Shown: positions 1 through 64,000 of the stretch, piece after piece | How the letters are laid out: every line of letters begins with the position of its first letter | Numbering within the stretch: position 1 is the stretch's first letter | Source of the DNA: an uncultured bacterium | GTDB lineage: Bacteria > Omnitrophota > Omnitrophia > Omnitrophales > Abzuiibacteriaceae | Reading direction: 5' to 3' | Assembly: GCA_964387845.1 (NCBI GenBank) | Contig: CAYLXA010000008.1 | Span: 32,001-96,000, forward strand | DNA length: 64,000 nt | Translations under genes and position numbers: made by a program | Notes under the pieces: generated by a model | What the model saw: the letters and a program-made list of their open reading frames with translations, nothing else | What the model was told of the DNA's origin: nothing | Databases searched by the model: none

Positions 1-1
1 C

Positions 2-1213
2 GCGGGCGCCGCGGGTTTGATGGCGGCGATTACCGCTCAGCGCGAGGGATTGAAAGTTCTGCTGCTGGACGGGAAAGAAAAAATCGGCGCCAAAATTTTA
101 ATGTCGGGCGGCACGCGCTGTAACGTGACAAACGACCGGGTCAGCGAAAATGATTACGAGAGCGAAAACCTGCGCTTTGTGAAGCATGTTTTGAGTGCAT
201 TTACATCCGAAAAAGCCATCCGGTTTTTTGATGATCTCAATGTCAAATTGGTTTTGGAACTCGGCGGAAAATATTTCCCGGAAACCCACTCCGCGAAAAC
301 CGTTTTAGACGCATTATTAAAGGAAGCAAAACGCCTCGGCATTGAGCTCAAAGCCGGCCAGAAAATTACCGCCGCAAAATTTAATTCCGGCTATTTCACA
401 ATTTCAGGGCCTAAATTTTCTTATCAAGCTAAAAACATTGTTTTATGCACCGGCGGGCTTTCGTATCCTTCAAGCGGAAGCGACGGCACGGGTTATGAAA
501 TCGCAAAATCGTTCGGGCACACGCTCATTGAAACCACGCCGGCATTAACGCCGCTTTTAACCGATGACCGGAATTGGAAAAGCCTGTCGGGTATAACGCT
601 CAACGCAGAACTTACGCTTTGGCTGAACGCAAAGAAACATAAAACCTTCCGGGATTCCTTTTTATTTACGCATTTTGGTTTCAGCGGTCCGTCGGCATTG
701 AATATCAGCCGCTATTGGGTTCGGAATCAAAAATCAGCCAAGCTGACCGCTAATTTTCTGCCGGAAATCAAAGAGGATGATTTCGAAAACAAACTTATGG
801 AAGCGGCAAAATCAAATCCCGCAAAGCTGTTCAGGAATTTTCTTTCTGAAAATTTTCCAGACCGCTTCGCGGATGTCATCATAAAAAAGGCCGGTATTCC
901 AGAATCAGTCAAATTGAATCAATTAACCAGGGAAAACCGGGCATCGCTGATCAAAACCATATTTTCATCGCATCTTTCCATAACCGGGGTTTATGGGTAT
1001 CAAAAGGCAGAAGTAACGGCAGGCGGCATCAATCTCGATGAAGTAGATTCAAAAACGCTGGAGTCAAAACTTCAAAAAGGGCTTTTCTTCGCCGGCGAGA
1101 TTTTAGATGTGGATGGCCGGATCGGCGGATTTAATTTTCAGTGGGCGTGGTCGAGCGGAACCGTCGCGGCGCGCGCTATTTCTGCGACCACTGTCCGTTC
1201 GGAAGCTGAATGA
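2..1213 (+). CDS. NAD(P)/FAD-dependent oxidoreductase, HI0933/BaiN (aminoacetone oxidase-like) family; 5' end outside window
   Basis: Reading frame is open from base 2 (AGAAGLMAAI = GxGxxG dinucleotide-binding motif precedes the listed ATG). Length and motifs fit HI0933-like flavoproteins (~400 aa). Confidence 0.85.
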   Translation, partial: AGAAGLMAAITAQREGLKVLLLDGKEKIGAKILMSGGTRCNVTNDRVSENDYESENLRFVKHVLSAFTSEKAIRFFDDLNVKLVLELGGKYFPETHSAKTVLDALLKEAKRLGIELKAGQKITAAKFNSGYFTISGPKFSYQAKNIVLCTGGLSYPSSGSDGTGYEIAKSFGHTLIETTPALTPLLTDDRNWKSLSGITLNAELTLWLNAKKHKTFRDSFLFTHFGFSGPSALNISRYWVRNQKSAKLTANFLPEIKEDDFENKLMEAAKSNPAKLFRNFLSENFPDRFADVIIKKAGIPESVKLNQLTRENRASLIKTIFSSHLSITGVYGYQKAEVTAGGINLDEVDSKTLESKLQKGLFFAGEILDVDGRIGGFNFQWAWSSGTVAARAISATTVRSEAE

Positions 1214-1577
1214 GATCACCGGAGCGGGCATTCTCGCGCTGCACTTCCGCAAAAACAGTTTGAACTTTTGCCAGGCCGCCTGAGCCAAGCTGATTCTGGC
1301 TGACGATGGCGTTGTAAATCACCATGCGGTCGGCGTTTTCTTCCTGCGCAATTCCCGAACCAACCGGAGAAGGTTTCCGGATTTCAACCAGCCCGCCGTT
1401 ATTTTCGCCGATGATGCCTTGTGCTTTCAAGCTCTGGAGTTCCCCAAACCGCGCTTTTCGTGCATCGAGTGCATTCCGGACTTCCGGCGTCATTTCTTTG
1501 ATGTCATAATTTTCTGCCGATGCCGAAGATGCCAGCATGAGAAGACCAATGATTGAAAGCGCAATTATTTTTTTCAT
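1176..1577 (-). CDS. ydbL: YdbL-like periplasmic protein (DUF1318)
   Basis: 133 aa with a signal peptide (MKKIIALSIIGLLMLASSASA) and a DUF1318-like body. It is the last gene of a ydbH-ynbE-ydbL-like operon; a GGAGG RBS lies 8 nt upstream. Confidence 0.75.
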   Translation of the reverse strand: MKKIIALSIIGLLMLASSASAENYDIKEMTPEVRNALDARKARFGELQSLKAQGIIGENNGGLVEIRKPSPVGSGIAQEENADRMVIYNAIVSQNQLGSGGLAKVQTVFAEVQRENARSGDLIQLPNGQWSQK

Positions 1578-1582
1578 GATTG

Positions 1583-1753
1583 TTACCTCCCGGCGACCAT
1601 ATCTTCGATGTTGGTAGCTGTATTTTTAAGTCCGCGGATATCGACTGTGATGTTGGCGTTAATGGTAATAGGACGGTTCGGATCGCCGACGGTTTTGACC
1701 GTGCAGCCCGTTATCAAAATCAGCACTGCAGAAATCAGAAAATATTTTTTCAT
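1583..1753 (-). CDS. ynbE: YnbE-like small lipoprotein (56 aa); not in the ORF track (<60 aa)
   Basis: Hand translation of the minus strand gives MKKYFLISAVLILITGCTVKTVGDPNRPITINANITVDIRGLKNTATNIEDMVAGR. It has a lipobox (ITGC). Its start overlaps the stop of the upstream gene (ATGA), and its 3' end carries the RBS of ydbL. This is the classic ydbH-ynbE-ydbL arrangement. Confidence 0.7.
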   Translation of the reverse strand: MKKYFLISAVLILITGCTVKTVGDPNRPITINANITVDIRGLKNTATNIEDMVAGR

Positions 1754-2595
1754 GAGGCTTTAACGATTCCCATTAGTTGAGCCAAGTCGGTAAACGAATT
1801 TTGCTCATCCAGACGAATCAGCATATTGATATTAAGGTTTAGATTATAATCCGGAACCAGCATTTTTAAAATCACCTTTAATTGATTCGACCGAATCGTA
1901 TTTAAATGAAGTTCCGCAGTTTTATACCGCACAAGCCCGTTTAAAGATGCCAGCTGAAAAGCAGCTTCCTTGGAAGCCTGTGTCGGCAAGTAAGGCCTGA
2001 GGAGCCCAAAGAATTTGCCCTGCAAAAACCCGCCGGGATCCTTGACTGCGAGAACTACTTCTAAATTAGTGCTGCCTTTGTAATCCGTTCCGGCCTGTAC
2101 GATGCCGCTCAGTTTTCCGGTTGATCCCTTCAAATTGTCGGCATTGAGCCAAACAAGTTCCTCGAGACCGATGTCAATCACATTCAGATGAATTGTTAAT
2201 AGCCACTTCGGAAATTCGCGAATTTTCGCCTGTCCGTCAATTCCGATATGGCTCGAGCCGTCGAAATGAGCACCGCGGAATTCAAAATCTAAACCGTTTG
2301 GTTTTAAAACATGGTAAACGGGATTTTTTGAATCTATATTTCGAATCGTAATCGGAATCGGCCCGCTATCAGATGATAGGATAAATTTTAAATTCTCAAT
2401 TTTAAGTTTTAAGTTTCGATCTAAAAATGCTTTCTCGATTTTTGTTTCGCCGGCTGAAAATTCCCTTGCTGAATAATCAATCATAGATTCGAGGGCTTTC
2501 CTCAGTAATTCCTGATGAAATCCCAGGGCAAAGCAGGCTACGAACCCTGCTAATAGGGAAATGAAAAATATTTTTGATACTATGTGACGCTTCAT
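1750..2595 (-). CDS. membrane-anchored protein, candidate shortened YdbH/AsmA-like protein
   Basis: 281 aa from ATG 2595 (track uses TTG 2601). It has an N-terminal TM anchor, and its stop overlaps the ynbE start. The YdbH assignment rests on operon position only; there are no strong motifs. Confidence 0.5.
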   Translation of the reverse strand: MKRHIVSKIFFISLLAGFVACFALGFHQELLRKALESMIDYSAREFSAGETKIEKAFLDRNLKLKIENLKFILSSDSGPIPITIRNIDSKNPVYHVLKPNGLDFEFRGAHFDGSSHIGIDGQAKIREFPKWLLTIHLNVIDIGLEELVWLNADNLKGSTGKLSGIVQAGTDYKGSTNLEVVLAVKDPGGFLQGKFFGLLRPYLPTQASKEAAFQLASLNGLVRYKTAELHLNTIRSNQLKVILKMLVPDYNLNLNINMLIRLDEQNSFTDLAQLMGIVKAS

Positions 2596-2703
2596 ATACA
2601 ATCTCAGAAGTCAGAAATCAGATGCCAGATGTCAACGTAACTAACTCGATTATAATTCTGTCTTCTGTTATCTGTCCTCTGTTTTCTTAGTTTGGAGGTA
2701 ACT

Positions 2704-2931
2704 ATGTTCGACCAAATCAAAGTGATGATGAAGATGATGCAGGACCCGGACTTTCGGGCATTTATTTCACATCCGAAAGTTCAGGAAGTTTTTAAGGATC
2801 CGGCGTTTCAGGATGTGATTAAATCAAAGGATCCTGCGAAGGTGATGGCACATCCAAAGATGCAGATTTTGATGTCAAACCCCGAAGTTGCAACTCTTAT
2901 TCGCAAGGTAGATTTCACAAAATTTACGTGA
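2704..2931 (+). CDS. small hypothetical protein with repeated DPxF/HPK[VM]Q units (STI1/DP-like)
   Basis: GGAGG lies 7 nt upstream of ATG 2704. There is an internal repeat (DPDFRAF..HPKVQEVF / DPAFQDV..HPKMQILM). It has no homolog recognisable by eye. Confidence 0.4.
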   Translation: MFDQIKVMMKMMQDPDFRAFISHPKVQEVFKDPAFQDVIKSKDPAKVMAHPKMQILMSNPEVATLIRKVDFTKFT

Positions 2932-3003
2932 TTTTTGGCTTAGAAATTACAGGTAAAAAACAGTAACTAATTTAAATAGTTATAAAAAACTTATAAAAGT
3001 ACT

Positions 3004-3032
3004 TGACAAGTACCTGTCATAGTGTTAAATTA
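3004..3032 (+). promoter_or_regulatory. putative sigma70 promoter TTGACA-16-TTAAAT
   Basis: cttgacaagtacctgtcatagtgttaaat. It sits at the head of a ~620 nt largely non-coding, hairpin-rich region. Confidence 0.4.
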
Positions 3033-3359
3033 ACCGTAGATATATGAAATTAATCCATATATCCGGTATTTCGGCAGATAGATAAATTAAACAGTGACTT
3101 GCAGTGCCGAAATCAGTACAATGCAGGTCGCAATTCAAATGGCACTTGATGAGCCGCTCGAATTGCCGGCAGAATTAAGCGACTCTCTGGGCTGGATAGA
3201 GAGGGATTTAACATGAAAACCAATAGCTTAAAGTTCTGCTACTCCCGCTTAGACCCGACTCAAAAATCTTCTCTTTCCGCCGTCTTTTCCGATTTGTTCT
3301 CAGGCATCCAAAAATTCAACACCGTTTATAAACGCCAGGGCGAAGGTGTGATTTCAATC

Positions 3360-3560
3360 GAAGCGCTCAGGACACCGCGCCACCCGCGCGGTGCCAGACA
3401 AACGAGCGGCCACCCGCCGCTTAACCAACTGGCACCGAGCCGTATCGGTCGAATCCGCGCAGCTAGTCTGCAGCGTCCTCTCTGGCCTTCTGGAGCCTGT
3501 CTGCCGGCGGGTGACGGAAGCCGGGGAGTTCGTCCCGGCGTTTACCTTTTTTGATTTAAC
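3360..3560 (+). ncRNA. GC-rich (~65%) highly structured segment inside an AT-rich intergenic region; candidate structured RNA or leader of unknown class
   Basis: It contains several strong hairpins: caccgcgc-cacc-cgcgcggtg, cggtgccag..ctggcaccg, and ccggggagttcgtcccgg followed by tttacctttttt. The overlapping ORFs 3213..3554 and 3391..3657 translate to R/P/G-rich low-complexity peptide. Confidence 0.3.
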
Positions 3561-3653
3561 ATCCGGCAGCGAACAACGAACACTTGCGCAAATGCGCGAG
3601 TGCCATCTCGCGGGGCTTAAGGATAGCCCCGTCTCGATAGGAGGAGAATCAAA
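3557..3653 (+). promoter_or_regulatory. conserved 5' leader, copy A (upstream of 3654 gene)
   Basis: About 75% identical to copy B. It has the box CGAACACT..ATG.GCGAGTGCCATCTC, a hairpin (ggggct-taaggat-agcccc) and ATAGGAGGAG. It encodes a 21-aa uORF (3592..3657, MRECHLAGLKDSPVSIGGESK) whose TGA overlaps the main ATG. Confidence 0.55.
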
Positions 3654-4172
3654 ATGAGAATGATAAACCTCATATTATTGGTACTAGGGATATTGACGAT
3701 TTCCGGACCAGCATTTGCTCAAAAGCCATTAGCTGATTATGGCAACGTACCTCAAAATGCGGTGAGTGGAGTTGCGGACGCAGAACCGCCTTTTATTTTG
3801 GAGCTCGACGCGGGAGGCAATCAGTTTCGGGGAGGCAGGCAAATCGTGGTTAACCTTGATTTCACGAATACGTCTTCCTCAGCTAGGGTAGACAACATTG
3901 AGTTTGCTTTCGGTATCACGCCTGCCAGCGAACCTGCGAATCCTGTTTTTCAGGATTACGGCATTGTTGATAGTGCCTTTTCACGCGGCGGAAAATATAC
4001 GATCTATACCGCAAAAGTCGTACTGACAACCGGCGATTACGATGTTTGGAGTATAGTCACTTCGACCGATCAATTTGGCAATTATTCGAACGGCTGGACA
4101 AAAAAACGAATTGTGGTAACTGGCGGTCCGATACCTGTTCAATCGACGGATGTTGCGGTAGGTAAGTCATAA
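3654..4172 (+). CDS. secreted hypothetical protein (172 aa)
   Basis: Signal peptide (MRMINLILLVLGILTISGPAFA), a good RBS, and a terminator hairpin cgggactgtcccgg downstream at ~4193..4207. Confidence 0.6.
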   Translation: MRMINLILLVLGILTISGPAFAQKPLADYGNVPQNAVSGVADAEPPFILELDAGGNQFRGGRQIVVNLDFTNTSSSARVDNIEFAFGITPASEPANPVFQDYGIVDSAFSRGGKYTIYTAKVVLTTGDYDVWSIVTSTDQFGNYSNGWTKKRIVVTGGPIPVQSTDVAVGKS

Positions 4173-4215
4173 AAATAAAGTTTAAACCAACAATCGGGAC
4201 TGTCCCGGATTCAAA

Positions 4216-4312
4216 ACAATCCGGCGGAGAAAGACGAACACTCACACATGATGTGCGAGTGCCATCTCTCGAGACTCAAAGAAGTCTCGTATCGATAGAG
4301 GAGGAATAAAAA
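4216..4312 (+). promoter_or_regulatory. conserved 5' leader, copy B (upstream of 4313 gene)
   Basis: It shares the GCGAGTGCCATCTC box with copy A. Its hairpin (gagact-caaaga-agtctc) has compensatory changes relative to copy A. It encodes a 16-aa uORF (4248..4298, MMCECHLSRLKEVSYR). Confidence 0.55.
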
Positions 4313-6190
4313 GTGAATACTATGAAAGTAAATACTGCCGTAGCGTGGTTAACTTTGTATCTAGGAAATACCAAACTTGTAAAAAATAGTCGTTGCCTAG
4401 TGATTGCACTTGCATTGATGGGTTTTCCACCGCTGTTATTTGCAGAAACTCCAACTTTTGATTGGCTCCGAACCGTTCAAAATTTACAGGATGCACATAC
4501 TTCAACTGCTCATAAAGTCGCAGTTGACTCTGAGGGGAATGTTATCGTGATCGGACACTTCCATGGAACGATGAATTTCAATCCCGGACAAAATCCGCCT
4601 GTTTTGTTAACTTCCACCAATAGCTTCTATAATATTTTTATAACCAAGTACCGGCAAAACGGAGACCATGTTTGGACAAAAGCGATAGGTGGAGATTATT
4701 CTACTCTCTCTTTCTCGTCTTTTTTGGGGGTTGATCCCTACAGTCATCTTGTCATCGATCAAGACAATAACATTATTATTGCAGGCTACTTTGTAGGTTC
4801 GTCCGATTTCGATCCTTCTGAAGACACTGACATTCATGAGTCTAAGGGAGGGCGTGATATTTTTATTACAAAACTTTCGAATGATGGCTCCTATCAATAT
4901 ACTGTTACGATGGGCGGCGAAAGAGACGACATCCCTCTTGACCTTGCTCTTGACGCAACAGGTAGTTTGGTGCTCACCGGATTTTTTACTTCACCAGCTG
5001 TCGATTTTGATCCTACTTATGAAGGAACCGATACTCATCTGCTTCAAAGCAGTGTGGGCGGTTTTATAACGAAACTTGGCAACAATGGATCGTATGAATG
5101 GACACATACCTTTGACGGGTTCCCGAACGGTTTGATGGCGGGGAAAAGTGTGGCGATTAATCGTTCGAGAGAAATTTATGCTATGGGCATATTCCAAGGT
5201 CAGGTTGATTTTGATCCTACTGAAAACGAAGATATCCGCACCTCTAACGGCGAGCGGGATATTTACCTGACCAAATTTTCACCCAATGGAGCTTATATTT
5301 CCACGTTGATTTTTGGTGGCTCTCTGCGAGAACGGCCGACGGCAGTTCGAATCGATTCCCAGGATAACCTATATTTAACAGGCTCTTTTAATGACCGTGT
5401 TGATTTTGATCCAACAGCGGGCGAAGATTTTCACGAAGCCGTGAATATATGCGCTCCCAACGTCTGCGGTGATATTTTCATAACGAAAGTCACGGCTGAT
5501 CATTCTTACCAATGGACTAAAACCATAGGAGCGCCGGTATTGAATCGTCCTTACTATATGCACTTGGATTCAGAGGGCAATGTTTATTTGACCGGTAGTT
5601 TTGGTGGGACAATTGATTTTGATCCAACCAACGGAACTGATTTTCACACCGCTATCGCCTCTACGGACATTTATGCAGTCAAAATTTATACAGACGGAAG
5701 TTATGGATGGGCAGTCAATATGGGGTATGATTCAGGCCCGTTTGGCAGCGCTCCCACGAATCATCATCTAGGATCCGGTTTGGCAACGGACAGAGATCAA
5801 AATGCAATCTTGGTTGGCTTTTTCCGTTATCAGGTTGATTTTGACCCTGGCCCAGGAATTGTTTGGGGTTTAACTCGCACTTATTTTGAATCTGCTTTTA
5901 TTCTTCAGTTAAGACCACGATATTCCTTGAATATTAATGTGGTCGGAAGAGGAGCAGTTGTCAGACAGCCCGATCTCTCAACTTATGGAAGAGGAGAAGC
6001 AGTGTTGTTAAGAGCGGTTCGGGAAAATGCAAGATGGGATTTTGAGCGTTGGAGTGGAGATTTAATGGGGGCTCGGAATCCGGTGATTATTGGCTTCAAT
6101 CGAGATACTCAAATCACCGCTTGGTTTACTGCTAGAGGACCTGAGCCGCTTGCGATAGATTTTGTACCAAATGATGATAAAAATCAGTGA
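4313..6190 (+). CDS. secreted beta-propeller repeat protein (SBBP-like; repeated DFDP...G..D.F.TK...G.Y.WT units)
   Basis: GTG start with GGAGG 11 nt upstream. It has a signal peptide and at least 8 repeats of the ~50-aa motif ...G..DFDP(T/S)...D.H...(G)..DIF(I/L)TK(L/F)..DGSY.WTK..GG. Confidence 0.75.
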   Translation: MNTMKVNTAVAWLTLYLGNTKLVKNSRCLVIALALMGFPPLLFAETPTFDWLRTVQNLQDAHTSTAHKVAVDSEGNVIVIGHFHGTMNFNPGQNPPVLLTSTNSFYNIFITKYRQNGDHVWTKAIGGDYSTLSFSSFLGVDPYSHLVIDQDNNIIIAGYFVGSSDFDPSEDTDIHESKGGRDIFITKLSNDGSYQYTVTMGGERDDIPLDLALDATGSLVLTGFFTSPAVDFDPTYEGTDTHLLQSSVGGFITKLGNNGSYEWTHTFDGFPNGLMAGKSVAINRSREIYAMGIFQGQVDFDPTENEDIRTSNGERDIYLTKFSPNGAYISTLIFGGSLRERPTAVRIDSQDNLYLTGSFNDRVDFDPTAGEDFHEAVNICAPNVCGDIFITKVTADHSYQWTKTIGAPVLNRPYYMHLDSEGNVYLTGSFGGTIDFDPTNGTDFHTAIASTDIYAVKIYTDGSYGWAVNMGYDSGPFGSAPTNHHLGSGLATDRDQNAILVGFFRYQVDFDPGPGIVWGLTRTYFESAFILQLRPRYSLNINVVGRGAVVRQPDLSTYGRGEAVLLRAVRENARWDFERWSGDLMGARNPVIIGFNRDTQITAWFTARGPEPLAIDFVPNDDKNQ

Positions 6191-6192
6191 GT

Positions 6193-6245
6193 AATTGGGG
6201 TCAGTTCTTGAAAATTGAACGGCATTCAAAATTCAAGAATCGACC
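6193..6245. repeat. hairpin repeat, family 1 copy 1 (attggggtcagttcttgaa..ttcaagaa..gacc); likely terminator
   Basis: Imperfect palindrome immediately 3' of the 4313 gene. It is near-identical to 7786..7846. Confidence 0.6.
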
Positions 6246-6303
6246 TGAATAATCCGGCAAAATAAAAACAATTGCGGCAGCGGGAAAATAGGAGGAATAA
6301 AAA

Positions 6304-7770
6304 ATGAAAACGATAAAAACGATATTAATGTTAATGATAGCAACTTTTTCAATAGCAGGAGCGGCATTTGCAGACGGTTCAATTTCACCGTCGCCGGGTC
6401 TGACCGCGGCGTATGTGAATATTCCGCGTTCAAGCTGGCTGTTTGCATATTCTTCACCAAACGACGGAGCACAAGCACAACTTGTTGGAGACATTGTCCG
6501 CGTGACCCCGCCGGGCGGTAATTTTATTTATTCCATTAGCGGCGGATGGACGTTCGATAATCCGGATACTCCGGAAGTGGAAACGTACGACATGAGTTAC
6601 CTTACGTCACTCGTAGTCGGTCTTAAAGGTGGAATTTATACCACCTATGGGCCGGTTTTGGGGATGAGTTTGGAAGATAGCAGTGGAGCGTCTTCGGGCG
6701 TTTCATTGTTGTCTGTGAGCGACTCAACGGAGCAATATTGGTCGGTTCCAACAACCAATTTTTCCGCTGTTGACCTAACACGTGTCAAAAAAGTGACTTT
6801 TGGCGTTGGCTACACCTATAACGCTTCGGGAACAAATTTTGACATTCGCACTGTCCCGCCATCCTCAAATCCTTGTTTGATCAAAGTCCATGCAGGCGAG
6901 TCCATCCAAGCGGCTATTAATCAAGCCTCTGGCGATGGCTGCATGATTTGGGTTAGCGAAGGTACTTACGCAGAAAATATCACGATTGGGCAAGGCCGCA
7001 CTGACCTGAAAAATCTGACCATTTCCGGTGCCGGCATGGAAAAAACGGTGATTCAAGGCAGCGTAGTTGTTGATTTTACAGATCAAGATGGAAATCAAGT
7101 AGACGGTGGCGTGACCAGCATTCAGGATTTGAAAATCACGAACGCGAATTGGGGCGTGACGGTTGTGAATCAGAATGTAGTACTTGATCGCTTAAGATTG
7201 ACAGGGAATCAAGAGGGGGTTGTTGTCACGAGCGTTCGGGGCAATGTTGTTGTAGAAGGAAGCCCTAACGTGACAATTCAGCGCTCAGTAATCGATCATA
7301 ATACAGGCATCGGCGCTACGTTTTATCACGCCAACGAATTGAAGGCGTTTTTGGTCAATAACACCATTGTTGATAATAGTTTTGTGGGCGTGTTTGCACA
7401 ATTACCAGGACCGCAAACCCATCATCTAACTTTAATCAACAATATCATTTCGAGAAACTTCATCGGAATGGAAAATCATTCCGCGCCGAACGCCATAGTC
7501 AAGACTTTGTATGAATACAATGATAACTATGGAAATACCGCTGTTGATATACAAGGTGTTTTTAATTTTGTAGGAGATCAAAGCACCAATTTAAACGTTG
7601 ATCCGTTGTTTGTAAATCCAGCAGCCGGAAATTATCACTTACGGAGAGCATCGCCTATGATCAATGCGGGTGACCCGGTTTCACCTCGCGATCCGGATGG
7701 AAGCCGTTCGGATATCGGTGCGCTTCCGTTTTTTGGGAGGGTGATGAGTGTTGGATCAATCGAAGTTTAG
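6304..7770 (+). CDS. secreted right-handed parallel beta-helix repeat protein (pectate-lyase/NosD-like fold)
   Basis: Signal peptide (MKTIKTILMLMIATFSIAGAAFA). It shows repeated ~22-aa beta-helix rungs (NITIGQG.., VTVVNQNVVLDRLRLTGN.., NVTIQRSVIDHNTGIG..) and a conserved RBS ataggaggaataaaaaATG. Confidence 0.7.
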   Translation: MKTIKTILMLMIATFSIAGAAFADGSISPSPGLTAAYVNIPRSSWLFAYSSPNDGAQAQLVGDIVRVTPPGGNFIYSISGGWTFDNPDTPEVETYDMSYLTSLVVGLKGGIYTTYGPVLGMSLEDSSGASSGVSLLSVSDSTEQYWSVPTTNFSAVDLTRVKKVTFGVGYTYNASGTNFDIRTVPPSSNPCLIKVHAGESIQAAINQASGDGCMIWVSEGTYAENITIGQGRTDLKNLTISGAGMEKTVIQGSVVVDFTDQDGNQVDGGVTSIQDLKITNANWGVTVVNQNVVLDRLRLTGNQEGVVVTSVRGNVVVEGSPNVTIQRSVIDHNTGIGATFYHANELKAFLVNNTIVDNSFVGVFAQLPGPQTHHLTLINNIISRNFIGMENHSAPNAIVKTLYEYNDNYGNTAVDIQGVFNFVGDQSTNLNVDPLFVNPAAGNYHLRRASPMINAGDPVSPRDPDGSRSDIGALPFFGRVMSVGSIEV

Positions 7771-7785
7771 AGCGCGTTAATGAAT

Positions 7786-7846
7786 CATTGGGGTCAGTTC
7801 TTGAATTTTGAAGACCGTTCAATTTTCAAGAACCGACCCCAGTAAC
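7786..7846. repeat. hairpin repeat, family 1 copy 2; likely terminator
   Basis: cattggggtcagttcttgaattttgaagaccgttcaattttcaagaaccgaccccag lies 3' of the 6304 gene. The stem is 20+ bp. Confidence 0.6.
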
Positions 7847-7876
7847 ATTTAGAAGAAAGGTTAAAGGATATTGATT

Positions 7877-9457
7877 ATGCAAAGCAGTAAGCAGAAAAAA
7901 GATTTGGCTGTCAAAATAACAAGTTGGTTTATGGTTTTTTCAATTTTGCTTTTTGATCCGGCGAGCTCCTTGGCGATCGAGAGAATGTTCAATGTGTCGC
8001 ATGCGTCACTTTCAGTGGTGGAATGGGCTAGCGTCATCAGAGGATTCTCCGAAGGATCACGAGAACAAGTTTGGAGTGTGGCGGTTGATTCTAACGATGA
8101 TATCGTGGCAGCCGGACAATTTGATTCTCTCGTTGATTTTAATCCGGGGCCCGGATATGACGAACGAGATGGAAACAATACGCCTTTTCTGACCAAACTT
8201 CATTCTGATAGGTCATATGGATGGACCAAAACATTTGAAGGAACCGGCATCATCTCCAAGATTTTTATTGATCATGAGAATCACATTATCGGTGTCGGGA
8301 GTTTTTCCGGAACATTTGATTTTGATCCGGATGTCAGGGAATATCTAATGACTTCAAACGGAGGGGTTTCTAACGACAATTTTATCGTCAAATTTTTTCC
8401 GGATGGATCTTTGGAGTGGGTGCGCACATTCGGCAGTCCGCTGGGACTGGAAAGTGTCCGAGATCTTTTTGTAGATGATGAAGGAAATATTTATGTATCG
8501 GGCTGGTTTACTTCGTCGCCGGAAAACCCGATTGATTTTGATCCCAGTGACGGCGTTGATATTCATTTTTCAAACGGTTTGTATGACGGATATGTCATGA
8601 AATTAAAGCCGGACGGTTCTTACGACTGGACAAAAACCGTTGGCGGCACCGGTTTGGATTGGATCGAAGCCGTAACGGTTGATTATGATCAAAATGTTTA
8701 TTACACGGGAACTTTTAATGGAACGGTTGATTTTGACCCGTCGCCCAGCGGAGTTTATTTGCTCGCATCACATGAGCAAACCGATGTGTTTGTCAGCAAG
8801 TTGGATAAAGAAGGGAATTTTGAATTCACCTATTCCATTGGCGGTAATGAGATAGAAGAAGTGACCGATATCGCAACCGGAATCGATGGAGATTTATTTA
8901 TTTTGGGCGCCTTTTCATCTCTTCAAATAGATTTTAACCCGCATTTTGAAGGAAGTGATTACTTAGAGCCGAAAGGCAATTATGATCTTTTCCTTACGAA
9001 AATGAAGTTTGACGGATCCTACGCTTGGACAAAAGTGCTGAGCGGAGAATCGGATGATCGAGGCGCGAATCAGTTGACGGTAGACCCAGACGGAAATGTT
9101 ATTATCGCGGGCGGGTTTTGGAAATTAATAGATTTTGATCCTTCGGGCAACGGCGTTTATCGAGACGCGGGAACTACCCATGATATTTATGCGGTTCAAA
9201 TCAGCCCGGAAGGTGTTTACCAGCGGCTGATCGTATTTCCTACCAACGGAAGTTATCCGGGCCGGAGTATCACAAGCGCCGCGACTTGTGCTGCGCTGGA
9301 TTCCAGGGGGGCTCTTGTGTTGGGGGGTTATTTTATATTTCCGGTGGTGCTAGGCGGCATTCTTTATTTGCCGAGCGGGTATGAGGGGTTTGTTTTAAAA
9401 TTAGATCCTTCTTGGGCAGGGCTAAGTGCCGGCCATTCAACCAGTGATCGCGGTTAA
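7877..9457 (+). CDS. secreted beta-propeller repeat protein (SBBP-like), paralog of the 4313 gene
   Basis: ATG 7877 with AAGGA 8 nt upstream (track's TTG 7871 is less likely). It has the same DFDP../..DGS(Y).WTK repeat architecture. Confidence 0.75.
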   Translation: MQSSKQKKDLAVKITSWFMVFSILLFDPASSLAIERMFNVSHASLSVVEWASVIRGFSEGSREQVWSVAVDSNDDIVAAGQFDSLVDFNPGPGYDERDGNNTPFLTKLHSDRSYGWTKTFEGTGIISKIFIDHENHIIGVGSFSGTFDFDPDVREYLMTSNGGVSNDNFIVKFFPDGSLEWVRTFGSPLGLESVRDLFVDDEGNIYVSGWFTSSPENPIDFDPSDGVDIHFSNGLYDGYVMKLKPDGSYDWTKTVGGTGLDWIEAVTVDYDQNVYYTGTFNGTVDFDPSPSGVYLLASHEQTDVFVSKLDKEGNFEFTYSIGGNEIEEVTDIATGIDGDLFILGAFSSLQIDFNPHFEGSDYLEPKGNYDLFLTKMKFDGSYAWTKVLSGESDDRGANQLTVDPDGNVIIAGGFWKLIDFDPSGNGVYRDAGTTHDIYAVQISPEGVYQRLIVFPTNGSYPGRSITSAATCAALDSRGALVLGGYFIFPVVLGGILYLPSGYEGFVLKLDPSWAGLSAGHSTSDRG

Positions 9458-9471
9458 GCGACTTAAATTCA

Positions 9472-9510
9472 GGGCAGTCCCAATTATCATTAAAACATTT
9501 GGGGCTGCCC
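9472..9510. terminator. hairpin repeat, family 2 copy 1 (gggcagtcccaatt..ttggggctgccc); probable terminator
   Basis: 12-bp stem 3' of the 7877 gene. Its second copy lies at 32717..32775. Confidence 0.55.
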
Positions 9511-9573
9511 CTGTTTCCCGCCTTCCTTCATTTTTTGTACCTTCCTGCCGTATTAATTGGTAAAATTACCGTC

Positions 9574-10626
9574 ATGACTAGAGACCAATTTATCTCAATA
9601 TTCTTCATCGCACTGCTCGTATTTGTCGTGTATCAGATTTTCCACATTTTCGCGCCGTTTGTTCGCGCGATTTTCTGGGCATCCATTTTGGTTTTTGCTT
9701 GCTATCCGCTTTACACCAAATTGCTGAAAGCAGTCAAAAACAAGCCGATTATTGCGTCTGTATTGATGACATTGGCGCTTTTCCTCATCATTGTTCCGAC
9801 CACTATTTTGATTGCTTACAATATTTCCGGGCAGGCGATCGAGCTTTATCAATCGGCCTCTGATTATGTGCGCGAAGGCCGTTTAAACGAATTGGTGGAG
9901 CAAGTCAAAACGAACACCGTTTTTCAGAGGTTGACACTCGGCGTTTTTCAATTCGAACCGATTGAAAAAAGCCTGAGCGAGTGGTTTTTGGATGCCGCAA
10001 GGTCAGTTGGAAATTATGCCCTGCTGCAGGGAAGCGTTGTTACAAGAAACATTTTTCTGGTTATTTTGAATGTCTTGCTGACATTCGTGCTTGCGTTTGT
10101 GCTTTTTAAAGACGGCGAAAAGGTTTATGAGTTTATTTATCAAATCGCGCCGCTTGAAAAATCCAGTAAAAAAAGCATCTTTGGGCAAATTAATGAAACA
10201 TTCGCTGCCGTGATTCGAGGCCAGCTGCTGACCGCGATTGTACAGGCTTCGATTGCCGGCGTTATTTTTTGGATTCTTGGGATCCGGCTGCCGCTTTTTT
10301 TCGCTGCGCTCACGTTTTTTACTTCTATGATTCCGATTCTGGGCGCATCGGCCGTTTGGCTGCCGCTTGCGGCCTATTTGGTGATTCAAGGCGAGAACAT
10401 GAGGGCCGGGATTTTGTTTGTCTTCGGCGTCGGCGTTATCAGTATTATCGATAATATTATGAAACCGGCGTTGATCGGCGAAAAGACAAAACTTCCGTAT
10501 TTTCTTCTGTTTTTCGGAATCTTAGGCGGCATCAAAGTTTACGGCCTCGTCGGTATTTTTATCGCTCCCGTGGTTTTGTCATTATTCTTCGCATTGGTTA
10601 AGATTTACGAAGAAAAATATTTATAA
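9574..10626 (+). CDS. AI-2E family transporter (PerM/YhhT-like, UPF0118)
   Basis: About 8 TM helices, the typical length, and conserved C-terminal GxxGxxxxPxxxxS..Y segments. Start is taken at ATG 9574 (MTRDQ...); the upstream in-frame extension overlaps the terminator hairpin. Confidence 0.8.
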   Translation: MTRDQFISIFFIALLVFVVYQIFHIFAPFVRAIFWASILVFACYPLYTKLLKAVKNKPIIASVLMTLALFLIIVPTTILIAYNISGQAIELYQSASDYVREGRLNELVEQVKTNTVFQRLTLGVFQFEPIEKSLSEWFLDAARSVGNYALLQGSVVTRNIFLVILNVLLTFVLAFVLFKDGEKVYEFIYQIAPLEKSSKKSIFGQINETFAAVIRGQLLTAIVQASIAGVIFWILGIRLPLFFAALTFFTSMIPILGASAVWLPLAAYLVIQGENMRAGILFVFGVGVISIIDNIMKPALIGEKTKLPYFLLFFGILGGIKVYGLVGIFIAPVVLSLFFALVKIYEEKYL

Positions 10627-10641
10627 CCTAGACTTTCCCCA

Positions 10642-11037
10642 ATGAATTGTCCTGCTTGTAAAGACCCGATGATTGCCATCGAACTTCAAAAAATAGAAGT
10701 CGACCATTGCGTTGCCTGCGGCGGCGTTTGGCTAGACTCGGGGGAACTCGAGCTTTTGCTGGGCGATTCCGAGAGCAAGAATCAATTATTCGAAACTTTT
10801 CGCTCAAGCGGTTTGCGTGAGAATACTAAAAAAAGTTGTCCGATTTGCTCCAAGAAAATGGAAGAAGTGCATTACAAAAAGGATGAAGACATTCTGCTTG
10901 ATTTGTGCCGCTTGAATCATGGCATCTGGTTCGATAAAGGAGAGCTTGAAAAAGTAATCCGGCTGAATGACCTTAACGGAAATTCAGAAGTGCTTAAGCT
11001 TTTGCAGGAAATATTTGCACATAGCGGTAAGCGATAA
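10642..11037 (+). CDS. zinc-ribbon (zf-TFIIB-like, two CxxC pairs x2) domain protein
   Basis: MNCPACKDPM..HCVACGGVW and a second CPICSKKM..LCRLNHGIWF unit. It is followed by the hairpin gcgttaagttattcaatcaacttaacgc. Confidence 0.6.
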   Translation: MNCPACKDPMIAIELQKIEVDHCVACGGVWLDSGELELLLGDSESKNQLFETFRSSGLRENTKKSCPICSKKMEEVHYKKDEDILLDLCRLNHGIWFDKGELEKVIRLNDLNGNSEVLKLLQEIFAHSGKR

Positions 11038-11110
11038 GCGTTAGGCGTTAAGTTATTCAATCAACTTAACGCTTACCCCTTAACACTTAACGCTGACAAA
11101 AGGAGGACTC

Positions 11111-11665
11111 ATGGAAGCTTTGTGGATTGTGCTCGGAGTTATCGTTGTGGTGGCCTTGTCCGTGATCGGAATTTTCAACGCGCTGATCGGAATGAAAAAT
11201 CAGGTGAAGAATGCCTGGTCGCAAATCGATGTGCAGCTCAAGCGCCGTTACGATTTGATTCCGAATTTGGTTGAGACCGCAAAAGGGTTTATGCAGCATG
11301 AGCGCCAAACGCTTGAAAATGTGACCAATGCCCGCGCACAGGCGATGGGCGCCGAAGGGGTTGCGGCAAAATCAAAGGCCGAAGGCGTTTTGAGCGGCGC
11401 AATCAGCAAGTTTCTGCTGACAGTCGAGAATTATCCGCAGCTGAAGGCGAACCAGAATTTTCTTTCGCTTCAGGAAGAATTGACATCAACGGAGAATAAA
11501 ATCGCATTTGCCCGGCAAAATTACAACGACCAAGTGCTCTTCTATAATAATAAAATCCAAATGTTCCCCTCCAATTTGGTCGCGGGGTTTTTTAATTTTA
11601 AAGCTGAGCAATCTTTTGAAATTGGCGATCAAGCTCAAAAGAGCGCTCCAGCAGTTAAGTTCTAA
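11111..11665 (+). CDS. lemA: LemA family protein
   Basis: N-terminal TM helix plus the conserved LemA body (QIDVQLKRRYDLIPNLVETAKG...ENYPQLKAN...R..YN). Confidence 0.85.
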   Translation: MEALWIVLGVIVVVALSVIGIFNALIGMKNQVKNAWSQIDVQLKRRYDLIPNLVETAKGFMQHERQTLENVTNARAQAMGAEGVAAKSKAEGVLSGAISKFLLTVENYPQLKANQNFLSLQEELTSTENKIAFARQNYNDQVLFYNNKIQMFPSNLVAGFFNFKAEQSFEIGDQAQKSAPAVKF

Positions 11666-11758
11666 GGGGTAAGTGGTAAGTGATAAGCGATGGGGTTAAT
11701 TTTCAAAAGTAGTTTTTATACTTACCACTTGGCCCTTACCACTTACAACTGAATAATC

Positions 11759-13192
11759 ATGTGGCAGCTTATCCAATCCAACCAGCGTAAATCGATTATT
11801 CTTGTCGTCGCGATGGCCGTGTGTTTGCTGCTCCTAGGCTATGTAATCGGCATGATGTTTGACCCTGCCCGCGGCGGCCTATATGGGCTTCTCGTCGCGT
11901 TTGTGGTCTGGCTCGTGATGAGTCTTGTGAGTTTCTATTCCGGTGATTCGATTTTACTTGCCGTCAGCGGTGCAAAAGAAGTGACGCCGGATATCCATCC
12001 GCAGCTTTTCAATGTGGTTGAGGAAATTAAAATTGCCGCCAATCTGCCGGTGATGCCGCGCATTTTTATCATGCCAGAGTCAGCGCCGAATGCGTTTGCA
12101 ACGGGCATTAAACCCGAGCGGAGCGCGATTGCTGTGACAACCGGCCTGCTGTCGAAACTTAACCGCGATGAGCTGCAGGGCGTTATTGCGCATGAAATTT
12201 CGCACATCATTAACCGCGACGTTTTGTATATGACGATGGCCGGCGTGATGCTCGGAAGCATTGCGCTCATTACGCAGGTGTTTACGCGCGGAATGTGGTA
12301 CACAGGCAGTGCTTCGAGGCGGTACCGTTCAGGCTCCATCCGAGGCGGCGGCCAAATTCAGGTCCTGATTTTTGTTTTGTCGATTATTTTCATCATTCTC
12401 GCGCCGATTTTAGCGCAGCTTTTGTATTTTTCGCTTTCCAGAAAACGGGAATATCTGGCGGATGCTTCAGGCGTCCGCCTGACGCGCTACCCGGAAGGGC
12501 TTGCCTCTGCGCTCGAGAAAATCGCCGCGTCAGATTCTGAGATTTATGCGGCCAATGAAGTAACGGCTGCCATGTTTATCGAAAATCCGTTCACAAAAGA
12601 AAATCGTTTTACGAGCCTGCTGGGAACTCATCCGCCGATCCGGGAAAGAATCAAAATTTTGCGCCATATGTCGCAAGGCGCCAGTTTGGCCAACTATGAA
12701 ACCGCATTTCGCTCCGTAAAAGGAAATTCCGCGGCCGCGATTCCGGCGATGAGCCTTCAGGATGAAAAAGAAATATCGCTTCGAGCGGCGCATGCGGACG
12801 CAGGAAAGCCATTTGAAGAGCCGGAATCCAAAGAGTCCGTGCGCGATGCAACCGATTTGCTGCGTGCGGTCAGCGGATTTGCATTTTTAGCGTGTACTTG
12901 CGGCATTAAATTCAAAGTTCCCGCCGATTTTAACCGGCCTGAAATTATTTGTCCGCGCTGCAGCCGGATTACGGAAGTGCCGTTTGCCATTTTGGCCGGC
13001 GCTGCGATGGTGCATCAGGGAAGCGACGCATCCGGACAAAAAACAGCCGAAGAGCCGCAGGTTTACAAGCGGAAGGGCGAGGGCTGGGAATCGTTTTCCT
13101 GCCGCTGCACCAAGCTGCTTCAGCTTTCTCCGCAATTTCTAGCGCCGCAAATGACCTGCAGTGCCTGCGGCCGCACCACCTTGATTCAATAA
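11759..13192 (+). CDS. M48 family zinc metalloprotease (HtpX-like) with C-terminal duplicated zinc-ribbon extension
   Basis: HEISHI (HExxH) motif and TM helices. The ~130-aa C-terminal tail has two CxC/CxxC ribbon units (LACTCGIKFKVP..ICPRCSRI / FSCRCTKLL..TCSACGRT). Confidence 0.85.
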   Translation: MWQLIQSNQRKSIILVVAMAVCLLLLGYVIGMMFDPARGGLYGLLVAFVVWLVMSLVSFYSGDSILLAVSGAKEVTPDIHPQLFNVVEEIKIAANLPVMPRIFIMPESAPNAFATGIKPERSAIAVTTGLLSKLNRDELQGVIAHEISHIINRDVLYMTMAGVMLGSIALITQVFTRGMWYTGSASRRYRSGSIRGGGQIQVLIFVLSIIFIILAPILAQLLYFSLSRKREYLADASGVRLTRYPEGLASALEKIAASDSEIYAANEVTAAMFIENPFTKENRFTSLLGTHPPIRERIKILRHMSQGASLANYETAFRSVKGNSAAAIPAMSLQDEKEISLRAAHADAGKPFEEPESKESVRDATDLLRAVSGFAFLACTCGIKFKVPADFNRPEIICPRCSRITEVPFAILAGAAMVHQGSDASGQKTAEEPQVYKRKGEGWESFSCRCTKLLQLSPQFLAPQMTCSACGRTTLIQ

Positions 13193-13270
13193 GCCATTTT
13201 TCACTTTAAAAAATCAGAGAAGCGTGCGATAATTTTTCGTCTTTTTAATCTTGAATCAAGGAGATGAGCC

Positions 13271-13849
13271 ATGAAGAAATTATTAAACAGTGTTTTGATT
13301 TTATCCGCATTTTTGATTTCATTTTCGTCTGTTGCAGCGGCCGCGGCGTATGAAATTGACGAATCACATTCAAGCGTTGCTTTTAAAGTGAAGCATTTTG
13401 TATCGATCGTCAGAGGCAATTTCGAAAGTTTCAAAGGTACTGTCGAATTTGACGAAGCAAATCCGGCCGCATCTTCCACAAGCGTCAGCATTGATGCAAA
13501 AACCATCAACACAAGCAACGCAAAGCGCGATGAGCATTTGAGAAACCCCGACTTTTTTGAAGTCGAAAAATATCCGCAAATCACATTCACAAGTACAAAA
13601 GTTGAAGACGGAAAAATTACCGGAAATCTGACGATGCACGGCGTCACAAAAGAAGTGGTGCTGGATTACACATTCAATGGAACCGCGACCGATCCGTGGG
13701 GAGGCCAGCGCGCAGGTTTTTCGGCCACAACCGAAATCGACCGAAAAGATTTCGGCATTACCTTTAATAAGGTGCTCGACAACGGCGGCTTGATGCTCGG
13801 CGAAAAGGTCCAAATAGAGATCGAAATCGAAGCTGTGAAGAAATCGTAA
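13271..13849 (+). CDS. yceI: YceI family periplasmic protein
   Basis: Signal peptide plus the YceI-like body (YEIDESHSSVAFKVKHF..V.G.F..F.G...FD). Confidence 0.85.
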   Translation: MKKLLNSVLILSAFLISFSSVAAAAAYEIDESHSSVAFKVKHFVSIVRGNFESFKGTVEFDEANPAASSTSVSIDAKTINTSNAKRDEHLRNPDFFEVEKYPQITFTSTKVEDGKITGNLTMHGVTKEVVLDYTFNGTATDPWGGQRAGFSATTEIDRKDFGITFNKVLDNGGLMLGEKVQIEIEIEAVKKS

Positions 13850-13883
13850 GATTCTTGCTATTTCAGCCGATATTTCTATCGGC

Positions 13884-15212
13884 ATGGCACATCAGCTGAA
13901 GCGGGAACTTCATTTTTGGGATTCGGTTGCGATCAATATTGGCATCATCATCGGCGTCGGTATTTTCCGGGTTCCGGCTGAAGTTGCCAAACACCTCACC
14001 AATCCCGCCGTCATTTTATCCGCATGGGTCATCGGCGGCGCGATTGCGCATTTTGGCGCGCTTTGCTACGCCGAACTTTCATCTCGTTATCCGCATACGG
14101 GCGGCACCTATGTGTTTATCCGGGAAGGTTACGGAAACTTAGCTGGGTTTCTCTTCGGCTGGACCGAAATCGTGATCTTGAGGGCCGGTTCGATCGCAGC
14201 CGTTGCCTACGTTTTTTCCACCTATCTTCAAAATTTTTTGCAGCTCGGGCCGTGGGGCGAAAAAATCATCGCCATCGGCTTAATCACTGTTCTGACTTTC
14301 ATTAATATTCTGGGCGTGAAGCTGGGAACGCGAATTCAAAATGTTTTCAGCTCGCTGAAAGTACTCACAATTTTAGCGATGTCGGCCGCCATTTTCTTCC
14401 TGGCCGCTAAATCATCAAATGCCTCTGTTTTTACTTTCCCGAAATTTGAAACCGCACAGCTCAATTCACATTCATTGTTCTTATTCGCCGCGGCAATTGT
14501 TCCGATTTTATGGACTTACGGCGGCTGGCACGAAAGCGCTTTTATGTCAGGCGAGTTTCGCGACACCAAGTGGGAACTTCCGGCGTCGCTTTTGACAAGC
14601 GCGCTAGTCGTTACCATCCTTTATGTGACGATCAATATCGCGTATTTGCAGGTGATTCCGCCTTCTGAGATGGCAGGCACAAAAGCGATTGCATCCGAAG
14701 TGTTCCGCCGCATGTTCGGCTCTACCGGAACTATTATCATGACAACCGCAGTCCTCGTTTCATCCGTCGGCGCGCTGAACTCGACGATTATGACCGGCGG
14801 GCGAATTCCGTTTGCCGTGGCATCCGATTATCCGAAATTCAAATGGGTTGCTCAAGTTGATTCCAAATTTGAAACGCCCCGGAGGTCGCTCGAAATCAAC
14901 GGCATTTGGGCGGCGGCGCTGGTTTTGTTCGGTAGTTTTGAACAGCTGGTTTATTTCTGCCAATTCGCACAATGGCTTTTTTTCGGACTTGCGGGATTTA
15001 GTATTTTTATTGCCCGCGCAAAGCAAAAACAAATGGAAGCTTTTTCGATGCTCGGCTATCCGTTTATTCCGGCCGTCTTCACTTTGATCGCGATCGGCAT
15101 TTGCGCTTCCATTATTTGGTATACGCCGCAGGCTTCTTTTGTCGGTGTGGCTCTTATTTTATTAGGAGTTCCGGTTTACCACTGGGTGAAGGGCGCTCAA
15201 CATTCAAAATGA
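13884..15212 (+). CDS. APC superfamily amino-acid permease
   Basis: 12 TM helices and the conserved N-terminal LKRELHFWDSVAINIGIIIGVGIF signature. Confidence 0.85.
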   Translation: MAHQLKRELHFWDSVAINIGIIIGVGIFRVPAEVAKHLTNPAVILSAWVIGGAIAHFGALCYAELSSRYPHTGGTYVFIREGYGNLAGFLFGWTEIVILRAGSIAAVAYVFSTYLQNFLQLGPWGEKIIAIGLITVLTFINILGVKLGTRIQNVFSSLKVLTILAMSAAIFFLAAKSSNASVFTFPKFETAQLNSHSLFLFAAAIVPILWTYGGWHESAFMSGEFRDTKWELPASLLTSALVVTILYVTINIAYLQVIPPSEMAGTKAIASEVFRRMFGSTGTIIMTTAVLVSSVGALNSTIMTGGRIPFAVASDYPKFKWVAQVDSKFETPRRSLEINGIWAAALVLFGSFEQLVYFCQFAQWLFFGLAGFSIFIARAKQKQMEAFSMLGYPFIPAVFTLIAIGICASIIWYTPQASFVGVALILLGVPVYHWVKGAQHSK

Positions 15213-15231
15213 TTAGCCGAAAAATGAATCT

Positions 15232-15852
15232 ATGGGCATCTTAGATTTTGCGGTACTTTCGTTTACTTCGTTATTCGTGATCGTTGATCCTTTTTCGAGT
15301 TTGCCGGCGTTTTTAGTGATGACGCAGCGAAACTCAATTGATGAACGCATGCGGATGGCCGGGCTTGCGTCAATCGTGACGTTCTTTATTCTGGTAATTT
15401 CCTACATTGCGGGGCTCCAAGTTCTGCAGGCTTTCGGCATTACCGTCACGGCGTTTGAAATCGCGGGCGGCATCATTCTTTTGATTATCGCGCTTGACAT
15501 GCTCCAGGCGAAAAGAACGGCAATTAAAGAAACACCGGAAGAGCAGGCAGAGGGCGTCAGCAAAGAAGACGTGGCCATTACGCCGCTTGCGATTCCGATG
15601 CTCGCGGGCCCGGGTGCCATCACGGCCGTGATTCTTTTAAGCAGCCAGGCCGAAAGCTTTGTGCATCACAGCATCGCGCTTTTGAGTATATTACTTGTAT
15701 CACTTGTGACTTTTTTTGTGCTTTGGACTGCCGCAATAAAGTCGCACATGTTTTCGCGCATCACGATGAAAATTATTACGCGCGTGATGGGCCTTCTGCT
15801 TGCCGCGGTTGCCGTTCAGTTCATCATCAACGGCGTCCAGAATATTCTTTAA
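15232..15852 (+). CDS. marC: MarC family (UPF0056) membrane protein
   Basis: FVIVDPFSSLPAFLVMT signature, 6 TM helices, ~200 aa. Confidence 0.8.
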   Translation: MGILDFAVLSFTSLFVIVDPFSSLPAFLVMTQRNSIDERMRMAGLASIVTFFILVISYIAGLQVLQAFGITVTAFEIAGGIILLIIALDMLQAKRTAIKETPEEQAEGVSKEDVAITPLAIPMLAGPGAITAVILLSSQAESFVHHSIALLSILLVSLVTFFVLWTAAIKSHMFSRITMKIITRVMGLLLAAVAVQFIINGVQNIL

Positions 15853-15859
15853 TCGGAAC

Positions 15860-16633
15860 GTGGAACTCTTCCTGATTTGCCTCACGGCTTTAACGGCTTC
15901 GTGCCTGACACTTTTCTCCGGATTCGGGCTCGGAACCATCCTGCTGCCGGTTTTTGCGCTTTTTTTTCCGCTTGAAACCGCAGTTGCCGTGACCGCGATC
16001 GTTCATTTTTTGAATAATCTATTCAAACTGAAATTTTTCGCGCATCACGCGGATTTCAAAATCGTTCTCCGGTTCGGAATTCCAGCCGTGATTGCCGCAT
16101 TTTTCGGCGCAAAACTTCTTCAAATTCTTTCCGGCGCAGCTCCTTTTTATACCTATTCAATCGGTTCCAAACTCGCGGAAATGACGCTTTTAAAAATCGT
16201 GATCGCACTGCTTTTGGTATTTTTTGCGCTGCTTGAAATTTTTCCGGTTGAAAAGCGCCTGAAATTTGACAGCCGGTTTTTGCCGGCCGGCGGATTTTTG
16301 AGCGGATTTTTCGGCGGGTTGTCCGGAAATCAAGGTGCCTTCCGGAGCGCATTTTTGGCGCAGCTTCCGATTTCGAAGGAAGCGTTTATCGGCACGGGAG
16401 TCGTGATTGCGTGTTTGATTGATTTCATGCGGATTTACGTTTATAGTGCTACTTTCCTGGCAGGTGATTTACGGGAACAGGCAGTTTTGATTTTGGCGGC
16501 TGCGGCTTCGGCATTTTTGGGTGTTTATGCGGGCGCAAAACTTGTCCATAAAGTGACCATGGCGGCGATTCAAAAAATCGTAGCAATTTTACTTGTGATT
16601 TTAGCAGCCGGAATTGGTTCCGGAATTTTATAA
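15860..16633 (+). CDS. TauE/SafE family sulfite exporter-like membrane protein (DUF81)
   Basis: Duplicated 4-TM halves with GxGxGxxxxP motifs. The start is uncertain: the track begins at 15800 inside marC, and GTG 15860 is the first plausible in-frame start after the marC stop. Confidence 0.7.
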   Translation: MELFLICLTALTASCLTLFSGFGLGTILLPVFALFFPLETAVAVTAIVHFLNNLFKLKFFAHHADFKIVLRFGIPAVIAAFFGAKLLQILSGAAPFYTYSIGSKLAEMTLLKIVIALLLVFFALLEIFPVEKRLKFDSRFLPAGGFLSGFFGGLSGNQGAFRSAFLAQLPISKEAFIGTGVVIACLIDFMRIYVYSATFLAGDLREQAVLILAAAASAFLGVYAGAKLVHKVTMAAIQKIVAILLVILAAGIGSGIL

Positions 16634-16642
16634 GGGTGAAAA

Positions 16643-17566
16643 ATGGAATTTAATCAAATTTTATTGTGGACAGGGTTTGGCGTTTTCGTGGTCGCGATGC
16701 TGGTGCTTGATTTGGCGGTATTTCATAAGAAAGCGCATGCCGTAAAAATCAAAGAAGCGCTCATGTGGAGCGCCATTTGGATTGCGCTCGCTTTATTTTT
16801 TAATATCGGCGTTTATATTCACAAAGGCCCCGACACGGCGCTCAGGTTTTTAACCGGCTATCTGCTCGAGAAGTCGTTGAGTGTTGATAACCTCTTTGTT
16901 TTCTTGCTGATCTTCCAATATTTTCAAGTTCCGCAGAAATACCAGCACAAAATTCTTTTTTGGGGGATTTTGGGCGCTCTGATTTTCCGCGCTATTTTCA
17001 TAGCCGCCGGCATTACGCTGATTCATAAATTCCATTGGATTATTTATGTTTTTGGCGCGATTTTGATTTGGACGGGCTTGAAGCTGGCGCTCGAGAAAGA
17101 AAAGGAAGTGGAGCCGGAAAAAAATATCGTCCTTAAGATTTTCAAGAAGTTGATGCCGATTGCAAACCAATATGAAGGCGAGAAATTTTTTATCAAAAAA
17201 GACGGCCGAAATTTTGCGACACCGCTCTTTGTCGTGCTGTTAGTGATTGAAACGACGGACGTTATTTTCGCCGTAGATTCAATTCCCGCGATTTTGGCGA
17301 TCTCGCACGATCCGTTTATCGTTTATACATCAAACGTGTTTGCCATTTTGGGCCTCCGGGCGCTTTATTTTGCGCTTTCAGGCGTCATGCAAATGTTCAA
17401 ACACCTTCACTACGGGCTTGCTGCGATTCTTGTGTTTGTCGGTACTAAGATGCTGATTTCTGAGTTCTACAAAATTCCGATTTGGATTTCGCTAAGCGTT
17501 ATCGCATTTATCTTGTGCCTTTCGATTATTGCGTCTACCTGGAAATTACCTGAAAAACGCGCGTAA
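16643..17566 (+). CDS. TerC family membrane protein
   Basis: TerC/Alx-like pattern of TM helices and conserved D/E residues (SVDNLFVFLLIF, ETTDVIFAVDSIPAI). Confidence 0.85.
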   Translation: MEFNQILLWTGFGVFVVAMLVLDLAVFHKKAHAVKIKEALMWSAIWIALALFFNIGVYIHKGPDTALRFLTGYLLEKSLSVDNLFVFLLIFQYFQVPQKYQHKILFWGILGALIFRAIFIAAGITLIHKFHWIIYVFGAILIWTGLKLALEKEKEVEPEKNIVLKIFKKLMPIANQYEGEKFFIKKDGRNFATPLFVVLLVIETTDVIFAVDSIPAILAISHDPFIVYTSNVFAILGLRALYFALSGVMQMFKHLHYGLAAILVFVGTKMLISEFYKIPIWISLSVIAFILCLSIIASTWKLPEKRA

Positions 17567-17639
17567 AATCCGGTTTGCATTGAATCCGATTGTGAAATTT
17601 TATAAAATGACACCGGAATTATTGATTGTTAATAGTTGT

Positions 17640-17718
17640 GTCATCCTGAACGAAGTGAAGGATCTAAGTTCGTAGACCCTTCGCTCTGCTCAGGGTGACA
17701 GGAGTTGCTCAGGATGAC
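17640..17718. mobile_element. solo miniature copy (MITE-like) of the GIY-YIG element inverted repeats
   Basis: gtcatcctgaacgaagtgaaggatc + 11 nt + acccttcgctctgctcagggtgac + gctcaggatgac. The IR sequence and the partial terminal duplication match those flanking the GIY-YIG gene at 22509..22888. Confidence 0.6.
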
Positions 17719-17741
17719 ATTTTAATTAGGGAGGTAATCAC

Positions 17742-18449
17742 ATGAACACCAATGAAACGTTAAATTTAGGCCTTTCGCGCGAAGCAGTTTCCGAGCGCAG
17801 TTTTCTGTCACAGGTTTATTTGTGGATGTCTATGGCGCTTGCTTTGACGGGCATCGTGGCATTTGGATTTGCACAAAATCCGGCTGTCGTCGCCAATTTA
17901 ATGCGCAGCGGAATCGCGTTTTTCGTGATTATTATTGCACAGCTCGGGCTTGTATTTTGGTTAAGCGCCGGCATTATGCGGATGAGTCTCACGGCTGCAA
18001 CAGTCGCGTTCAGCGTTTATTCATTCCTGAACGGATTGATTTTCTCGACGCTTTTCCTGGTTTATACGGGAAGCTCAATCGCATCCACTTTCTTCGTCAC
18101 GGCCGGCACGTTTGCTGCCGTCAGTCTTTATGGCTATACGACAAAACGTGATCTGACTTCGATCGGCAGTTTCTTATTTATGGCGTTAATCGGCATGATC
18201 ATCGCTTCGATTGTAAACATGTTTCTCAAGAGTCCGGCGATGTATTGGATTTTGACCTATGCCGGTGTTGCGATTTTCGTGGGGCTCACGGCATACGACA
18301 CGCAGCGCCTGAAAAGAATCCACGAGCAGGGATTTCAAAGCGGTGAAATGCTTTCCAAAATGGCGCTATTGGGTGCGCTCGCACTTTACCTCGACTTCAT
18401 CAATTTGTTCCTGCTTCTTTTGCGGGTGATGGGCAGGCAGCGCAGTTAA
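17742..18449 (+). CDS. Bax inhibitor-1/YccA family membrane protein
   Basis: 7 TM helices with the BI-1-like C-terminal segment; 235 aa. Confidence 0.8.
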   Translation: MNTNETLNLGLSREAVSERSFLSQVYLWMSMALALTGIVAFGFAQNPAVVANLMRSGIAFFVIIIAQLGLVFWLSAGIMRMSLTAATVAFSVYSFLNGLIFSTLFLVYTGSSIASTFFVTAGTFAAVSLYGYTTKRDLTSIGSFLFMALIGMIIASIVNMFLKSPAMYWILTYAGVAIFVGLTAYDTQRLKRIHEQGFQSGEMLSKMALLGALALYLDFINLFLLLLRVMGRQRS

Positions 18450-18452
18450 TTC

Positions 18453-20087
18453 ATGAGCCTTTTCTGGATTGCGCTTTTTGTTTGCGCGGTTTTCTTGGCG
18501 GCTTATTGGACCTACGGACGGTTCTTAAGCCGCCATTTTTCTTTAAATCCAAGAGCCAAAACGCCTGCCTGCGAGATTAATGACGGTGTGGATTATGTTC
18601 CCGCCGAGAAAAACTTCCTTCTCAGCCAGCATTTTTCCGCGATTTCTGCCGCAGGGCCGATCGCTGGGCCGATCATTGCCGCCGTTTGGTTTGGCTGGCT
18701 GCCGGTGCTTTTATGGATTGTGTTAGGCGCGATTTTCTTCGGTGCTGTGCATGATTTTTCAAGTCTCGTCAATTCCGTCCGCCACCGCGCATTGTCAATC
18801 GTCGAAATTGTGCACGAATATTTAGGCCGGCGCGGTTATTTACTTTTTTCTGCTTTTGTTTGGCTGTCTTTGATTTACGTTATTACCGCTTTTGCTGATT
18901 TAACGAGCAATTCATTTGTCAATCCCGAACTGGGCGGCGGTGTTGCGGCTTCCTCAACTTTATATTTATTGATCGGCTTGGCGATGGGAATCGCGCTTTA
19001 TAAATTTCGGATGCCGCTAGGGCTCGCAACCGCCATTTTTCTTCCGCTCGTCATTTTCGCGATCTGGTTTGGCCAATATATTCCGATCGTGCTTCCGCAA
19101 CATACCTGGAACCTAATTTTATTGGTTTATTGTTTTATCGCTTCCGTGATTCCGGTATGGCTTTTGCTCCAGCCGCGCGGATTTTTGGGCGGATTTTTTC
19201 TCTATGTGACGCTTGCGGCCGGCCTCATCGGTCTTTTCTTGGGCGGGGAAACGATCCAATATCCGGCCTTCATCGGATTTAAAAGCGAAAAGGGTTTACC
19301 GCTTTTTCCGATTTTATTCGTGACGGTTGCCTGCGGCGCTTGTTCCGGATTTCACGGGATTGTGAGTTCAGGGACAACATCCAAGCAAATTGCGAAGGAG
19401 CCGGACTGCCGGATGATCGGTTATGGCGGCATGCTTTTGGAAGGTGTTGTGGCTTTGATTTCGCTTGCGACTGTGATGATTCTTGCGAAAGGTGATGCGC
19501 TCGTATCCGGTTCACCCGATCAAATTTACGCCGAAGGCCTCAGCCGTTTTGTAAGCAATTTCGGAATTCCGCGCGAATTTGCGCGTTCCTTCGCGCTTTT
19601 GGCTTTCACGACTTTCATTTATGACACACTCGATGTCGCAACGCGGCTTGCGCGTTATATTTTTCAAGAGGTAACCGGCTGGAAAAGCAATTGGGGAAAG
19701 TACGCCGCAACGTTTATCAGTCTTCTGATCCCGTTTTTTTGTGTCAGCATGAAATCGGTGGATGCTGCTGGCCATGCCGTTTCGGCGTGGCGGATTTTCT
19801 GGACGGTTTTCGGCACTTCCAATCAGCTTTTGGCGGCACTCACGCTCATGATGCTGACCGTTTGGCTTGTGAAAATTAATAAACCGTGGTGGATGAGCGG
19901 AATTCCGATGATTTTTATGTTTACGATGACCGTTTGGTCTTTATTTCTGATGGCTCAGCCGATGCTTTCCGGCTGGTTTTCTGGGAATTTTAGGCTGGAT
20001 TTGGTGGGTTCCGTATCGATCGTTCTTTTTGTCCTTACCGCGTTATTGATTGGGGAAGTGTTGAAATTGAAGAAAATATCGCATTAG
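18453..20087 (+). CDS. cstA: carbon starvation protein A (CstA) family transporter
   Basis: N-terminal ...QHFSAISAAGPIAGPIIAAVWFGWLP signature; multi-TM; 544 aa. Confidence 0.85.
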   Translation: MSLFWIALFVCAVFLAAYWTYGRFLSRHFSLNPRAKTPACEINDGVDYVPAEKNFLLSQHFSAISAAGPIAGPIIAAVWFGWLPVLLWIVLGAIFFGAVHDFSSLVNSVRHRALSIVEIVHEYLGRRGYLLFSAFVWLSLIYVITAFADLTSNSFVNPELGGGVAASSTLYLLIGLAMGIALYKFRMPLGLATAIFLPLVIFAIWFGQYIPIVLPQHTWNLILLVYCFIASVIPVWLLLQPRGFLGGFFLYVTLAAGLIGLFLGGETIQYPAFIGFKSEKGLPLFPILFVTVACGACSGFHGIVSSGTTSKQIAKEPDCRMIGYGGMLLEGVVALISLATVMILAKGDALVSGSPDQIYAEGLSRFVSNFGIPREFARSFALLAFTTFIYDTLDVATRLARYIFQEVTGWKSNWGKYAATFISLLIPFFCVSMKSVDAAGHAVSAWRIFWTVFGTSNQLLAALTLMMLTVWLVKINKPWWMSGIPMIFMFTMTVWSLFLMAQPMLSGWFSGNFRLDLVGSVSIVLFVLTALLIGEVLKLKKISH

Positions 20088-20892
20088 GCAATTCCAAGTA
20101 TTTCCGCCCCTCCTCCTTCTTTCCGCGCTTGATACAGCCCTCTCCGTAAATTTTGCATTTTGCTTCTAATTCTTTAAGCGCCAAGCCTGTTTGCTTTTCA
20201 TCTAAAATTCCTGATTTTAATATTTTTTCGATTGCTTGAATTCGGTAAAAATCCAAATTCGAAATTGTATGTGATAGTTGATCCTTGTGTCCGCCGTATT
20301 TGATGACCAATCTTTCTTTGATTAAATGAATCGGAAAACGCGCAGCGACGCGCAGCCATAAATCGTAATCTTCACAAGCAGGGAAGGATTCATCGAAGTT
20401 CCCCACGATGTCGAACAATTTCCGCCTCATCATTACAGCGGATGGGCTGACAATACATAATGGAAGACATTCTTTAAAAATCCACCCGCCAACTTTTTGA
20501 TGCTTCTTCAAAGGATTCAAATGTTTTCCGTTCCGAATCCAAATTTCATCAGTCTGACAAATCATCGCATCCGGATTGTTTTCGAAGAACTCGACCTGCC
20601 GTTCCAATTTTTTCGGCTTCCATTCATCATCCGAATCCAGAAACGCGATGAAATCGCCCTTGGCGTGTTCCAGCCCTGTGTTTCTGGCTTTACTGACACC
20701 TTGATTTTCTTTGTGAATCAGAGTGAGATGAGGATGATGTTCCAGATTGTGGACGGTTTGGTCGGTCGAGCCGTCATCAACTACGATGACTTCGAAATGT
20801 CTGTAAGTTTGCTTAAAAACCGACTCAAGCGCTCTGTTAAGCAGTTTCACGCGGTTATAGGTTGGAATAATGACGCTGACGAACGGATTCAT
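20035..20892 (-). CDS. family 2 glycosyltransferase
   Basis: VSVIIPTYNR...VIVVDDGSTDQT...DSDDEW motifs. It has a 53-nt convergent overlap with the cstA 3' end. Confidence 0.8.
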   Translation of the reverse strand: MNPFVSVIIPTYNRVKLLNRALESVFKQTYRHFEVIVVDDGSTDQTVHNLEHHPHLTLIHKENQGVSKARNTGLEHAKGDFIAFLDSDDEWKPKKLERQVEFFENNPDAMICQTDEIWIRNGKHLNPLKKHQKVGGWIFKECLPLCIVSPSAVMMRRKLFDIVGNFDESFPACEDYDLWLRVAARFPIHLIKERLVIKYGGHKDQLSHTISNLDFYRIQAIEKILKSGILDEKQTGLALKELEAKCKIYGEGCIKRGKKEEGRKYLELPNAIFSSISTLPQSITR

Positions 20893-20998
20893 AAGTCTAA
20901 ATATATCATAAAGTTATAACAGAAAACCAGAATGGCTATTTAAGGGCATTTTCTATATAATAATGGCTCTCTTTAACCTTAACCAATCTGAGCCCTAA

Positions 20999-21559
20999 AT
21001 GCTGACAAGTCAGTCGATTAAGTCGTATTTAAAAGCGCTTTCAAGCGATAGCCCGACGCCCGGAGGCGGGAGTTCGTCTGCACTTGTGGCAGCCATGGGA
21101 ACAGGGCTTCTATTAATGGTGGCCAAAATTGCGCGCCGGAAATTATCAAAAATAGAGCAAAAGGCGCTTGATAAGGTCATTAAATTACTCACCAAATGCT
21201 TGCGCGATATGGAAGCCGTCATTGACTTGGACGTCAAAGTGTATGATGCGGTGATGGCTGCTTATAAAAAGAAGGATGAAGCAAAAATTGAATCTGCGCT
21301 CGGCAATTCATTCCGGCTTCAGGCGGATCTGGCGTTCTTAATCGCGATGTCCAAAGAAACACTGCCGGCACTGTTTAAAGTTGTGAAGGGCTCGATCGGG
21401 AATGATTTGATCGTCGCGCGCGCATTTTTGGACGGCGCATTTCAAGGCGCGGTTGCGACCGCGAGAATTAATGTGAAATACATGCAATCGGCAAAGAAAG
21501 ATCATTTTAACCGTGCGCTTCAGCAGCTTGAGAAGCGGTATTACGGGATAAAAGCATAA
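20999..21559 (+). CDS. cyclodeaminase/cyclohydrolase family protein (formiminotransferase-cyclodeaminase C-domain-like; candidate methenyl-THF cyclohydrolase FchA)
   Basis: SPTPGGGSSSALVAAMGTGLLLMVAKIA motif; it sits immediately upstream of folD. Confidence 0.7.
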   Translation: MLTSQSIKSYLKALSSDSPTPGGGSSSALVAAMGTGLLLMVAKIARRKLSKIEQKALDKVIKLLTKCLRDMEAVIDLDVKVYDAVMAAYKKKDEAKIESALGNSFRLQADLAFLIAMSKETLPALFKVVKGSIGNDLIVARAFLDGAFQGAVATARINVKYMQSAKKDHFNRALQQLEKRYYGIKA

Positions 21560-21574
21560 CTAGAAAGGAAATGC

Positions 21575-21640
21575 CAAGCTCCAAATACCAAATTCCAAAA
21601 TGCGTTATTTAGAATTTGGAGTTTAGAATTTGGAATTTTA
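21575..21640 (+). terminator. rho-independent terminator-like palindrome between fchA-like gene and folD
   Basis: gctccaaataccaaattccaaa..agaatttggagtttagaatttggaatttt, a long stem followed by a T-run. Confidence 0.5.
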
Positions 21641-21645
21641 ATAAA

Positions 21646-22518
21646 ATGACTGCCAAACTTTTAGAAGGAAAAATCATAGCCGAAAAGCTGCAGAAGAAAA
21701 TTGCAGCAGAGGTGCGCGATCTGACGTCCAAAACAAAGCAAACGCCCAAAATGGTGGCAATCCGGATTAATGAAGACCAAGCCTCAGAGCTTTATTTGAA
21801 ATCACAGCGGAAAGCCGCGGAGCTTGCCGGCATGAAGCATGAAACGATTACGATTTTGGGTGCGACCGAAAGACAATTAATTCAGGCCATCGAAAAAGCC
21901 AATAAAGACGTATCCATTCATGGCATCATGATTCAAATGCCGCTTCCTCAGGATTTTCATCTCGAAAATATTTTGGATTCCATCGATCACAAGAAAGACA
22001 TCGAAGGCGTCACGAGTTTTAATTTAGGGCAATTGGTTCTCAAGAAAGACAAATTGGTTCCGTGCACGGCGCTTTCCTGCATCACTTTGATTGAAGAGAC
22101 AGGCGAGAAGCTGCGCGGCAAAGAAGCTGTGATCGTGGGCTCCAGCAAAGTCGTTGGGCGCCCGGTTTCGCTTTTACTTTTAGACCGGATGGCAACCGCG
22201 ACGGTTTGTCATATTGCGACTTCAGAAGCCGGGAAGCTTGAATCGCATGTGAAGCGTGCGGATATTTTGGTGGTGGCGGTCGGAAAAGAAAATGTAATTC
22301 CCGGGAAATGGGTCAAAGAAGGCGCGATTGTGATTGATGTCGGGATTAACCGTGTGAACGGAAAAACCGTGGGCGATGTGGAATTTGAAGAAGCAAAATC
22401 CAGAGCCAAATTCATTACGCCGGTCCCGGGCGGCGTGGGCCCAATGACGGTGACGATTTTAATGCACAATTTGGTAACGGCGTACAGGTGGCAGACAGAG
22501 AATGCGTCGTCATTCTGA
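21646..22518 (+). CDS. folD: bifunctional methylenetetrahydrofolate dehydrogenase / methenyl-THF cyclohydrolase FolD
   Basis: Start taken at ATG 21646 (MTAKLLEGKII...). Conserved FolD motifs are present (GxSxxVGxP, PGGVGPMTV). The last ~7 codons and the stop lie inside the element's left IR. Confidence 0.9.
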   Translation: MTAKLLEGKIIAEKLQKKIAAEVRDLTSKTKQTPKMVAIRINEDQASELYLKSQRKAAELAGMKHETITILGATERQLIQAIEKANKDVSIHGIMIQMPLPQDFHLENILDSIDHKKDIEGVTSFNLGQLVLKKDKLVPCTALSCITLIEETGEKLRGKEAVIVGSSKVVGRPVSLLLLDRMATATVCHIATSEAGKLESHVKRADILVVAVGKENVIPGKWVKEGAIVIDVGINRVNGKTVGDVEFEEAKSRAKFITPVPGGVGPMTVTILMHNLVTAYRWQTENASSF

Positions 22519-22888
22519 GCGTAGCGAAGAATCTCTGTTTCGATGAAGAAGGGTTACGTTTATTTGCTTGCGAACAAAGTTAACACTGTAATTTATATCG
22601 GAGTTACAAGCAATCTTGCAAAAAGAATTTGGGAACATAAAAAGAAGCTGGTAGAAGGATTTACAAAGAAATATAACGTAGACAAACTAGTTTATTATGA
22701 AATTTTCGAGTTAGTTGTTGATGCAATAAAAAGAGAAAAGCAAATTAAAGGTTGGGTCAGAAAAAAGAAAGTGGACTTAGTCGAATCACTTAACCCTAAT
22801 TGGAACGATCTATACAAGAACTTAAACGAATAAGATGTACGAGATCCTTCGCTTCGCTCAGGATGACGGGCGAAGGGTTCAGGATGAC
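22509..22888 (+). mobile_element. GIY-YIG mini-element: 25-bp imperfect terminal inverted repeats flanking a GIY-YIG endonuclease gene
   Basis: Left IR is gtcattctgagcgtagcgaagaatc (22509..22533). Right IR is gatccttcgcttcgctcaggatgac (22843..22867), followed by a partial duplicate cgaagggttcaggatgac. The element is inserted exactly between folD and panB. Confidence 0.7.
22543..22833 (+). CDS. GIY-YIG nuclease superfamily protein (96 aa)
   Basis: KGYVYLLANKVNTVIYIGVTSNLAKRIWEHK = GIY-(x10)-YIG with the conserved R and E residues. Confidence 0.85.
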   Translation: MKKGYVYLLANKVNTVIYIGVTSNLAKRIWEHKKKLVEGFTKKYNVDKLVYYEIFELVVDAIKREKQIKGWVRKKKVDLVESLNPNWNDLYKNLNE

Positions 22889-23684
22889 GATGAAAACCTC
22901 AATCCAACACATCCTTAATAAGAAAAAAGCCAAACAGAAAATCACGGCGCTTAGCACCTACGATTTTGCATTTGCGAAGCTCGTCGATCAATCAGGTGCG
23001 GATATTGTTTTGGTCGGCGATTCCGTCGGCATGGTCCAGCTCGGTTACGAATCCACGTTGCTTGTGACTTTGGATGAGATGATTCATCACACGAAGGCGG
23101 TTTCGCGCGCCGTAAAGCGTGCGCTTGTTGTGGCGGATATGCCGTATAAAACTTACGAAACAGCCGTTTCGGCGATTAAATCTGCACGGCGGTTTATTGA
23201 AGATGCCAAAGCTGATGCGGTGAAGTTAGAAGGCGGCGAGAAAGTTGTGAAGCAGGCCAAGGCACTCACACGGCTGGGTATTACAGTCATGGGCCATCTC
23301 GGAATGTTGCCGCAGTCGATTGAGAAGACAGGCGGCTATAAGGTTCAGGGTAAGGACAAAAAGCAAGCCGATCAAATTTTAAAAGATGCAAAAGCACTCG
23401 AAGAAGCCGGAGCATTTTCTATCGTTTTGGAATGCATTCCGTATGAGCTTGCGAAGAAAATCACGGAATCCATAAAAATTCCGACCATCGGAATCGGCGC
23501 CGGGCCTTATTGTGACGGACAAATTTTAGTGCTGCATGATTTACTTGGGTTTAAATCGAGTGTCAGCCCGCGCTTTGTGAGGCGCTACATGGATTTTGAT
23601 GCGCTGGCCAGTAAAGCTCTGGAGCAATTCCGCCATGATGTCGAAACCGCCAAATTTCCGTCTCTAAAAGAGAGTTTTGAGTAA
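22884..23684 (+). CDS. panB: 3-methyl-2-oxobutanoate hydroxymethyltransferase PanB
   Basis: ...ITALSTYDFAFAKL...VGDSVGMV... signature. Both candidate start codons (ATG 22884, ATG 22890) are supplied by the caggatgac motif of the element. Confidence 0.9.
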   Translation: MTMKTSIQHILNKKKAKQKITALSTYDFAFAKLVDQSGADIVLVGDSVGMVQLGYESTLLVTLDEMIHHTKAVSRAVKRALVVADMPYKTYETAVSAIKSARRFIEDAKADAVKLEGGEKVVKQAKALTRLGITVMGHLGMLPQSIEKTGGYKVQGKDKKQADQILKDAKALEEAGAFSIVLECIPYELAKKITESIKIPTIGIGAGPYCDGQILVLHDLLGFKSSVSPRFVRRYMDFDALASKALEQFRHDVETAKFPSLKESFE

Positions 23685-24505
23685 TGACCAGTTCCTATCT
23701 GATCCTTATTTTGCTAATCGTTCTTTATGCGGTTTCGTTTCTGGTACATTTAGGGAATTTTCTTAACAAAGAAACCAGATCGATCAATCCCAACCTGCTT
23801 TTTGAAATCGGATTCCTGCTCCACACATTTTTAATTTTCACGGAAGCGCGCGAAACCCAATTTTTTCTTCCGGTAACGACTTTCCGGGAAGTTTTGATCT
23901 TTTTTGCCTGGTCGCTCGCGTTTGTGTTTGTGATTTTACTCAGGCGAATCAAGCAGGAAAGTTTCGGAATTGTGCTCATTCCATTTTTGCTGAGTTTTCT
24001 GGCGGTCGCGCTCGTGATTGAAGACGGAAAAGCTATTCCGACGACTTATTTCAGCGACCATTATTTTTTGGTCCACATTTTATCGGCCTTTTTTGCTTAC
24101 GCCAGTTTCACACTTTCTTTCGTGGCGTCAGTTTTGTATTTAATTCAATCGCGCCTTATAAAATCCAAGCAGCTTGGCAGTTTTTACCACAAATTGCCGC
24201 CTTTAAATGAGCTGGAAAAATTCATTGTGTATGCAATTGCATGGGGCCTTGTGCTGCTTGGCATCGGGATTTTGAGCGGGTTTTTGTGGGCGCACAATTC
24301 GTTTAAATCTTTTTCGCTTTTGGAACCAAAAACGATTTCCAGCCTGGTGACGTGGCTGGCGTACGGCATTATTTCCTTTCTTTACCGTTTTTCCATTGTG
24401 CGCGGAAAACGGAACGCCAAAGTCGTTTCGCTGACGTTTGCACTTGTTTTGTTTACGTTTTTAGGAACCAGTTTGTTTCAAAATACTTTACATATCGGAA
24501 TGTAA
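23684..24505 (+). CDS. hemX: cytochrome c assembly (CcsA-like) membrane protein, HemX-type, upstream of hemA
   Basis: 8 TM helices; a W-rich CcsA-like segment (WLAYGIISFLYRF); sits immediately upstream of hemA as in hemAXCDBL clusters. Confidence 0.65.
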   Translation: MTSSYLILILLIVLYAVSFLVHLGNFLNKETRSINPNLLFEIGFLLHTFLIFTEARETQFFLPVTTFREVLIFFAWSLAFVFVILLRRIKQESFGIVLIPFLLSFLAVALVIEDGKAIPTTYFSDHYFLVHILSAFFAYASFTLSFVASVLYLIQSRLIKSKQLGSFYHKLPPLNELEKFIVYAIAWGLVLLGIGILSGFLWAHNSFKSFSLLEPKTISSLVTWLAYGIISFLYRFSIVRGKRNAKVVSLTFALVLFTFLGTSLFQNTLHIGM

Positions 24506-24507
24506 CC

Positions 24508-25806
24508 ATGAACCGGCTTTGCTGTATTGGAATTGACCATCATAAAACGCCCGTTGCGCTGCGCGAACGGCTCTCGATTTCGGATAAGAGAGTTCCGGAA
24601 GTGCTGGAGGCGGTCCGCAGAATCGAAGGTGTGCGCGAATGTTTTCTGCTTTCCACTTGTAACCGTTTTGAACTTTACGCGCGCGGCGATGAGTCCATTC
24701 TTCAGGCGCTCCCCAAATTTTTAAGTTCTTTGCACAATATCGAAGAAAACGAAATCAATGCGCATCGTTATTTGTTCCGCGGCGAGGAAGCTGCCCGGCA
24801 TTTGTTCCGGGTCACGTGCGGTTTGGAATCGATGGTGGTCGGCGAATACGAAATTTACGGGCAAATCAAACGGGCGTTTCAAGCCGCGATCGCAGCCGGC
24901 ACCGTCGATTCCGTAATGTTTCAGTTGATCGAACGGGCGCTTAAAATCGGCAAACGCGTCCGCGCAGAAACGAACATCAGCAAAGGCGCCGTCAGTGTTT
25001 CATCCGTTGCGGTGGAGCTTGCGGAGAAAATTTTCGGGCGTTTGAGCGGCGAGCAGGTGCTTGTGATCGGCACCGGCGAGATGAGCGAACTTGCGCTTCA
25101 GCATCTTGTTAAAGCAGGCGCCGGAAAAATTATTGTGACCAGCCGGAGTTTCGAAAGGGCGCTCGGACTTGCGCAAAAGTTCGGCGCAGAGCCCATCCCG
25201 TTTGACGAATGGCTGCGCGCGCTCAGAACAAGCGACATCGTCATTTCATCGACCGCCGCGCCGCACGCGATCATCAAAGCTGCCGACGTAAAATCGGTCA
25301 TGCAGGAGAGGCGCCGCAAGCCGCTTTTCTTTATTGATATTGCCGTGCCGCGCGATGTGGAATCGGCCGTTCAGCACATTGATGACGTCTATTTGTATAA
25401 CATTGATGATTTGCAGTCTGTGATTCACACCAACGTCCGCGAACGGAAACGCGAAATCGAAAAATGCGAAAAAATCATCGATCACGAGCTTTTGCAATTT
25501 GAAGGCTGGATCGAGCAATTAGAATTGAAACCGACTTTAAGCTGGTTTCAGAATTATTTCGAGACCGTGGTGCACGAAGAAATCGAAAAATCCCGGCCAA
25601 AATTTGCGGGCAAAGAAGATGAGCTTGAGAGTCTAATGGTGCGCGTTCGGAAGAAATTATTTCACCGGCCGCTTAAGAATCTCAAACAGGCCTCGCGCGA
25701 GGGAACGCTTTACCGGTATTTGCAAATGGTCCGCGAGCTCTTCTCCGATCATTCTCAAAAGTTCGGCCAGCCGTCGGAAAATCCAAAAGAAGATTCGCGT
25801 GTATGA
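24508..25806 (+). CDS. hemA: glutamyl-tRNA reductase HemA
   Basis: Start at ATG 24508 (MNRLCCIGIDHHKTPVALRE); active-site Cys and GxGxxG NADPH motif (VIGTGEMSELA). Confidence 0.9.
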   Translation: MNRLCCIGIDHHKTPVALRERLSISDKRVPEVLEAVRRIEGVRECFLLSTCNRFELYARGDESILQALPKFLSSLHNIEENEINAHRYLFRGEEAARHLFRVTCGLESMVVGEYEIYGQIKRAFQAAIAAGTVDSVMFQLIERALKIGKRVRAETNISKGAVSVSSVAVELAEKIFGRLSGEQVLVIGTGEMSELALQHLVKAGAGKIIVTSRSFERALGLAQKFGAEPIPFDEWLRALRTSDIVISSTAAPHAIIKAADVKSVMQERRRKPLFFIDIAVPRDVESAVQHIDDVYLYNIDDLQSVIHTNVRERKREIEKCEKIIDHELLQFEGWIEQLELKPTLSWFQNYFETVVHEEIEKSRPKFAGKEDELESLMVRVRKKLFHRPLKNLKQASREGTLYRYLQMVRELFSDHSQKFGQPSENPKEDSRV

Positions 25807-26732
25807 GTTTTTCGCTCCGGATCGGTACTCGGGGAAGCAAGCTTGCGCTTTATCAAGCGCAGCTGGTTGAATCCGGAATCCGGAAAGCTTTTCCGGATCT
25901 CAAAATCGAGACGGTGAAGATTAAAACAAAGGGCGATGCGGTTCAGCAGGGCTCCATCTCTTCGATCGGGCGCGGAATTTTTACCCGTGAAATTGAAGAA
26001 GCATTGTTGAGACGAGAAGTCGATCTGGCGGTCCACAGCGCGAAAGATTTAGAAACAGAGCTTCCGAAAGGATTGACGATCGGTGCTGTACTGGAGCGCG
26101 AAGATGCGCGCGATTGTTTGATTACGCTGGATCGGCGGAAATTCGGTGATTTGCCGAGAAAAGCCAAGATCGGTACGAGTTCTTTGAGGCGAAAAGCGCA
26201 GCTTTTGCATCTTCGGCCGGATTTCAATGTTGCCGATTTGCGCGGTAATGTGGATACGCGCGTCAAGAAGCTCGAATCCGGCGAGTTTGAAGCGATTGTG
26301 ATGGCCGCAGCCGGCATTAAACGGCTTGGGCTGTCGAGTTTGATTACGGAAATTCTGGATGACAGTAAAATGCTGCCGCAAGCCGCGCAGGGCGCTATCG
26401 CGGTTGAATTAAGGCAGGATGATCAGAAAGTGAGAGATCTTGTGAAGCTAATCAATCACGAGAAAAGTTTTCTACAAGCGGAAGCGGAACGCGCGTTTTT
26501 ACGGACTTTGCATGGCGGCTGCCAGATTCCAGTTGGGGTGAAAAGTGATTTTAATCAAACGCATTTTCATATGAAAGCTGCTGTATTTTCTTTGGACGGA
26601 AAAAAAGCGGTTCGGAATGAATTGTCGGGACCGAAAGAAAAAGCAAAAGAGCTCGGAATTCAGTTGGCTGAGAAATTATTGTCGCAGGGCGCGCGCGAAA
26701 TTCTGGAAGATATTCGAAAAAATTTAAAATGA
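25803..26732 (+). CDS. hemC: hydroxymethylbilane synthase (porphobilinogen deaminase) HemC
   Basis: IGTRGSKLALYQA N-terminus; ATGA overlap with the hemA stop. Confidence 0.9.
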   Translation: MSFSLRIGTRGSKLALYQAQLVESGIRKAFPDLKIETVKIKTKGDAVQQGSISSIGRGIFTREIEEALLRREVDLAVHSAKDLETELPKGLTIGAVLEREDARDCLITLDRRKFGDLPRKAKIGTSSLRRKAQLLHLRPDFNVADLRGNVDTRVKKLESGEFEAIVMAAAGIKRLGLSSLITEILDDSKMLPQAAQGAIAVELRQDDQKVRDLVKLINHEKSFLQAEAERAFLRTLHGGCQIPVGVKSDFNQTHFHMKAAVFSLDGKKAVRNELSGPKEKAKELGIQLAEKLLSQGAREILEDIRKNLK

Positions 26733-28246
26733 AGAAACTAGGAACCGTTTATTTAGTCGGTGCCGGCCCCGGAAATCCGAAATTGATTACGGTGCGTGGG
26801 CGCGAACTGCTTGAAGCTTGCGATATTGTGATTTACGATTCGCTGATTTCCGAATCGTTACTCAACTGCGCAAAAAATGCGGTCAAAATTTATGCCGGCA
26901 AAACCAGCAAAACACATAGAAAATTCAGCCAAGTTGAAATTGAAAAAATGTTGATTCATTATGCAAAACTCGGAAAATCGGTCGTCCGTTTAAAAGGCGG
27001 CGACCCCTTTATCTTTGGCCGCGGTGGTGACGAGGCGCTGGCTTTGCAAAACGCCAAAATTCCATATGAAATTGTGCCCGGCATTACAGCAGCGATTGGT
27101 GCATCCGCTTTTGCGGGAATTCCGATGACGCACCGGCAAATGGCTTCTGACGTCACATTTATCACTGCTCACGAAGATCCGCTGAAACCCGACGTTCAAG
27201 TGAATTGGAAAGCGATCGCGAGCCTCACCGGAACTCTCGTGATTTATATGGGCGTTTACAGGTTAGAAGATGTTGCAACTCGATTAATTCAACTTGGAAA
27301 AAATCCTGAAACGCCCACGGGAATTATCGAATGGGGAACCACTTCTAATCAAAAAACTGTGACAAGCACTTTGGATAAGATTGCAGAAACAGCAGAAATG
27401 GCGAACATAAAGTCGCCAGCAGTTATCGTGATCGGAGAAGTTGTTTCGCTTAGGAAGCAGCTTGCGTGGTTTGAGGAAAGGCCGCTTTTTGGAAAAACGG
27501 TTGTTGTCACGCGGCCTCGCCATCAAGCCGGGGCGCTCGCTGAACTTTTAGAAAGCCAAGGTGCGCGTGTGGTTGAAATTCCCACAGTTGAAATTCATCC
27601 CGTCAAAAATTTGAAAAAAGCGGACGAGTCCATCCGCCAGATTTCAAAATACAATTGGCTGGTGTTTACGAGTGAGAACGGCGTTGAATATTTTATGAAG
27701 CGGTTAAAGCAAATCGGTTTTGACGCGCGGAAGTTAAATAAAATTAAAATTGCAGTTGTCGGGCCGGGAACAGAAAAAAAAATAAATTCTTATTCATTGA
27801 AAGCAGATTTTGTTCCGGAAGTATTTTCAACCGAAGACCTTTTCCGGGATTTAAAGCGAAAAAAAATGGTTCGCGGGAACCATTTTTTGCTGGTCCGGAC
27901 GACAATTGCCAATGACGAACTCAAGAAATCGATTCAAAAAGAGGGCGGTTTTGCAACAGAGCTTTCGATTTATGAAACACGCAAACCAAAGTTAGACCGC
28001 CGAAAGGTAAAATCGGCGGTCGAAAAGGTCGATTATGTGACGTTTACGAGCGCATCAACCGCAAATAATTTTTTCAGTCTTTTTTCACGCGCGGAATTGA
28101 AAAATATAAGAAGTAAATTCATATCCATCGGGCCGGTTACCTCGCAAGCCATTCGAAGCTTCAAAGTTCCCGTGTATAAACAAGCGAATCCTTACACAAT
28201 TCCCGGGCTTGTGGACGCAATCACGAACGGAAACGGAAAAAACTAA
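26729..28246 (+). CDS. bifunctional uroporphyrinogen-III C-methyltransferase (CobA/SUMT) / uroporphyrinogen-III synthase (HemD) fusion
   Basis: N-terminal VYLVGAGPGNPKLITVRG...GGDPFIFGRGGDE (SUMT); the C-terminal ~250 aa are HemD-like. Confidence 0.85.
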   Translation: MKKLGTVYLVGAGPGNPKLITVRGRELLEACDIVIYDSLISESLLNCAKNAVKIYAGKTSKTHRKFSQVEIEKMLIHYAKLGKSVVRLKGGDPFIFGRGGDEALALQNAKIPYEIVPGITAAIGASAFAGIPMTHRQMASDVTFITAHEDPLKPDVQVNWKAIASLTGTLVIYMGVYRLEDVATRLIQLGKNPETPTGIIEWGTTSNQKTVTSTLDKIAETAEMANIKSPAVIVIGEVVSLRKQLAWFEERPLFGKTVVVTRPRHQAGALAELLESQGARVVEIPTVEIHPVKNLKKADESIRQISKYNWLVFTSENGVEYFMKRLKQIGFDARKLNKIKIAVVGPGTEKKINSYSLKADFVPEVFSTEDLFRDLKRKKMVRGNHFLLVRTTIANDELKKSIQKEGGFATELSIYETRKPKLDRRKVKSAVEKVDYVTFTSASTANNFFSLFSRAELKNIRSKFISIGPVTSQAIRSFKVPVYKQANPYTIPGLVDAITNGNGKN

Positions 28247-29217
28247 TGGCATATCCCAAAACGCGGCTTAGAAGGCTCCGGCGCACGGAAAATCTGAGGC
28301 GCCTTGTCAAGGAAACACATCTTTCTCCGGATCAGTTGATCATGCCGTATTTTGTTTCGGAACTGATCCGAGGCAAAGAGCCGATTCAATCAATGCCGGG
28401 ACAATTCCGGTATTCAATATCCGCGCTTTTATCAGAGCTCGATGGTTTAAGCCGCACAGGGGTTCGAAATATCATCCTGTTCGGAATTCCGAAGAACAAA
28501 GATGAAAAAGCGCGCAGTGCTTATTCATCAAAGGGAATTATTCAACAAACCACGCGCCAAATCAAAAAGCGTTTTCCGGGGCTGAATGTGATCACGGATG
28601 TTTGCCTGTGCGAATACATGAGCCACGGCCATTGCGGCATCATTCAAAAAAACCATGTTCAAAATGATGCAACGCTTACGCTTCTTGCCAAAACTGCGCT
28701 TTCGCATGCCGAGGCCGGCGCCGACATTGTGGCGCCGAGCGACATGATGGACGGCCGGATTGCCGCGATCCGCAAAAATTTAGACCGAAGCGGTTTTGAG
28801 GAATTGCCGATAATGAGTTATGCCGCGAAATTTGCCTCAGCTTATTATGGGCCGTTCCGTGAGGCCGCGCATTCTGCTCCGTCATTTGGCGACCGGAAAA
28901 GTTATCAGATGAATCCGGCCAACCGGAAAGAGGCCTTGCGCGAAATCGAAACGGATATTGAAGAAGGCGCCGATATTGTCATGATCAAGCCGGCGCTGCC
29001 GTATTTGGACGTGATTCGGGATGCGAACGCGAAGTTTCAAATTCCGTTTGCGGCCTATCAAGTGAGCGGTGAGTATTCGATGATCAAAGCGGGTGCCAAA
29101 GCCGGGTTTATGGATGAGCGGCAGCTGGTTTTGGAAACATTGCTTTCAATTAAACGGGCGGGAGCCAATATCATTCTGACGTATTTTGCAAAAGACGCTG
29201 CGAAATGGCTGAAATGA
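28246..29217 (+). CDS. hemB: porphobilinogen synthase (delta-aminolevulinate dehydratase) HemB
   Basis: RLRR..R..RLV.ET.L...LI.P.FV N-terminus and the active-site Lys region (ADIVMIKPALPYLDV). Confidence 0.9.
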   Translation: MAYPKTRLRRLRRTENLRRLVKETHLSPDQLIMPYFVSELIRGKEPIQSMPGQFRYSISALLSELDGLSRTGVRNIILFGIPKNKDEKARSAYSSKGIIQQTTRQIKKRFPGLNVITDVCLCEYMSHGHCGIIQKNHVQNDATLTLLAKTALSHAEAGADIVAPSDMMDGRIAAIRKNLDRSGFEELPIMSYAAKFASAYYGPFREAAHSAPSFGDRKSYQMNPANRKEALREIETDIEEGADIVMIKPALPYLDVIRDANAKFQIPFAAYQVSGEYSMIKAGAKAGFMDERQLVLETLLSIKRAGANIILTYFAKDAAKWLK

Positions 29218-30233
29218 ATCAATCAGTTTCAAAACACTCCTCACCCCAACCCTCTCCCATGGGGAGAGGGCAGGGTGAGGGGTCGAGAAGATTTCATTTT
29301 TCAATTCTTGTTTTTTTCGGTACGTTCATCCTTTGCTTCGCGCTCTGGATGACTTATCTACAGCAAGTCGGCTCCTCCGAAAATCATTTCGGAAGTTACC
29401 TGATTCTGATCATGGGCCTTTTATTTTCGGCAGCCTGCGGACTTTTTGTTTGGTCGCTTGAGTCCCGGGAACAGTTTCTCAAGAATGAAGTTGAGAAGCG
29501 GACGGTTCAGCTTCAAAGCATTAATGAGGAACTCGCCGAAAAGAATAAAGAAATCGAAAGCTTTGCTTACGCCATCTCGCACGATTTAAAAGCACCGCTG
29601 GTTTCCATTCAAGGTTTTACGTCATTATTAAAATCCGAACTCGGAAAAACTGCCGAAGGGCCTGTCGGTGCTCAACTAGACCGTATTTCAGCAAACGTAA
29701 AACAGATGAGTGCGCTTATTCAGGATATCTTGGAATTTTCAAGAGTCGGCCGCATGGAAGAAGAGCAGGAAAGTGTCGATATGAATGAGCTTTTCAAGGA
29801 AATCACGGCTGCGCTGAGGCCTCAAATTGAAAGCAAAAAAATCATACTTGAAATTAAACCGCCTTTTTCAACGCTGTGGGGATCCCGGAAGCGCCTTCAA
29901 CAGGTATTTATGAATTTGATCGGAAATTCCGTTAAATATATAGGTACTACGCCCAGCCCCAAGGTTAAAGTATATGGCCGGGAATCCGGAAACGGGCTTT
30001 TTGAGATTTGCGTTGAAGACAACGGCATCGGGATCCCGAAAGAAGCTCAGGAAAAGGTATTTAAAATTTTTCAGCGTTTTCATCCTAAATTGGGCGTCGA
30101 AGGGACCGGAATCGGTTTGAGCACCGTCAAGAAAATCGTAGAGACGAGCGGCGGGCGGATTTCGTTTACGTCGGAACCCGGCAAAGGAACGTCTTTTTTT
30201 ATCGCCTGGCCGAAAACGGATTTAAAAAAATGA
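29205..30233 (+). CDS. sensor histidine kinase (2 TM, HisKA + HATPase_c)
   Basis: H-box FAYAISHDLKAPL, N/G1/G2 boxes (DNGIGIP, GTGIGLS). The N-terminal cytoplasmic tail contains an in-frame palindromic insert. Confidence 0.8.
   Translation: MAEMNQSVSKHSSPQPSPMGRGQGEGSRRFHFSILVFFGTFILCFALWMTYLQQVGSSENHFGSYLILIMGLLFSAACGLFVWSLESREQFLKNEVEKRTVQLQSINEELAEKNKEIESFAYAISHDLKAPLVSIQGFTSLLKSELGKTAEGPVGAQLDRISANVKQMSALIQDILEFSRVGRMEEEQESVDMNELFKEITAALRPQIESKKIILEIKPPFSTLWGSRKRLQQVFMNLIGNSVKYIGTTPSPKVKVYGRESGNGLFEICVEDNGIGIPKEAQEKVFKIFQRFHPKLGVEGTGIGLSTVKKIVETSGGRISFTSEPGKGTSFFIAWPKTDLKK
29238..29283. repeat. REP/RPE-like palindrome inside the histidine-kinase N-terminus, in frame
   Basis: cctcaccccaaccctctcccatggggagagggcagggtgagg, a perfect nested palindrome encoding SPQPSPMGRGQGEG. 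Confidence 0.65.
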
Positions 30234-30643
30234 AACAGATTTTCATGGTCGAAGATAATCCCGATCATGCGTTTTTGATTCAAACCGCAATCGGGGAAGA
30301 TGACTGCAAAATTACGCATTTTCCGGAAGGGCTGTCGCTATTTGAATTTTTTGAATCAAACCAAAGCCCCGAAGCGCTCCCGGAGCTGGTTTTGCTGGAC
30401 CTGAATCTTCCGCAGCTGGATGGTTTTCAGATTTTGAGCAAAATGCGGGCAAATGCGAGGTTAAAACTCATTCCGGTCGTCATGCTTACGACTTCGAAAA
30501 GGCCGGAAGAAATTAAGCGTGCTTATGAGTTGGGTGCACATGGGTTTGTATCGAAGTCAGAAGATTTCGGAAACCTAAAGAATCAGTTGGCATGTGTTAA
30601 AAATTATTGGCTGAAAACAGTGGAGAAACCGAGCGTCACATGA
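30230..30643 (+). CDS. single-domain response regulator (receiver only)
   Basis: D..D..D54-like (LLDLNLP), T and K residues; 137 aa. Confidence 0.8.
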   Translation: MKQIFMVEDNPDHAFLIQTAIGEDDCKITHFPEGLSLFEFFESNQSPEALPELVLLDLNLPQLDGFQILSKMRANARLKLIPVVMLTTSKRPEEIKRAYELGAHGFVSKSEDFGNLKNQLACVKNYWLKTVEKPSVT

Positions 30644-31854
30644 TGAAGCGGGCGTCATTCCGGATTTTAGTTGTTGAAGATAACCCTGACCACGCGCAGC
30701 TTGTCAAATCCACGATCGAAATGGCAAAAAAGGGCGCTTACGAAGTCCAGGTTGCGGCGAGCGTTGAAGAAGCGGTTGAAATTCTGGGGCGCGATAGTTT
30801 CAGTTTAATCATGTCCGATTTTAATTTGCCGGGTAAAAGCGGGCTTCATTTGCTTGAATGGCTGAACGAAAAAGGCAGCACGGCGCCTTTTATCATGTTG
30901 ACCGGTTCCGGGGATGAAAAAATTGCAGTCAAAGCGATGCAGGAAGGTGCATACAATTATGTGGTGAAAGACGAATCCTACCTGCAGGTTGTGCCGCATG
31001 TGATTGATGAGGCGCTCCTTAAGTATTTAGCCAACCAGGAAAAAGAGCATCTCGAAAAGGAAATCCGTGAGAAAAATATTGCGCTCGACCAGGCCAACCG
31101 CAAACTCAGGAAGCTTGATGAATTAAAATCCAATTTTACGGCGTCGGTGAGCCACGAAATCAGGACGCCGCTTAATTCGGTCCGCGAAAGTTTGACGCTT
31201 CTTTTAGACGGCGTTGCCGATCCCAAAACGGAACGCGGGCAGCGCGTGCTTGAAATTGCGCGGCGCAATATTGACCGTTTGACGTCTATGATTAATGATT
31301 TGCTTGATTTTTCAAAAATCGAGGCCGGAAAATTGCAGGTCCATTTGGCGGACTGCAATTTAGAAACACTGCTTGACGAAGTTGTGACGGGTTTTCAAGG
31401 GCTCGCCCAATCCAAAAAAATCAAGCTGGTTTTTCAACCAAAAGAGAAAACACAGAACGTTTATGCCGATGCCGAGCGCGTGATTCAAATCATCACAAAT
31501 TTAGTCAATAATGCGGTTAAATTTACGGCGCCGGGCGGCACCATTACGGCTGACTATCGTTTGACCGAAAATGACATGGCGCAGGTTACCGTCACGGATT
31601 CGGGGCTCGGAATTCCGAAAGAGGATTTGGAACGTATTTTTGAACGTTTTGAACAATCTGAGCATTCAAACCAAAATATTCCGAAAGGTACGCGCGGAAC
31701 GGGCATCGGGCTTTCGATTTGCAGCGAGCTTATCAAGATGCATCATGGTAGGATTTGGGCGGATAGTGAACTCGGCAAAGGAAGCAAGTTTCATTTTACG
31801 CTTCCGTTAACGCAGGCGGTATTTGAAAAAGCAGAAGGCGTCAAGCAGTCTTAA
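30640..31854 (+). CDS. hybrid response regulator-histidine kinase (REC + coiled coil + HisKA + HATPase_c)
   Basis: Receiver (ILVVEDNPDH..SDFNLPG), H-box SVSHEIRTPLN, G-boxes (DSGLGIP, GTGIGLS). ATG 30640 overlaps the upstream stop. Confidence 0.8.
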   Translation: MMKRASFRILVVEDNPDHAQLVKSTIEMAKKGAYEVQVAASVEEAVEILGRDSFSLIMSDFNLPGKSGLHLLEWLNEKGSTAPFIMLTGSGDEKIAVKAMQEGAYNYVVKDESYLQVVPHVIDEALLKYLANQEKEHLEKEIREKNIALDQANRKLRKLDELKSNFTASVSHEIRTPLNSVRESLTLLLDGVADPKTERGQRVLEIARRNIDRLTSMINDLLDFSKIEAGKLQVHLADCNLETLLDEVVTGFQGLAQSKKIKLVFQPKEKTQNVYADAERVIQIITNLVNNAVKFTAPGGTITADYRLTENDMAQVTVTDSGLGIPKEDLERIFERFEQSEHSNQNIPKGTRGTGIGLSICSELIKMHHGRIWADSELGKGSKFHFTLPLTQAVFEKAEGVKQS

Positions 31855-31868
31855 CGAGGAGAGGCGAG

Positions 31869-32270
31869 ATGAAGCGAAAATTGCTGTTGGTGGATGACGA
31901 CAGGGAGTTTGCGGAACTATTCCGGAAGCGCGCTGAAGGGTCCGATTGGCAGATGGTTTGGCTGAACGACGGTACGGACGCGGTCAAGATTGCCAAAGCC
32001 GAAAAGCCGGACGTCATTATTCTGGACGTTTTTTTGCCGGAAATGGACGGCTTTACGACTTTGAAGAGCCTTAAAATGAAAGTGGACCCAGAAACCAAAA
32101 CACCTTCAGCAGTTTGCGATATTCCGGTCGTGGTCATGACCGGCAAAGCGCCGATGATGGAAGATATGGTCCGGTTTGAAGGAGCAGTCGATTTTTTTAC
32201 GAAGCCGGTCGACGGCGCTTCGCTTCTCAAGCGCATCAACGAGATTGTGGAGAAGAAACAAAAAGCATAA
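31869..32270 (+). CDS. single-domain response regulator
   Basis: LLLVDDD...IILDVFLPEMDGF receiver motifs. Confidence 0.8.
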   Translation: MKRKLLLVDDDREFAELFRKRAEGSDWQMVWLNDGTDAVKIAKAEKPDVIILDVFLPEMDGFTTLKSLKMKVDPETKTPSAVCDIPVVVMTGKAPMMEDMVRFEGAVDFFTKPVDGASLLKRINEIVEKKQKA

Positions 32271-32275
32271 CGCCG

Positions 32276-32665
32276 ATGAAACGCGTTCTCATTATCGATG
32301 ACGACAAAGATTATGCCGATCTTCTGATGATCCGGCTGAACCAAGCCGGTTACGAAGCCGAATGGTTCAACGGATGTGAAGCTGCGACACAACGCCTCGA
32401 TAAGAGCATGGATTTTGATGTGGTTGTCTTGGATGTTGAAATGCCGGAGAAAAACGGCATGGCCACTCTCGCTTACCTCAAAAATCATTTCAAAGCCCGA
32501 GGATTTAACAAATTCCCCATTCCCGTCATTGTCGCAACCGGCCTTCAAAGCCAGGAGCTCCGCGAAATTTTCCTCGATCAAGACGTCGCCGATTACATTC
32601 AGAAACCCTTCGATTCCTCCGTCCTCACCAAGAAAATCGAAAACATCCTCTCCAAAAATAAATAA
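32276..32665 (+). CDS. single-domain response regulator
   Basis: VLIIDDD...VVLDVEMPEKNG receiver motifs. Confidence 0.8.
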   Translation: MKRVLIIDDDKDYADLLMIRLNQAGYEAEWFNGCEAATQRLDKSMDFDVVVLDVEMPEKNGMATLAYLKNHFKARGFNKFPIPVIVATGLQSQELREIFLDQDVADYIQKPFDSSVLTKKIENILSKNK

Positions 32666-32677
32666 GTAAGTAAGCAC

Positions 32678-32931
32678 CCAAGGAGAGTGTTCCGTCGGCG
32701 CCGGCGTTCATTCGCTCCAGTCCCAATTGTCATCAAAGCCTTAAAGCGCTTATTTATAGGTGAATTGGGGCTGCCCTCACCTTCAAAGAAAATACAATGT
32801 AGGTGATGGGCTGCAGTGAATGCCGCCTGCCGCTCACTCATTGAACCCGCGCCACTTTGCTTCACGAAGTAAAGTGGCGGGGACCAAGCTTCAACGAGCT
32901 CCGAGAGCCGCCTTTGGAACACTCTCCTTGG
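32678..32931. repeat. MITE-like / structured element: 16-bp perfect terminal inverted repeats (ccaaggagagtgttcc ... ggaacactctccttgg) enclosing ~220 nt with internal hairpins, including family-2 hairpin copy 2 (32717..32775)
   Basis: Both TIR sequences were read directly. Internal hairpins include cgccactttgcttcacgaagtaaagtggcg and cagtcccaattgtcat...aattggggctgccc. It is GC-rich relative to its surroundings. Confidence 0.5.
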
Positions 32932-33151
32932 ATGCAGAAGGGCGGGAGTGAGCCGAGATGTTCTCCGGAGCGCCATTATTCGGAAAGATTGAAGGGCTCA
33001 ATCTTTCCGAATAGGCTGAGCACGGCAATTTTTGCTTAGGCAATACGCCTAAAAATTGCCGCGCGGAGGAAAGCGTAAGAGAAGCGTCTCGGCGAATGAC
33101 CTCATATTTATTCTTGAAGCAGTGCGTGTTTCATGCTTCAATAGCGGTCTC

Positions 33152-33490
33152 ATGAGCATTCAGGAATTCCCCGAAATAGAAACATTTCATAAGCTTCCGC
33201 GCAAAGTCATCGTCAAAGGCGGAAGTTCCGGCTTCTCCGCGCAAGGCAAACCTGAGCTTCGCGGTATCGTTATCAACAATATCGGCCATACCGTCAAGGA
33301 AGTCCGTGTATCGCTCATTATTTTCAACCAGGATGAAATTCCGGTTTTAAACACGAGCATATCCGCGGACCCCGAAATTCTGCAGCAGGGCGGTATCGGC
33401 TCGTTTACATTTACTTTGGATGATTACGGCAAAGAAATTACCAACTACTACCTCTATGCCAACTGGAAGTACGACGACTCAAACTGGTAA
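33152..33490 (+). CDS. hypothetical protein (112 aa)
   Basis: ORF from ATG 33152 ([14 protein letters not shown]...). It has no recognisable domain. Its 3' end overlaps the acs start. Confidence 0.4.
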
Positions 33491-35462
33491 ATCTAAAAAA
33501 TCCGAAACGATTGATTCGCTTCTTTCGGAAACACGCAAGTTCAAGCCTTCCGTTTCTTTTCAAAAATCCGCCTGGGTCAAAAGTTCTTCAATCTATAAAA
33601 CCGCCGGGAAAAATTCTCAGAAATTTTGGGAATCGTTTGCCCGAGAACTGGCGTGGTTTAAGCCCTGGAAAAAAACGCTCGAATGGAATCCGCCGTATGC
33701 GAAATGGTTTATCGGTGGAAAGATTAACGTGAGCTTCAATTGCGTCGACCGGTGGGCGCAGTCCAATGCACGCAATAAAGCCGCGATCATTTGGGAGGGC
33801 GAACCGGGCGATGAGCGGACCCTTACGTATTGGGATTTGTATAGGGAAGTTTCAAAATTTGCGAACGCTCTGAAATCACTTGGTGTTCGCAAAGGTGACC
33901 GGGTGGCGATTTATATGCCGCTTGTGCCCGAAGCCGCGATCGCAATGCTGGCTTGTACGCGGATTGGTGCGGTTCACAGCGTTGTTTTCGGCGGATTCAG
34001 TGCCGAAGCACTTCGCGACCGGATCAATGATGCCGAAGCGAAAGTTTTAATTACTGCTGACGGCGGATGGCGCCGGGGCGGGGTGATTCCGCTCAAGAAA
34101 TTTGCAGATGAAGCGTTGAAGGCTACGCCGAGCATCAAGCATGTTGTGATTTTAAAGCGCACGGGCACGGAAATTCATGTACAGGAAGGCCGCGATCATT
34201 GGTGGCACCGTTTGATGCAGGATGCGAAATCAGATTGCAAACCCGAGGCGATGGATTCTGAAGATATGCTCTTTACACTTTACACATCCGGCACAACGGG
34301 AAAGCCGAAAGGAATTGTTCATACAACCGGCGGCTATTTGACCGGAACTTACGCAACAACCAAATGGGTTTTTGATTTAAAGCCGGAAGATGTTTATTGG
34401 TGCACAGCCGATGTCGGCTGGATCACGGGGCACAGTTACCTGGTTTACGGCCCGCTTGCTAACGGCGCAACGGTTGTGATGTACGAAGGAAGCCCCGATT
34501 GGCCCGAAAAGGAACGTTTCTGGCGCATTATCGAAAAATACGGCGTCACGATCTTTTACACGGCCCCAACCGCGATTCGTACTTTTATGAAATGGGGCAC
34601 GGAATTTCCGGAGCGCTGCAATTTATCATCGCTCCGCCTTCTCGGAAGTGTCGGTGAGCCGATCAATCCCGAAGCGTGGATGTGGTATCACAAATATATC
34701 GGCCGCGGCAAATGTCCGATTGTCGATACCTGGTGGCAAACGGAAACGGGCGCCATCATGATTACACCGCTTGCGGGTGTCACGACACTCCGGCCCGGGT
34801 CAGCATCACGGCCTTTTCCTGGAGTTGAAGCAAAAGTGATGAATGAAGCAGGCGAAGAAGTCAAAATCGGTGGCGGTTATTTGGCGCTCACCAAACCTTG
34901 GCCGTCCATGCTGCGCGGTATTTTTAATGATCCGGAACGTTACGAAAAACAATACTGGTCCAAGTGGCCTCATCTCATTGGCACCAAGAAAAACGTTTAC
35001 TTTACGGGCGATGGCTGCAAAATCGACAAAGACGGTAATTATTGGCTGCTCGGACGCGTCGACGATGTGATGAATGTTTCGGGCCACCGGATTTCCACAA
35101 TGGAAGTTGAAAGCGCGCTTGTCGATCATCCGGCGGTTGCCGAATCGGCGGTCGTGAGCAAGCCGCATGACGTGAAAGGCGAGGGAATCGCCGCATTTGT
35201 GACGATCAAGGAAGGATTTTCTGCCAGTAAAGAATTAGTCAACGAACTAAAAGAGCATGTTGTCAAAAAAATCGGTTCACTCGCGCGCCCCGAAGATATT
35301 ATTTTCTCAGCCGACCTCCCCAAAACCCGCTCCGGCAAAATCATGCGCCGGCTCCTCAAAGATATAGCAGCCGGGAAAGTCCTGGGCGATACGACCACGC
35401 TCGCCGATCCTGGTGTTGTGGAGCGGCTTAAGCAATCCTACGCCGAAGATGCCGAATCTTAG
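33456..35462 (+). CDS. acs: acetyl-CoA synthetase (AMP-forming) Acs
   Basis: [18 protein letters not shown] and the C-terminal K...[11 protein letters not shown] motifs. No start codon exists after the upstream stop, so the start must be ATG 33456 or ATG 33420 (exact start uncertain). Confidence 0.9.
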
Positions 35463-35475
35463 GGCTGTAACACGT

Positions 35476-35565
35476 AAAGTAGGGTCAAGGGTCACGTAGC
35501 AAGGGGCAAGGTAAGAATAACAATTTCATTTGCGCCTTGACCTATGACCCTTAGCACTTGACCCT
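35476..35565 (+). terminator. long imperfect inverted repeat 3' of acs (tagggtcaagggtcacgtagcaagggg ... ccttgacctatgacccttagcacttgaccct)
   Basis: Read directly; likely the acs terminator/insulator ahead of the giant-gene promoter. Confidence 0.45.
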
Positions 35566-35647
35566 ATGGTTTGCCTTCCAAAATCTCCTAATATTATTAC
35601 TAATAAGTCATAATTAATAACATTTATAACATTTTTAAGTCCTGATA

Positions 35648-35676
35648 TTGAGTTTTATCAGTTTTCGAGATATAAT
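35648..35676 (+). promoter_or_regulatory. near-consensus sigma70 promoter TTGAGT-17-TATAAT for the giant gene
   Basis: ttgagttttatcagttttcgagatataat in a 150-nt AT-rich tract, about 40 nt upstream of GTG 35716. Confidence 0.55.
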
Positions 35677-35715
35677 TTACCCAATCTTTATCTCGAAAGG
35701 ATTTCAAGCTCCCCA

Positions 35716-38700
35716 GTGCGCAAAAAGCCATTTTTCATCAAAGCAATTGCCCTAGCGCTTTGCTTTACTTTTATCGCTACCGATACCATCGCTTATTCCG
35801 ACGCAGCTCAGACATCTCCGCAACTGGCGGAGATGCTGAAGCAGTCCTCGAACTGGTTGAGTTTGAGGGCCGCTACCATTTCGGGACTTTTCCGCAACGC
35901 CGCACCTTCTGTTTCCGGTACGCGTTTACCTGCCGCAGCTCCCAAGTTCGCCCGTTACTTGTCAGAACTTCGAAATGAAGCCAATGAAAAACCGGTTACG
36001 GCTGACTACATATCCGCTCAAACAATTCAGAATCAAAAAACCAATGAAATTACGCCTCCGCCTCAATCTGAATTACGCCAAGAGAAGCCCAGATTTAAAT
36101 CGCGGCACAGCTTTTTTAACCATGCCATACAGTTAAGCCGCAACTTATTCAAGCTTTCAGAGTGGAAACACCGGATTTTGAGATTGTCCAGCAGCTTCGG
36201 AAACCTTCCAGATGACATTCTGTTTCTAGTTACAACTCTTCCCATATTGATCGGAATATTGATAGTGGATGCTCTTGATAATTTTCATGATAACCCCAAA
36301 ACAAACGCAAGAATATGGTTCTGGGTTGTTACGAGTTCAGCGGTGTGGCTCTTCTCAGTGTTAACTGCCAATGTTGTTTTATTCAGATTTCAGAAACCTG
36401 CAAAAAGAAAATTGCCGGCAAAATCTGATCAGAAAGTTCAACGATCTGAATTGCGCGGCCATTCGGGCGTAGGGAGTTATGTCATTGGCGATTTGGAATT
36501 TAATAAAGGTGATCCAACCGGCTTTGAATTGATTAAACGGTTGATCGGAGAAGTAAGAGCAGGTCTTTTAACCGGCGAACTTCAAAAAGCCGGCTTGGAT
36601 CAAGATTCTATTTCACATATATTCCGGCTTGCTTCTTCGCCTAGTAAAAGTGCGCGCGAGCCAATTGGTTTCAAATACAGTGAAGCGGCCGGTCAGTTTG
36701 AGCTGATTAAAAATGATTTGCGCACCTATCTTCATCAGCTTCAGAAAACACAAAATCATGATCACGAAATCAATGTTTATGCGCTTGGGTTAGGCAATCT
36801 TCCGGTTGAAGCAGAGGAAGTCATCAAGTTGTTTCTGAACGTCATGGAAGAGGAGCTTGGCGAAGCAGCCAAAAATTGGTCTTTTAATTTTATCGGAATT
36901 GATTTTCAAGACGAACCCATCAAAGTCGCGCGAAAATACTTTGCAGAAGATATGGCTTCTCTAAAAGAAAAAGGATTCCGGAAAGTCACTTTACAAGCTG
37001 TGAAGGCAAACGCACTGTCATCTTCAGAGCTGACGCGGGTATTTGAAGAAACGGGTGGCTCTAAGAAAGCAGACTATTTATTTCATCGGCATGTGATGTA
37101 TGTAAACCGTGCTTCAAGTTGGTTAAATCAGCTTCGAGGCCTCACTCCTATCACGATGTTACGGCCTGTGCTTGCTGACGCGTTGGAGTCGTACCTTCAA
37201 TCACAGAATTTGATCGGCGCATTTACAAAAACAGGTACACGTTATGTTATTGAACCTCTCGCCAGCTCAGACCCAAGCATACGGGAAGTTGTCATTCCGG
37301 GATCCAGCGTTTTGCCGCAGGAAAATGGCGCAGCCGGCAGCGGGATTTATATTGTGAATGACCCCGCCGTTTTTACAGCAACCGGCTTCATTCAATATCT
37401 CCAGGATCAGCTTGGAGAAAATTTCTCCATCTCCGGCCCTCTTCGGGTCGATCGGACTGGAGGCCGGGGAGAGCTGCGCCGGGCTTCGAATTTTCATTTT
37501 GTAAACACAGTACGCAGAGTGTTGCGGCGGGAAATCGCCCAAATAGAAAAAGACAAGTGGCAAAACTGGGCAGTTGGTTTTGAGCCTGTGCAAGATGTTG
37601 CAAGCCACCTTGTCCGCGGTGCAAAGGGCGAGCTATGGATTCATTTGCACTTAACCTACCACGGACATGATAAACGTGCTCGTTTCGCCGAAAATGGCGT
37701 CTATGACTTGGGATTGCTTTTCCGGATAACCGATCGAGAGAATCAATTAACTCTTGATGCCCCCATGATTGAACCGCAAATAGGCCGGTCTGACTATTTT
37801 GCTTTTACACGCGCCGAAACGGTGCTTTCTTCCGAGCAGGCGGCCCGGCTTGTGAAGGAGGGAACGGAATTTGTCAATTCGCACGCCGGTCCGATCCGCA
37901 GTGCAATGCGTCTTGCCAAGAAAAAACCGAGCTCAATTCATAATCTATTGGGCCGTGCAGTATCGCCCCGGCACGCACGAGGCCTTTACAACATGATGAC
38001 ATTAGGGCATGAGGAAAAGCGTGTGATTGACCGTACAAAAAGGCGCTCGGTTACTTATCGGTTTGTGGGCAGCCGGCGAAGCGAGCTGCGTCAAAAATCG
38101 GAATTAGATTCGGCCCGAGAGTTTGTGGCTCACGCTATCCAAACCGGCCAATTGAAATTAGATCTGTTTGATCGGGGAAGGGAGCCTGCAAAACAAATTC
38201 TTCAGGAAGTTTTAGCTGAAAATCAAAAGCGAAAAACGGATCATATTCAAGAAGTCGAAACCGCAAGGCACAAAATAGCAACTTTCGAATCAAGGTTCAA
38301 AAAAATCCGTGATGAAATTGATTTTGACCCGTTTAAACCTCTGGCGCCGACGGAGCAGGAAAAAATCATGGAATGGTGGGCTGATGACCTGTACATGATG
38401 GAATATGAAATCAGAAATTATTTAGCCGAAATTCAGTCGGGGCAGCATCCGTTTTCAGGAAACGAATTGGATCAAGTAGTGGATGCTTTAATAGCCGCTT
38501 ACCGGTGGAGTATGGATGTTGTTGCTTTTTTTGAAAAACAAAAAGCAGAACTATTATTCTTTCGAAATCAAGAGACCACCGACAGCGAAGAGTCGGCCGA
38601 TACCATGGCGGCACTTTCAGGCGCATTTTCAGTTTTAGCCGACATCAAATCTCCGCGCGGACAAATCCCGGAAAATGTTTTTTTTGCCATAGCTGCAACC

Positions 38701-41700
38701 AAGCGCCACAAAGCGAAAGAATTTTTACTTTCTGTTCTTCGTGAGATTGGTTTCGATAAAACAAAATCCGAAACCCAGAAAATCGTGAGAGGAAGGGCGC
38801 TTAATTATCTGTTTGCCCACTTTCACAGCTCGGAACTTGCAGCACTGGCCCGGCAGGCAATTGAAAATTTAGGCAGAGAGCAAAGATTTGATTACGATGG
38901 CTGGGCATTTGATAGCGCGTTCATGGAACTTTTGCCTTATCTCGGAGATGAGAATGTTAAAGCGTATATTTTTAATTACTTAAAAGATGATTTTCAATTC
39001 GGAAAAGCTCTCGAAGCTGGGAACTGTTTGGAATACTTGCTGTTCGATTTAGAAACCGCGGAGGTCCCGGGTTGGTTTAAGGAGCGCTTGCAGATTTATT
39101 CGGAAAAAAATGCAGCGGCTATGGATGATTTTGGAATTACGGAAAATCAGGAAGCCTATTTAAATCGAATTAAAAAATTAAATGATTTTCTAGCTCTAAA
39201 AGAAGCCGGAATCGGGCTGCCGTCTTATCAATTTTCAAAATACGTTTTTCGGCCTATTCATTCACAGGATGAAATAGACACACTGCGCAAAATGAGCGGT
39301 TCATTTCCCGGACGACGCCCTGGTTGGAGCCCATGGGATATGACCGATTTTGTATTGGAAGATAGCAAGACCCGTCAAATTGTCGGAGGCGGCATGATTT
39401 CGGAGCATGACTACGACACAGAAGCGCACCATATTCATCTTGTTGCTCTGAGTGACCAGCTGCAAGGCCGGGATAGGGCAGATGCGTTTGTGTTTATTCT
39501 CGCCGGCATGTTGCAATCCATGTCGCCAAAAATCAAAGGCCGGAAAGTTGTTTGGCGCACATGGGTAAAAGATATTCTGGAAAAGACACTCGCGCTTGAT
39601 TTGGCGGGCGTTGATTTAGAACCTCTCATCAATCAAAACCCTGATGATGCACGCTCGGAATTGCTCAGTAAGCCTGAATCGCAGAATCCTATCCTCGAAA
39701 TCAATCAAGATTGGCGAAACATTTTTGATGACAACGCAAAACCGCTGGTGGTGGATGTCGGGTTCGGAAACGGAGAAACACTGCTTTACCGAGCACAGCA
39801 CGAGCCGGACAAAAATTTCATCGGTATCGAACTTCCCGAAGAGCCGTATGCGGATATGCTGGCTGAAAGGATTCAAACAGTGGGAATCAAAAACCTAAAA
39901 GTCCTCAAAGTGGCTGATTTTGAGGCATTTCGCACTCAACTCAAATTCGGGAACCAAGCAATCGTTTCAGAGCTAACTTATTACGATCCGTTTCCGGATA
40001 GTCCTTATGTATTTAGAGAACATACCGCTGATTTACAGCAAATTTTAAAACCCGGCGCGCTCGTTAAAATCATGGTTTTTGAACACGAATTTTGGCAAGA
40101 ACTGTCCGGCATTTTTGAATCCAACGGATTTCAAACGCTAAATCCTGCCGACCATGTTTTTGAGGATAATCATGATACGCAGGATTCAAATGAGGCATTT
40201 AGCACTCAACTGAAACTTATTTTCCGATGGCCCGGTCTATCATCAAATCGTTCCGAATTGCGCCAAGACCTCAAAATTCAGACGATTCTAAACGATATTG
40301 CCCAAAGCAGATTGATTTCGGAGAATCAGCCGGAAACTCGGTCTTTTTTTAATAGAATTTCGGATCGGTTAAAACAAAAATCAGTTTCCCAAACTTTCTT
40401 TTTGACCGGATTGTTACTTTCATCTTATGTCTATATTTTATTCGAGCGCTGGCTTGCTGCCGAGCCGGTCGAATCGAATGCTCAAGAAATAGCTGCCGCC
40501 ATTTTACTATTGGGCATTATTTCTACGATTTTTACCACGATCGTTAAGAGAATGAATAAGTCTAGTACATCCTGGCGCTGGGATGTTATTAGCTTTTCGG
40601 AAAATCAAATCATAGAAGATGCATTGACTTTTCTGGACCCTCACAAACATCAATTAAATCCCAATGTGGATATTATTGTTGAGAAAAGAAGCCACAGGTT
40701 TAAGCGTATTGCCATCGGATTTTTCAAAGAAAGTTTAAAAAATCTTGGCGCCGGTGCAATGTTTTTATTGATAGGAGGCTTTTTAGCTTGGAAAATTGGA
40801 TACGGCCTTCTTGATTTGTACAAGCAAGACCTGCACGCTGCATTTAAAGTCCCTGTCTATGGCATATTCGGCGCGGGGCTGATTGTGTTTGGTTTTGTGG
40901 GCATGATGGGATTTACCGTGCTTTTTCTATCTCCGTTCATTGCTCTTATGCAGGCTTGGGATGGAGAGTTTTCAGATAAGGGAATCGAGGACCAAAGAAT
41001 TTTTGTCCAGCACCAAGAATCCGAAGATGTTTTTTACGAGACGCTAGTTGAAGAATTAAATCACCGTTTCAAACTCCGCCGAGAGCCGCTTCCGGAGTTT
41101 CCAAAAACACTGGATGGTTTGCGGCTCGCCATGATACTCAAACGCTACGGCCTCCCCGGCAGTGAAATTGCGAATCGTTCCGCCTCCGGCCTCCTCCGGG
41201 TCTTGCGCCCTGAAGGGTCAGAGACCGCAGACCGTAACGCTCTCCGAGCCAACGGCTCGATGGAGCCGAGGGCACGGGGGGAACTTCGGCAGTCGGAACC
41301 TCGGAAGATGAGCAGGGCTGAGCTCGCCTCTTTATTCAGGGCGCAGCTACGCGAGGCGAATTTCATTGCATCGATACCGGTGTTGATACAACACGTATGG
41401 AATGTAATCGCCAAATTAGCAAAGCCCCTCAACTTCCAGTTTCGCGAACTAGGCCTAACGCAAGAGCTCCTCCGTTTGCAGACAGGGTTTTGGATCACCC
41501 GATTTGGGCCTGAAGACCGGATGTGGTGGGGACTCCGCGACGGCATGAAGTTCGGAGATACCGTTAATTGGTGGGGGCCTAAACAAAAAAGACCGGAGCC
41601 CCTGGGTTTTCATACCGGGATTGATTTTGTGATGTATCAAAATTTTCAAAAGGCCTGGAAAACAATTCCGGAAGGAACCGAAGTGCAGGCACTCTACGGA

Positions 41701-44700
41701 GGCACGGTGGTTTCCGTATTTCAAGACGACATGCAGAGCACCCTTGTTGTCAATCAAGAGATTACCGATACAGACGGAGGAAATACGCTGGTCACCATTT
41801 ATGCGCACATAGAGCCGGAAACTAACGTTCAGCCGGGCGTAAAAATTGAGGCTGGCGATGTCCTGGGCCGAATCAGGCGGTCGCGCAATGAGCGTTCGAT
41901 TGTTTCGCCTCATCTTCACTTATCGATCGGATGGGCAAAGCCCGAATTTTTTGAACGTCTCAAAAGCGACGGCGTCGATTGGCCGTTTGTGGATGCTTTG
42001 GCAAAAGAAGGCCTTCTGACTTATGTCGATCCGCTTACATTTTTGGATAAAAATGAAGCCGATCATTTTTTTATGAATGCCCAGCACAACAAATTAAAGA
42101 AAATTCTGATTCTAAATACACAGCCAGGCGCTCAATTTTTTCTGACCCGGCAAGTGATTGAAAAACAATTTCCCGGTGTCACGACACTCGCTGTAAGAAG
42201 TTTTGAAGAAGCGCAGAAAATTTTAAATGACCCGTCCAGCGAAATTGATGCGGTAGTCCGTGTTGACGAATCGGCATCAATCAGTTTCCCTAGAAAATAT
42301 TTAAAACGCACGGCCGTTTTAGATTATCAAGAAAAAAACAAAAGAGAATTCTTACGCCAACTGCATGTCGTGAATGTGATCGGCCGCTTGTATCACGAAC
42401 CGATCAGCCGTCTCAACATTCGCTACCGGCTTCAGCGGCGCATCCGTCAGGCGGGAATCCGGACAGTGGGGCAATTGGTTGACCTTGCCAACCTGCCGAA
42501 GAAATTTCGAAAGTTTACAACGGGCCTTTCTAAAGTTCCGGAGGGCCTTGAGCGCCGTTTGCAAGGCTCTCGCTACAAGGATGAGATCATCCGCGCAATC
42601 GTCTCTGTCCAGCCCCAGGCCATTCTGACACGCTCCATTTTGCACAGGCGGTCGCTTGGATTTTTCCAAATGGCGTACCGACTCACATTTGGATTTGAAT
42701 ACCATCCCGAGACGCGCAATTTTGCGGAGCTGATTTTATTCTTAAATGGTTTATCCGGCAGTGTTTTCAAAGAGCTGGTCAAACAATTTGACGTCCATAT
42801 TCAAACCGATTTAATCGATATTTTGCAGCGTGTTGCTCGGATTGCGCCCGAAGCCATTTCTGTCAACGTTCTGGAGATGTTTATCGATGACGAAGAGACT
42901 CCCAAGCGCATGCGCGAAAATTTCAATACCCTGGCAGATTTAATTCACATGGCAAGGAATGATACCAAACGGTTTAAGGAGATTTTTGGATATCAAATTT
43001 CATGGCATGTTTTGCTCTTGCTTCTTGAAATTCTTTACGATGCGGTTCCGGGAGAAATCATGTGGCAGGAATGGCCTGACCTTGTCCACACCGTTCTGAA
43101 TCCGCACAATCTTCCACGCACATTCGGCAGCGGCGGGTTAAGCGGGCATATCAACGCTTACTCAGCGGCCATTCAAGCACATTGGCGCCGGTTGATGGCG
43201 GAGCATAAGGGATATGCAAAAAGAAAAGACCGCTCAGAACTTCGGCAGGCGGGAGATCGGCAAATTTTCCAGAGGGCATTTCAGGGAATTGCTTTCGGTG
43301 GATATGGAGCGGGGCTTATTGCTGCGACTTGGCAGATGCTTACCGTTTATCCGCAAATGTTGAGGCCGTCCTTATTTGTGATTCTGCTTACCTGGAATTT
43401 CTATCAGATCGTGAAACTAATTCTCAAGCAGCCGTTTGTCAGTCAGGAAAAGATAAACCAAGAAAAGTATATTAACCGCCAACTTATCATTACCCATTTG
43501 CCGCAGCTTGGACTCATCAAGGCGCACATGCTAGCACCGTGGCTTGAGGCTTTTATGCAAGCGCCGGAAGTTGGGGCCTTGTTTTTGACGGTCTCCGGTT
43601 TGCTGGTTTCAAAATTGGCCTTTGACAGCTATCTGCGCAATGACGGCAGAGCATCGGGAAGGTCCGAATTGCGCACCAATGACCCGGAAGAGCCGAATGC
43701 CAAAAATCCACGCACGTCTACTTACGAGACTATTATCTCTAACCGCCCGCAAATGAACCCAACTGAAAGTAATACTGAACAAGCAAGCCTGTTCATGGCA
43801 CCGCTTGAAAACGTAACACCGGATGCGGTCCGGTGGCTTGACCGAGTGTTTAATAGCCGGCTTCCGAAGGGCCAGTATGTTTTTGTCGGTGTTGTTGTCG
43901 ATCGCAAAAGCAAAGACATCCAGGCTTTTCAGGATGGCGTTTACATGATTGCAAAATTTCTGGAAGTCGGCGGCGCATTTGAAGAAATCGGATTGAACGA
44001 GATCAAAAATAAAAAACTTCGCCGCAGAATCACGGCCGTCGGCAAAGGATCGTCGGTGCGCGTGATCGAATTTGCGAGTGTCGGCGGGGGCGATGATTAT
44101 GAAATTCCGCTGCGCCGCCTTCAGGGTGTAGTGGAAGATTATTACAGCAATGAACCGATTGTCTGGATCCCGATATCACCGGAAGGAGAACTTTCAAGCA
44201 CATTGGGCTGGAAGCCCAAAAACCGGGCTTTTCATTTGACGTTAGTGCATCAGGCACCGGAGCAAGAGCCGGAGGCGCGCTCTGAGCTTCGCAATGATGG
44301 TGGAATTATTCTTGAAGCCGGACAGCAAATCAAAGCGGTTGAAGGTTATCAAATGCAGCTTCAAGAAAACGGTAGCGTTGCATTTTACCGTGAACGGTTA
44401 AGCAGCCCTGAGCCGGACCCTGTTGAGGTAGTCAAACCCACCATGGCCGGCATGCCTGTTTATGATGAAGCAGGCAATATCATGGGCTATGTTGGCATCA
44501 CACATGACTTTGAAGGCCAAGGGGAAGATAGAAAATTAATTGCAAGAACCGCATTTTATCCGGAGCCTGAATTTGATATTGAGAAAACGCATGTGCCGTC
44601 TACATGGCCTGCTTGGGAGCTGCTCAAGGCGGTTGGGCTTTTGATTCCAAAAGAGGACGCGCATATTCTAAAAATTGAAGACATCAGCCAAACATCTGAT

Positions 44701-47700
44701 TCAAAAATTCACCGGATTACGGTGCGCGTACCGGAAGAGCAGAGTTTTCCGCTTCGCGGTATTGAAATTCTAGCACGCGAATTAATTGAGAATCCATCCG
44801 CTGAACAGCAGTTTGATCTTGTTTACAATGAGAAAGGACATTTGTTGGCTGTATTTCCCGTTTTTGGAAATGAAAATAGGGCCGCTGCGGAGGATGGCTT
44901 ATTTCTTGATGTCAGTCCGTACTATTTTGAAGTTCCGAAGGACATTCGAGGAGAGTCGAAACTCCTGATAGATCAATTTTTGCGCGAGTGGAGACAAAAC
45001 CAACAGCATATCCAAGCCTATCAAAAAAAGCATTTCGGTTCTAATCGGATGAATTTCTGGCATTTTAGTTATAACAATGACGAAAATAATGATGAAGATA
45101 ATAAAGAGGAGCCTCTTTATCAGTTTTATCATTTACTTCATAGTCACGGCCATGATCTTAGTTATTTGGGGGAAGTTGAAGTTCAATCTTTGGAGCATAT
45201 TTTTTACTACGTTAGTAAAGATCCGGATAGGAAAATGTTATTGTTACCAATTTTCCCAACGGTCTTCCCGCCATCCGGCGATCCCCAGCACGACACGGAA
45301 TATCATAAGGCTATTTTGATCGATCCCAGATTTGATTTAAATGAGAATCAGCGGACTCTTGTGGTAGGTTCCGGAAGCGGATTTGACACATGGCTTGTTT
45401 CCCTCAAAACACGCAAGACCGTGAGTGTAATTGACATTAATCCACTGGCGGTAGCCAACACAAAAGCGCTTGCGAAAATTGCAGGCTTCAAAGTTTTAGC
45501 TAGAACGGCTGACAATATCGTCGATGAAAGCGGAAAGCCCACTTTTCCAGATGCCCGGTTTGATCGAATTATTTGGAATATGCCCGAGCATGTTGAAGGT
45601 GATGGGCCCAGCCACGGGCAATTAGCAACCCAAAGGACCAAGTGGTATTTAACAGATCATTGGGATGGCGACGTCGATGGTTTCAGCTTGACCCGGTTTG
45701 CTTCAGGGCTTTGCGACATTTTAAATCCTGACTCGCGCGTTTTAATTTGGAATTCGAATAACGAAGATTCAATTTTGAATGCCTTTGAAAACCGCGGCAT
45801 GGAAGTTGAACGTGCAGGCCTCAATTATCGGTACAGTTTGTATTTTATTCAACCATCTGCCGCTGCAGGCGAGCTTTTGGAACCGATTTCTAACTCTGCA
45901 GATCAACGAAGCGAACCTCAAAAACACATTGCCGTGCTTCAACGGTTCAAGCACAATCCGACCGGATTTATGGGGTGGCTCAAGAACGAAATCGCCGAAG
46001 TTTTGACAATCATTGACATGCCGAGCGGTCAGTTTATGAAACTGCCTGATGCGGAAAGAAGGAAGAAAAATCAACGTATTGAAAACGCAATTTCCATGCT
46101 TTACGGCGTAGAAGATTTTATTTCGGCTAAAGATGCGGCAAAAATTATCAAGAATATTGACGAGGCACGCCGCATGTTGGACGAGATTTACCAAATGTCC
46201 GAATGGCGTAAAAATGATTTTTCCGCTATCCGCGGAGGGAAGCAAGATTCCAAACTTCCGGCAAGCACCGAGCAAGCGTGGCACGCACGGGATATTTTTA
46301 ACGAATTTCTTCCGAAAAATGGGCTAGGAGAAGCGCTTCAGAAATACACGGGGGATAAAAAAGTATTGGATACCGCAGCGGAGAAATGGCTGCCTGTTTT
46401 TACGCGCGTTCCGAAACATTTATTCATGCCGAAATATTTGCGGCAGGATGCTTATTTGCATGATGCGCCGTACCGAATCGGTTATGGCCAGACAATCTCA
46501 CAACCGTCTCTGGTTGCATTTATTCTGGCGCTGCTTGATTTAGAGCCCTCGGATGAAGTTTTGGAAGTCGGCGCAGGCAGCGGATGGTTGGCCGCGCTGA
46601 TGTCGCAGCAAGCGGCGCATGTCTATGCGACAGAACTCATTCCGCAGCTTGCGGGCCGTGCGGAGCGGGTGATTGAGAATATGGGAATTCAAAATGTCAG
46701 CATTGTTGAAGCCGATGGTTCGGTTGGTTATCCACAGGCGGCTCCGTTCGATAAAATCGTCGTTTCAGCCGGCAGCCCCAATGTTCCGGAACTGCTTGTG
46801 AACCAGCTCCGCGAAGGAGGCTTGCTGATCATTCCGGTTTTGGATCCTGCAGCGTCAAAAAAGCAGAAGTCTTACAAGCTGACATTATTTGTGAAAGAAG
46901 GCGGTAAATTGACAGAAAAACTTGCCATCGATAGGGTTAATTTTGTTGATCTGCGCGGTGTGCACGGTTGGCAGCCGGCGCCAAAACGTTCCGAGCTTCG
47001 CCGAGCCGCACAGCCGAAAGATTCAAACAGTGAAAAATCAACGCCGAAGCCCGAGACCGAGTCAGACCGGCGCATCATCCGGGCAGTTAATTATTTTCTG
47101 AAAGAAAAGAGGCCATTCAATCAAGGCGATATCGCCAAAAAAGCAAGAGTCAGCTTGCAAACGGTTACAAACCGGAAGCACGCAAATCCGTCGATCGCTC
47201 GGTTTGTTGATTGGGCCCTGGAGAAAGCGCCTAAGGCTGAGCCTAAATCCGTTCAAGCTCTAATCCGGGCCGCAAAGCAGTTGAAAAAAGAAGGAAAATC
47301 GGGCGTGACCAATTCAGTTGTTGCGGACCTAGCCGGTTATCATCCACAAACCGTTACCAGCATAAGCAAGTTATATCCTAAGGTAAAACAAGCTGTGCAG
47401 GGGGCGCGTCAATCTCCGCACGCACAGATTTCTCCCACGATTCAGAAAGTTGTGGATGTTATTAAAGCGGCCGCGAAGAAAAAACAAGTGTTTCAAAACG
47501 AAGGCCAAATCGCGCAAGCAGCCGAAATCAGGCCTGAAACGTTGAGCCGGATTAAGAAGCGGCGGTCCTCCTATCGGGAACCATTTCTCCAACTGCTTCA
47601 ATACGCCGTAAGCGACCCGGACCGTGCGCTTGAGATCATTAAAAAACACTTCTCGATTCATTCCGAACAGCGGGTTTCTGTCCAAGCATCCGCTCAAGAC

Positions 47701-50700
47701 GAGAACTTGAGGTCGGAACTACGGGCTGACGGTGCTATCCAAGATCCGGGCATGGTCGTTACGGCTTTGATCGGGGTAGCCGCATTCGGAATCCTGATTT
47801 TTGGTTTTGATTCAGTCCGAGAGCGGGCATTTAAAGTTGGAAGTGCTGCACTCAAATTGATCCGCCGACTCTTCTGGCTATGGACCGGTGTTTTGTGGAT
47901 TTCCACCCATTTGGCTTACGCTGCTCATCGTGTCCGCCCGGATTCTCAAGATAAAATTTACCAAGCAACAGGTTTTGACCCCGGCGATCTAAATTATTCA
48001 GAGTTTTTGTATCCATGGGCTATTTTTACCGTGTTTATTTATCCCGTTGCCGCGTTCGGCTTGATGCGTTACCTGAATCGCTTGGTCATGCGCCGAAACG
48101 TTCTGCCATTCGAAACTTCGCCCTCAAGGTCCATTCCGGCTCACCCTACAACGTCCGAGTTAGATATTAATCGGAAAGTCGGGACGGCCCAGCCTTCCGA
48201 TCAATATTCAAAAGATCCTTTAATGAAAGGCAGGGCTGAACTCAGAGCGTCGGGTTCGAATCCCAAGAAGAAAGACACAAGTAAAGCAACGGACTTGGAA
48301 AAAAGGTTTAAGGAACTTTTGGAAGAGGCAGATAGAACGCTTGAGGCAAACAAACAACTTGAGGATGGACTTGATGAAATCCACAAAGTGCTGCCGGAAT
48401 TACCCAAAGACATCATCGATGGACGCTCCGAGCTGCGCCAATCTGACCCGATTGGCACTGCTTCGGCTTTGCCAGGCCCTCTGGCAAAGTCCGAGCTGCG
48501 CAATTTCTTGCCGAATCAGAACCCGATCAACCGTTTGGACGCCAAGCAAGGTTCCGGAATTGGTGCACGGGGCAACGTTTTGGAAGGCCGTTCCGGATCA
48601 AATTCTGAGTTTTATAATTATCGGGGCGAAAAAGTACTTGTACTGCCGACTAGCACCGCAAAAGGAATATTAGGTTTGGGTGATTTTATCGTTGTGATGC
48701 CACGCCCCAAGCCCGGCACGCAAGATCACATTCTCTTTTATAATTCGTCCGGCAGTTTGTTGTTTGAAGCAGTGAACGTTTCAGACTATTCGTTAGTAGG
48801 AGAAAATATGGCCATTAAATTTGCCAACGGCAATATCCAGTTTTATGACAAGACAGGCAAGAAGCTACTTAGTTCATTCGATCATTTTTCAAACTTTCAC
48901 CCAAGCCAAATTGACTTACAGGGCGATTTATTGGTATTTAAAAAATCAAGCAATGAGGTTGGTTTTTATAATTCGACAGGTTCACTTATTTTACGAAAGT
49001 CAAAAGGCACTGATTTTGACAGTTTTTATGTGAAAGGTTCATTTATCGTATTGGTTAAAAAAGATAATCACCATGTCTACAGTGGGCTTACAGGTAAGCT
49101 GATTGCAAAAACCCAGGCAAGCGTGGGTGAAACCGCGCAATTTGACGGCGACTTTTTTGCTGTGGTTAATTGGAATGAATTTACATTCTATAATCTTCAA
49201 GGGAAAAAAATTCTTGAGAAACGAACAGGTTCAGGTGACGATAATTTTATTAACTGGTCCGGCGAAGGCGGCCTTTTGACTTTTGATAAAACACATTCCC
49301 GGACGTTTTACGATGAAAACGGGAAGTTATTAGCTGCCATCCAAAAGCGTGTATTCGCTTCCAGAGTTGTCAACAAAGTGTTGCGCTTAGAAGACAACGC
49401 TGATTTTTATGAATGGTACGATTTCAGCCCTAATGCGTTATCGGCGTCTTCAAAAGGACAAAAATCGCTTGATCAAATTTTTAGCCATAACCCGGCCATG
49501 CTCTCGCGGATCCGGGATTATGTAAAAAGAAGGTACGATAATCCGCTCATGTCGCGCGAAGAGCCGAACCACGATCTTTCATCCGACCTGGATGACGCAT
49601 CGAATTTGATTCAATTGGAAAAAATGCCAACCGAATGGATTGACGACCTCTCATCCTTGGTTTTAACCGGTTACAATCCGTCGGACAAGGGCGCGCGTTC
49701 AATTTTAAAGGAAGCCGCGATTCAGCTTGGATTGATTCAAGCTCCGTCATCTCAAACGAAAGAAGCGGTTCCCATTACCTATAACCAAAAAGCGCTTATG
49801 CGGATCTTAAGCAGCGGTGTCATTACGGAAGCCATCCGAAACGGGCAATTTTCCTTTCCAACAACAGGTAAGAGAAGTAGTCTTATTTTTCTTTCTGACG
49901 ATGGAACCAATGTAAAGAGGATTGATGAAACGGATTCTGCTAAAGCCAACGTGCAGCTCGAATTTTATCTGTCGAGCGATAATCGCACAGTGGGTGTGTC
50001 CATCAGTGTCCGAGATGATAATAAGGCAAGTGGGTGGCGAGTACAGCATGAAGAACCTAAGCAACTCAAAGATCTTCAGACATCCATTGAACCTGCAAGC
50101 TCGAAACCCTCGTTGACTATTGTTAGCGCGAGAAAACAACGCACCCTTGATGAATTGATAAACAAAGTGAGCAAGTTCCCAGGTTGGAGCAATCCTGGCC
50201 CTTCAACATATTCTTTCGCTCATCAGGCAACGCAGATATCTGCTTTCTATACCGGAATTGTCCCTAACTTGCAACCACGCTGGGCATGGCATTTAAAAGT
50301 GATCTCGTCTGGTTATAACCTAAGCGTTGTTGTTGAAGATCATATTCAATCGCCAGGGAAATGGATAACGGTAGTTAAATTTAATAACTCCGGAAGTAAT
50401 AATTCTGTGGCCTCGCAAGAATGGGGTAACCATCTGATCGATATTGAACAAAATGGTTTAAAAACAAATATCTACATGACGAAGGCTTATGTGGATTCTT
50501 TGGTCAAAAACAGAATCCCGCTTAAAGGTGCAACTATAGATGGAGTTGAGTGGGAATTTATTCCGATCAATCCGAAACAAATTCTTCCGGCAAAATCAGA
50601 ATTGAGAACCCAAGCAGAGCAGGTTTCTATAGAAACGCTGGATGCGGCGCTTTCGGTGGAGCCCAAAGCACAAAACAGGTTGGATGCCGTCATTCATGAA

Positions 50701-51261
50701 ATCCGGAATAATTCATCAAGTGCCGTACGTTCAGAATTAAAAGTTCAGAGCGAGAAATTGGTTCAATTTTTAACCGGCGGACAAAATAGAGCCACGTCAT
50801 TGTCGGGCACTGCCGAAGCTGCCAACGCGCGCTCGGCGTTTGTCTTTTTGCCCGGAACCACCAATGAGCTGGGCGCTGTTTTTAACCAGATTACAGAAGC
50901 TCTTGCCGCCAAAAGCGAATTGAGAGCCGAAATCATTGCTTACGTGGATGGCCCGTTGATGGCGCGCACAATCCGTGAAATCATCCTCGGTGTTCAGGGC
51001 GCTGAGCGTGTCCATATCGTGGCGAGTAATGAAGAGGCCGTGGCTAAAGCTCAGTCTCTAAACGTTGCGCATGCACATTTGATCGGATGGGAGGGGGAGC
51101 TTGAAGCGCCGTTTGTCCAAAATTTGGAGGACAGCTACCTGAAGCTCGGTATTCGCGTGGTGAAGAAAAATGTAAGTGATTTCATGAGTTTTCTCGGGCG
51201 TGAGGCCGCTCGTTTTATCCAAGGATGGAAATCAGCAGTTCTCTACGCCAAATCCGCATAA
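35716..51261 (+). CDS. giant multidomain secreted/membrane protein (5181 aa): signal peptide, 4 TM clusters, two class-I SAM-MTase folds, M23 peptidase, protein-L-isoaspartate O-methyltransferase domain, 3x HTH, beta-repeats; ~18 [RK][SGA]EL[RK] linker motifs
   Basis: Single uninterrupted ORF of 15.5 kb. GTG start with a signal-peptide-like N-terminus (MRKKPFFIKAIALALCFTFIATDTIAYS). Domain motifs are listed as separate features. Confidence 0.9.
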   Translation: MRKKPFFIKAIALALCFTFIATDTIAYSDAAQTSPQLAEMLKQSSNWLSLRAATISGLFRNAAPSVSGTRLPAAAPKFARYLSELRNEANEKPVTADYISAQTIQNQKTNEITPPPQSELRQEKPRFKSRHSFFNHAIQLSRNLFKLSEWKHRILRLSSSFGNLPDDILFLVTTLPILIGILIVDALDNFHDNPKTNARIWFWVVTSSAVWLFSVLTANVVLFRFQKPAKRKLPAKSDQKVQRSELRGHSGVGSYVIGDLEFNKGDPTGFELIKRLIGEVRAGLLTGELQKAGLDQDSISHIFRLASSPSKSAREPIGFKYSEAAGQFELIKNDLRTYLHQLQKTQNHDHEINVYALGLGNLPVEAEEVIKLFLNVMEEELGEAAKNWSFNFIGIDFQDEPIKVARKYFAEDMASLKEKGFRKVTLQAVKANALSSSELTRVFEETGGSKKADYLFHRHVMYVNRASSWLNQLRGLTPITMLRPVLADALESYLQSQNLIGAFTKTGTRYVIEPLASSDPSIREVVIPGSSVLPQENGAAGSGIYIVNDPAVFTATGFIQYLQDQLGENFSISGPLRVDRTGGRGELRRASNFHFVNTVRRVLRREIAQIEKDKWQNWAVGFEPVQDVASHLVRGAKGELWIHLHLTYHGHDKRARFAENGVYDLGLLFRITDRENQLTLDAPMIEPQIGRSDYFAFTRAETVLSSEQAARLVKEGTEFVNSHAGPIRSAMRLAKKKPSSIHNLLGRAVSPRHARGLYNMMTLGHEEKRVIDRTKRRSVTYRFVGSRRSELRQKSELDSAREFVAHAIQTGQLKLDLFDRGREPAKQILQEVLAENQKRKTDHIQEVETARHKIATFESRFKKIRDEIDFDPFKPLAPTEQEKIMEWWADDLYMMEYEIRNYLAEIQSGQHPFSGNELDQVVDALIAAYRWSMDVVAFFEKQKAELLFFRNQETTDSEESADTMAALSGAFSVLADIKSPRGQIPENVFFAIAATKRHKAKEFLLSVLREIGFDKTKSETQKIVRGRALNYLFAHFHSSELAALARQAIENLGREQRFDYDGWAFDSAFMELLPYLGDENVKAYIFNYLKDDFQFGKALEAGNCLEYLLFDLETAEVPGWFKERLQIYSEKNAAAMDDFGITENQEAYLNRIKKLNDFLALKEAGIGLPSYQFSKYVFRPIHSQDEIDTLRKMSGSFPGRRPGWSPWDMTDFVLEDSKTRQIVGGGMISEHDYDTEAHHIHLVALSDQLQGRDRADAFVFILAGMLQSMSPKIKGRKVVWRTWVKDILEKTLALDLAGVDLEPLINQNPDDARSELLSKPESQNPILEINQDWRNIFDDNAKPLVVDVGFGNGETLLYRAQHEPDKNFIGIELPEEPYADMLAERIQTVGIKNLKVLKVADFEAFRTQLKFGNQAIVSELTYYDPFPDSPYVFREHTADLQQILKPGALVKIMVFEHEFWQELSGIFESNGFQTLNPADHVFEDNHDTQDSNEAFSTQLKLIFRWPGLSSNRSELRQDLKIQTILNDIAQSRLISENQPETRSFFNRISDRLKQKSVSQTFFLTGLLLSSYVYILFERWLAAEPVESNAQEIAAAILLLGIISTIFTTIVKRMNKSSTSWRWDVISFSENQIIEDALTFLDPHKHQLNPNVDIIVEKRSHRFKRIAIGFFKESLKNLGAGAMFLLIGGFLAWKIGYGLLDLYKQDLHAAFKVPVYGIFGAGLIVFGFVGMMGFTVLFLSPFIALMQAWDGEFSDKGIEDQRIFVQHQESEDVFYETLVEELNHRFKLRREPLPEFPKTLDGLRLAMILKRYGLPGSEIANRSASGLLRVLRPEGSETADRNALRANGSMEPRARGELRQSEPRKMSRAELASLFRAQLREANFIASIPVLIQHVWNVIAKLAKPLNFQFRELGLTQELLRLQTGFWITRFGPEDRMWWGLRDGMKFGDTVNWWGPKQKRPEPLGFHTGIDFVMYQNFQKAWKTIPEGTEVQALYGGTVVSVFQDDMQSTLVVNQEITDTDGGNTLVTIYAHIEPETNVQPGVKIEAGDVLGRIRRSRNERSIVSPHLHLSIGWAKPEFFERLKSDGVDWPFVDALAKEGLLTYVDPLTFLDKNEADHFFMNAQHNKLKKILILNTQPGAQFFLTRQVIEKQFPGVTTLAVRSFEEAQKILNDPSSEIDAVVRVDESASISFPRKYLKRTAVLDYQEKNKREFLRQLHVVNVIGRLYHEPISRLNIRYRLQRRIRQAGIRTVGQLVDLANLPKKFRKFTTGLSKVPEGLERRLQGSRYKDEIIRAIVSVQPQAILTRSILHRRSLGFFQMAYRLTFGFEYHPETRNFAELILFLNGLSGSVFKELVKQFDVHIQTDLIDILQRVARIAPEAISVNVLEMFIDDEETPKRMRENFNTLADLIHMARNDTKRFKEIFGYQISWHVLLLLLEILYDAVPGEIMWQEWPDLVHTVLNPHNLPRTFGSGGLSGHINAYSAAIQAHWRRLMAEHKGYAKRKDRSELRQAGDRQIFQRAFQGIAFGGYGAGLIAATWQMLTVYPQMLRPSLFVILLTWNFYQIVKLILKQPFVSQEKINQEKYINRQLIITHLPQLGLIKAHMLAPWLEAFMQAPEVGALFLTVSGLLVSKLAFDSYLRNDGRASGRSELRTNDPEEPNAKNPRTSTYETIISNRPQMNPTESNTEQASLFMAPLENVTPDAVRWLDRVFNSRLPKGQYVFVGVVVDRKSKDIQAFQDGVYMIAKFLEVGGAFEEIGLNEIKNKKLRRRITAVGKGSSVRVIEFASVGGGDDYEIPLRRLQGVVEDYYSNEPIVWIPISPEGELSSTLGWKPKNRAFHLTLVHQAPEQEPEARSELRNDGGIILEAGQQIKAVEGYQMQLQENGSVAFYRERLSSPEPDPVEVVKPTMAGMPVYDEAGNIMGYVGITHDFEGQGEDRKLIARTAFYPEPEFDIEKTHVPSTWPAWELLKAVGLLIPKEDAHILKIEDISQTSDSKIHRITVRVPEEQSFPLRGIEILARELIENPSAEQQFDLVYNEKGHLLAVFPVFGNENRAAAEDGLFLDVSPYYFEVPKDIRGESKLLIDQFLREWRQNQQHIQAYQKKHFGSNRMNFWHFSYNNDENNDEDNKEEPLYQFYHLLHSHGHDLSYLGEVEVQSLEHIFYYVSKDPDRKMLLLPIFPTVFPPSGDPQHDTEYHKAILIDPRFDLNENQRTLVVGSGSGFDTWLVSLKTRKTVSVIDINPLAVANTKALAKIAGFKVLARTADNIVDESGKPTFPDARFDRIIWNMPEHVEGDGPSHGQLATQRTKWYLTDHWDGDVDGFSLTRFASGLCDILNPDSRVLIWNSNNEDSILNAFENRGMEVERAGLNYRYSLYFIQPSAAAGELLEPISNSADQRSEPQKHIAVLQRFKHNPTGFMGWLKNEIAEVLTIIDMPSGQFMKLPDAERRKKNQRIENAISMLYGVEDFISAKDAAKIIKNIDEARRMLDEIYQMSEWRKNDFSAIRGGKQDSKLPASTEQAWHARDIFNEFLPKNGLGEALQKYTGDKKVLDTAAEKWLPVFTRVPKHLFMPKYLRQDAYLHDAPYRIGYGQTISQPSLVAFILALLDLEPSDEVLEVGAGSGWLAALMSQQAAHVYATELIPQLAGRAERVIENMGIQNVSIVEADGSVGYPQAAPFDKIVVSAGSPNVPELLVNQLREGGLLIIPVLDPAASKKQKSYKLTLFVKEGGKLTEKLAIDRVNFVDLRGVHGWQPAPKRSELRRAAQPKDSNSEKSTPKPETESDRRIIRAVNYFLKEKRPFNQGDIAKKARVSLQTVTNRKHANPSIARFVDWALEKAPKAEPKSVQALIRAAKQLKKEGKSGVTNSVVADLAGYHPQTVTSISKLYPKVKQAVQGARQSPHAQISPTIQKVVDVIKAAAKKKQVFQNEGQIAQAAEIRPETLSRIKKRRSSYREPFLQLLQYAVSDPDRALEIIKKHFSIHSEQRVSVQASAQDENLRSELRADGAIQDPGMVVTALIGVAAFGILIFGFDSVRERAFKVGSAALKLIRRLFWLWTGVLWISTHLAYAAHRVRPDSQDKIYQATGFDPGDLNYSEFLYPWAIFTVFIYPVAAFGLMRYLNRLVMRRNVLPFETSPSRSIPAHPTTSELDINRKVGTAQPSDQYSKDPLMKGRAELRASGSNPKKKDTSKATDLEKRFKELLEEADRTLEANKQLEDGLDEIHKVLPELPKDIIDGRSELRQSDPIGTASALPGPLAKSELRNFLPNQNPINRLDAKQGSGIGARGNVLEGRSGSNSEFYNYRGEKVLVLPTSTAKGILGLGDFIVVMPRPKPGTQDHILFYNSSGSLLFEAVNVSDYSLVGENMAIKFANGNIQFYDKTGKKLLSSFDHFSNFHPSQIDLQGDLLVFKKSSNEVGFYNSTGSLILRKSKGTDFDSFYVKGSFIVLVKKDNHHVYSGLTGKLIAKTQASVGETAQFDGDFFAVVNWNEFTFYNLQGKKILEKRTGSGDDNFINWSGEGGLLTFDKTHSRTFYDENGKLLAAIQKRVFASRVVNKVLRLEDNADFYEWYDFSPNALSASSKGQKSLDQIFSHNPAMLSRIRDYVKRRYDNPLMSREEPNHDLSSDLDDASNLIQLEKMPTEWIDDLSSLVLTGYNPSDKGARSILKEAAIQLGLIQAPSSQTKEAVPITYNQKALMRILSSGVITEAIRNGQFSFPTTGKRSSLIFLSDDGTNVKRIDETDSAKANVQLEFYLSSDNRTVGVSISVRDDNKASGWRVQHEEPKQLKDLQTSIEPASSKPSLTIVSARKQRTLDELINKVSKFPGWSNPGPSTYSFAHQATQISAFYTGIVPNLQPRWAWHLKVISSGYNLSVVVEDHIQSPGKWITVVKFNNSGSNNSVASQEWGNHLIDIEQNGLKTNIYMTKAYVDSLVKNRIPLKGATIDGVEWEFIPINPKQILPAKSELRTQAEQVSIETLDAALSVEPKAQNRLDAVIHEIRNNSSSAVRSELKVQSEKLVQFLTGGQNRATSLSGTAEAANARSAFVFLPGTTNELGAVFNQITEALAAKSELRAEIIAYVDGPLMARTIREIILGVQGAERVHIVASNEEAVAKAQSLNVAHAHLIGWEGELEAPFVQNLEDSYLKLGIRVVKKNVSDFMSFLGREAARFIQGWKSAVLYAKSA
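39718..40095 (+). other. giant protein domain: class-I SAM-dependent methyltransferase fold (TrmB-like; VVDVGFGNGE...IGIE)
   Basis: aa ~1335-1460; motif I VDVGFGNGE and a post-I acidic residue. Confidence 0.6.
41578..41940 (+). other. giant protein domain: M23 (LytM-type) metallopeptidase
   Basis: aa ~1955-2075; HTGIDF (HxxxD) ... GDVLGRI ... SPHLHLSIGW (HxH). Confidence 0.7.
45328..45750 (+). other. giant protein domain: second class-I SAM-MTase fold (LVVGSGSGFDTW...VIDINP)
   Basis: aa ~3205-3345; glycine-rich motif I and a DxN/P motif. Confidence 0.55.
46423..46875 (+). other. giant protein domain: protein-L-isoaspartate O-methyltransferase (PIMT/Pcm)
   Basis: aa ~3570-3720; IGYGQTISQPSLVAFILALLDLEPSDEVLEVGAGSGWLAALMS closely matches the PIMT consensus (GxTISQP...VLEIGTGSGY). 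Confidence 0.75.
47083..47595 (+). other. giant protein region: three tandem helix-turn-helix-like units
   Basis: aa ~3790-3960; FNQGDIAKKARVSLQTVTN / VTNSVVADLAGYHPQTVTS / QNEGQIAQAAEIRPETLSR. Confidence 0.5.
48613..49395 (+). other. giant protein region: ~5 beta-strand repeats (FY[ND]xxGxLL..., WG-repeat-like)
   Basis: aa ~4300-4560; FYNSSGSLLF, FYDKTGKKLL, FYNSTGSLIL, FYNLQGKKIL, FYDENGKLLA with ~50-aa periodicity. Confidence 0.5.
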
Positions 51262-51307
51262 TTTTCCAGTTGCCTCCAAAACCTTCTCAGCCGTATGATG
51301 TTGCGCT

Positions 51308-52573
51308 ATGAGTCAATCAAGTAAGCTGTTCCAGCAGTCTAAAACACATTTCCCGGGAGGTGTGAATTCACCGGTACGGGCGTTTCGTGCTGTCGGAGGA
51401 TCGCCGCGTTTTATTGCGAAAGCCAAAGGGCAATTTATTTGGGACGCAGACGGCAAAAAATATCTCGATTTCTGCCAGTCTTGGGGCCCGATGATTTTGG
51501 GCCACGCGCATCCGAAAGTAGCGAAAGCAATCTCCGATCAAGCCAAAAAAGGAACGAGTTACGGCGCGCCGACCGAAAATGAATCGAAACTTGCTTCCTT
51601 AATTAAAGAAGCATTTCCATCCATTCAGAAAATGCGGTTTACGTCATCCGGCACGGAAGCCGCGATGTCCGCAATCCGGGTTGCGCGCGGATTCACGAAA
51701 CGGAAGAAAATCCTCAAATGCGACGGCTGCTATCATGGCCATAGCGATTCGTTGCTTGTGAAAGCCGGCTCGGGTGGTGCGACATTCGGTGTTCCGGATT
51801 CGGCCGGTGTGCCGGAAGACCTCGCGAAGCTCACGATTACGATTCCGTACAACGATTTTGACGCGCTTGAGCGTATATTTAAAAAAGAAGGAAAAAACAT
51901 CGCTGTTTTTGCTCTGGAGCCCGTTCCGGCCAATATGGGCGTTGTATTGCCAAAACCCGGCTTCCTGGAGTTTGCGAGGGCCCTGACTAAGAAATACGGC
52001 ACTTTGCTCATGTTTGACGAAGTCATTACGGGTTTTCGCATCGCTTTTGGCGGTGCGCAGGAATATTACGGAATTAAAGCTGATCTCACATGCCTAGGAA
52101 AAATCGTAGGCGGCGGGCTTCCGATCGGTGTTTTCGGCGGCCGCGCAGACATTATGAGCAAAATTTCACCGGAGGGGGCTGTTTATCAAGCCGGAACTTT
52201 GTCGGGAAATCCTCTGGCGACTGCGGCCGGCATTGCGACCTTGACGGAATTAAAGAAAAAGGATTTTTACAAGCAGCTTAATATCAAGGCTCTTGAATTT
52301 TTCGGGATGCTGGATGATGTGTTCGAACGGGGAAGTTATCCGGTAACGCTCAACCGGATCGGCTCCATGTTCACAATTTTTTGTACACCAAACCCCGTAT
52401 TTGATTACGAGTCCGCAAAATTTGCACATCCGGAGTGTTACGCCCAAATGTTTCAAAGTTTGCTTTCCAAAGGGGTTTATTTCGCGCCGTCACAGTTTGA
52501 AGCCAACTTTATTTCACAGGCAATGACACGCGAAAATCTTCAAAAAGTCGTTTCAGTTATTTCTCGTTTTTAA
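51308..52573 (+). CDS. hemL: glutamate-1-semialdehyde 2,1-aminomutase HemL
   Basis: PLP-dependent aminotransferase class III motifs (MFDEVITGFR, active-site K in ...LGKIVGGGLP); 421 aa. Confidence 0.9.
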   Translation: MSQSSKLFQQSKTHFPGGVNSPVRAFRAVGGSPRFIAKAKGQFIWDADGKKYLDFCQSWGPMILGHAHPKVAKAISDQAKKGTSYGAPTENESKLASLIKEAFPSIQKMRFTSSGTEAAMSAIRVARGFTKRKKILKCDGCYHGHSDSLLVKAGSGGATFGVPDSAGVPEDLAKLTITIPYNDFDALERIFKKEGKNIAVFALEPVPANMGVVLPKPGFLEFARALTKKYGTLLMFDEVITGFRIAFGGAQEYYGIKADLTCLGKIVGGGLPIGVFGGRADIMSKISPEGAVYQAGTLSGNPLATAAGIATLTELKKKDFYKQLNIKALEFFGMLDDVFERGSYPVTLNRIGSMFTIFCTPNPVFDYESAKFAHPECYAQMFQSLLSKGVYFAPSQFEANFISQAMTRENLQKVVSVISRF

Positions 52574-52760
52574 TTTTCTCACCTGCTATACATTCAAAAA
52601 ATACACGGCAAATTTTAGTTTGCAAGCAAACCGAAAAAGAAAATTCAGGGATAATTTTCTAAGGTTTTGCCGGATAGATGAGCGGTTGAAAAACCGCTTG
52701 TCGGAAACTTTTTAAAAGTAGGCAGCGGGGCGCGCGAACTTTTAAAAAGTTCGGATGAGA

Positions 52761-54755
52761 TTATTCGTAACGAAGTGCTTCGATAGGATCGAGTTTGGCA
52801 GCTTTTTGTGCGGGCCAAATGCCGAAAATGATGCCGACGGCGGAGGAGAATCCGACGGAGAGCAGAATTGAATTGAGGGAAACACGGACGGCCCATCCAA
52901 AAGCATGCGCTAAACCGTAAGCGACGGCAGAACCGATCAAAATGCCGGCAGCGCCTCCGATCAAGCTGACCACCATCGATTCAACCAAAAATTGCAAATA
53001 AATGTCCTTCCTCTTTGCGCCGATGGCCTTCCGGAGGCCGATCTCTTTTGTTCTTTCCGTAACGGATACGAGCATGATGTTCATGATACCGATTCCGCCG
53101 ACAAGAAGCGCAATTCCGGCGATAGAGCCCAGAAAAATCGTCATGGTTTGAGTGACTTTTGCGATGGATTCCTGAATCTCCGTCATGTCGCGGATTGTGA
53201 AGCTGTCTTTACGGGTTTCGGGGAGCCGGTGGCTTCTGATGAGCATGGGAATAATCGCATCCTTTACGTCCTGAATTTTTTCTTTTGCTTCAACTTCAAC
53301 TTCGATGGTGCGCAAATAATCGGTGCCGATGAGCCGTTTCATGGCGGTCATGATCGGAATGATGACCACATCGTCTTGATCGCGCCACTGGTTTCCGCCT
53401 TTTTCGGGAAGGACGCCGATGACGCGGAAGGCGATCCGGTTGATACGGATAATTTTGTTAATCGGATCTTCTTTATCAAAAAGTTTCTGGCGGACTGTTT
53501 TGCCGATCACAACTACTTTGGCTCTTGTCATATTTTCCCTGTCCGTAAAGAACCGTCCGAGAACAGGTTCTGCCGCGCGCATTGAAGCGTATTCGGGAGC
53601 AACGCCCTGGACTTCCGAATTCCAATTTTTGTTTTGATACACCAGCTGTACGCCGGCCTGGACCGTGGGGTTGACGCGTTTAACATTCGGAAGTTCACGA
53701 ACGGATTTCAGGTCGTCCAACGTGAGCCGCGCCGCAGCGCCTTCTGCCATGGCAACGCCGCGCAAAATCGCGTTGTTGGGCCTCACGACGATTAAATTAG
53801 AGCCCAATCTTTCGAGGTCAGCCGTCATGGAAGCTTTGGTGCCTTCACCGAGCGCGAGCATCGCAATCACGGATCCGACACCGATTAAAATTCCGAGCAT
53901 TGAAAGCACCGAACGGACTTTATTGGCAAGAATGGCGGTGATGGCTTGTTGAACAAAGATGCTGATTTCTTTGAGGATTGAAGAAGAAGGCTTCCCCTCA
54001 CCCTTACCCTCTCCCCTTAGGGGAGAGGGAAAAGAATTCGATCCCCCTCTCCCTCCGGGAGAGGGTGGGGTGAGGGAGGTTGAAGAGCCTGAGTCAGAAA
54101 CGATCTGCCCGTCTTTCATTCGGATTTGGCGCTTTGCATATTCCGCGACTTCTTCTTCATGCGTCACCAGAATAATCGTGAGCCCCTTTTCATTCAGATT
54201 TTTAAGCAGTTTCATAATTTCAGTTTGCGTGTGTGAATCCAAATTTCCTGTCGGTTCATCCGCCATGATGATTTTAGGATCGTTGATGAGTGCGCGAGCG
54301 ATGGCAACGCGCTGCTGTTCGCCGCCTGAGAGTTGGTTGGGTTTGTGCTGTGCGCGTTTCTCGAGATTGACTTCGCGTAAGCGTGTCAGAATTTTCTCTT
54401 CATTTTGGGAATCTGCATTCGGGCTATAAATCAGCGGCAGCGCCACATTTTTGGATGCGGTCGTGCGGGAAAGCAGGTTGAACATTTGAAAAATAAAGCC
54501 GATTTTTTGATTTCTCAAAACCGCAAGCGCATCATCCGAAAGCTCCGAAATTTGCTCGCCGTCCAAAATAAATTCGCCGGAGTCCGGAACATCCAAAAGG
54601 CCCAGGACGTGCATCAAAGTTGATTTTCCGGAGCCCGACGGGCCCATGATGGCAATAAATTCGCCGGGTTGAATGTCGAGTGAAACACCGCGGAGTGCGT
54701 GGACTGAGGTTTCGCCGGAAGAGTAGGTTTTTTGAATATTTTTGAGCTTGATCAT
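52761..54755 (-). CDS. macB: MacB-type ABC transporter, fused ATPase + FtsX permease
   Basis: Walker A GPSGSGKST, signature LSGGEQQRVAIARAL, Walker B IIMADEPTGNLD, and a C-terminal 4-TM FtsX domain. The ATPase-permease linker carries a 28-aa palindrome-encoded insert. Confidence 0.85.
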   Translation of the reverse strand: MIKLKNIQKTYSSGETSVHALRGVSLDIQPGEFIAIMGPSGSGKSTLMHVLGLLDVPDSGEFILDGEQISELSDDALAVLRNQKIGFIFQMFNLLSRTTASKNVALPLIYSPNADSQNEEKILTRLREVNLEKRAQHKPNQLSGGEQQRVAIARALINDPKIIMADEPTGNLDSHTQTEIMKLLKNLNEKGLTIILVTHEEEVAEYAKRQIRMKDGQIVSDSGSSTSLTPPSPGGRGGSNSFPSPLRGEGKGEGKPSSSILKEISIFVQQAITAILANKVRSVLSMLGILIGVGSVIAMLALGEGTKASMTADLERLGSNLIVVRPNNAILRGVAMAEGAAARLTLDDLKSVRELPNVKRVNPTVQAGVQLVYQNKNWNSEVQGVAPEYASMRAAEPVLGRFFTDRENMTRAKVVVIGKTVRQKLFDKEDPINKIIRINRIAFRVIGVLPEKGGNQWRDQDDVVIIPIMTAMKRLIGTDYLRTIEVEVEAKEKIQDVKDAIIPMLIRSHRLPETRKDSFTIRDMTEIQESIAKVTQTMTIFLGSIAGIALLVGGIGIMNIMLVSVTERTKEIGLRKAIGAKRKDIYLQFLVESMVVSLIGGAAGILIGSAVAYGLAHAFGWAVRVSLNSILLSVGFSSAVGIIFGIWPAQKAAKLDPIEALRYE
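53994..54078. repeat. tandem/nested REP/RPE-like palindromes inside macB linker, in frame
   Basis: cccctcacccttaccctctccccttaggggagaggg + aaaagaattcgatc + cccctctccctccgggagagggtggggtgaggg. It is the same family as 29238..29283 and encodes ...PPSPGGRGGSNSFPSPLRGEGKGEG... on the - strand. Confidence 0.65.
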
Positions 54756-54761
54756 GAACGA

Positions 54762-55718
54762 TTAAGCCGACATGAAGGATTTCTTTTTGTTGGACCTTTT
54801 TGTATCCTCTTTTTTTGATTTGATGACAATCGTATCATTTTCTTGAAGGCCGCTCATGATTTCATAAGAAATATTGTCATCAATTCCGACTTCAATTTCG
54901 CGGGAAGCAGTTTTGGATTTTTCTTTGACCATTACATGCTTTTTATTGCCGCGCTCCTGCACGGCTTCAATTGGAATTAAAAGTGCATTGTCTTTACGCG
55001 CAATTTCGATTTCAACATTGGCGGTCATGCCTGAAGCGAATTGATCGGGAACTTTTTCGGGCAGGATGTCGACTTTATAGATGATGACATTATTGACCGT
55101 TTCGGATTCGTACGCGATATGGTCTACTCTCGATGAAATTTTCAAATCCGGATACGCATCCAGATAAATTACAGCATGCTGGCCGATTTTGACTTGTCCG
55201 ATGTCGGTTTCGTCCACAGACGCTTTCACAATTAAGCGGTCGGCAAGAACGAGCACCACGTCGCTTGTATTCACGGTTTGGCCCGGCTCAACACGGCGGA
55301 CAATCACCGTACCGTCAATCGGCGCAAGGAGCGGCGTGGGTTTGTAAACATTCTGCCAGTCCGTACTTTGTTCGCCGCCATTTCCCTGAAGATGCATCGC
55401 ATCCAAAAGCACGACACGGTCTGTGGAGCTCATCCAAGCCAGGATTTCACCTTTTTTAACTTCGCGGCCTTCTTTGACAAGAACATCGTCGATACGGCCT
55501 GCGACAGGCGGTTTAATTTCAAGTCTGTTTTGCGGTTTCACTTCGCCGGTCGCTGTGATGGTGACGGTCAAATCGCCGCGCGTTACTTTGATTTGCTTCT
55601 CAACTTCTTTGCTATCTTTTTCAGATAGTTTTCCGCTGACGATGCGGAAGCCTGCGAAAGCGATCAGTAAAACGACCAGAATTTTAATGGGTGTTAATTT
55701 AAGATTGCCGGAAGCCAT
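54762..55718 (-). CDS. macA: efflux pump periplasmic adaptor (MacA/HlyD family)
   Basis: N-terminal TM anchor, coiled-coil/lipoyl/beta-barrel pattern. Start taken at ATG 55718 (MASGNLKLTPIKILVV...), giving a 20-nt overlap with the tolC-like stop; the track start is 55763. Confidence 0.8.
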   Translation of the reverse strand: MASGNLKLTPIKILVVLLIAFAGFRIVSGKLSEKDSKEVEKQIKVTRGDLTVTITATGEVKPQNRLEIKPPVAGRIDDVLVKEGREVKKGEILAWMSSTDRVVLLDAMHLQGNGGEQSTDWQNVYKPTPLLAPIDGTVIVRRVEPGQTVNTSDVVLVLADRLIVKASVDETDIGQVKIGQHAVIYLDAYPDLKISSRVDHIAYESETVNNVIIYKVDILPEKVPDQFASGMTANVEIEIARKDNALLIPIEAVQERGNKKHVMVKEKSKTASREIEVGIDDNISYEIMSGLQENDTIVIKSKKEDTKRSNKKKSFMSA

Positions 55719-57027
55719 ATTCAAAACCCAATCCCTGCCGTTGAATCCAGCGCGCAATGGCAATCAGCGCATCGCGTTGTGCGTCCAAATACGCCTTTCG
55801 CGCGCTTGATAATTCGTCTTCAATTTGATTCCAATCCTCAAACAGTTCCGTGCCGCTGGCATATTGCGCAGATGAAACTTCGGCGCGGAGCATTGCGGCG
55901 TCCAGGAATAATTTTCGCACATCGACTTGCGCAATTGCATCAATTGCCCGCGCCCATTGATCTTCAATATTGATTACTACGTCATTGAAAGCGCCTTGCT
56001 CATCATCAATCGCTTTCTCGTAATCTGCTTTTGCCTTGGAAAGTGCAAATACTTTTTCGCCGCCTTCAAATAGCGGCTGCCGGACAGTTGCCAAGATGCT
56101 CCACGAATGCCCATTGACGGCACGCCAACGGTCGGGTGCGCTGAGTTGCTGTGAGACCGACAAATCCAGAGTCGGGAAAAATTCCGCCCACTTGCTGACA
56201 ACAGTCCAGCGTTCGGATTTGCGGCTTGCCGCTGCTTGAAGCAAGCCCGGGTGTTTGGCGGCTAACTCATCCGGTTTAATTTCATCTTCGATTGGCTTGA
56301 TGTCAAAATTGCCTTGCGCGACAAGCGGCGTGAATTCCCGGCGCCCGAGTGTTTGATTCAGTCTCCGCTGATTCACCCGGAGCCCGCGTTTGGCTTGTTC
56401 GATTTCAAATTTGGCCTGTGCAAGATTGGCTTGCGCGCGAAGCAAGGCGCCACGGTTTTCGCGGCCGCCTTGATAGCGCAAATCAACCAAGTTCACGTTG
56501 ATTTGCCGCCGCTCGGCGATTTCTTCCGTGATTTGGATTAATCTCTGAGTCCGCAGCAATTCTACAAAGTTTGACCTTAATTCAAGCAGAATATCCGCGG
56601 AGGCTGCCGCATAAAATTGCCGCGCCGCTTCCAAAAGCTGTGATTGCGATAAAATATTGGCCGGCGTTTTAAAGGAATCAAAAATGAGCTGGCTTCCCGA
56701 GAGTTCGTAATCAGTGTCGTAGGTATGTTTGACATGTGGTGTCTTTGCGACCGTGTTGTCCATATTGACGGAAACCTGGGGCAGGTAAGCGCTGATAGCT
56801 CCTCGCTTATCCGCAAGCGCCGATTTGATACTTTCCCGGGCGGCGTTCAGATCAGGGTTATTGTTGTAAGTCTCAAGCAAGCACTCATCCAAGGTCAGAG
56901 ACCATTTTGCCGTAATCTGAGCTTCCTGTGCGGCCAATGGATTGGAGAATGACAATACAAATGCAATAGCCGACAAAACAGGCAAAACATGGAAGGAGTT
57001 CGATTTAACTATCTGCAAAAGCTTCAT
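55699..57027 (-). CDS. TolC-family outer-membrane efflux protein
   Basis: Signal peptide plus two OEP repeats with coiled-coil alpha-hairpins; it is the first gene of the tolC-macA-macB operon. Confidence 0.8.
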   Translation of the reverse strand: MKLLQIVKSNSFHVLPVLSAIAFVLSFSNPLAAQEAQITAKWSLTLDECLLETYNNNPDLNAARESIKSALADKRGAISAYLPQVSVNMDNTVAKTPHVKHTYDTDYELSGSQLIFDSFKTPANILSQSQLLEAARQFYAAASADILLELRSNFVELLRTQRLIQITEEIAERRQINVNLVDLRYQGGRENRGALLRAQANLAQAKFEIEQAKRGLRVNQRRLNQTLGRREFTPLVAQGNFDIKPIEDEIKPDELAAKHPGLLQAAASRKSERWTVVSKWAEFFPTLDLSVSQQLSAPDRWRAVNGHSWSILATVRQPLFEGGEKVFALSKAKADYEKAIDDEQGAFNDVVINIEDQWARAIDAIAQVDVRKLFLDAAMLRAEVSSAQYASGTELFEDWNQIEDELSSARKAYLDAQRDALIAIARWIQRQGLGFEYGFRQS

Positions 57028-57141
57028 AGGTCACTTTTATCGGCCAATTTTATCAGTTTACTAACCAGATAAGAAGCGTAAAGTTAATCTCATGGTTAGG
57101 CTGATTAAGACGATAATGAATGGAGCAAGGTTTAAAAGAAA

Positions 57142-57354
57142 ATGGATTCAGAAACACTAATTAAATTACTAGCAGTATTCGGTGTGAGCGGGCTCTGCAC
57201 GCTGGTCGTTTATTGTGCGACAGCGCTGCCCGGCCTGGCTTCGGAGGATCATCCCAACAAGATGCGCACTTATCTTATCGTTACCGTGATGGTTGCTTTT
57301 ATTGTTTTAAGCTTCCTTGGTATTTTCTTCCTGGTTAAATACAAGCCGGAATAA
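57142..57354 (+). CDS. small hypothetical membrane protein (2 TM, 70 aa)
   Basis: ORF with two hydrophobic helices; no recognisable homology. Confidence 0.4.
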   Translation: MDSETLIKLLAVFGVSGLCTLVVYCATALPGLASEDHPNKMRTYLIVTVMVAFIVLSFLGIFFLVKYKPE

Positions 57355-57401
57355 AACCTGCCTAGACCCCAGTTTCAGTTTGCGTTATAATCGCCATCCC
57401 T

Positions 57402-58631
57402 ATGAAGATCGAAAAATCCGATAAACATATCCGCACCAGTATGGGCTTCCGGGATGAAGTACTTCCGGTCCTGAATGAAGCCTACGCAAGTCCTTTAATT
57501 GAAAGGATTAAGGAAAATAACTATCAGTTAAAAGCGGGCAATATTTTGATTTGCCTGGCAGTCGAATTCGGCTTTTGCTACGGCGTTGACCGGGCCGTCA
57601 TTTTGGCCTACGAAACCCGCAAAAAATTCCCCAATAAGCGCATTTTTCTGACTTCTGAAATCATCCACAATCCGCAGGTCAATTCCAAACTGAAAGAGAA
57701 GGGAATCTATTTTCTGTCTGATCCGGAATGGAAAGACCAGGGTTATGACGCCATCCAAGCGGAAGATGTCGTGATTATTCCGGCCTTTGGAACCACAACG
57801 GAAGATTTATTGAAGCTTCAAAATAAAGGTGCCACACTCGTGGATACAACCTGCGGTTCCGTGATGAATGTATGGAAGCGGGTTGATAGTTACGGCCGCG
57901 ACGGATTTACATCTGTGATTCACGGTAAATATGACCACGAAGAAACGCGCGCTACCAGTTCGCGTGCGACGGAATTTCCGAACGGGCACTTTTTGATTGT
58001 TCGCGATTTAGAGCAGGCGAAGGTCGTTTGCGATTTTATCCGAGGGGAAATTTCAAAATCCGATTTCATTGCAAACTTCAAGTCCGAAGCCATGTCCGAA
58101 GGATTTGACCCCGGGCGCGATCTTGAAAAAGTCGGCTGCGCGAATCAGACGACGATGCTTTCCAGTGAATCGATTGAAATCGCGGACATGATTCAAGAAG
58201 CCATGAAGGAACGCTACGGCCCGGAAGCGCATAAACACTTCCGCCATTTTGATACGATTTGCAGCGCGACGCAGGACCGGCAGGATGCAATTATTAAATT
58301 GGTCCGGAATGGGATCGATTTGGCGCTGGTGATCGGTGGCTACAATTCATCGAATACCGGGCATTTGGTCGAAATTGCTTCTGAATTCTGTCCGGCCTTT
58401 CATATTAATGATGCTTCAGAGATTCTCTCTAAGACCGAAATACGGCATCAGCCGGCATTTAAGAAGGAAACCGTCATAAAAAAAGAGTGGCTTCCGGATA
58501 GGCCATTGAAAATCGGCGTGACTGCAGGCGCCTCGACGCCGAACCGTGTAATAGAAGACGTGATTTGCCGGATTTTGGAAGTCACCGGTAATCTTCCAGA
58601 AGATTTACATCCCCTCCTTAAGTCAGTGTAA
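57402..58631 (+). CDS. ispH: 4-hydroxy-3-methylbut-2-enyl diphosphate reductase IspH (long form, 409 aa)
   Basis: GFCYGVDRAV, IIHNPQV and three conserved Cys; N- and C-terminal extensions relative to the ~310-aa E. coli enzyme. Confidence 0.8.
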   Translation: MKIEKSDKHIRTSMGFRDEVLPVLNEAYASPLIERIKENNYQLKAGNILICLAVEFGFCYGVDRAVILAYETRKKFPNKRIFLTSEIIHNPQVNSKLKEKGIYFLSDPEWKDQGYDAIQAEDVVIIPAFGTTTEDLLKLQNKGATLVDTTCGSVMNVWKRVDSYGRDGFTSVIHGKYDHEETRATSSRATEFPNGHFLIVRDLEQAKVVCDFIRGEISKSDFIANFKSEAMSEGFDPGRDLEKVGCANQTTMLSSESIEIADMIQEAMKERYGPEAHKHFRHFDTICSATQDRQDAIIKLVRNGIDLALVIGGYNSSNTGHLVEIASEFCPAFHINDASEILSKTEIRHQPAFKKETVIKKEWLPDRPLKIGVTAGASTPNRVIEDVICRILEVTGNLPEDLHPLLKSV

Positions 58632-58812
58632 AGGATGCGTAAAAAATTAATTGACAGTGTTTTGAGGATTGAATATCATCGCCTCACTGGGGGAGGCCCA
58701 GCCAAAGCAATTCTCGCTTCATTCATTAAAATTAAATAATAATTTGAAATATTTATTTTTTAAATTAAATCAAACAAAAGCCAAATCAATCATCTCAAGC
58801 GGAGAAAAACCA

Positions 58813-59364
58813 ATGAGACAAAAATTTCTGGCCTTACTGCCGGTGTTGACGCTTGCTTTTGCGTTTTCAATGCCGTCAGCATTGCATGCCGAAGATTCCT
58901 ACATTGATCAATTAGCACGCCAAGTTCAGCAAGACATCCAATCCGGCGCCATTAAAGACAAAGTTAAGCCGGTGGACACTACCACGCAGACAACTCCGCC
59001 TGCGCAGCCGCAAACACCTCCACGGAGCCAATATGACCGTGAGTTAGATCAGCTTCATCTTGCAAGGTTTTTCGGAACTATCTTAGGTCCGGATGAATTT
59101 TCAAAGGATGAATTTTGGGAAGGACCGGATGATGAATCGGGCGACTATATGTTTGGCGATAGCTTGATCAATGTAACGCACATTGATTATCTTGGTACCG
59201 GCAATGGCCGTGTCATCGGTTCCGACACAGACTATGCAAGGCCTTGGAGTGTTAATGATAATATTCTTCGCGATGCTATTAATAGCAATGATTTTTCTAC
59301 CCTAAGCCAGCGTCTTATTGAGTTGGGGTATCGCACTGGCGAGTTCAGGATTGAGGCTCAGTGA
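58813..59364 (+). CDS. secreted hypothetical protein (183 aa)
   Basis: Start at ATG 58813 (MRQKFLALLPVLTLAFAFSMPSALHA); the upstream in-frame extension lacks an RBS. Stop overlaps the next ORF. Confidence 0.5.
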   Translation: MRQKFLALLPVLTLAFAFSMPSALHAEDSYIDQLARQVQQDIQSGAIKDKVKPVDTTTQTTPPAQPQTPPRSQYDRELDQLHLARFFGTILGPDEFSKDEFWEGPDDESGDYMFGDSLINVTHIDYLGTGNGRVIGSDTDYARPWSVNDNILRDAINSNDFSTLSQRLIELGYRTGEFRIEAQ

Positions 59365-59411
59365 TCATCATGCGTAAATCACAGCTCATAAAATCAAAGG
59401 GACCTGTCACC

Positions 59412-60743
59412 ATGGATAAAAAAATCATAAAATTGCTTGTTCTTCATTTGGTAATGGCGCTTGCATTCAGCGCCGTTCCGTTTACGCCGGCCTATGCTTC
59501 TGATGGCGTTAGTGCTGCCGCCGGTTTTGCGGATGATATTTTAAACGGGCTCGAAAACCTCGTCCACAAGAGCGGGTTGATCGATCTCAAGTATAAGATT
59601 AAAGAACAATACGGTTTGCTGGTAAAGCCGTTCTTGAAAACGGGTTATGACTATTCTTCTAACGTTTTCAAAGCCAACAGCGTGAATTCAGCCGGTGATA
59701 ATATTTGGACCGTCACGCCGGGCGTTCAGTTCAAGTACAAGAATGAACAAGCCACTATCGGTGGTGCCTATGAAGCGCCTTTCCGCTGGCTGGCGAATTA
59801 TTCCGAACAAAATACACAGACACAGCGTTTCATGGTGTATGCCAATTTAGAGCCTTCCGATGATTTTTACATCAACATCGGCGAGCGCTTTGCGTCGGAA
59901 GAATCGATCTCTGGCTCTTCAACGTCAGAGCCGGTTGCTTTCTTGGACAATACTGTGAACGTTACTTTAGGATACCGCGCTGACGAGGATTACACCTACG
60001 AAGTTGGTTATGAATTGTTTGACCGCAACTTCCGTTCCACAGCAGCGGATATCTATAGCTATTCTGTTAACAAATTCTCACCCCGAGTTTACCGCAAAGT
60101 TGAAGGCGGCAAAGTGTATACGGGCGTTGATGTCGGTATTGTGAATTTCAACAAAACCGATAGCCGCGATACCGTTTACACCGAAATTCCGGTGGGCTAT
60201 CAAGGCGAACTTCCGTTTTGGGGTTTGATCGGCGATGTGAAGGTTGGTTATCATAATCGCAGTCTCCAAGGCCACGCAGGGCGCAATGACTGGAGAAACA
60301 TTGTTACCAATCTTGCGGTTCAAAAACGCCTGAATGGCGACAAAACCGTTGTGTCGGCTGGTTTCACGCGTCAACCGGTTGAGTCCAGCTTTGCAACTGC
60401 CACGACCTATGACGAGAAGTCATTTTTTGGTTCCGTGAAGCATTTAATCACGCCAAAACTCAGAGGCCGCGCTTCGGTGCGTTTTGCCAATGAGGATTAT
60501 TATGACGGAACGGCAGTTGGCAGCCGCATAGCGGTTGCAGGCACGAATGTTATTATTGTTGTTCCGGGTGGCATTGTGAAAAGAGACGATGATGTATTCA
60601 ACTATAATCTCGGCCTCGATTACAATGTCCGCAAATGGCTGATATTGCACGCGGATTATCAGTTTACGCGCCGCAATTCTAACATTTCAGCTTTGGATTA
60701 TACGGACAACACAATTTCACTCGGCAGCACCATCCCGCTCTAA
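59412..60743 (+). CDS. putative outer-membrane beta-barrel protein
   Basis: Signal peptide (MDKKIIKLLVLHLVMALAFSAVPFTPAYA) and alternating amphipathic beta-strand pattern (YxYxVxY...). Start at ATG 59412 with AAGGGA 8 nt upstream. Confidence 0.5.
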   Translation: MDKKIIKLLVLHLVMALAFSAVPFTPAYASDGVSAAAGFADDILNGLENLVHKSGLIDLKYKIKEQYGLLVKPFLKTGYDYSSNVFKANSVNSAGDNIWTVTPGVQFKYKNEQATIGGAYEAPFRWLANYSEQNTQTQRFMVYANLEPSDDFYINIGERFASEESISGSSTSEPVAFLDNTVNVTLGYRADEDYTYEVGYELFDRNFRSTAADIYSYSVNKFSPRVYRKVEGGKVYTGVDVGIVNFNKTDSRDTVYTEIPVGYQGELPFWGLIGDVKVGYHNRSLQGHAGRNDWRNIVTNLAVQKRLNGDKTVVSAGFTRQPVESSFATATTYDEKSFFGSVKHLITPKLRGRASVRFANEDYYDGTAVGSRIAVAGTNVIIVVPGGIVKRDDDVFNYNLGLDYNVRKWLILHADYQFTRRNSNISALDYTDNTISLGSTIPL

Positions 60744-60774
60744 AGAAATAAAGCGGTTTCTGAGAATCAAATAC

Positions 60775-60812
60775 AAAACGGGACAGCTTTTAAGCTGTCC
60801 CGTTTTGTATTT
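60775..60812 (+). terminator. rho-independent terminator
   Basis: aaaacgggacagc-ttttaa-gctgtcccgtttt + gtattt. Confidence 0.75.
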
Positions 60813-60957
60813 GACCCTTCTGTGTAGGTTCTAGCAATTCAGATTCTGATATGAAAGGTTACAATATTAGGTCGATAAATATATATAATCGGTATATTCA
60901 ATTTAGAATATCAATGTAAGTCTTTTATTTATAATACTTTATGTATTTATATTTCAT

Positions 60958-60986
60958 TTGAACAAACGAGATTAAAGTGCTAAGAT
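60958..60986 (+). promoter_or_regulatory. putative sigma70 promoter TTGAAC-17-TAAGAT in a 190-nt AT-rich tract
   Basis: catttgaacaaacgagattaaagtgctaagat lies 15 nt upstream of ATG 61001. Confidence 0.35.
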
Positions 60987-61000
60987 TCGATCACGGTTAA

Positions 61001-64000
61001 ATGAAAGTTATGCAAGGCCAAAAATATACCGCTCACCTTAAATTTGTTTCCTTATTCTTAATTATCACACTTCTTTTAAACTCAGTTGCTTGGGCAGATC
61101 CGCCGAACGCTCATTTCTCGAAACTACCGCCCCATGTTTCGGTTTCTCATGTTAGTGAACCGATTCAACTCCGCGATTTAAATGTCCTCGTTGATTACTT
61201 GACCGCCGACTTAAAGAACGAAGTTAAAATTGATATATCCAAAGAAACAGGAATCATTCGATCTATTTTACGACATGATTCGCATTCTAGCCCTTTTGAT
61301 TTTGATGTTGTTTTAATTCAGGATGCGCATGTCGATAACGAAGCGCAAACCAATATTCGACAAATTCTTCATTCTTTGTCAAAACAGATCGACCAACCGT
61401 TACTTATTGCGTTGGAGGGTACGAGCGGAAATTTAGAACCGAATATATTAAATTTCTTTCCGGACTATCCAAAAATCAATTCAATAATTGTGGAGGACTT
61501 GGAAAAGAGGGGAGAGCTGACAGGCGCTGAACGCTTCGCGTTTGAAAATCAACGGAATAAAACGCTTCTGGAATTTTGGGGGGCCGAAAACATTGATCAA
61601 TACAAACAAAACCTTTCCGAATTTCGAGACGCTCTTCGGTTTTTTATAAATCATACCTCAGAACTCGAGCAAGCTGAGAGCCGGCTTGCCGGATTTCGCA
61701 AGCAAATTTTGAATCCTGAATTATGGTTCTTCCTAGAAAAGAGGGATGCTTTTTTAAAGGAAGAAGTTGATTTAGCTGCTTATCTTACTTTTCTTCAGAG
61801 TGAGGCGATTCAGCATATAAAGCTTAATTTAGCCGATATTAAGCACCAATTTGATTTTCCAAATCTGGTTCGCTTTTCAAAACTTAAATACGAGGAAAAT
61901 AAATTAAATCCTGAAAAGGCTTTGGAAGAATGCAGCAAACTTCTCTCTCTCGTTCAGAAGGAAATACCGAAAGGAAAAATTCAAAGTTATCTAACAGAAC
62001 ATCTCTGGCATCTTTCAAGAGATGTTTCTTTGCAACTGCCACAAAGTTCTCATCAAAATTTTTTTACTTCTGACCGACCTGTTATTACAGAAAAATCGCC
62101 GAACGTACGAGAGTTGTTTGAAATACTTCACGCTTCTTCGTTTATCTACAAATTTTCATTAGTACCGTTTCGAAACCTCATCCGTCTCGGACGTTTTTTG
62201 GCATTTCAATCGGAAATTGATGCCGCATCATTTTTTCAGGAGGTCCGTAAATTAGAAAGTTTGATCATTCGACGATTGGCCAAAACGCGCGAAGAGAAAA
62301 GACTTTTAGCTGCTGTGACTCGATGGAATTTGGTAAAAAAACTTTATGCACTTGAACTCAGTCGTTCGGAATTTTTGGATTATCAAAAATCGAAGCCACG
62401 GATATTAAAAACAATCTTGCGCTTTTTCCCCGCGCTTCCGGCGCCTGCACTTTCAGAAAAATTCTACGATGGAGCATTAAAGCGCGACCATGTTCTTGTC
62501 CAAAACGCGCTTAATCATGCGGCCGGACGGCCCGTCATCATGGTAGCGGGCGGGTTTCATGCTGACGGAATCGAATCTTATCTTCAAGACAACAATTTAT
62601 CGTACGCAACCATTTCTCCGTCTATCAAAAACCCGAGCAAAGACCGCGAATCCTATTTTAAAACCTTTCAAGACGAAAACATCTCCTTTATTGTGGATAT
62701 GCTGCGCACGAGCAATCCCGGCTTTTTTCGATCTGTCCGCGGCGAAAGACAATTCAATCTATTCGCTTTGGCAATTAGAAATCAGGAGGCCAATTTAGTT
62801 CGCATTTATTCTTTGACCCCCGAACAAGCGCGCTCGGAAATCAGGCAGGCGCTGGATCGGTGGCGTTTTCAATCCAGATCGGAATTGCGGCAAGACAGAA
62901 GTACCATTGTTACACCTGATAAAATCGAATCAAATTTTTCCAACAGTTCAGCAAGTCGCGCTCGAGAAACGATCATTCCTCAAAGAATTCATCCCGGCAC
63001 AATTGAAAAAATGCAAATTCCGTGGAGTTACAAATTAAGTCCAAAGTATTTTTGGAATTATCACAAAGCTTTAAGCCTGTCGGGCCTGGTTGTTTTTGGC
63101 CTGCTTTTATTTACAGCCGTAACCGGAAGAATTTTAGAACCGTTTACTGTTTTTTACTCCACGGTTTTTGCAGGCCTTTTAATGGCTCAAGCGGCCCGGT
63201 TTATCAAGAACCTCCTGATTCCTCCGGCGCATTATGTCATGCGAGATGACGGTGTCGCATTATTAGATACTCATAACATAGAAATATTAAATCAAATCGT
63301 CTATCAATCCGAGATTCCATCCGCGATTTACATTGCCGTTGAAGATCAATTTGAAGGCAAAGATGAGAAAAGGCCGAATTATGAGGCCGTAAAAGCCTAT
63401 GTTGAATTTCGCCAGGGATCATCACAGGGGTTTCGAAAAGTGAAAATCATTCCGCTCAGTAGATTGGGGCGGTTGTATTACACAAACCTTTACAATCAAA
63501 ATCAAACCGGTGTGAAAAACATCATTTCAAGAAGTTTTCTCTTTGTGTGGAAATGGAAATTGTGGATATGGATGCCTTTACTGCTTCCGGTTTGGTTGGC
63601 CGCAAATTTTCTCACGTTTGGTTATCTCAATCACGATTCTTTAATTCATTTTTACGGCGTAAAACCATTGCAAGGATGGGTAAGCTTGACGGATGTATCC
63701 GAATGGCTTCTGCATCTCAAATGGAGTTTTCTGCATCGAATCGAAATTCTCTTGTTCCTGGCGAATGATTGGTTTAACAACACAAACAGCCTGTCCCCAT
63801 GGTTTCAAACTATCGTATCGAATATTTTAACCAATCTAAGCGCCAAGTTATTTTCGTTATCAGAAACGCCGGGGTTATTCAGCTTGTACGCGGCAAAAGA
63901 AAAGGCAACAGACTACATTGCCTGGACTACGGTGATGGAGTCACTGACGTTTATCAGTTTTTTAGGTTTGGTAACGTTGGCGATGCTTTGGCTCCATTGG
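61001..64000 (+). CDS. large secreted/membrane protein, >=1000 aa, 3' end beyond window; absent from the ORF track (no in-window stop); carries an RSELRQ motif
   Basis: Hand translation of the frame starting at 61001 gives no stop codon through 64000. N-terminus MKVMQGQKYTAHLKFVSLFLIITLLLNSVAWADPP (signal peptide). It contains ...FQSRSELRQDRS... at ~62873..62890 and TM helices after ~63060. Confidence 0.7.
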   Translation, partial: MKVMQGQKYTAHLKFVSLFLIITLLLNSVAWADPPNAHFSKLPPHVSVSHVSEPIQLRDLNVLVDYLTADLKNEVKIDISKETGIIRSILRHDSHSSPFDFDVVLIQDAHVDNEAQTNIRQILHSLSKQIDQPLLIALEGTSGNLEPNILNFFPDYPKINSIIVEDLEKRGELTGAERFAFENQRNKTLLEFWGAENIDQYKQNLSEFRDALRFFINHTSELEQAESRLAGFRKQILNPELWFFLEKRDAFLKEEVDLAAYLTFLQSEAIQHIKLNLADIKHQFDFPNLVRFSKLKYEENKLNPEKALEECSKLLSLVQKEIPKGKIQSYLTEHLWHLSRDVSLQLPQSSHQNFFTSDRPVITEKSPNVRELFEILHASSFIYKFSLVPFRNLIRLGRFLAFQSEIDAASFFQEVRKLESLIIRRLAKTREEKRLLAAVTRWNLVKKLYALELSRSEFLDYQKSKPRILKTILRFFPALPAPALSEKFYDGALKRDHVLVQNALNHAAGRPVIMVAGGFHADGIESYLQDNNLSYATISPSIKNPSKDRESYFKTFQDENISFIVDMLRTSNPGFFRSVRGERQFNLFALAIRNQEANLVRIYSLTPEQARSEIRQALDRWRFQSRSELRQDRSTIVTPDKIESNFSNSSASRARETIIPQRIHPGTIEKMQIPWSYKLSPKYFWNYHKALSLSGLVVFGLLLFTAVTGRILEPFTVFYSTVFAGLLMAQAARFIKNLLIPPAHYVMRDDGVALLDTHNIEILNQIVYQSEIPSAIYIAVEDQFEGKDEKRPNYEAVKAYVEFRQGSSQGFRKVKIIPLSRLGRLYYTNLYNQNQTGVKNIISRSFLFVWKWKLWIWMPLLLPVWLAANFLTFGYLNHDSLIHFYGVKPLQGWVSLTDVSEWLLHLKWSFLHRIEILLFLANDWFNNTNSLSPWFQTIVSNILTNLSAKLFSLSETPGLFSLYAAKEKATDYIAWTTVMESLTFISFLGLVTLAMLWLHW

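Follow-up and report, generated by a model that had tools for sequence, protein, structure and literature searches.

Two leaders of one operon carry the same two-hairpin segment

Two neighbouring genes for secreted proteins in a 64,000-nucleotide stretch of DNA from an uncultured Omnitrophota bacterium (hereafter the window) are preceded by similar leaders, raising the question of whether the segment they have in common is a cis-regulatory RNA, a leader peptide or the residue of a duplication. Gene 1 encodes a 172-aa secreted protein and starts at ATG 3654 behind the Shine–Dalgarno (SD) sequence GGAGGAG at 3640–3646 (plus strand, 3640–3656), and gene 2 encodes a 625-aa SBBP beta-propeller protein and starts at GTG 4313 behind the SD AGAGGAGGA (plus strand, 4297–4315); both proteins have signal-peptide-like N-termini. 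Global alignment of the first leader (lead 1, 3557–3653) with the second (lead 2, 4216–4312) gave 74 identical columns out of 100, in line with the ~75% identity given in the initial annotation, and the invariant 14-mer, upstream box and ribosome-binding site described there were all present in both. The leader core, aligned with MAFFT over 93 columns, contained 22 substituted and 4 gap columns. Besides a GGAGG-type SD, the leaders have the boxes ATCCGGC, ACGAACACT and TCGATAG in common, and the 14-mer GCGAGTGCCATCTC is found at 3596 and 4255 and nowhere else in the window, even with one or two mismatches allowed. The third gene (6304) had been said to share only the ribosome-binding site; its SD box is indeed common, but an ATCCGGC box is found there as well, at 6252.

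A covariance model built from the two copies (R1) scored 110.6 bits for copy 1 (3569–3638) and 110.7 bits for copy 2 (4235–4294, a 60-nt lineage-specific insertion CGAACACT...GTATCG), both on the plus strand. Since it reached at most 16 bits elsewhere in the window, the similarity of the leaders exceeds chance. Folds and alignment placed two hairpins, P1 and P2, rather than one in each leader, in a segment of ~60 bases just 5' of the SD (the module). In copy 1, P1 (3581–3602) and P2 (3611–3631) are followed by the linker GUCUCGAU, and the invariant 14-mer (3596–3609) comprises the 3' arm of P1 plus CCAUCUC; in copy 2, P1 lies at 4239–4261, the 14-mer at 4255–4268 and P2 at 4270–4289. A weak lower stem of 4 bp covaries between the copies, GCGA 3569–3572 with UCGC 3608–3611 in copy 1 and an ancestral GAGA 4227–4230 with UCUC 4267–4270 in copy 2. 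Copy 1 has the P2 arms CGGGGCT/AGCCCCG and copy 2 has CGAGACT/AGTCTCG; the two double changes from G-C to A-U confirm the compensatory differences (ggggct/agcccc-type versus gagact/agtctc-type arms) noted at the outset, and P1, which sits between conserved boxes, shows one double change and one half change.

Together, P1, P2 and the lower stem make 19 pairs, with 97% of cells paired; four pairs changed on both sides and one changed on one side and is broken, so that the stems do look selected, as had been proposed. Although the copies are ~25% diverged, 18 or 19 of the 19 pairs and 23 invariant nucleotides are retained. When 10 random stem substitutions were simulated, at least 18 of the 19 pairs were kept in only 1.2% of runs (P ~0.01). 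Substitutions are about equally frequent in stem columns (10 of 38) and in the remainder (12 of 51), those in the stems being paired. P1 and P2 were recovered in folds of both copies, with z-scores of −3.2 and −2.2. The covariation support is thin (P ~0.01), because there are two copies only, both in one genome, and the symmetry of a palindrome can persist by templated mutation without selection. The 9-nt and 14-nt invariant stretches are not explained by stem pairing alone.

The module lies within a transcribed leader

The best promoter-like site in 3000–8000 is a sigma-70-type TTGACA-17-TAAATT at 3003–3031 on the plus strand (10/12, with TG), whose −35 element falls inside the palindrome TACTTGACAAGTA (3000–3012). 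Its sequence TACTTGACAAGTACC is identical in the related loci L002, L004/5, L007-9 and L035 and was also seen in L036, and it is the probable start of the operon transcript, ~610 nt 5' of gene 1. Neither a sigma-70-like promoter nor a plus-strand terminator was found in 3557–3653 or 4172–4313. The transcript beginning at this conserved promoter, ~610 nt upstream, contains both copies, so they are not promoters.

Position in the transcribed leader RNA makes a cis-acting RNA role the best reading: the module would be a structured RNA segment, present once in the 5' leader ahead of gene 1 and once in the intercistronic leader ahead of gene 2, a reading to which we give a probability of roughly one half. 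The initial annotation had offered a cis-regulatory RNA or a leader peptide; the transcribed leader and the stems favour the former, and the latter fares badly, as described below. In the proposed layout, P1, a single-stranded CCAUCUC, P2, a short linker and a strong SD follow one another, placing the hairpins directly beside the ribosome-binding site. CCAUCUC, together with CUC of the linker, would pair with the SD across the base of P2 and so lower or gate translation initiation, and stable 5'-proximal hairpins may also protect the mRNA segment of each cistron. The partly unpaired, invariant ACGAACACU and GCGAGUGCCAUCUC could in addition be the site of a putative trans-acting factor or of an alternative pairing, putting both genes under the same control. 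The module probably tunes translation or mRNA stability.

That the module acts by occluding the SD, or regulates at all, we infer from predicted folds. The invariant CCAUCUC can pair with the SD; folding in context predicted that CC.AUCUCU covers nearly the whole SD in lead 2 and that UCUC/CUC of the module pairs with part of it in lead 1, the register differing between the copies. An open SD was predicted for the third leader, which has no module, and for most of the orthologous leaders. Opening positions −14 to +3 was predicted to cost 6.4 and 4.0 kcal/mol in the two module leaders and 0.1–2.1 kcal/mol in five of six module-free cassette leaders (lead 3, L002 gene 1, L003 gene 2, and L005 genes 1 and 2). 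The sixth, L003 gene 1, required 6.0 kcal/mol without a module, and two unrelated genes of the window 5.0–5.3 kcal/mol. As modelled, the opening cost of the module SDs (4–6 kcal/mol at 37 C) is no outlier and lies inside the range of unrelated genes.

Comparison with known RNA elements

The initial annotation had matched the leader to no named riboswitch, and Rfam agreed: cmscan of the whole window against Rfam 15 at the gathering threshold returned no matches, and relaxed searches (E<=10 in 3300–6500, E<=5 in 2900–3700) returned only chance-level snoRNA, miRNA, ctRNA, group II intron and RNase MRP hits, none of them over the modules. A generic riboswitch was rejected, given two copies in one genome and orthologous leaders in six lineages without the module. 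SD-sequestering hairpins (ROSE and fourU thermometers, the translational platforms of riboswitches) resemble the module in having 5' leader hairpins; in the module, the 3'-most structure is predicted to pair a pyrimidine-rich anti-SD with the SD and would likewise act in cis on initiation. A comparable case in the literature is a secreted toxin under the control of an RNA thermometer (PMC6992388). Unlike ROSE and fourU elements, the module has no Rfam match, and its anti-SD pairing is short, interrupted and differs in register between copies; the predicted opening energy falls trivially with rising temperature. Unlike riboswitches, it has no aptamer-like conserved core common to the lineages.

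Leaders regulated by CsrA/RsmA are similar in that GGA motifs occur both in the SD and in a hairpin loop of copy 1 (UAAGGAU), spaced as a CsrA dimer would allow, but the P2 loop of copy 2, CAAAGA, has no GGA. That system also offers a published parallel, in which a secretion-related gene within an operon is repressed (PMC2896534). By analogy, the module can also be compared with 5' stabilisers (the ompA 5' UTR hairpin, the ermC leader and the STAB-SD of B. thuringiensis cryIIIA), which likewise combine stable stem-loops with a very strong SD 5' of a cistron. The likeness to ompA, ermC and cryIIIA is functional only. Matching long 3' palindromes (D4) stand downstream of genes 2 and 3, so that every gene might form a stabilised mRNA segment of its own, insulated from its neighbours.

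The module is specific to one lineage and may be a neutral by-product

The operon, from a Candidatus Omnitrophota bacterium, encodes secreted proteins and evolves fast, in a cassette whose genes and sequences switch abruptly among otherwise near-identical relatives. Homologue searches found only two relatives of the 172-aa protein and none above 39% identity for the 625-aa protein, making orthologue-based covariation impossible. P0041 was rejected as a paralogue or close relative (33% identical to gene 4), as was P0054, whose locus has no module.

Six related Omnitrophota loci keep the flanking boxes and lack the module, even L035, whose upstream leader is ~96% identical. The leader had been called conserved, which does not hold in the evolutionary sense, as the orthologous leaders of these six lineages are without it. 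In lead 1, the ATCCGGC box (3561–3567, plus strand) is ancestral, being kept as ATCCGGCA, GTTCGGCA or ATTCGGCA in all relatives, and the module starts just 3' of it. In lead 2, the insertion directly follows the ancestral box ATCCGGCGGAGAAAGA (4219–4234, plus strand), and the empty sites read TTCCGGCGGAGAAAGA/ATTAAAAAGGG in L005 and ATCCGGCGGGGAAAGA/ATAAACGAGG in L003. The lead 1 sequence GCGAACAA resembles the ancestral lead 2 flank GAGAAAGA and is unlike the orthologous lead 1 sequences AATTCAATG, AATTTTAAA and TTGCACGTG. By these comparisons, lead 1 looks like a copy of lead 2: a ~60-nt insertion into the gene 2 leader would have been copied into the gene 1 leader together with part of the ancestral lead 2 flank, and the copies would since have diverged by ~25% while retaining their stems.

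A filter-free search with model R1 over the window and every related locus retrieved returned the two copies and no others. Exact two-box patterns gave 0 matches in GTDB representatives, two in JGI metagenomes and one in IMG/VR, all three being chance matches inside coding sequence rich in GC that lack P2 and an SD and score no more than 10 bits; plasmid and phage records showed no similarity to the sequence searched. Judged from these alignments and searches, the module is a lineage-specific insertion, seen only in this genome among the collections searched. The initial annotation had taken a lack of further copies as one sign of a recent tandem duplication of a promoter region; there were indeed none in the window or the fetched relatives, but the recent duplication finds no support, the copies being ~25% diverged, not promoters, and intact in their stems.

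A neutral origin is the strongest competitor, though still unlikely. On this view a small palindromic insertion, followed by duplication or gene conversion within the operon, was tolerated because it still supplied an SD and would play no part in regulation, its symmetry being kept by templated (quasi-palindrome) mutation instead of selection. Absence of the module from all six related lineages, including the ~96%-identical L035, is consistent with such an origin, as are the other duplicated non-coding pieces of the cassette (D4, which follows genes 2 and 3, and D10, located at the SDs of these two genes), a ~60-nt two-hairpin insertion at 3374–3433 that the window lineage also gained, and the unexceptional SD opening energy. 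Retention of 18 or 19 of 19 pairs and 23 nucleotides through 25% divergence argues against it, and the edges of the copied piece match a functional unit, from box to start codon.

The small upstream ORFs are probably incidental

Both small ORFs of the initial annotation exist as described. uORF1 (3592–3657, plus strand) has 21 codons, encodes MRECHLAGLKDSPVSIGGESK and ends in a TGA that overlaps the ATG of gene 1 as ATGA (3654–3657); uORF2 (4248–4298, plus strand) has 16 codons, encodes MMCECHLSRLKEVSYR and ends in a TAG 14 nt before GTG 4313. If they were translated, ribosomes moving along their 16–21 codons would melt P2 and the SD pairing, and termination at or before the main start would permit re-initiation. 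Stops 0 and 14 nt before the main start suit such coupling, and the long upstream leader ORF of the relatives also ends 0–25 nt 5' of gene 1, so that termination beside the start is a recurring feature of the locus and the idea stays alive. The three codon differences in LK[DE], all at third positions, also speak for it.

The conserved peptide itself did not stand up, its residues agreeing only at positions of nucleotide identity. The ECHL stretch falls on the invariant 14-mer and owes its conservation to it, with no synonymous change in its four codons, and a loop indel of 1 nt shifts the 3' halves into different frames and leaves unrelated ends (SPVSIGGESK and VSYR). No SD-like sequence lies within 20 nt 5' of either AUG (AACAACGAACACTTGCGCAA and GAAAGACGAACACTCACAC, with no GGAG-like run), and the AUGs are located in the loop and stem of the stable P1. 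The nearest upstream stops are 38 and 76 nt away, and by our own estimate an open frame of 16–21 codons is not unusual, (61/64)^16 being ~0.46. Known leader peptides (ermCL, the cat leader, secM-secA and mifM-yidC2) similarly place a short ORF over an SD-masking structure with its stop at or near the main start, but the module uORFs lack their own SD and a conserved arrest motif, and their frames diverge. Both uORFs are probably incidental, and a coupling role appears improbable, somewhat more so than the neutral origin.

Mobile-element and DNA-level explanations

Less plausible again is the chance arrival, twice in this operon, of a small palindromic element of a mobile or repetitive kind (REP/BIME-, PATE- or MITE-like). 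Like REP/BIME and MITE/PATE elements, the module is short, palindromic and cleanly inserted relative to the empty sites of relatives (a precise 60 nt against L003 and L005), and it has two hairpins; hairpin ends are what Y1 transposases recognise, and compensatory changes between copies are typical of REPs. Both copies have the same orientation, and the third, dissimilar two-hairpin insertion at 3374–3433, inside the conserved leader core described below, is flanked by the 5-nt direct repeat CACCG. However, in contrast to those families, the module consists of two co-oriented copies abutting start codons, has no conserved GTAG-type head, and one copy carries the flank of the other. That part of the ancestral flank of copy 2 lies inside copy 1 indicates duplication, not transposition. 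The only two copies in 64 kb are adjacent, lie at equal distance from a start codon and each supply an SD, and no real copy was found in relatives, metagenomes, viral contigs or GTDB representatives. The ends CGAACA... and ...GTMTCG share only CGA.AC in inverted form, with no further terminal inverted repeats, and the L003 and L005 junctions show no target-site duplication. The insertion at 3374–3433 was considered as a member of one repeat family with the module, both having a hairpin and then GTGCCA, and rejected: it is single-copy, and neither MAFFT nor blastn-short found significant similarity.

A DNA-level element, either an alternative-sigma promoter or a palindromic operator at which a repressor acts on both genes, is very improbable: conserved boxes with variable spacers (GAACAC ... 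GAGTGCCATCTC ... CGTMTCGATAG) and clustered TGGCAC/GTGCCA (6 of 16 window occurrences in 2846–4264), TGGCAC being the sigma-54 −24 hexamer, fit it, but TGGCAC is on the minus strand of the module only, the wrong strand, neither copy has GC at the GG-N10-GC spacing or a sigma-70-like hexamer pair in its leader, a start 3' of the boxes would leave almost no leader, and neither operator nor promoter needs the spacer complementarity that double changes preserved. A sigma-54 promoter would require TGGCAC-N5-TTGC, with GG-N10-GC spacing, on the same strand as the gene; it was rejected on reading the sequence, as was an ECF-type promoter, both on spacing and strand.

A conserved structured leader lies upstream of the module

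Just upstream of the duplicated module, and not part of it, a ~215-nt core of the long leader (3329–3544, plus strand) is nearly invariant in six lineages. It forms a three-way junction closed by UAAACGCC.GGGCGAA / UUCGUCCC.GGCGUUUA, for which RNAalifold predicted 61 pairs and −76 kcal/mol. As an alternative, the 3' arm of the closing helix can fold into a local hairpin with a U-rich tract behind it. The L002 core folds at −81.7 kcal/mol (z −5.5) on the plus strand and at −61.9 kcal/mol (z −2.95) on the minus strand. No Rfam match was found for 3329–3544, and a core 19-mer used as an anchor in GTDB retrieved 16 chance matches in unrelated, mostly high-GC genomes, none in Omnitrophota and none with the CCGGCA box. 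The ~60-nt insertion at 3374–3433 lies inside this core.

The leader also contains a conserved ORF of the same design as the module leaders, its SD AGAGAGG being the 3' arm of a hairpin CUCUC...GAGAG in all lineages, which speaks for the cis-acting reading. As a conserved protein, the leader ORF (3213–3554) was rejected, with two real relatives among 1.84 billion representatives. Its codon-position bias is weak, and the core is read in one frame in the window and L035 and in another in L002, L005 and L007; the frame difference, few relatives and weak bias indicate that the core is conserved at the nucleotide level. It is probably a more interesting object than the module.

A more ambitious version of the cis-acting reading, which we regard as speculative, would make the module a portable, sequence-specific SD gate, with ACGAACACU and GCGAGUGCCAUCUC read by a putative trans-acting factor, copied between cistrons for shared control and acting with the core RNA at 3329–3544 and the translated leader ORF as a multi-part leader of a hypervariable secreted-protein cassette. 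Candidates for this factor are proteins, sRNAs and, within the leader itself, the conserved AAUGGCACU box, which has 8 nt of complementarity to AGUGCCAU. If SD gating is true, the locus would offer a natural example of a regulatory RNA part gained by insertion and copied within an operon to co-regulate neighbours.

With one genome and two copies, the reach of the module is small, and it is a local curiosity, not a new widespread RNA class. A literature search found no paper pairing Omnitrophota with "noncoding RNA", and essentially no RNA regulation has been described in this group. The surroundings are probably of more consequence: behind a conserved promoter, the long upstream leader combines a translated ORF with a very stable sense-strand fold absent from Rfam, and it is a candidate for a new cis-regulatory RNA.

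A duplicated, structured leader precedes two cassette genes

The leaders of gene 1 (ATG at 3654, + strand; 172-aa protein) and gene 2 (GTG at 4313, + strand; a 625-aa SBBP beta-propeller protein according to Pfam), both encoding proteins with signal-peptide-like N-termini, were identical in 74 of 100 alignment columns (lead 1, 3557-3653; lead 2, 4216-4312). Both contained an ATCCGGC box, ACGAACACT, the 14-mer GCGAGTGCCATCTC, TCGATAG and a GGAGG-type Shine-Dalgarno sequence (SD), and the 14-mer occurred exactly twice in the 64 kb, with no site at one or two mismatches, confirming the paired leaders with common 14-mer, boxes and SD reported in the initial annotation. Short boxes, ATCCGGC(A/G)G and TGCGGCAGCG, recurred 20-90 nt 5' of cassette genes in several lineages (window 3561, 4219, 6252 and 6274-6283; ~1322 and ~8049 in the related Omnitrophota loci L002 and L007), and CCGGCGG was also found within the upstream structured core (3329-3544). 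The meaning of such boxes is doubtful because ATCCGGC is over-represented across the whole window (29 observed versus 11.6 expected).

Each leader carries a module of about 60 nt (copy 1, 3569-3638; copy 2, 4235-4294). A single covarying hairpin had been described here; its compensatory stem changes were upheld (P2, 3611-3631 and 4270-4289, + strand), but it is not alone, as a second hairpin, P1 (3581-3602 and 4239-4261, + strand), is also present. P1 consists of conserved ACACU and AGUG boxes flanking a variable, self-complementary centre, and a weak lower stem of 4 bp pairs GCGA with UCGC in copy 1 and GAGA with UCUC in copy 2. On a MAFFT alignment of the core 93 columns of both copies, the 19 pairs were 97% paired: both bases had changed in four, a single base in another, and one pair was broken. 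Substitutions were similarly frequent in stems (10/38 columns) and elsewhere (12/51), and when 10 random stem substitutions were simulated with the observed transition bias, at least 18 of the 19 pairs were kept in only 1.2% of runs. Single-sequence folds recovered P1 and P2 in both copies (z -3.2 and -2.2). Comparison of these two sequences, which is not conclusive, is suggestive of selected stems in the module.

The top promoter-like site within 3000-8000 was TTGACA-17-TAAATT at 3003-3031, and the promoter sequence TACTTGACAAGTACC was identical in every relative reaching that far. A perfect palindrome, TACTTGACAAGTA (3000-3012, + strand), overlaps the -35 hexamer of this promoter; unchanged in every relative, it is a possible operator. 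Neither the two leaders nor the interval separating genes 1 and 2 contained a promoter-like site or + strand terminator, from which we infer that the modules lie inside mRNA, in an intercistronic position for gene 2 and, for gene 1, ~530 nt from the beginning of the 5' leader.

Origin of the module and alternative explanations

In the related loci (L002, L003/L035, L004/L005, L007-L010 and L036), the leaders after a ATCCGGCA-type box were short, A/U-rich and unrelated, and they lacked the hairpin module. The empty lead 2 site was exact, reading TTCCGGCGGAGAAAGA/ATTAAAAAGGG in L005 and ATCCGGCGGGGAAAGA/ATAAACGAGG in L003, and the filled site in the window reads ATCCGGCGGAGAAAGA/CGAACACT...(60 nt)...GTATCG/ATAGAGGAGG. 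The nine bases that follow the box in lead 1 (GCGAACAAC) are similar to lead 2's ancestral flank (GAGAAAGAC) and not to orthologous lead 1 sequences, which points to lead 1 having been overwritten by a copy of lead 2. The initial annotation envisaged a covariance search for further copies; in the window and all relatives it gave none, the model built from both copies scoring 110 bits for each of the two and nothing else above 16 bits. Exact two-box patterns had no match in GTDB species representatives; JGI metagenomes and IMG/VR yielded three, all of them chance hits within GC-rich coding DNA, and plasmid and phage collections showed no similarity. Rfam gave no match for the module at any permissive threshold, which bears out the earlier statement that no named riboswitch matches. 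A neutral insertion followed by duplication is a possible but unlikely reading.

Still more doubtful is a leader-peptide model, in which uORF translation is coupled to the main start. The uORFs (3592-3657 and 4248-4298) are present in both leaders as originally described, with stop codons 0-14 nt from the main start, and the long leader ORF of relatives ends 0-25 nt 5' of gene 1. However, neither uORF is preceded by an SD-like run, their AUGs are embedded in P1, ECHL is a mere translation of the invariant 14-mer with zero synonymous changes, and a 1-nt indel in the P2 loop places the remaining codons in different frames. Thus, the ORFs and their stops near the main start stand, whereas a conserved functional peptide is improbable. 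Copy number, context, the carried-over flank and the absence of terminal repeats or a target duplication speak against a REP- or MITE-like element, and compensatory spacer changes, strand and spacing speak against a DNA-level promoter or operator. We conclude that the duplicated leader is probably a functional RNA leader module, real and structured.

A variable cassette lies behind a conserved leader RNA

The neighbouring AI-2E transporter has homologues named Candidatus Omnitrophica/Omnitrophota, and the flanking genes are the same in relatives whose transporters are 79-86% identical. The locus comprises, in order, an HI0933-like gene, a DUF1318 gene, a 79-aa gene, a long non-coding stretch, the secreted-protein cassette and the transporter. 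The first cassette gene is always a homologue of the 172-aa protein, and later content varies by lineage: 625-aa SBBP, 488-aa beta-helix-like (weak DUF5123 and pectinesterase matches, below Pfam cut-offs) and 528-aa SBBP proteins in the window, a 737-aa protein in L004/5, and a 590-aa protein with faint CIA30/CBM11 matches in L007. The closest relative, L035, shares ~96% identity with the window between the 79-aa gene and position 3548, just 3' of the core; from there (L035 675) the two are abruptly unalignable, and their gene 1 proteins are only 62% identical. The cassette with its modules is therefore a divergent or exchanged allele. Judged from these sequences, the cassette looks hypervariable or recombining, with lineage-dependent gene content.

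A palindromic repeat of ~50 nt (GGGGTCAGTTCTTGAA..TTCAAGAA.CGACC) lies directly 3' of genes 2 and 3 (6188-6252 and 7781-7845, + strand; 78% identical to each other), with a 2-nt mismatch at the centre of each copy (AA/AA in one, UU/UU in the other). The repeat probably serves as a terminator or 3' stabiliser that was duplicated along with cassette units. At 60744-64000, GC content falls to 0.41-0.42, and the last 3.2 kb of the window contain no complete ORF of at least 100 aa.

The core (3329-3544, + strand) barely varies among six Omnitrophota lineages, in contrast to its diverging flanks and downstream gene. This conserved leader RNA is ~215 nt long in the window and ~155 nt in relatives (L002 550-722, L005 ~396-560, L007 ~7260-7430, L035 ~517-680 and L036 ~365-530). 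It folds into a three-way junction with a 15-bp closing helix (UAAACGCC.GGGCGAA / UUCGUCCC.GGCGUUUA); the consensus fold reached -76 kcal/mol with 61 pairs, many of them G-U, and most changes were G-U/G-C/A-U compatible. The L002 core gave -81.7 kcal/mol (z -5.5) in sense versus -61.9 (z -2.95) in antisense, and no Rfam match was found. Instead of pairing within the closing helix, the 3' arm can fold on itself into a local GC hairpin ahead of a U-rich tract, and the core may thus act as a terminator/antiterminator switch. As a new cis-regulatory RNA, it is a better candidate than the duplicated module, which is confined to one genome, in two copies only, and whose principle of action is familiar.

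A 113-aa leader ORF (3213-3554, + strand) contains the core. Its SD and ATG are conserved, the SD being the 3' arm of a conserved hairpin, CUCUC...GAGAG (3184-3204); its N-terminal half is poorly conserved, and its C-terminal half overlaps the core. The core reading frame in the window and L035 differs from that in other lineages (L002, L005, L007), so conservation is at the nucleotide level. In L036 the ORF overlaps the gene 1 start as ATGA. Among 1.84 billion representative proteins, just 2 are real relatives of the 113-aa product. At the tip of one core arm, the window lineage carries a 60-nt GC-rich two-hairpin insertion (3374-3433, + strand), single-copy in the window. No relative has it, not even L035 with an upstream leader that is otherwise ~96% identical. 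The insertion is bordered by a 5-nt direct repeat, CACCG, contains a 9-nt inverted repeat (CGGTGCCAG/CTGGCACCG), and the loops of its hairpins are alike (CACCGCG-ccacc-CGCGGTG and AGCGGC-caccc-GCCGCT). Occurrences of the hexamer TGGCAC/GTGCCA cluster, 6 of the 16 in the window falling within 2846-4264 (1.4 kb): one at 2846, one at 3139 in the conserved leader box AAUGGCAC, two in the insertion and one per module.

Possible mode of action

Folded in context, the lead 2 SD was almost completely paired with CC.AUCUCU across the P2 base and the lead 1 SD partly paired with UCUC and CUC, whereas the SD was open in the third leader and most module-free orthologous leaders. Opening -14 to +3 at 37 C cost 6.4 and 4.0 kcal/mol in the two module leaders, above the 0.1-2.1 kcal/mol of 5/6 module-free cassette leaders compared, but no higher than for L003 gene 1 (6.0) or two unrelated window genes (5.0-5.3 kcal/mol); SD occlusion by the module is therefore plausible, not demonstrated. 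The invariance of ACGAACACU and GCGAGUGCCAUCUC exceeds what pairing alone accounts for, and a trans-acting factor or alternative pairing could possibly act on them. A candidate partner would be the conserved leader box AAUGGCACU (3138-3146), complementary to AGUGCCAU of the modules over 8 nt. The same design as in the module leaders is found at the upstream leader ORF start in all lineages, where the SD AGAGAGG is closed into a hairpin by an anti-SD, CUCUC; the masking of SDs by hairpins thus seems a recurrent trait of this operon.

Follow-up and report, generated by a model that had tools for sequence, protein, structure and literature searches.

Between terC and the BI-1 gene of an uncultured bacterium lies a 79-base inverted repeat (17640-17718 of the window, by which we mean the whole 64-kb stretch of DNA that was analysed), and the locus raises the question of what this repeat is, how it came to lie there and how it is related to the similar repeats that enclose a GIY-YIG nuclease gene elsewhere in the window. 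The initial annotation read it as a MITE-like, gene-less solo copy of the GIY-YIG element, either a deletion derivative of that element or an empty landing site into which the nuclease gene homes. The element is not of a new kind; the system of Ssn nucleases and Ssn-related motifs (SRMs), described by Chenal et al. (2025, Nat Commun 16:2388, PMC11893778), accounts for it. Very probably it is a gene-less inverted pair of SRMs, hairpins of the kind that Ssn nucleases bind on single-stranded DNA and beside which they cut, and this pair inserted recently in the 5' leader of BI-1 and is not a recent derivative of the resident nuclease cassette.

Anatomy of the solo element

TerC and Bax1-I (BI-1) domains were confirmed for the genes that flank the solo copy. 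The stretch 17640-17718 reads GTCATCCTGAACGAAGTGAAGGATC-TAAGTTCGTA-GACCCTTCGCTCTGCTCAGGGTGAC-AGGAGTT-GCTCAGGATGAC, in agreement with the transcription first given, and its anatomy can be followed directly from left to right. The left SRM (17640-17664, plus strand; GTCATCCTGAACGAAGTGAAGGATC) consists of a GTC tag, a 5-bp stem (ATCCT/AGGAT), a tandem G.A, a distal stem (AC/GT) with a GAA loop and a trailing C. It is followed by an inter-arm spacer assigned to no strand (17665-17674; TAAGTTCGTA), the ends of which lengthen the palindrome by TCTA/TAGA and which, with arms of 25 nt, measures 10 nt rather than the 11 nt originally reported. The right SRM (17675-17699, minus strand) reads GTCACCCTGAGCAGAGCGAAGGGTC on its own strand and has the stem ACCCT/AGGGT as against ATCCT/AGGAT on the left, the two arms of the pair therefore being unlike in stem type. 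A 7-nt spacer, AGGAGTT (17700-17706, no strand), then separates the right SRM from a terminal 12-nt half-SRM (17707-17718, minus strand; GCTCAGGATGAC, or GTCATCCTGAGC when read on the minus strand), which stops just before the GNA loop. On the plus strand this half copy can pair with the left arm through the outer stem, and on the minus strand an alternative SRM can be built from it and the 3' half of the right SRM (scan match 17675-17718).

Pattern searches bore out the proposed resemblance, in that the left repeat, the right repeat and the terminal partial duplication of the GIY-YIG element are all reproduced at 17640-17718, and the solo copy is gene-less and of the same repeat family as the ends of that element. 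When the window was searched for the arms with patterns allowing up to three mismatches, matches outside the solo element fell in one place only, around the GIY-YIG ORF at 22543-22833, where both the arms and the half copy recur, and shuffled windows, used as the control, gave none. Two structure-based scans found exactly four such hairpins in the 64-kb window (shuffle means 0 and 0.4). The solo hairpin is also far more stable than shuffled sequence, both as RNA (-32 to -38 kcal/mol, z-scores -4.3 to -7.2) and as DNA (-17 kcal/mol, z-score -4.8).

A nuclease cassette with the same repeats

The other copy forms a cassette between folD and panB (22509-22888). Its left SRM (22509-22533, plus strand) supplies, with its TGA, the stop codon of folD, and its right SRM (22843-22867, minus strand) was recovered by the pattern and the structure scans alike; each arm stands 9 nt from the ssn gene (22543-22833, plus strand), the product of which, an Ssn-family nuclease of 96 aa with a single GIY-YIG domain, presumably reads the SRMs. 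On the 3' side of the right arm the sequence continues with GGGCGAAGG and then a second GTTCAGGATGAC ending at 22888, and so includes a half-SRM (22877-22888, minus strand, where it reads GTCATCCTGAAC) that is part of a 21-nt unit missing from a relative (see below). The genes folD and panB and the cassette between them are packed without spare sequence (22504-22518 and 22877-22892). Insertion of the cassette appears to have given FolD a new tail, ASSF, the last four codons and the stop lying inside or at the edge of the left SRM, and the half-SRM provides a Shine-Dalgarno-like AGGA five bases before the panB ATG, which itself begins one base past the half-SRM.

The model for this nuclease is SsnA of Neisseria meningitidis, a 94-aa, single-domain GIY-YIG protein (Chenal et al. 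2025, PMC11893778). SsnA binds just one strand of its hairpin repeat, the NTS (CGTCATTCCCGCGMAVGCGGGAATCYRG), and does so only in ssDNA, neither RNA nor dsDNA being a substrate, and its cut falls a few nucleotides upstream of the repeat; this ssDNA-only, one-strand, upstream cleavage was found for the SsnA proteins of N. meningitidis, N. elongata, N. wadsworthii and Wolbachia (PMC11893778). The neisserial NTS has the form CGTC-ATTCCCGCG-MAV-CGCGGGAAT-CYRG, in which, for the N. meningitidis enzyme, the GTC before the palindrome controls cutting and the C just after it is the top base for binding (PMC11893778). At least one SRM occurs in 71% of the regions around homologue genes, and 42% of homologues are flanked on both sides (PMC11893778).

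The window protein belongs to this family. It has the Pfam GIY-YIG domain over residues 3-76 (E 8e-18) and no other domain, and with its 96 aa it falls within the family's build of about 94-100 aa, a single GIY-YIG domain and no extra DNA-binding domain. It is 47% identical to the 94-aa N. gonorrhoeae orthologue over 89 residues without a gap (E 1e-30 pairwise, 1e-20 by tblastn), and its Y7, Y18 and E65 align with gonococcal Y6, Y17 and E64, the catalytic residues mutated in the published work, so that both an E value below 1e-10 and the catalytic Tyr/Tyr/Glu, by which SsnA homology was recognised there (PMC11893778), are present. The gonococcal orthologue was found by tblastn in a plasmid collection, in two 2.17-Mb N. 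gonorrhoeae records that are really chromosomes, and was recognised not by annotation but by its length, by Y6/Y17/E64 and by the 12 NTS copies that surround it within 1.5 kb; convergent NTS pairs about 76-81 nt apart were seen around the gene. The window Ssn is moreover 57% identical to a metagenomic homologue with exact NTS copies on both flanks, and at least 4,346 proteins match it at E below 1e-5. NCBIfam gave a sub-threshold match to a group I intron endonuclease model, PADLOC and PHROGs gave weak matches to generic GIY-YIG or homing-endonuclease families, and a PDB sequence search returned no solved close relative. Searches against Pfam, NCBIfam, PADLOC and PHROGs detected no transposase family for the 96-aa protein. 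The named homologues point to Omnitrophota as the apparent lineage of the host.

The single arm as a strand-specific hairpin

The functional unit of these repeats is the single 25-nt strand-specific hairpin and not the terminal inverted repeat of a transposon. When one genome per bacterial species was searched with a degenerate version of the arm (GTCAYYCTGARCRDAGYGAAGRRT), at least 120 loci matched, the 24-nt motif being present in at least 120 species of many phyla. According to the record titles, the matches listed include Nitrospirota, Bacteroidota, Chloroflexota, Acidobacteriota, Saccharibacteria, Gracilibacteria, Omnitrophota, Planctomycetota, Verrucomicrobiota, Fibrobacter and Clostridia as well as alpha-, gamma- and deltaproteobacteria. 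The arms share the consensus hairpin GTC-AYYCT-GA-RC-GNA-GY-GA-AGRRT-C, and covariation within it is observed directly. When one arm per locus was taken from 120 species-level genomes among the matches listed, positions 5/23, 6/22 and 11/17 formed Watson-Crick pairs in 118, 119 and 115 of the 120 arms, where independence predicts 94, 60 and 79 (Fisher p 3e-16, 6e-34 and 8e-20, respectively). The alternatives ATCC/GGAT, ATTC/GAAT, ACCC/GGGT and ACTC/GAGT all occur within single arms, and GAGC...GCGA swaps with GAAC...GTGA.

Across 69 distinct arms, 96.3% of the cells are paired under the structure ...(((((..((...))..))))). and both sides change in six of its seven pairs, the compensatory stem change that is expected of an SRM; none of 500 shuffles reached the observed values, and registers that had been slid were 21-48% paired. 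T2 and C25 never vary in these 69 arms, and conservation of G1 and C3 is 90% or more. All four arms in the window begin with GTC and end with C, the oriented motif of SRMs, and the arms of the cassette are hairpin repeats of the kind (20-50 nt, adjoining ssn, typically on both sides) to which the name was given, the solo arms having the same 25-nt form. Left and right arms of one pair are often unlike in stem type (e.g., a left ATCC with a right GAATGAC), which argues that pairing between the arms is not the conserved feature.

A tandem G.A, set in a Y-GA-R context, forms the internal loop, and the apex is GC-GNA-GC. The apical loop is GNA in 103 of the 120 arms among the matches listed, as the rule for d(GCGNAGC) would have it; this "mini-hairpin DNA" has a melting temperature of 70-76 C and causes polymerases to pause (PMC13037366). 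The structure exists on one strand only, as the complement would carry T.C mismatches. In many copies the distal two-pair stem is swapped for a longer, variable stem-loop (e.g., GTCATTCTGA-GGCC-GTT-GGCC-GAAGAATC), which again suggests a hairpin with a conserved base and a free tip. Nearest-neighbour DNA parameters, which do not model sheared G.A pairs or mini-hairpins, give a single arm -1.6 to -3.7 kcal/mol, no better than shuffled sequence, and wherever one strand carries both arms, the two small hairpins should face competition from the long hairpin between the arms (-17 kcal/mol).

Other folds were considered for the element. A single long hairpin or three-way junction, possibly a ribozyme-like RNA, was dropped because the covariation is intra-arm and paired arms are often unlike, and a hammerhead-like reading failed on core sequences that do not fit and on the lack of an Rfam match. 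Rfam searches of the whole window at gathering thresholds returned nothing, and a permissive search of the region returned only sub-threshold microRNA-precursor models, which are expected since any long hairpin gives them.

A variant outside the published SRM pattern

None of the four window arms fits the published search pattern, HGTCWYN(0-2)YYVSBRHN(0-5)WNVSBRGN(0-2)RNCYNB, which the NTS consensus does fit, because the tandem G.A loop lengthens the stem. As that pattern is a search tool derived from 29 genomes and not a functional definition, we file the element as a variant-type SRM. Among 80 loci picked by Ssn protein similarity alone (L124-L203), 8 fit the published pattern near the gene and 6 fit the window's variant, most of the others carrying a sister variant, GTCATTGCGAG-(variable hairpin)-CGAAGCAATC, which is the commonest in this metagenome sample, hairpins of the classic NTS type being a minority. 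The sister variant (GTCATTGCGAG-CGAAGCAATC) has the GAG...CGAA junction in common with the window's variant and also misses the published pattern. Protein-selected ssn homologues have GTC-tagged hairpins, in several variants, directly on their flanks. With its tandem G.A loop and DNA mini-hairpin, the window's variant is widespread (at least 120 species), and since the published pattern misses it, published SRM counts may be underestimates. Within the window that pattern matches once only, at 22207-22240, in folD coding sequence that forms no hairpin; the match is probably due to chance, and the published pattern would accordingly have false positives.

Presence and absence among relatives

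Both loci differ among close relatives. A relative with a 91%-identical BI-1 has a 73-nt terC/BI-1 spacer and no hairpin, and relatives with 86% and 89% BI-1 identity have unrelated palindromes at the same point. Such palindromes were seen at 2395-2470 of L205, 9895-9975 of L210 and about 45-135 of L209, with none in L204, and one of them reads GGGGACGGTCCTGTAGGGGACAGGCC...GGCCTGTCCC..GGACCGTCCCC. The BI-1 5' leader looks like a hotspot for hairpin elements, or a place that tolerates them. A promoter-like TTGAAT-17-TAAAAT (17580-17608, plus strand), conserved in three relatives, lies upstream of the insertion point, between terC and the element, so that the solo pair falls within the BI-1/cstA transcript, in its 5' leader. 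Judged from these comparisons, the solo pair appears to be a recent insertion that entered the leader after the split from a close relative.

Such a position raises the alternative that the element acts in RNA, as a stem-loop in the BI-1 5' leader or at the 3' end of terC that serves as a terminator, an attenuator or a stabiliser of the mRNA. The region does fold at -37 kcal/mol (z-score -4.3) and is followed by AUUUUAAUU, the element sits between the conserved promoter-like site and the BI-1 ribosome-binding site, and two relatives have unrelated palindromes at the same position. Against this, the conserved pairs are intra-arm and depend on G.A pairs confined to one strand, no terminator was called here by the terminator scan, Rfam gave no match, and the identical motif is found beside ssn genes and in many other, unrelated settings. 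Between terC and BI-1 the closest relative examined lacks a hairpin, so none is required there. A role of the hairpin as terminator of terC, as had been suggested, is unlikely, since the element lies downstream of a promoter-like site, in the BI-1 leader. We therefore regard a primary role in RNA as improbable, although a secondary effect of the element on the transcript is possible.

The ssn cassette is found at the same folD/panB site in the relative L123, the Ssn of which is 91% identical, and in the more distant 86% relative L210 folD and panB overlap directly by ATGA (GAGAAATGAAAA), with no repeat pair. Compared with close relatives, both the solo pair and the cassette would thus be insertions, unless they have been cleanly lost elsewhere. 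As the empty site in L210 has no repeat pair, the cassette seems to have come with its own repeats, and this tells against the proposal that the solo pair is an empty landing site, with the GIY-YIG gene homing into existing repeat pairs by cutting and subsequent repair copying. The GTC tags do point outward in the solo pair just as they do around the gene, and GIY-YIG enzymes include homing endonucleases, the only PHROGs and NCBIfam matches of the window Ssn being weak ones to such families. The homology arms are, however, only 25 nt long and diverged, and as N. meningitidis SsnA does not cut dsDNA (PMC11893778), it would not make the double-strand break that homing needs. We consider homing into such pairs highly improbable.

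The other half of the original proposal, a recent deletion derivative, also finds no support. Between the solo arms and those of the resident cassette 5/25 and 4/25 positions are changed (16-20%), mostly as compensatory pairs, whereas the cassette arms differ from those of the L123 cassette at 1/25 and 0/25, and divergence of this size argues that the solo pair did not recently arise from the resident cassette. At the solo pair there may be an imperfect 10-nt target duplication (TTGTTAATAG / TTTTAATTAG, as against a single TTGTTAAATAG in the empty site), and at the cassette ATG at most, the alignment being ambiguous in both cases. A structure-based scan of 20.7 kb of a syntenic relative found no SRMs.

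Partial duplications upstream of SRMs

The partial duplication at the end of both copies had been taken as a part of one common element. This does not hold, because the L123 cassette lacks it and half copies recur in unrelated phyla. What L123 lacks is exactly 21 nt, TCAGGATGACGGGCGAAGGGT, bounded by an 11-nt direct repeat, from which it follows that the terminal duplication of the window's cassette is a recent indel. More widely, 24 of 253 SRMs have their first 10 nt repeated within the 45 nt upstream, on the same strand, compared with 5 of 253 that have them repeated downstream, and the spacing peaks at 18-24 nt; the count on the opposite strand is equal, reflects neighbouring inverted SRMs and therefore cannot serve as a clean control. 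Examples inspected by eye show a half copy that usually breaks off some 12 nt in, immediately before the GNA loop, and two to four tandem half-SRM units, including the spacer, were seen at L053, L098, L117, L140, L169, L199 and L203. This half-SRM "stutter" is not mentioned by Chenal et al. (PMC11893778). The stutter may be caused by slippage of a polymerase that has paused at the mini-hairpin, or by repair of an Ssn nick, and it may be a footprint of the mechanism.

Distribution of gene-less copies

Among the 120 loci listed, convergent pairs with the GTC tags outward are the commonest arrangement (45, as against 12 divergent and 5 tandem pairs; median gap 32 nt), and an ssn gene lies nearby in only 5 of the 120 motif-selected loci, so that gene-less copies such as the solo pair are the rule. 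The 24-nt motif also occurs in at least 120 putative viral contigs of IMG/VR (L211-L330), which hold 206 SRM-type hairpins; tblastn at E 1e-5 found no ssn gene in these contigs. At L143 (3471-4296) about a dozen SRM-type hairpins (GTCGCCCAGAACGAAGTGAAGGGTC), alternating in orientation and spaced with a period of about 59 or 118 nt, stand close together beside an ssn homologue in an array that resembles the NIME and BIME arrays of Neisseria and enterobacteria.

Some SRMs lie inside apparent ORFs (L054 2764-2870, L075 7195-7218 and L183 232-274). At L054 an SRM pair seems to have inserted in frame after an ...AVILSE motif in an apparent sigma-54 activator gene, at L075 (Fibrobacter) the motif begins about 20 nt past an ATG, and at L183 the upstream ORF reads through an NTS. 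Translated SRMs (VILSEAKDL, HPERSEGS, SLRSAQDD, LRMT) may account for many odd or spurious protein termini in databases.

Logan short-read assemblies of the same and related organisms break inside the palindromes (position 1 of L121 corresponds to 17675 of the window, and L206-L208 likewise break at position 1), and contig SRR15237813_10579 stops at the boundary between spacer and right arm of the solo pair. Since the hairpins fragment metagenome assemblies, they will be under-counted.

Proposed function and mobility

Each 25-nt arm folds alone, and only on the GTCA... strand, into a hairpin: the GTC tag stands at its 5' end, next come the 5-bp stem, the tandem G.A loop and the distal stem of two pairs, which with its GNA triloop forms a mini-hairpin of the d(GCGNAGC) type, and a C trails at the 3' end. 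By analogy with SsnA of N. meningitidis, we propose that the Ssn encoded 4.8 kb away (22543-22833) would bind each hairpin whenever the DNA is single-stranded, be it through replication, repair or single-strand entry into the cell, and would nick a few nucleotides 5' of the GTC tag. With the arms inverted and the GTC tags outward there would be one site per strand, the predicted cuts lying on the outer flanks; if the window Ssn behaves as the meningococcal enzyme does, the cut on the bottom strand would fall in AGGAGTT (17700-17706). The biological role, on the same analogy, may be either restriction of incoming ssDNA or selfish spread. We know of no natural competence in Omnitrophota.

Whether the pairs are themselves mobile is a separate matter. 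SRM pairs and ssn cassettes might be non-autonomous mobile elements, MITE- or REP-like, that are moved or copied through the ssDNA nicks of a hydrolytic GIY-YIG nuclease together with host repair or replication, in which case REP/RAYT and IS200/IS605 would have in them a counterpart without an HUH enzyme, and the solo pair would be a relative of the cassette that lacks the gene but is mobilisable. Relative to close relatives, solo pair and cassette alike appear as insertions, and the 24-nt motif is spread over at least 120 species of many phyla and at least 120 IMG/VR contigs. The layout SRM-gene-SRM resembles an insertion sequence, half-SRM duplications are concentrated close to where cuts are expected, just 5' of SRMs, and the possible 10-nt imperfect target duplication at the solo pair, ambiguous in its alignment, would fit as well. 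Chenal et al. likened NTS-ssnA-NTS to an insertion sequence and to REP/RAYT, as a hypothesis only (PMC11893778).

On the other side, GIY-YIG nucleases hydrolyse DNA and strand transfer is not known for them, and the two sites do not agree in their target duplications (ATG at most at the cassette; possibly 10 nt, ambiguously aligned, at the solo pair). Divergence between solo and cassette arms amounts to 16-20%, many pairs join unlike arms, and there are only two SRM loci in 64 kb and none in the 20.7 kb of the syntenic relative. Mobility of this kind is therefore put forward tentatively, as a possibility that we hold to be rather doubtful. If it were true, the 12-nt half-SRM stutter, cut off exactly at the loop of the mini-hairpin, would be its molecular footprint, and the near-identity of GTCAYYCTGA-RC-GNA-GY-GAAGRRTC across phyla and viral contigs would speak for frequent horizontal transfer.

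The reading of the solo element as a gene-less inverted SRM pair adds three points to the published account (PMC11893778), namely an SRM variant outside the published pattern, apparent insertions relative to close relatives and a recurrent 12-nt half-SRM stutter. Comparison of filled and empty sites for both a cassette and a gene-less pair bears directly on the mobility that the authors had only hypothesised, and the paired motif and 96-aa enzyme are a candidate new specificity for ssDNA-cutting tools.

Comparison with known systems

The description as MITE-like was right in so far as the solo element is short, gene-less, bounded by inverted repeats that it shares with the cassette, apparently inserted and variable in its presence among relatives. 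It departs from a MITE in that the sole associated gene encodes a GIY-YIG nuclease and there is no cognate DDE transposase, its arms are autonomous hairpins and not termini for a transposase to bind, often of different subtypes, and target-site duplications, as far as ambiguous alignments show them, do not agree between solo pair and cassette; as no transposase is involved, the element is not a MITE.

The likeness to REP/BIME-RAYT and to IS200/IS605 is closer in form, with small hairpins, a conserved 5' tag read on ssDNA and an enzyme gene between inverted copies, and, as in REP/RAYT, there are many gene-less singlets and inverted doublets (REPIN-like). Ssn is nevertheless a hydrolytic GIY-YIG enzyme, whereas RAYT and IS200/IS605 use Y1 HUH enzymes with a covalent intermediate and strand joining; the SRM tag is GTC and not the GTAG of REP, which sets the element apart from REP/RAYT; and, unlike in those reader systems, the mobility of SRMs is only hypothesised. 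Our literature searches found nothing on the literal motif, nothing linking GIY-YIG nucleases with REP or MITE elements and no follow-up paper on Ssn.

The dRS3-RS-dRS3 unit of the neisserial intergenic mosaic elements is the nearest counterpart that has a name and, like the solo element, places a short non-coding segment between two inverted copies of an SsnA-type hairpin repeat, about half of dRS3 copies being NTS (PMC1797815). The solo unit is single and has a 10-nt spacer, in contrast to neisserial arrays with RS segments of 50-150 nt, and the repeat sequence differs.

The Ssn/SRM system itself is the best match, with some differences. A tandem G.A loop interrupts the window-type stem, which ends in a GCGNAGC-type mini-hairpin or else in a distal stem that is longer and variable, the apparent host belongs to Omnitrophota and not to Neisseria or Wolbachia, the variant is known from sequence alone, and the 64-kb window has two SRM loci, unlike some Ssn genomes with hundreds of copies. 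In common with the published system are a single-domain GIY-YIG nuclease of about 95 aa with the catalytic Y, Y and E aligned, an ssn gene flanked by inverted hairpin repeats, repeats with a 5' GTC tag, a stem that starts with A/T (ATTC...GAAT or ATCC...GGAT) and a trailing C, and gene-less copies, such as the pair between terC and BI-1, dispersed elsewhere in the genome.

Follow-up and report, generated by a model that had tools for sequence, protein, structure and literature searches.

The Ssn proteins (CDD cd10448), first described in 2025, are single-domain GIY-YIG nucleases that cut single-stranded DNA (ssDNA) just upstream of CGTC-tagged hairpin repeats, termed SRM or NTS (Chenal et al. 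2025, Nat Commun, PMC11893778). The four homologs assayed bound the hairpin only as ssDNA and in one orientation, and cut on the 5' side of the CGTC tag, a few nucleotides away from it. The critical SRM bases are a GTC that precedes the palindrome and a C that follows it; mutagenesis assigned catalytic or metal-binding functions to Y6, Y17, and E64 of SsnA, and SsnA does not bind RNA (PMC11893778). The only role of an Ssn shown experimentally is in Neisseria, where SsnA lowers transformation by NTS-flanked DNA, and the role of the family outside Neisseria "remains to be elucidated" (PMC11893778). In the published survey, gene and repeat were associated in 71% of homologs; the IS-like layout of the units was noted, and their mobility was only hypothesised (PMC11893778). 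The second related system is that of the CGTC-tagged REPs, which include dRS3 of Neisseria and RPE-4 and RPE-6 of Rickettsia (Di Nocera, De Gregorio and Rocco 2013, PMC3733652). Their stems measure 8-9 bp and their loops 4-5 nt, the tail is CCA, and "no dedicated transposase" was reported for them; they lie mostly within 20 bp of ORF 3' ends and have been proposed to act as RNA (PMC3733652). Our literature search for work following up Ssn found none, and searches by the repeat sequence of the present locus and by GIY-YIG in combination with REP, MITE, or hairpin gave no match.

The DNA analyzed here is a 64-kb stretch (64,000 nt, referred to as the window) from an uncultured bacterium whose closest named relatives are Omnitrophota; all of the compared genomes are metagenome assemblies. 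A unit of about 385 bp, selfish in appearance, occupies the folD/panB junction (window about 22504-22889), at the point where the two genes overlap in relatives. In this unit, a GIY-YIG nuclease gene, here called ssn, is nested between two inverted copies of a hairpin repeat, with the tags of both copies facing outward. Alleles of this site with and without the unit are called filled and empty, respectively. The features, in window coordinates, are the following.

17639-17718, no strand assigned: gene-less SRM doublet in the TerC/Bax1-I spacer (covariance model R1, 41.5 and 37.6 bits; motif matches)
21646-22518, plus strand: folD, 290 aa (Pfam THF_DHG_CYH and THF_DHG_CYH_C; C-terminal and junction alignments)
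22495-22507, plus strand: co-transferred left flank of about 10-13 nt, ACAGAGAATGCGT, common to the filled alleles and unlike both empty ones
22508-22535, plus strand: SRM-L, left hairpin repeat (R1, 43.1 bits, E=1.5e-8; covariation over 22 units)
22543-22833, plus strand: ssn, predicted 96-aa single-domain GIY-YIG nuclease (Pfam PF01541, E=8e-18)
22841-22868, minus strand: SRM-R, right hairpin repeat, an inverted copy with its tag outward, CGTCATCCTGAGCGAAGCGAAGGATCTC on the minus strand (R1, 43.4 bits, E=1.2e-8)
22869-22889, minus strand: extra 21-nt module, CGTCATCCTGAACCCTTCGCC on the minus strand, made up of a tag, a half-stem, and a segment complementary to the right arm
22890-23684, plus strand: panB, 264 aa (Pfam Pantoate_transf, E=1e-108, profile position 1 at residue 2)

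The Pfam GIY-YIG domain covers residues 3-76 of the ssn product, no further domain was detected, and the protein ends 20 residues past the catalytic domain. Its residues Y7, Y18, R28, E31, and E65 are invariant across an alignment of 21 sequences, and Y7, Y18, and E65 correspond, with an offset of one, to Y6, Y17, and E64 of SsnA. At 96 aa, the protein has the size characteristic of the Ssn family (a single domain of no more than 150 aa, about 94 aa), and SRMs flank the gene on both the 5' and the 3' side (arms 22508-22535, plus; 22841-22868, minus), as in that family. The gene is in sense orientation within the operon and has neither a promoter nor a terminator of its own. According to a composition scan, the GC content of ssn and the unit is 35.5%, compared with 45-52% in the flanks. 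The only NCBIfam match of the nuclease was a sub-threshold one to the group I intron endonuclease TIGR01453 (24.9 bits against a cut-off of 56; profile positions 1-36 of 215), and a PDB sequence search found no solved relative, only a chance match to a primase (E=0.004).

We collected 4348 homologs of about 95 aa (93-103 aa), found at a minimum of 585 loci in nearly all bacterial phyla. A perfect-stem hairpin finder had to be dropped in the search for their repeats, because stems of 5 bp matched shuffled sequences about equally often and stems of 7 bp were too strict; it was replaced by inverted pairs of a matched tag plus 6 nt. By this measure, matched GTCAY+6 tags were inverted on both sides of the gene at 46 of 63 homolog loci, which come from many phyla, compared with 0-1 of 63 in shuffles. 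Homologs with 57-63% identity are flanked by sequences that differ from the 28-nt Neisseria NTS by 1-3 mismatches. Judged by its sequence, the unit belongs to the Ssn family and is not a new kind of element.

The left repeat consists of a CGTC tag (22508-22511), the hairpin ATTCT-GA-GCGTAGC-GA-AGAAT (22512-22532), a conserved C, and a TC tail. The two arms are 28 nt each and 89% complementary, which bears out the earlier note in its description of a 96-aa GIY-YIG gene bracketed by imperfect inverted repeats. The common structure is a 5-bp stem, a tandem GA/GA internal loop, a 2-bp stem, a GAA or GTA triloop, and a CTC tail. Over 22 units, 94.8% of the cells in the hairpin alignment are paired and 4 of the 7 pairs show compensatory changes, a level reached by none of 500 shuffles; pairs 4-24 are AU and pairs 5-23 are UA in 21 units each, and the GTC and the C that flank the palindrome on its 5' and 3' side, respectively, are at least 90% conserved. 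The tag is CGTC at 22508 and at 22868 (minus strand) and TGTC at 17639. When up to 3 mismatches were allowed, the 25-nt repeat motif was found four times in the 64-kb window and never in 100 dinucleotide-preserving shuffles. A further covariance-model match at 29327-29353 (E=0.0015) was rejected as coding sequence conserved in the relative L087. A gathering scan of the whole window against Rfam returned no family, and a terminator scan found no terminator at the single arms, which are not followed by a T-run.

A partial direct duplicate at the right end, which had also been remarked upon before, is real: TCAGGATGACG occurs at 22858-22868 and again at 22879-22889 as part of the 21-nt module. 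This module is missing at the filled locus L002 and is present after a doublet in L087. In the window, the module sets an AGGA (22881-22884) at a distance of 5 nt before the ATG of panB (22890), and the region 22835-22895 folds with −21.8 kcal/mol (z=−2.3).

The published SRM pattern, HGTCWYN(0-2)YYVSBRHN(0-5)WNVSBRGN(0-2)RNCYNB, matches none of the four units in the window, where its sole match is a chance one inside folD (22207-22240), and it matches at only 15 of 80 homolog loci. The pattern was derived from 29 genomes as a search aid and is not a definition (PMC11893778). The repeat subtype with the GCGAAGC mini-hairpin was found in Omnitrophota-like, Campylobacterota, Chlorobi, Bacteroidota, Alphaproteobacteria, and other genomes. 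Since the pattern misses this widespread subtype, surveys based on it would under-count such systems.

The locus shares with the described Ssn systems a GIY-YIG protein with one domain and about 95 aa, inverted CGTC-tagged repeats of 20-50 nt on both sides ("NTS-ssnA-NTS"), the conserved GTC and C around the palindrome, extra gene-less repeats elsewhere in the genome, and near-canonical NTS beside close homologs. It differs from them in its uncultured, Omnitrophota-related host, in its low copy number, and in its hairpin subtype (5-bp stem, GA/GA, GCGAAGC) in place of the published 8-9-bp stem with a 4-5-nt loop. To the mobility that was only hypothesised for the family, it adds filled and empty alleles and evidence for spread at one site. 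The resemblance to the CGTC-tagged REPs lies in the unpaired CGTC or TGTC tag with an A-T start of the stem, in head-to-head dimers able to fold into larger hairpins, and in positions at or over ORF 3' ends, sometimes with the addition of amino acids. However, the repeat lacks the structure of families CGTC-1 to -4 (8-9-bp stem, 4-5-nt loop, CCA tail): it has an 11-nt loop region with an inner 2-bp stem and a CTC tail, and it brackets a dedicated nuclease gene. It would be a further family within the CGTC-tagged REP superfamily.

REPIN-RAYT also combines a single-copy nuclease gene flanked by its own palindromic repeats with dispersed intergenic non-autonomous doublets and recognition of ssDNA hairpins, but RAYT is an HUH/Y1 enzyme with a GTAG tag, compared with GIY-YIG and CGTC here, and RAYTs are mostly inherited vertically, in contrast to the apparent horizontal same-site spread of this unit. 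The GIY-YIG homing endonucleases, such as phage T4 Seg and I-TevI, share the catalytic domain, insertion between or at the ends of conserved genes, co-conversion of short flanks, and occupation of one site in diverged genomes. They carry a separate DNA-binding domain (NUMOD, zinc finger, or H-T-H) and cut the double-stranded empty allele, whereas the protein here is a bare catalytic domain without a homing-type DNA-binding module, and Ssn nucleases cut only ssDNA, beside a hairpin carried by the element itself. IS200/IS605 elements are likewise small, have subterminal hairpins recognized as ssDNA, and lack long DDE-type inverted repeats at their termini. Their HUH enzyme cuts both ends on one strand and the ends are asymmetric, unlike the symmetric inverted hairpins and the GIY-YIG enzyme found here.

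We compared the folD/panB junction with that of four relatives without the nuclease gene (FolD identity to the window: L086, 94%; L083/L087, 87%; L088, 83%; L090, 74%). None of these empty sites has the GIY-YIG gene, an IR-like sequence, or the FolD tail of the window, and the check by which the earlier note proposed to refute its own reading thus came out in favor of that reading. In the closest empty alleles, L086 and L083, FolD ends in VEK (...RWQVEK*) and folD overlaps panB by ATGA; in L088 and L090, the genes are 29 and 18 nt apart, respectively, with no repeat between them. In the window, FolD ends in TENASSF*, a net gain of 4 residues, and its stop TGA (22516-22518) lies inside the left repeat. 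These data show that the unit is an insertion at the ATGA overlap, by which the FolD tail and stop were replaced and panB was uncoupled. They support the earlier note in its view that an element had inserted here and rewritten the end of folD, although the left repeat holds only the last three codons (S-S-F) and the stop, and not about seven codons as proposed; the whole TENASSF nevertheless differs from the native tail. Because the repeats are absent from the empty sites, they arrived with the element, and the alternative that they are a native or preferred target sequence is ruled out.

The start of panB needs a similar adjustment. Three in-frame ATGs exist, at 22863 and 22884 (both in caGGATGac) and at 22890. 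The first two had been proposed as starts supplied by the right end of the element; they are real, but the likely start is ATG 22890, which falls immediately beyond the repeat, corresponds in alignments to the native panB ATG of relatives with an empty site, and is the one used by the gene calls. What the element did supply is the AGGA at the end of the repeat and a new PanB N-terminus, as the first ~28 nt of panB (MKTSIQHILN) are common only to the two filled alleles. The junction can be placed to about 3 nt. At its left side, a 3-bp ATG target duplication (22502-22504) is possible, but it leaves an extra CGT unexplained and one A lost.

The unit is present in the window and in L002 and is absent from L086 and L083, and each of two diverged host lineages has both a filled and an empty allele. 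The host grouping, (window, L086) and (L002, L083), is supported by 65 informative sites against 5 in folD and by 60 against 17 in panB. Sites that group the filled alleles with each other are concentrated at the final 10 nt of folD and the initial 28 nt of panB; in the 858-nt folD alignment, sites 849, 850, 851, and 858 join the window and L002 against L086 and L083. The insertion site and the junction sequences are identical in the two filled alleles. Third-codon-position divergence between the window and L002 is 0.23 for ssn and 0.66-0.94 for four flanking genes (Fisher p<=2e-5), and after correction for composition ssn is still 3-4 times less diverged; the non-coding arms are identical at 35 of 39 and 22 of 24 positions. 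With 97 third positions, ssn is not significantly younger than the host splits within a lineage (p=0.05-0.06). On these divergences, the unit is far more recent than the separation of the two host lineages in which it occupies one site, a pattern that points to spread to, or between, identical sites by a process resembling homing or gene conversion. The nucleases next in similarity (P0003 and P0004, 70% identity) lie upstream of an aldolase/SDR gene and not at folD/panB, which limits the same-site occupancy to the closely related pair.

The repeat is also found without the gene, as the earlier note had suggested searching for. In the TerC/Bax1-I spacer of the window, a plus-strand unit (17640-17664), a 10-nt loop, and a minus-strand unit (17675-17699) are followed by a partial tag copy, GCTCAGGATGAC, at 17707-17718. 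The doublet folds as a long hairpin (−36.8 and −38.1 kcal/mol, z=−4.1 and −6.0). The same spacer in L087 has no doublet, and repeat positions vary between relatives; the window contains only two repeat loci in 64 kb. At 17640-17718, the repeat of the unit is thus present as a non-autonomous copy.

Taken together, we consider it probable that window ~22504-22889 is an Ssn-type unit, in which ssn lies between inverted cognate SRMs, that inserted at folD/panB and spread in a homing-like manner to the same sites. With the tags outward, one nick would be expected on each strand, precisely at the two outer ends of the unit. If single strands exposed during replication, repair, or DNA uptake were nicked in this way, recombinational copying of the unit might follow; the flanks carried along at this locus measure about 10 nt on the left and about 28 nt on the right. 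GIY-YIG nucleases form no covalent intermediate and carry out no strand transfer, so that complete transposition chemistry cannot be proposed. Moreover, the hairpin target is in the filled and not in the empty sites, and classical homing, in which the empty allele is cut, is therefore not a direct consequence.

An ancient insertion in the common ancestor of both lineages, with precise losses in L086 and L083 and an element that is merely better conserved, would also give an identical site and identical junctions in the window and L002, and purifying selection or AT-biased codons (68% A+T) could raise the third-position identity of ssn. We regard it as quite unlikely: the outgroups L088 and L090 are empty, two independent deletions would each have to recreate the GAGAAATGAAG overlap, the VEK tail, and the MKK... 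start of PanB common to both empty alleles, and the corrected divergence of ssn and the near-identity of the arms remain to be accounted for. It is also most improbable that the hairpins work mainly as RNA, in the manner of REPs (transcript stabilization, attenuation, or translational control of panB), with the GIY-YIG gene as an unrelated passenger. The strong fold of the doublet, the AGGA set before the panB ATG by the right end, and the RNA action proposed for CGTC-REPs near ORF 3' ends (PMC3733652) are in its favor, but it does not agree with the association of gene and repeat across phyla in our loci and in the published survey, with the lack of RNA binding by SsnA (PMC11893778), or with single arms that have no T-run, terminator, or Rfam match.

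The nuclease and its dispersed hairpins could form a domesticated host system, as opposed to a selfish element, that restricts or modulates recombination of incoming ssDNA, as in Neisseria, with the repeats kept for this purpose. The effect of SsnA on transformation (PMC11893778), the position of ssn in sense within the operon without its own promoter or terminator, and the intact ORF with its conserved catalytic residues are in agreement with such a system. However, two repeat loci per 64 kb contrast with hundreds per Neisseria genome, the unit breaks up a translationally coupled gene pair, and homologs at L021, L034, and L075 contain nonsense codons; the absence of the unit from close relatives indicates that it is dispensable. 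We therefore find domestication unlikely, and it would in any case be compatible with mobility.

Beyond this locus, SRM-ssn-SRM units may be autonomous mobile elements of a not-yet-demonstrated class, in which a bare GIY-YIG nuclease nicks its own hairpin ends and drives homing-like copying, together with replacement gene ends, into the same locus of diverged genomes; gene-less doublets, including the orphan CGTC-REPs, dRS3, and RPE-4/-6, would be their non-autonomous derivatives. This generalization is tentative, and we give it slightly less than an even chance. If true, it would provide the mobilizing enzyme that had escaped Di Nocera et al. and would bear on the open IS-like hypothesis of Chenal et al. 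Ssn has so far been treated chiefly as a tool for biotechnology and, in Neisseria, as a modulator of transformation. What this locus adds is filled and empty alleles in two lineages, an element less diverged than its flanks, and flanks that travel with it, that is, comparative evidence for mobility of the unit; as a natural experiment, it brings the IS-like mobility hypothesis within reach of a direct test, and it connects the CGTC-tagged REPs, long orphans, with an enzyme. For genome annotation, such a unit accounts for one kind of spurious or altered gene end, represented here by the FolD tail, the PanB N-terminus, and the lost translational coupling.

The unit at the folD/panB junction is very probably a new member of the Ssn kind described in 2025, a nuclease gene with its hairpin repeats, and its repeats belong to a subtype that the published pattern misses. 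The 96-aa GIY-YIG gene that the earlier note had seen inside inverted repeats is indeed present (ssn, with 28-nt arms), and searching the 64-kb window for further pairs yielded one more pair, which is gene-less. The features are as follows.

17640-17664 (+) and 17675-17699 (-): gene-less doublet, the two units 10 nt apart, in the spacer between TerC-family and Bax1-I-family genes
17707-17718: partial repeat copy GCTCAGGATGAC, following the doublet at 17640-17699
21646-22518 (+): folD, Pfam THF_DHG_CYH/THF_DHG_CYH_C
22508-22535 and 22841-22868: inverted repeat of 28 nt, arms 89% complementary, bracketing the 96-aa ORF
22543-22833 (+): ssn, the 96-aa ORF, Pfam GIY-YIG PF01541 (E=8e-18, residues 3-76)
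22890-23684 (+): panB, Pfam Pantoate_transf

The GC content over the unit is 35.5%, compared with 45-52% around it. With up to 3 mismatches allowed, the 64-kb window contains four matches to the degenerate 25-nt arm, and 100 dinucleotide-preserving shuffles contain none. Each arm forms a hairpin composed of an unpaired (C/T)GTC tag, a 5-bp stem starting with A-T, a tandem GA/GA internal loop, and a 2-bp stem closing a three-base loop (GCGAAGC or ACGAAGT), followed by a 3' C. When folded, the doublet at 17640-17699 forms a long hairpin, at −36.8 kcal/mol for one strand (z=−4.1) and −38.1 kcal/mol for the other (z=−6.0). An alignment of 22 distinct units, taken from the window and from homolog loci of other phyla, has standard pairs in 94.8% of its cells, and four of the seven pairs show compensatory changes, such as C-G, U-A and G-C at 6-22 and G-C to A-U at 11-17. 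This covariation was matched by none of 500 shuffles, and sliding the partner columns lowered pairing to 24-47%. G1, T2, C3 and C25 are at least 90% conserved. The covariance model derived from this alignment recovers the four window units, and nothing else, at E<1e-6; a weak match at 29327-29353 was rejected as conserved coding sequence.

Literature searches by repeat sequence or generic terms returned no matching description, but two publications do cover the system. The "CGTC-tagged REPs" of Di Nocera et al. 2013 (PMC3733652), which include dRS3 of Neisseria and RPE-4/-6 of Rickettsia, have an unpaired CGTC/TGTC tag and an A-T stem start, occur mainly as head-to-head dimers, are frequently located inside ORFs or no more than 20 bp from their 3' ends, and were concluded to "apparently lack a dedicated transposase". 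SsnA of N. meningitidis is a 94-aa single-domain GIY-YIG protein (CDD cd10448) that binds the 28-nt hairpin CGTCATTCCCGCGMAVGCGGGAATCYRG solely as single-stranded DNA, in an orientation-specific manner, and cuts a few nucleotides upstream; three further homologs behave in the same way on their own repeats (Chenal et al. 2025, PMC11893778). In that survey, motifs were found near 71% of homologs and on both sides in 42%, and the "NTS-ssnA-NTS" layout was likened to an insertion sequence, with mobility and the role outside Neisseria left open.

With SsnA compared by its published description, the window unit fits the Ssn family in the size and single-domain architecture of its protein, in the conservation of Y7, Y18 and E65 at the positions of the mutated Y6, Y17 and E64 of SsnA, in its repeat layout, and in the GTC and 3' C, reported as critical (PMC11893778) and conserved in window-type units. 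Homologs with 57-63% identity to the window protein (loci L017, L019, L032, L041, L042 and L079) have flanks only 1-3 mismatches from the Neisseria repeat (NTS). However, none of the four window units matches the degenerate pattern published for Ssn-related repeats (SRM), which is a search aid and matches only 15 of 80 homolog loci. Its sole match in the window, at 22207-22240, is due to chance and lies within the folD coding sequence. The window units form a distinct hairpin subtype, also present at L007, L022, L034, L035, L047, L057, L058 and L062.

The tie between nuclease and repeat extends across bacteria. The ssn protein has 4348 database relatives, nearly all of 93-103 aa; none with a solved structure is detectable by sequence. 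When one genome per GTDB species was scanned, 585 of the 600 pattern matches listed encoded a confirmed relative, so that there are at least 585 such loci. The 80 loci kept (51-66% identity to the window protein) come from Omnitrophota, Patescibacteria, Cyanobacteria, Bacteroidota, Chlorobi, Campylobacterota, Alpha-, Gamma- and Deltaproteobacteria, Chloroflexi, Planctomycetes, and others. Y5, Y7, Y18, G20, R28, E31, R64 and E65 are invariant in the homolog alignment. Nearly all of 64 homolog genes are preceded by GTCAY and a self-complementary arm and followed by its reverse complement ending in RTGAC, with a stem that varies with lineage (TTGCGAG, TCCTGAG, TTCCGGC, TCCCGC, TGCTGAA). A matched word of the tag plus 6 nt (up to 2 mismatches), upstream on the plus strand and downstream on the minus strand, was found at 46 of 63 loci, compared with 0-1 of 63 after flank shuffling. 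Extra gene-less doublets occur at many homolog loci. At L058 (Hyphomicrobiales), 75-nt doublets form an array on both sides of ssn, with at least eight in tandem (2790-3698; three upstream, five downstream), and the ssn ORF extends into the first downstream arm. Three of the 64 genes (L021, L034 with TGG to TAG, and L075) contain an in-frame nonsense codon with the frame recognisable beyond it, and these look like decaying copies.

Relatives bear out the suggested insertion between folD and panB: those without the GIY-YIG gene also lack the repeats, and in the closest of them FolD ends in VEK. The two genes overlap by ATGA, with nothing between them, in L086 (94% FolD identity) and in L083, L084, L085 and L087 (87%); the more distant L088 (83%) and L090 (74%) have repeat-free spacers of 29 and 18 nt. 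L002 carries the same insertion as the window, minus the 21-nt extra module. The closest FolD relatives have 286 aa and the C terminus RWQVEK, whereas the window FolD has 290 aa, its VEK end being replaced by TENASSF. Its stop lies within the left arm, as claimed, but only the S-S-F codons accompany it there, not about seven codons. The unit was also thought to provide the panB start. The in-frame ATGs at 22863 and 22884 do lie in the caGGATGac motif, but a third, at 22890, is outside the repeat, is used by the gene calls, and is followed directly by the PanB profile, which begins at the second residue of that product. The panB ATG has been retained, and what the repeat supplies is an AGGA 5 nt upstream of it. 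The ATGA translational coupling is lost in the window, the panB ATG now lies 57 nt past the ssn stop, and the PanB N terminus reads MKTSIQHILN rather than MKKVTTSDILQ. No promoter-like or terminator-like sites belonging to the unit were found, and ssn is therefore probably transcribed as part of the operon.

In junction alignments the left break comes after GAGAA(A)TG and the right one before ATGAA. A 3-bp ATG duplication is possible, but it does not account for an additional CGT on the left. The native panB start of L086 (1036-1052, ATGAAGAAAGTTACAAC) and the window ssn start (22543-22559, ATGAAGAAGGGTTACGT) match at 14 of 17 positions if one gap is allowed, probably by chance, although this could be microhomology at the insertion point. 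A comparable event may be the stand-alone-type GIY-YIG domain recently inserted in the HsdR gene MCA0838 of Methylococcus capsulatus, a homolog of which is 80% identical and lacks the domain (Dunin-Horkawicz et al. 2006, PMC1564403); by analogy, it may be another such unit, placed into coding sequence.

The filled and empty junctions do not follow host descent. The window groups with L086 and L002 with L083 at 65 informative folD sites (against 5 and 9) and 60 panB sites (against 17 and 17), so each lineage holds a filled allele and an empty one. Positions at which the two filled alleles agree against the two empty ones cluster beside the insertion, at folD 849, 850, 851 and 858 of the 858-nt alignment and at panB 2, 10, 14, 16, 17, 21 and 28. 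Between the window and L002, third codon positions differ by 19.6% in ssn, compared with 43.8% in folD, 53.3% in panB, 46.5% in the upstream FTCD_C gene and 45.3% in the downstream cytochrome c assembly gene. After correction for composition, the divergence is 0.23 for ssn and 0.66-0.94 for the flanking genes (Fisher p<=2e-5), and the ssn value is no larger than that of folD within lineages (0.37-0.39, p=0.05-0.06). The non-coding arms are identical at 35 of 39 and 22 of 24 positions. These comparisons are most simply explained if the unit, together with about 10 nt of its left and about 28 nt of its right flank, arrived at one and the same site in two lineages that had already diverged, or moved from one to the other by gene conversion. 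Had the insertion been ancestral and then precisely lost twice, both losses would have had to restore the identical native junction.

Repeat positions vary among relatives. L087, which is empty at folD/panB, has no doublet at the 17640 site and carries doublets in the YceI/permease spacer and at the cstA/glycosyltransferase junction, at neither of which the window has one. The latter (6296-6365; ATTGC stem, with the same GAGCGAAGCGAAG loop as the window units) is a full doublet containing the stop codons of both convergent genes, which in the window (20035-20087) overlap by 53 nt with no repeat. In the lineage of L002 (439-2181) and L083 (318-1979), an extra gene of 553-580 aa, with weak FG-GAP/beta-propeller and Flg_new_2 matches, lies between the glycosyltransferase and FTCD_C genes; it is absent from the window (about 20900-21000).

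What had been read as a partial direct duplicate recurs as a module, with window copies at 22869-22889 and 17700-17718. In L087 (763-870), GGTCGAAGGATTCAGGATGAC follows the right arm of a doublet and is almost identical to GGGCGAAGGGTTCAGGATGAC of the window. Tag-plus-half-stem copies are also repeated outside the right arm in L004, L013, L017, L027 and L042, and two or more downstream minus-strand tags occur at 27 of 63 loci, compared with 6-9 of 63 in shuffles. Compared with L087, the histidine-kinase ORF 29205-30233 (342 aa; 330 aa in L087) has an in-frame insertion of 39 nt close to its 5' end (window 29240-29285), which holds the palindrome CTCACCCCAACCCTCTCCCATGGGGAGAGGGCAGGGTGAGGGG; this is a different REP-like kind, unrelated to the CGTC-tagged units.

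We propose that the ssn protein, as is known for its homologs, would recognise the hairpin on single-stranded DNA and nick a few nucleotides 5' of the tag, while the region is single-stranded during replication, repair or DNA uptake. Because the arms are inverted and their tags point outward, one nick is predicted on each strand, one at each outer border of the unit. Such nicks might set off recombination that copies the unit into a homologous but empty site, with short flanks carried along, and gene-less doublets would be non-autonomous copies. To our knowledge, a GIY-YIG enzyme cannot carry out strand transfer, which counts against the complete copying scheme, and the absence from the empty site of the hairpin recognised by the nuclease is a further problem for it. 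The locus nevertheless offers comparative evidence that points to mobility of Ssn units, through same-site re-occupation in diverged genomes, and what it adds is evidence on the mobility that the SsnA study (PMC11893778) left open.

Follow-up and report, generated by a model that had tools for sequence, protein, structure and literature searches.

Two genes in the window, by which we mean the whole 64-kb stretch of DNA that was analysed, carry a short palindrome within their reading frames, and both palindromes are assembled from the same four blocks, here designated A (CCTCACCC), B (CCCTCTCCC), B' (GGGAGAGGG), and A' (GGGTGAGG) (Table 1). The copy in the histidine kinase gene, CCTCACCC-caa-CCCTCTCCC-atg-GGGAGAGGG-ca-GGGTGAGG, has all four blocks perfect and supplies residues 13-26 of the protein (SPQPSPMGRGQGEG), in frame and within the N-terminal tail. 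The start codon of the kinase overlaps the stop codon of hemB, which lies 22 nt ahead of the palindrome, and the kinase is the next gene in a haem-biosynthesis operon. This overlap is conserved in relatives with and without the element, and the N-terminus encoded upstream of the element, MAEMNQS, has the counterparts MAEINQS in P0122 and MAQVNQL in P0123; because both features are conserved, the copy must lie inside the coding sequence and not 5' of it. The region at about 29205-32000 is syntenic with the relative L123 (10001-13423), where a haem-biosynthesis operon with genes for GlutR, PBG deaminase, HEM4/methylase, and ALAD is followed directly by the histidine kinase, and downstream of that kinase L123 encodes a hybrid response-regulator-kinase and then three single response regulators.

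The second copy, in the gene for a MacB-type transporter, is a double form, CCTCACCC-tta-CCCTCTCCC-cttag-GGGAGAGGG-[15 nt]-CCCTCTCCC-tcc-GGGAGAGGG-tg-GGGTGAGG, in which all six blocks are perfect, and the peptide PPSPGGRGGSNSFPSPLRGEGKGEG is read in frame within MacB residues about 229-253. The MacB protein is identical in two independent sources, a 108 kb NCBI contig and the Logan assembly of SRR15237813. The closest named homologues of both the kinase and MacB are proteins of Candidatus Omnitrophica/Omnitrophota metagenome-assembled genomes (MAGs). A sequence-only reading of this DNA had pointed out both loci, at 29238-29283 and 53994-54078, and had called the second a nested double copy; both are present as described, with boundaries at 29239-29280 and 53996-54075, the reading frame is kept at each, and the two peptides it quoted are correct.

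Table 1. Positions in the window of the two palindromic elements, their parts, and the adjoining genes
Feature	Position	Strand	Remarks
hemB (porphobilinogen synthase, ALAD)	28246..29217	+	upstream of kinase; ALAD Pfam match from syntenic L123 gene
Membrane histidine kinase (HisKA + HATPase_c), host gene	29205..30233	+	two-helix; insert before TM1
Single four-block palindrome A-B-B'-A'	29239..29280	.	42 nt = 14 codons; encodes SPQPSPMGRGQGEG
Kinase inner hairpin, CCCTCTCCC-atg-GGGAGAGGG	29250..29270	.	
MacB-type fused ABC ATPase-permease (ABC_tran, MacB_PCD, FtsX), host gene	52761..54755	-	
Double element A-B-B'-spacer-B-B'-A'	53996..54075	.	80 nt; minus strand encodes LTPPSPGGRGGSNSFPSPLRGEGKGEG in MacB linker
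MacB inner hairpin 1, CCCTCTCCC-cttag-GGGAGAGGG	54007..54029	.	
36-nt unit (15-nt A/T-rich spacer + B + loop + B')	54030..54065	.	absent from L122; placement ambiguous within direct repeats
MacB inner hairpin 2, CCCTCTCCC-tcc-GGGAGAGGG	54045..54065	.	

Within the window, CCCTCTCCC-N0-12-GGGAGAGGG occurs three times, compared with no occurrence in 100 shuffles, and a relaxed scan of all 64 kb allowing up to 4 mismatches returned no further or decayed copies beyond the two loci. Since the G+C content of the window is only ~46%, the elements stand out as local G/C spikes, and the G-rich arm contains four G-runs. RNA structure prediction, which the earlier reading had proposed as a check, gave folds of -38.8 kcal/mol for the kinase copy and -65 kcal/mol for the MacB copy, at z of about -5.3 to -5.6 and with none of 200 shuffles as stable; over both loci and both strands, z-scores range from -4.6 to -5.6. 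A terminator or promoter role was considered and rejected: there is no terminator-like site at the palindrome, and the sole promoter-like match (29072-29099, minus strand) lies more than 100 nt away. Membership in an Rfam family was likewise rejected, as scanning both loci at E up to 10 gave no match above threshold, and what fell below it were hairpins of similar appearance, such as miRNA precursors.

The element is palindromic, and thus either strand reads C-rich and then G-rich. Read directly from the sequence, two of the three frames on each strand are free of stops, while the third meets a TGA in GGGTGAGG, and the encoded peptide is always rich in Pro/Ser/Leu/Thr and then hydrophilic and rich in Gly/Arg/Glu. 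AlphaFold models built from orthologue alignments place kinase residues 1-27 in coil with pLDDT <50, ahead of TM1 at 32-54, and MacB residues 226-258 likewise in coil with pLDDT <50, between the ATPase domain, which ends near 222, and a helix at 257-277. The models thus assign both inserts to predicted disordered regions, namely a cytoplasmic N-terminal tail and the linker from the ATPase domain to the first membrane helix, in agreement with the exposed-linker placement claimed beforehand. In all 65 aligned kinase orthologues, the stretch ahead of the first membrane helix is a variable tail on the cytoplasmic side, roughly 10-30 residues long. The predicted functions of the kinase and MacB are unchanged by the inserts.

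Comparison with orthologues reveals several states of the element at these two sites. The kinase site is empty in P0123 (76% identity; L123-L125), which keeps the same hemB-kinase operon, and is occupied in P0122 (77% identity; L126) by a 78-nt double form, A-B-B'-15 nt-B-B'-A', where the window has a single one; no similar tail segment was found in the other 62 aligned kinase orthologues. At the MacB site, the copy in P0002 (L122, 90% identity) is single and decayed, and none of the 58 aligned MacB orthologues of about 53-57% identity has the motif. These comparisons show that the inserts were gained at both sites in a lineage-specific manner, as had been predicted from the sequence. In both genes, the difference between single and double forms is exactly 36 nt (12 codons), a unit consisting of B, a 3-nt loop, B', and a 15-nt spacer and flanked by direct CCCTCTCCC repeats. 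The fate of the element differs between the two genes, as it is sometimes kept intact and sometimes lost. The kinase element differs from that of L126 at 1 of 42 positions, located in the loop, whereas the coding flanks differ at 25 of 149 (~17%), an excess of conservation with a binomial P=0.004 and Fisher P=0.019; the MacB copy of L122, by comparison, differs at 9 of 44 positions versus 12 of 108 in its flanks. Such conservation of the kinase copy is not predicted for a purely neutral passenger; it suggests that the copy is under selection, has been subject to gene conversion by other copies, or was re-copied recently.

Repeats of this kind have been known for about 30 years as BoxC or TM elements, with no function or route of spread found, and have been described as strictly intergenic. 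Work on BoxC and PIT (potential intrastrand triplex) elements is reportedly due to Bachellier in the 1990s and to Hoyne and Maher in 2000 and 2002. The intrastrand triplex motif TM-ECO, which its authors equate with the older BoxC and PIT elements, was defined as CCCTCNCCC-N3-6-GGGNGAGGG-N3-GGGNGAGGG (Holder et al. 2015, PMC4666352), with 23 copies in E. coli K-12, all intergenic, 3610 copies over 262 proteobacterial genomes, and related G/C-rich motifs in cyanobacteria. The same study observed triplex formation by TM oligonucleotides of E. coli in vitro and no triplex signal or footprint in vivo, no promoter or terminator activity of the E. coli elements, and no link of TM-ECO to mobile elements, and it found local variability to be raised (PMC4666352). 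Both window loci conform, on the minus strand, to the pattern CCCTCNCCC-N3-6-GGGNGAGGG-N3-GGGNGAGG(G) with its last G trimmed, with 0 expected from shuffles; the MacB copy conforms to the published pattern in full, and in the kinase copy the final G is replaced by A. DNA similar to the kinase element was detected by BLAST in 4778 of 5426 complete E. coli genomes, at a median of 7 places; none of the best ten E. coli places listed lies under an annotated feature, and one of these ten, located between wcaJ and cpsG, is likewise a four-block palindrome.

By their sequence, both loci are therefore members of the known BoxC/PIT/TM family and do not constitute a new family. They share with BoxC/PIT/TM-ECO the same blocks and spacing, inverted doubles, local indels, and the lack of a known link to mobile elements, and the local instability reported for the family is seen here as empty, single, double, and decayed states at two sites with 36-nt indels. 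The intergenic location of the E. coli copies is not shared, as both window copies lie inside coding sequences; being intergenic is a trait described for E. coli, not a structural requirement of the family. The double forms also differ, with the CCTCACCC arms outermost here and, by our reading of the coordinates and strands in Table 1 of PMC4666352, innermost in the E. coli inverted pairs, and the host phylum, Omnitrophota, lies outside the survey in that study. We found no earlier report of in-frame copies of the BoxC/TM motif in the literature searched, where its in-frame coding context is not described.

The family is widely distributed, with two loci in the 64-kb window and at least 120 in each of three collections, confirming the expectation that further copies would exist beyond the window. 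The three-block form A-B-B' was found at at least 120 loci in viral contigs, with the fourth arm missing in 146 of the 149 copies among the matches listed. The four-block palindrome was found at at least 120 loci in species-representative genomes, and the hosts among the matches listed are Omnitrophota, Thermodesulfobacteriota ("Deltaproteobacteria"), Nitrospirota, Planctomycetota, Chloroflexota, Cyanobacteria, Elusimicrobia, Methylomirabilota, Armatimonadota, Alpha- and Gammaproteobacteria, and Enterobacter. The double form was found at at least 120 loci in metagenomes, with both outer arms in 49 of 132 copies and spacers of 12-18 nt that are not conserved. A conserved spacer in the double form was considered, as AAAAGAATTCGATCC in the window resembles TATAAAAATGAATTT in L126, yet it was rejected because the 132 metagenomic doubles show no conservation of this part.

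Most copies of the family lie outside long open reading frames (ORFs), and copies within ORFs are depleted yet far from excluded. Taking at least 60 stop-free codons on both sides of a copy as the definition of a position deep in an ORF, 28 of 124 four-block copies (23%) are so placed, compared with 63% of random 43-nt windows from the same loci; when split by G+C content, leaving out copies near contig ends, the values are 10 of 62 (16%) versus 57% of random positions below 55% G+C and 16 of 49 (33%) versus 75% at or above 55%. Such depletion is what purifying selection would predict. Several of the coding copies lie in recognizable proteins. In three of these, a metallophosphoesterase (L130, Omnitrophota), a cytidylate kinase (L131), and PilM (L233, Omnitrophota), the copy falls inside a single Pfam match; in PriA (L157) and a short-chain dehydrogenase (L136), with two copies each, and in a HypC-radical-SAM fusion (L187), Pfam matches lie to either side. 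The aldehyde-dehydrogenase match of a ProA-like protein (L199) stops about 9 residues before its copy, and a giant Omnitrophota protein (L167) has two copies by ORF analysis only. In the PriA helicase, from an Elusimicrobia MAG (L157, 1281-3443), one segment lies just before Walker A and the zinc-binding region contains a decayed double; here, as in the short-chain dehydrogenase (L136, 1-726), both element-derived segments are in frame. The frame in which the blocks are translated differs between the two window loci and among other hosts, which means that the DNA, and not the peptide, is conserved. At the protein level, a search with the 38-residue MacB linker against 1.84 billion representatives returned 7 weak matches, of which the four inspected were mostly repetitive and ORF-like; the query is too short and biased to inform. 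Three matches from the peptide search (P0241, P0244, and P0246) look like translations of similar hairpin arrays.

The label REP/RPE-like given by the sequence-only reading fits the behaviour of the element, in frame at tolerated positions, and fails as a designation, since the element is the already described BoxC/PIT/TM-ECO and not an unnamed one. Rickettsia palindromic elements (RPE; Ogata et al. 2000, 2002) are about 100-150 bp long and not known outside Rickettsia, and they occur both in frame in many unrelated protein genes and between genes, at tolerated surface or linker positions, present in some orthologues and absent from others. The window element likewise lies in frame in unrelated ORFs at tolerated, exposed positions, and the analogy extends to other phyla, where in-frame copies recur within genuine Pfam domains; what is shared is behaviour and not ancestry, and the sequence-only reading had itself made no claim of homology, as the window element is 42-80 nt long, G/C-rich, and present in many phyla, and is set apart from RPE-1 to RPE-10 by length and host. 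REP and REPIN sequences are mobilised by RAYT (IS200/IS605-like Y1) transposases and are extragenic by definition. The window family resembles them in consisting of short G/C-rich imperfect palindromes with single and inverted-doublet forms, no target-site duplication, and genome-specific subfamilies, and differs from them in that a sequence logo of 120 copies has no GTAG or CGTC head. Within ~4 kb of copies at 240 loci, no RAYT gene was seen. A precedent for small bacterial repeats inside genes is given by Delihas 2007 (PMC2759123), according to which the enterobacterial RU/ERIC small mobile sequences have open frames and occur inside genes; they are 103-168 bp long, MITE-like, and belong to an unrelated sequence family. 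Recurrent G-quadruplex/C-tract repeats of archaea, with G-runs beside a complementary C-tract and an equilibrium of hairpin, triplex, and G4 (PMC8044849), differ in being archaeal and intergenic and in having another sequence and polarity.

It is probable, in our view, that both loci are BoxC/PIT/TM-type palindromes that came into the kinase and MacB genes among the recent ancestors of this Omnitrophota lineage and have stayed there, in frame, as passengers. That the segments were never inserted as DNA, and reflect instead an ancestral low-complexity linker, a convergent Pro/Gly/Arg-rich peptide, or an assembly artefact, is scarcely credible and largely refuted: the linkers in orthologues of the kinase and MacB are indeed length-variable and compositionally biased, but the shared DNA blocks differ in the frame used, no more distant orthologue has the motif, the MacB protein is reproduced by an independent assembly, and related elements occupy the same sites in independent samples. 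With respect to how such DNA might spread, both spacers are identical in 33% of same-assembly pairs versus 2.7% of pairs between assemblies, and spacers and loop together in 11% versus 0.26%. The copies thus form genome-specific subfamilies, which indicates that they were copied or homogenised inside each genome and did not arise independently. Such subfamilies, together with palindromic ends, short length, and many copies, would also be expected of MITEs, the classical non-autonomous transposons, with a DDE transposase supplied from another locus, yet this explanation is very unlikely, as 116 of 120 copies have no direct repeat at their junctions and hence no target-site duplication, and a logo of the 120 copies has nothing conserved in the flanks beyond the CC/GG adjoining the arms (CC before CCTCACCC). 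An all-against-all BLAST of about 7000 ORFs within ~4 kb of 240 element-bearing loci yielded no linked mobilising gene and no recurring transposase, and the recurrent neighbours were generic only, namely response regulators, ABC ATPases, and glycosyltransferases. At 42 nt, the element is also, to our knowledge, below the length of known MITEs, and Holder et al. (2015) found no link to mobile elements (PMC4666352). The absence of target-site duplication fits a single-strand hairpin (REP/RAYT-like) route or gene conversion better than a cut-and-paste transposon.

A different interpretation is that the palindromes are functional cis-elements under selection, for example a stable mRNA hairpin past the hemB stop that sets relative hem/kinase expression, a site bound by a protein, or a structure adopted by the DNA, such as a cruciform, triplex, or G-quadruplex. 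The main evidence for this is the near-identity of the kinase copies in the window and L126 amid flanks that have diverged by 17%, and the perfection of every block at both loci, the very stable predicted hairpins, the four G-runs, and the triplexes formed by TM oligonucleotides in vitro (PMC4666352) are all consistent with it. We nevertheless judge it unlikely, given that P0123 keeps the same hemB-kinase operon without any element, that the MacB copy of L122 decays faster than its flanks, that family copies occur in unrelated genes and spacers with no common neighbours, that no terminator-like tail is seen, and that the E. coli elements have neither promoter or terminator activity nor an in vivo triplex footprint (PMC4666352). 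Under the passenger interpretation that we prefer, the element would be a hairpin repeat, selfish or neutral, that disordered linkers accommodate in frame in the manner of the Rickettsia RPEs, and no host function would be required. Its tolerance may stem from its design, as a palindrome with two open frames per strand that encodes a Pro/Ser/Leu/Thr and then Gly/Arg/Glu peptide. Spread would occur by copying within genomes, and the simplest explanation for the 36-nt changes would be replication slippage or hairpin-mediated deletion between the direct CCCTCTCCC repeats.

The presence of a 42-nt palindrome in frame inside real enzymes and transporters of many phyla takes selfish DNA in protein-coding genes well beyond Rickettsia, and the filled, empty, single, and double alleles at the two sites provide a natural series for studying how such elements move and decay. 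It also carries a warning for annotation, as segments of the PSP...GRG...GEG type in MAG proteins are repeat-derived. As a tentative and somewhat doubtful extension, BoxC/TM hairpins might constitute an active cross-phylum class that routinely colonises coding sequence in uncultivated lineages (Omnitrophota, Thermodesulfobacteriota, Nitrospirota, and others), is moved by a putative hairpin-recognising machinery, is kept intact by gene conversion, re-copying, or selection, as the higher conservation of the kinase copy relative to its coding flanks would suggest, and continually generates disordered inserts of 12-26 residues and 12-codon length polymorphisms in proteins that are otherwise conserved. 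If true, linker and loop evolution would have in the BoxC/TM repeats a source that is both general and defined by sequence.

Several other repeats and features were encountered in the course of the analysis. Composite repeats in metagenome loci (e.g., L280, L282, L301, L307, L317, and L342) have the same inner CCCTCTCCC/GGGAGAGGG hairpins, with outer arms GGCGCTTCGCGCCA / TGGCGCGAAGCGCC in place of CCTCACCC / GGGTGAGG. The occurrence of other outer arms on the same inner hairpin implies that the CCCTCTCCC/GGGAGAGGG hairpin is apparently a module common to several families. Tandem arrays of the hairpin unit with a period of 33-39 nt are present in L267 (7919-8038), L274 (3377-3470), L290 (970-1107), and L132 (3066-3250). 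The window also contains a second, unrelated type of hairpin repeat, in the form of two intergenic imperfect palindromes (11023-11094 and 11656-11746) that flank an ORF at 11111-11665 and are made of 7-nt periodic units (GGTAAGC / GATAAGC / GTTAGGC... and GTAAGTG / GTAAGTG / ATAAGCG...); a similar heptamer run adjoins an A-B-B' copy in a viral locus (L017). A small zinc-ribbon-like ORF with paired CxxC motifs (10643-11025; MNCPACKDP...HCVACGG...CPICSKKM...) ends a few bases into the first of these heptamer palindromes. Two further hairpins, one with perfect 23-nt arms (60767-60814) just after the ORF at 59361-60743 and one with 24-nt arms (7789-7841; 88% complementary) just after the ORF at 6304-7770, could be terminators or further repeats. 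Finally, a giant ORF of 5181 residues (35716-51261), with a 5133-residue syntenic counterpart in L123, contains no copy of the palindrome, whereas the giant Omnitrophota ORF in L167 has two.
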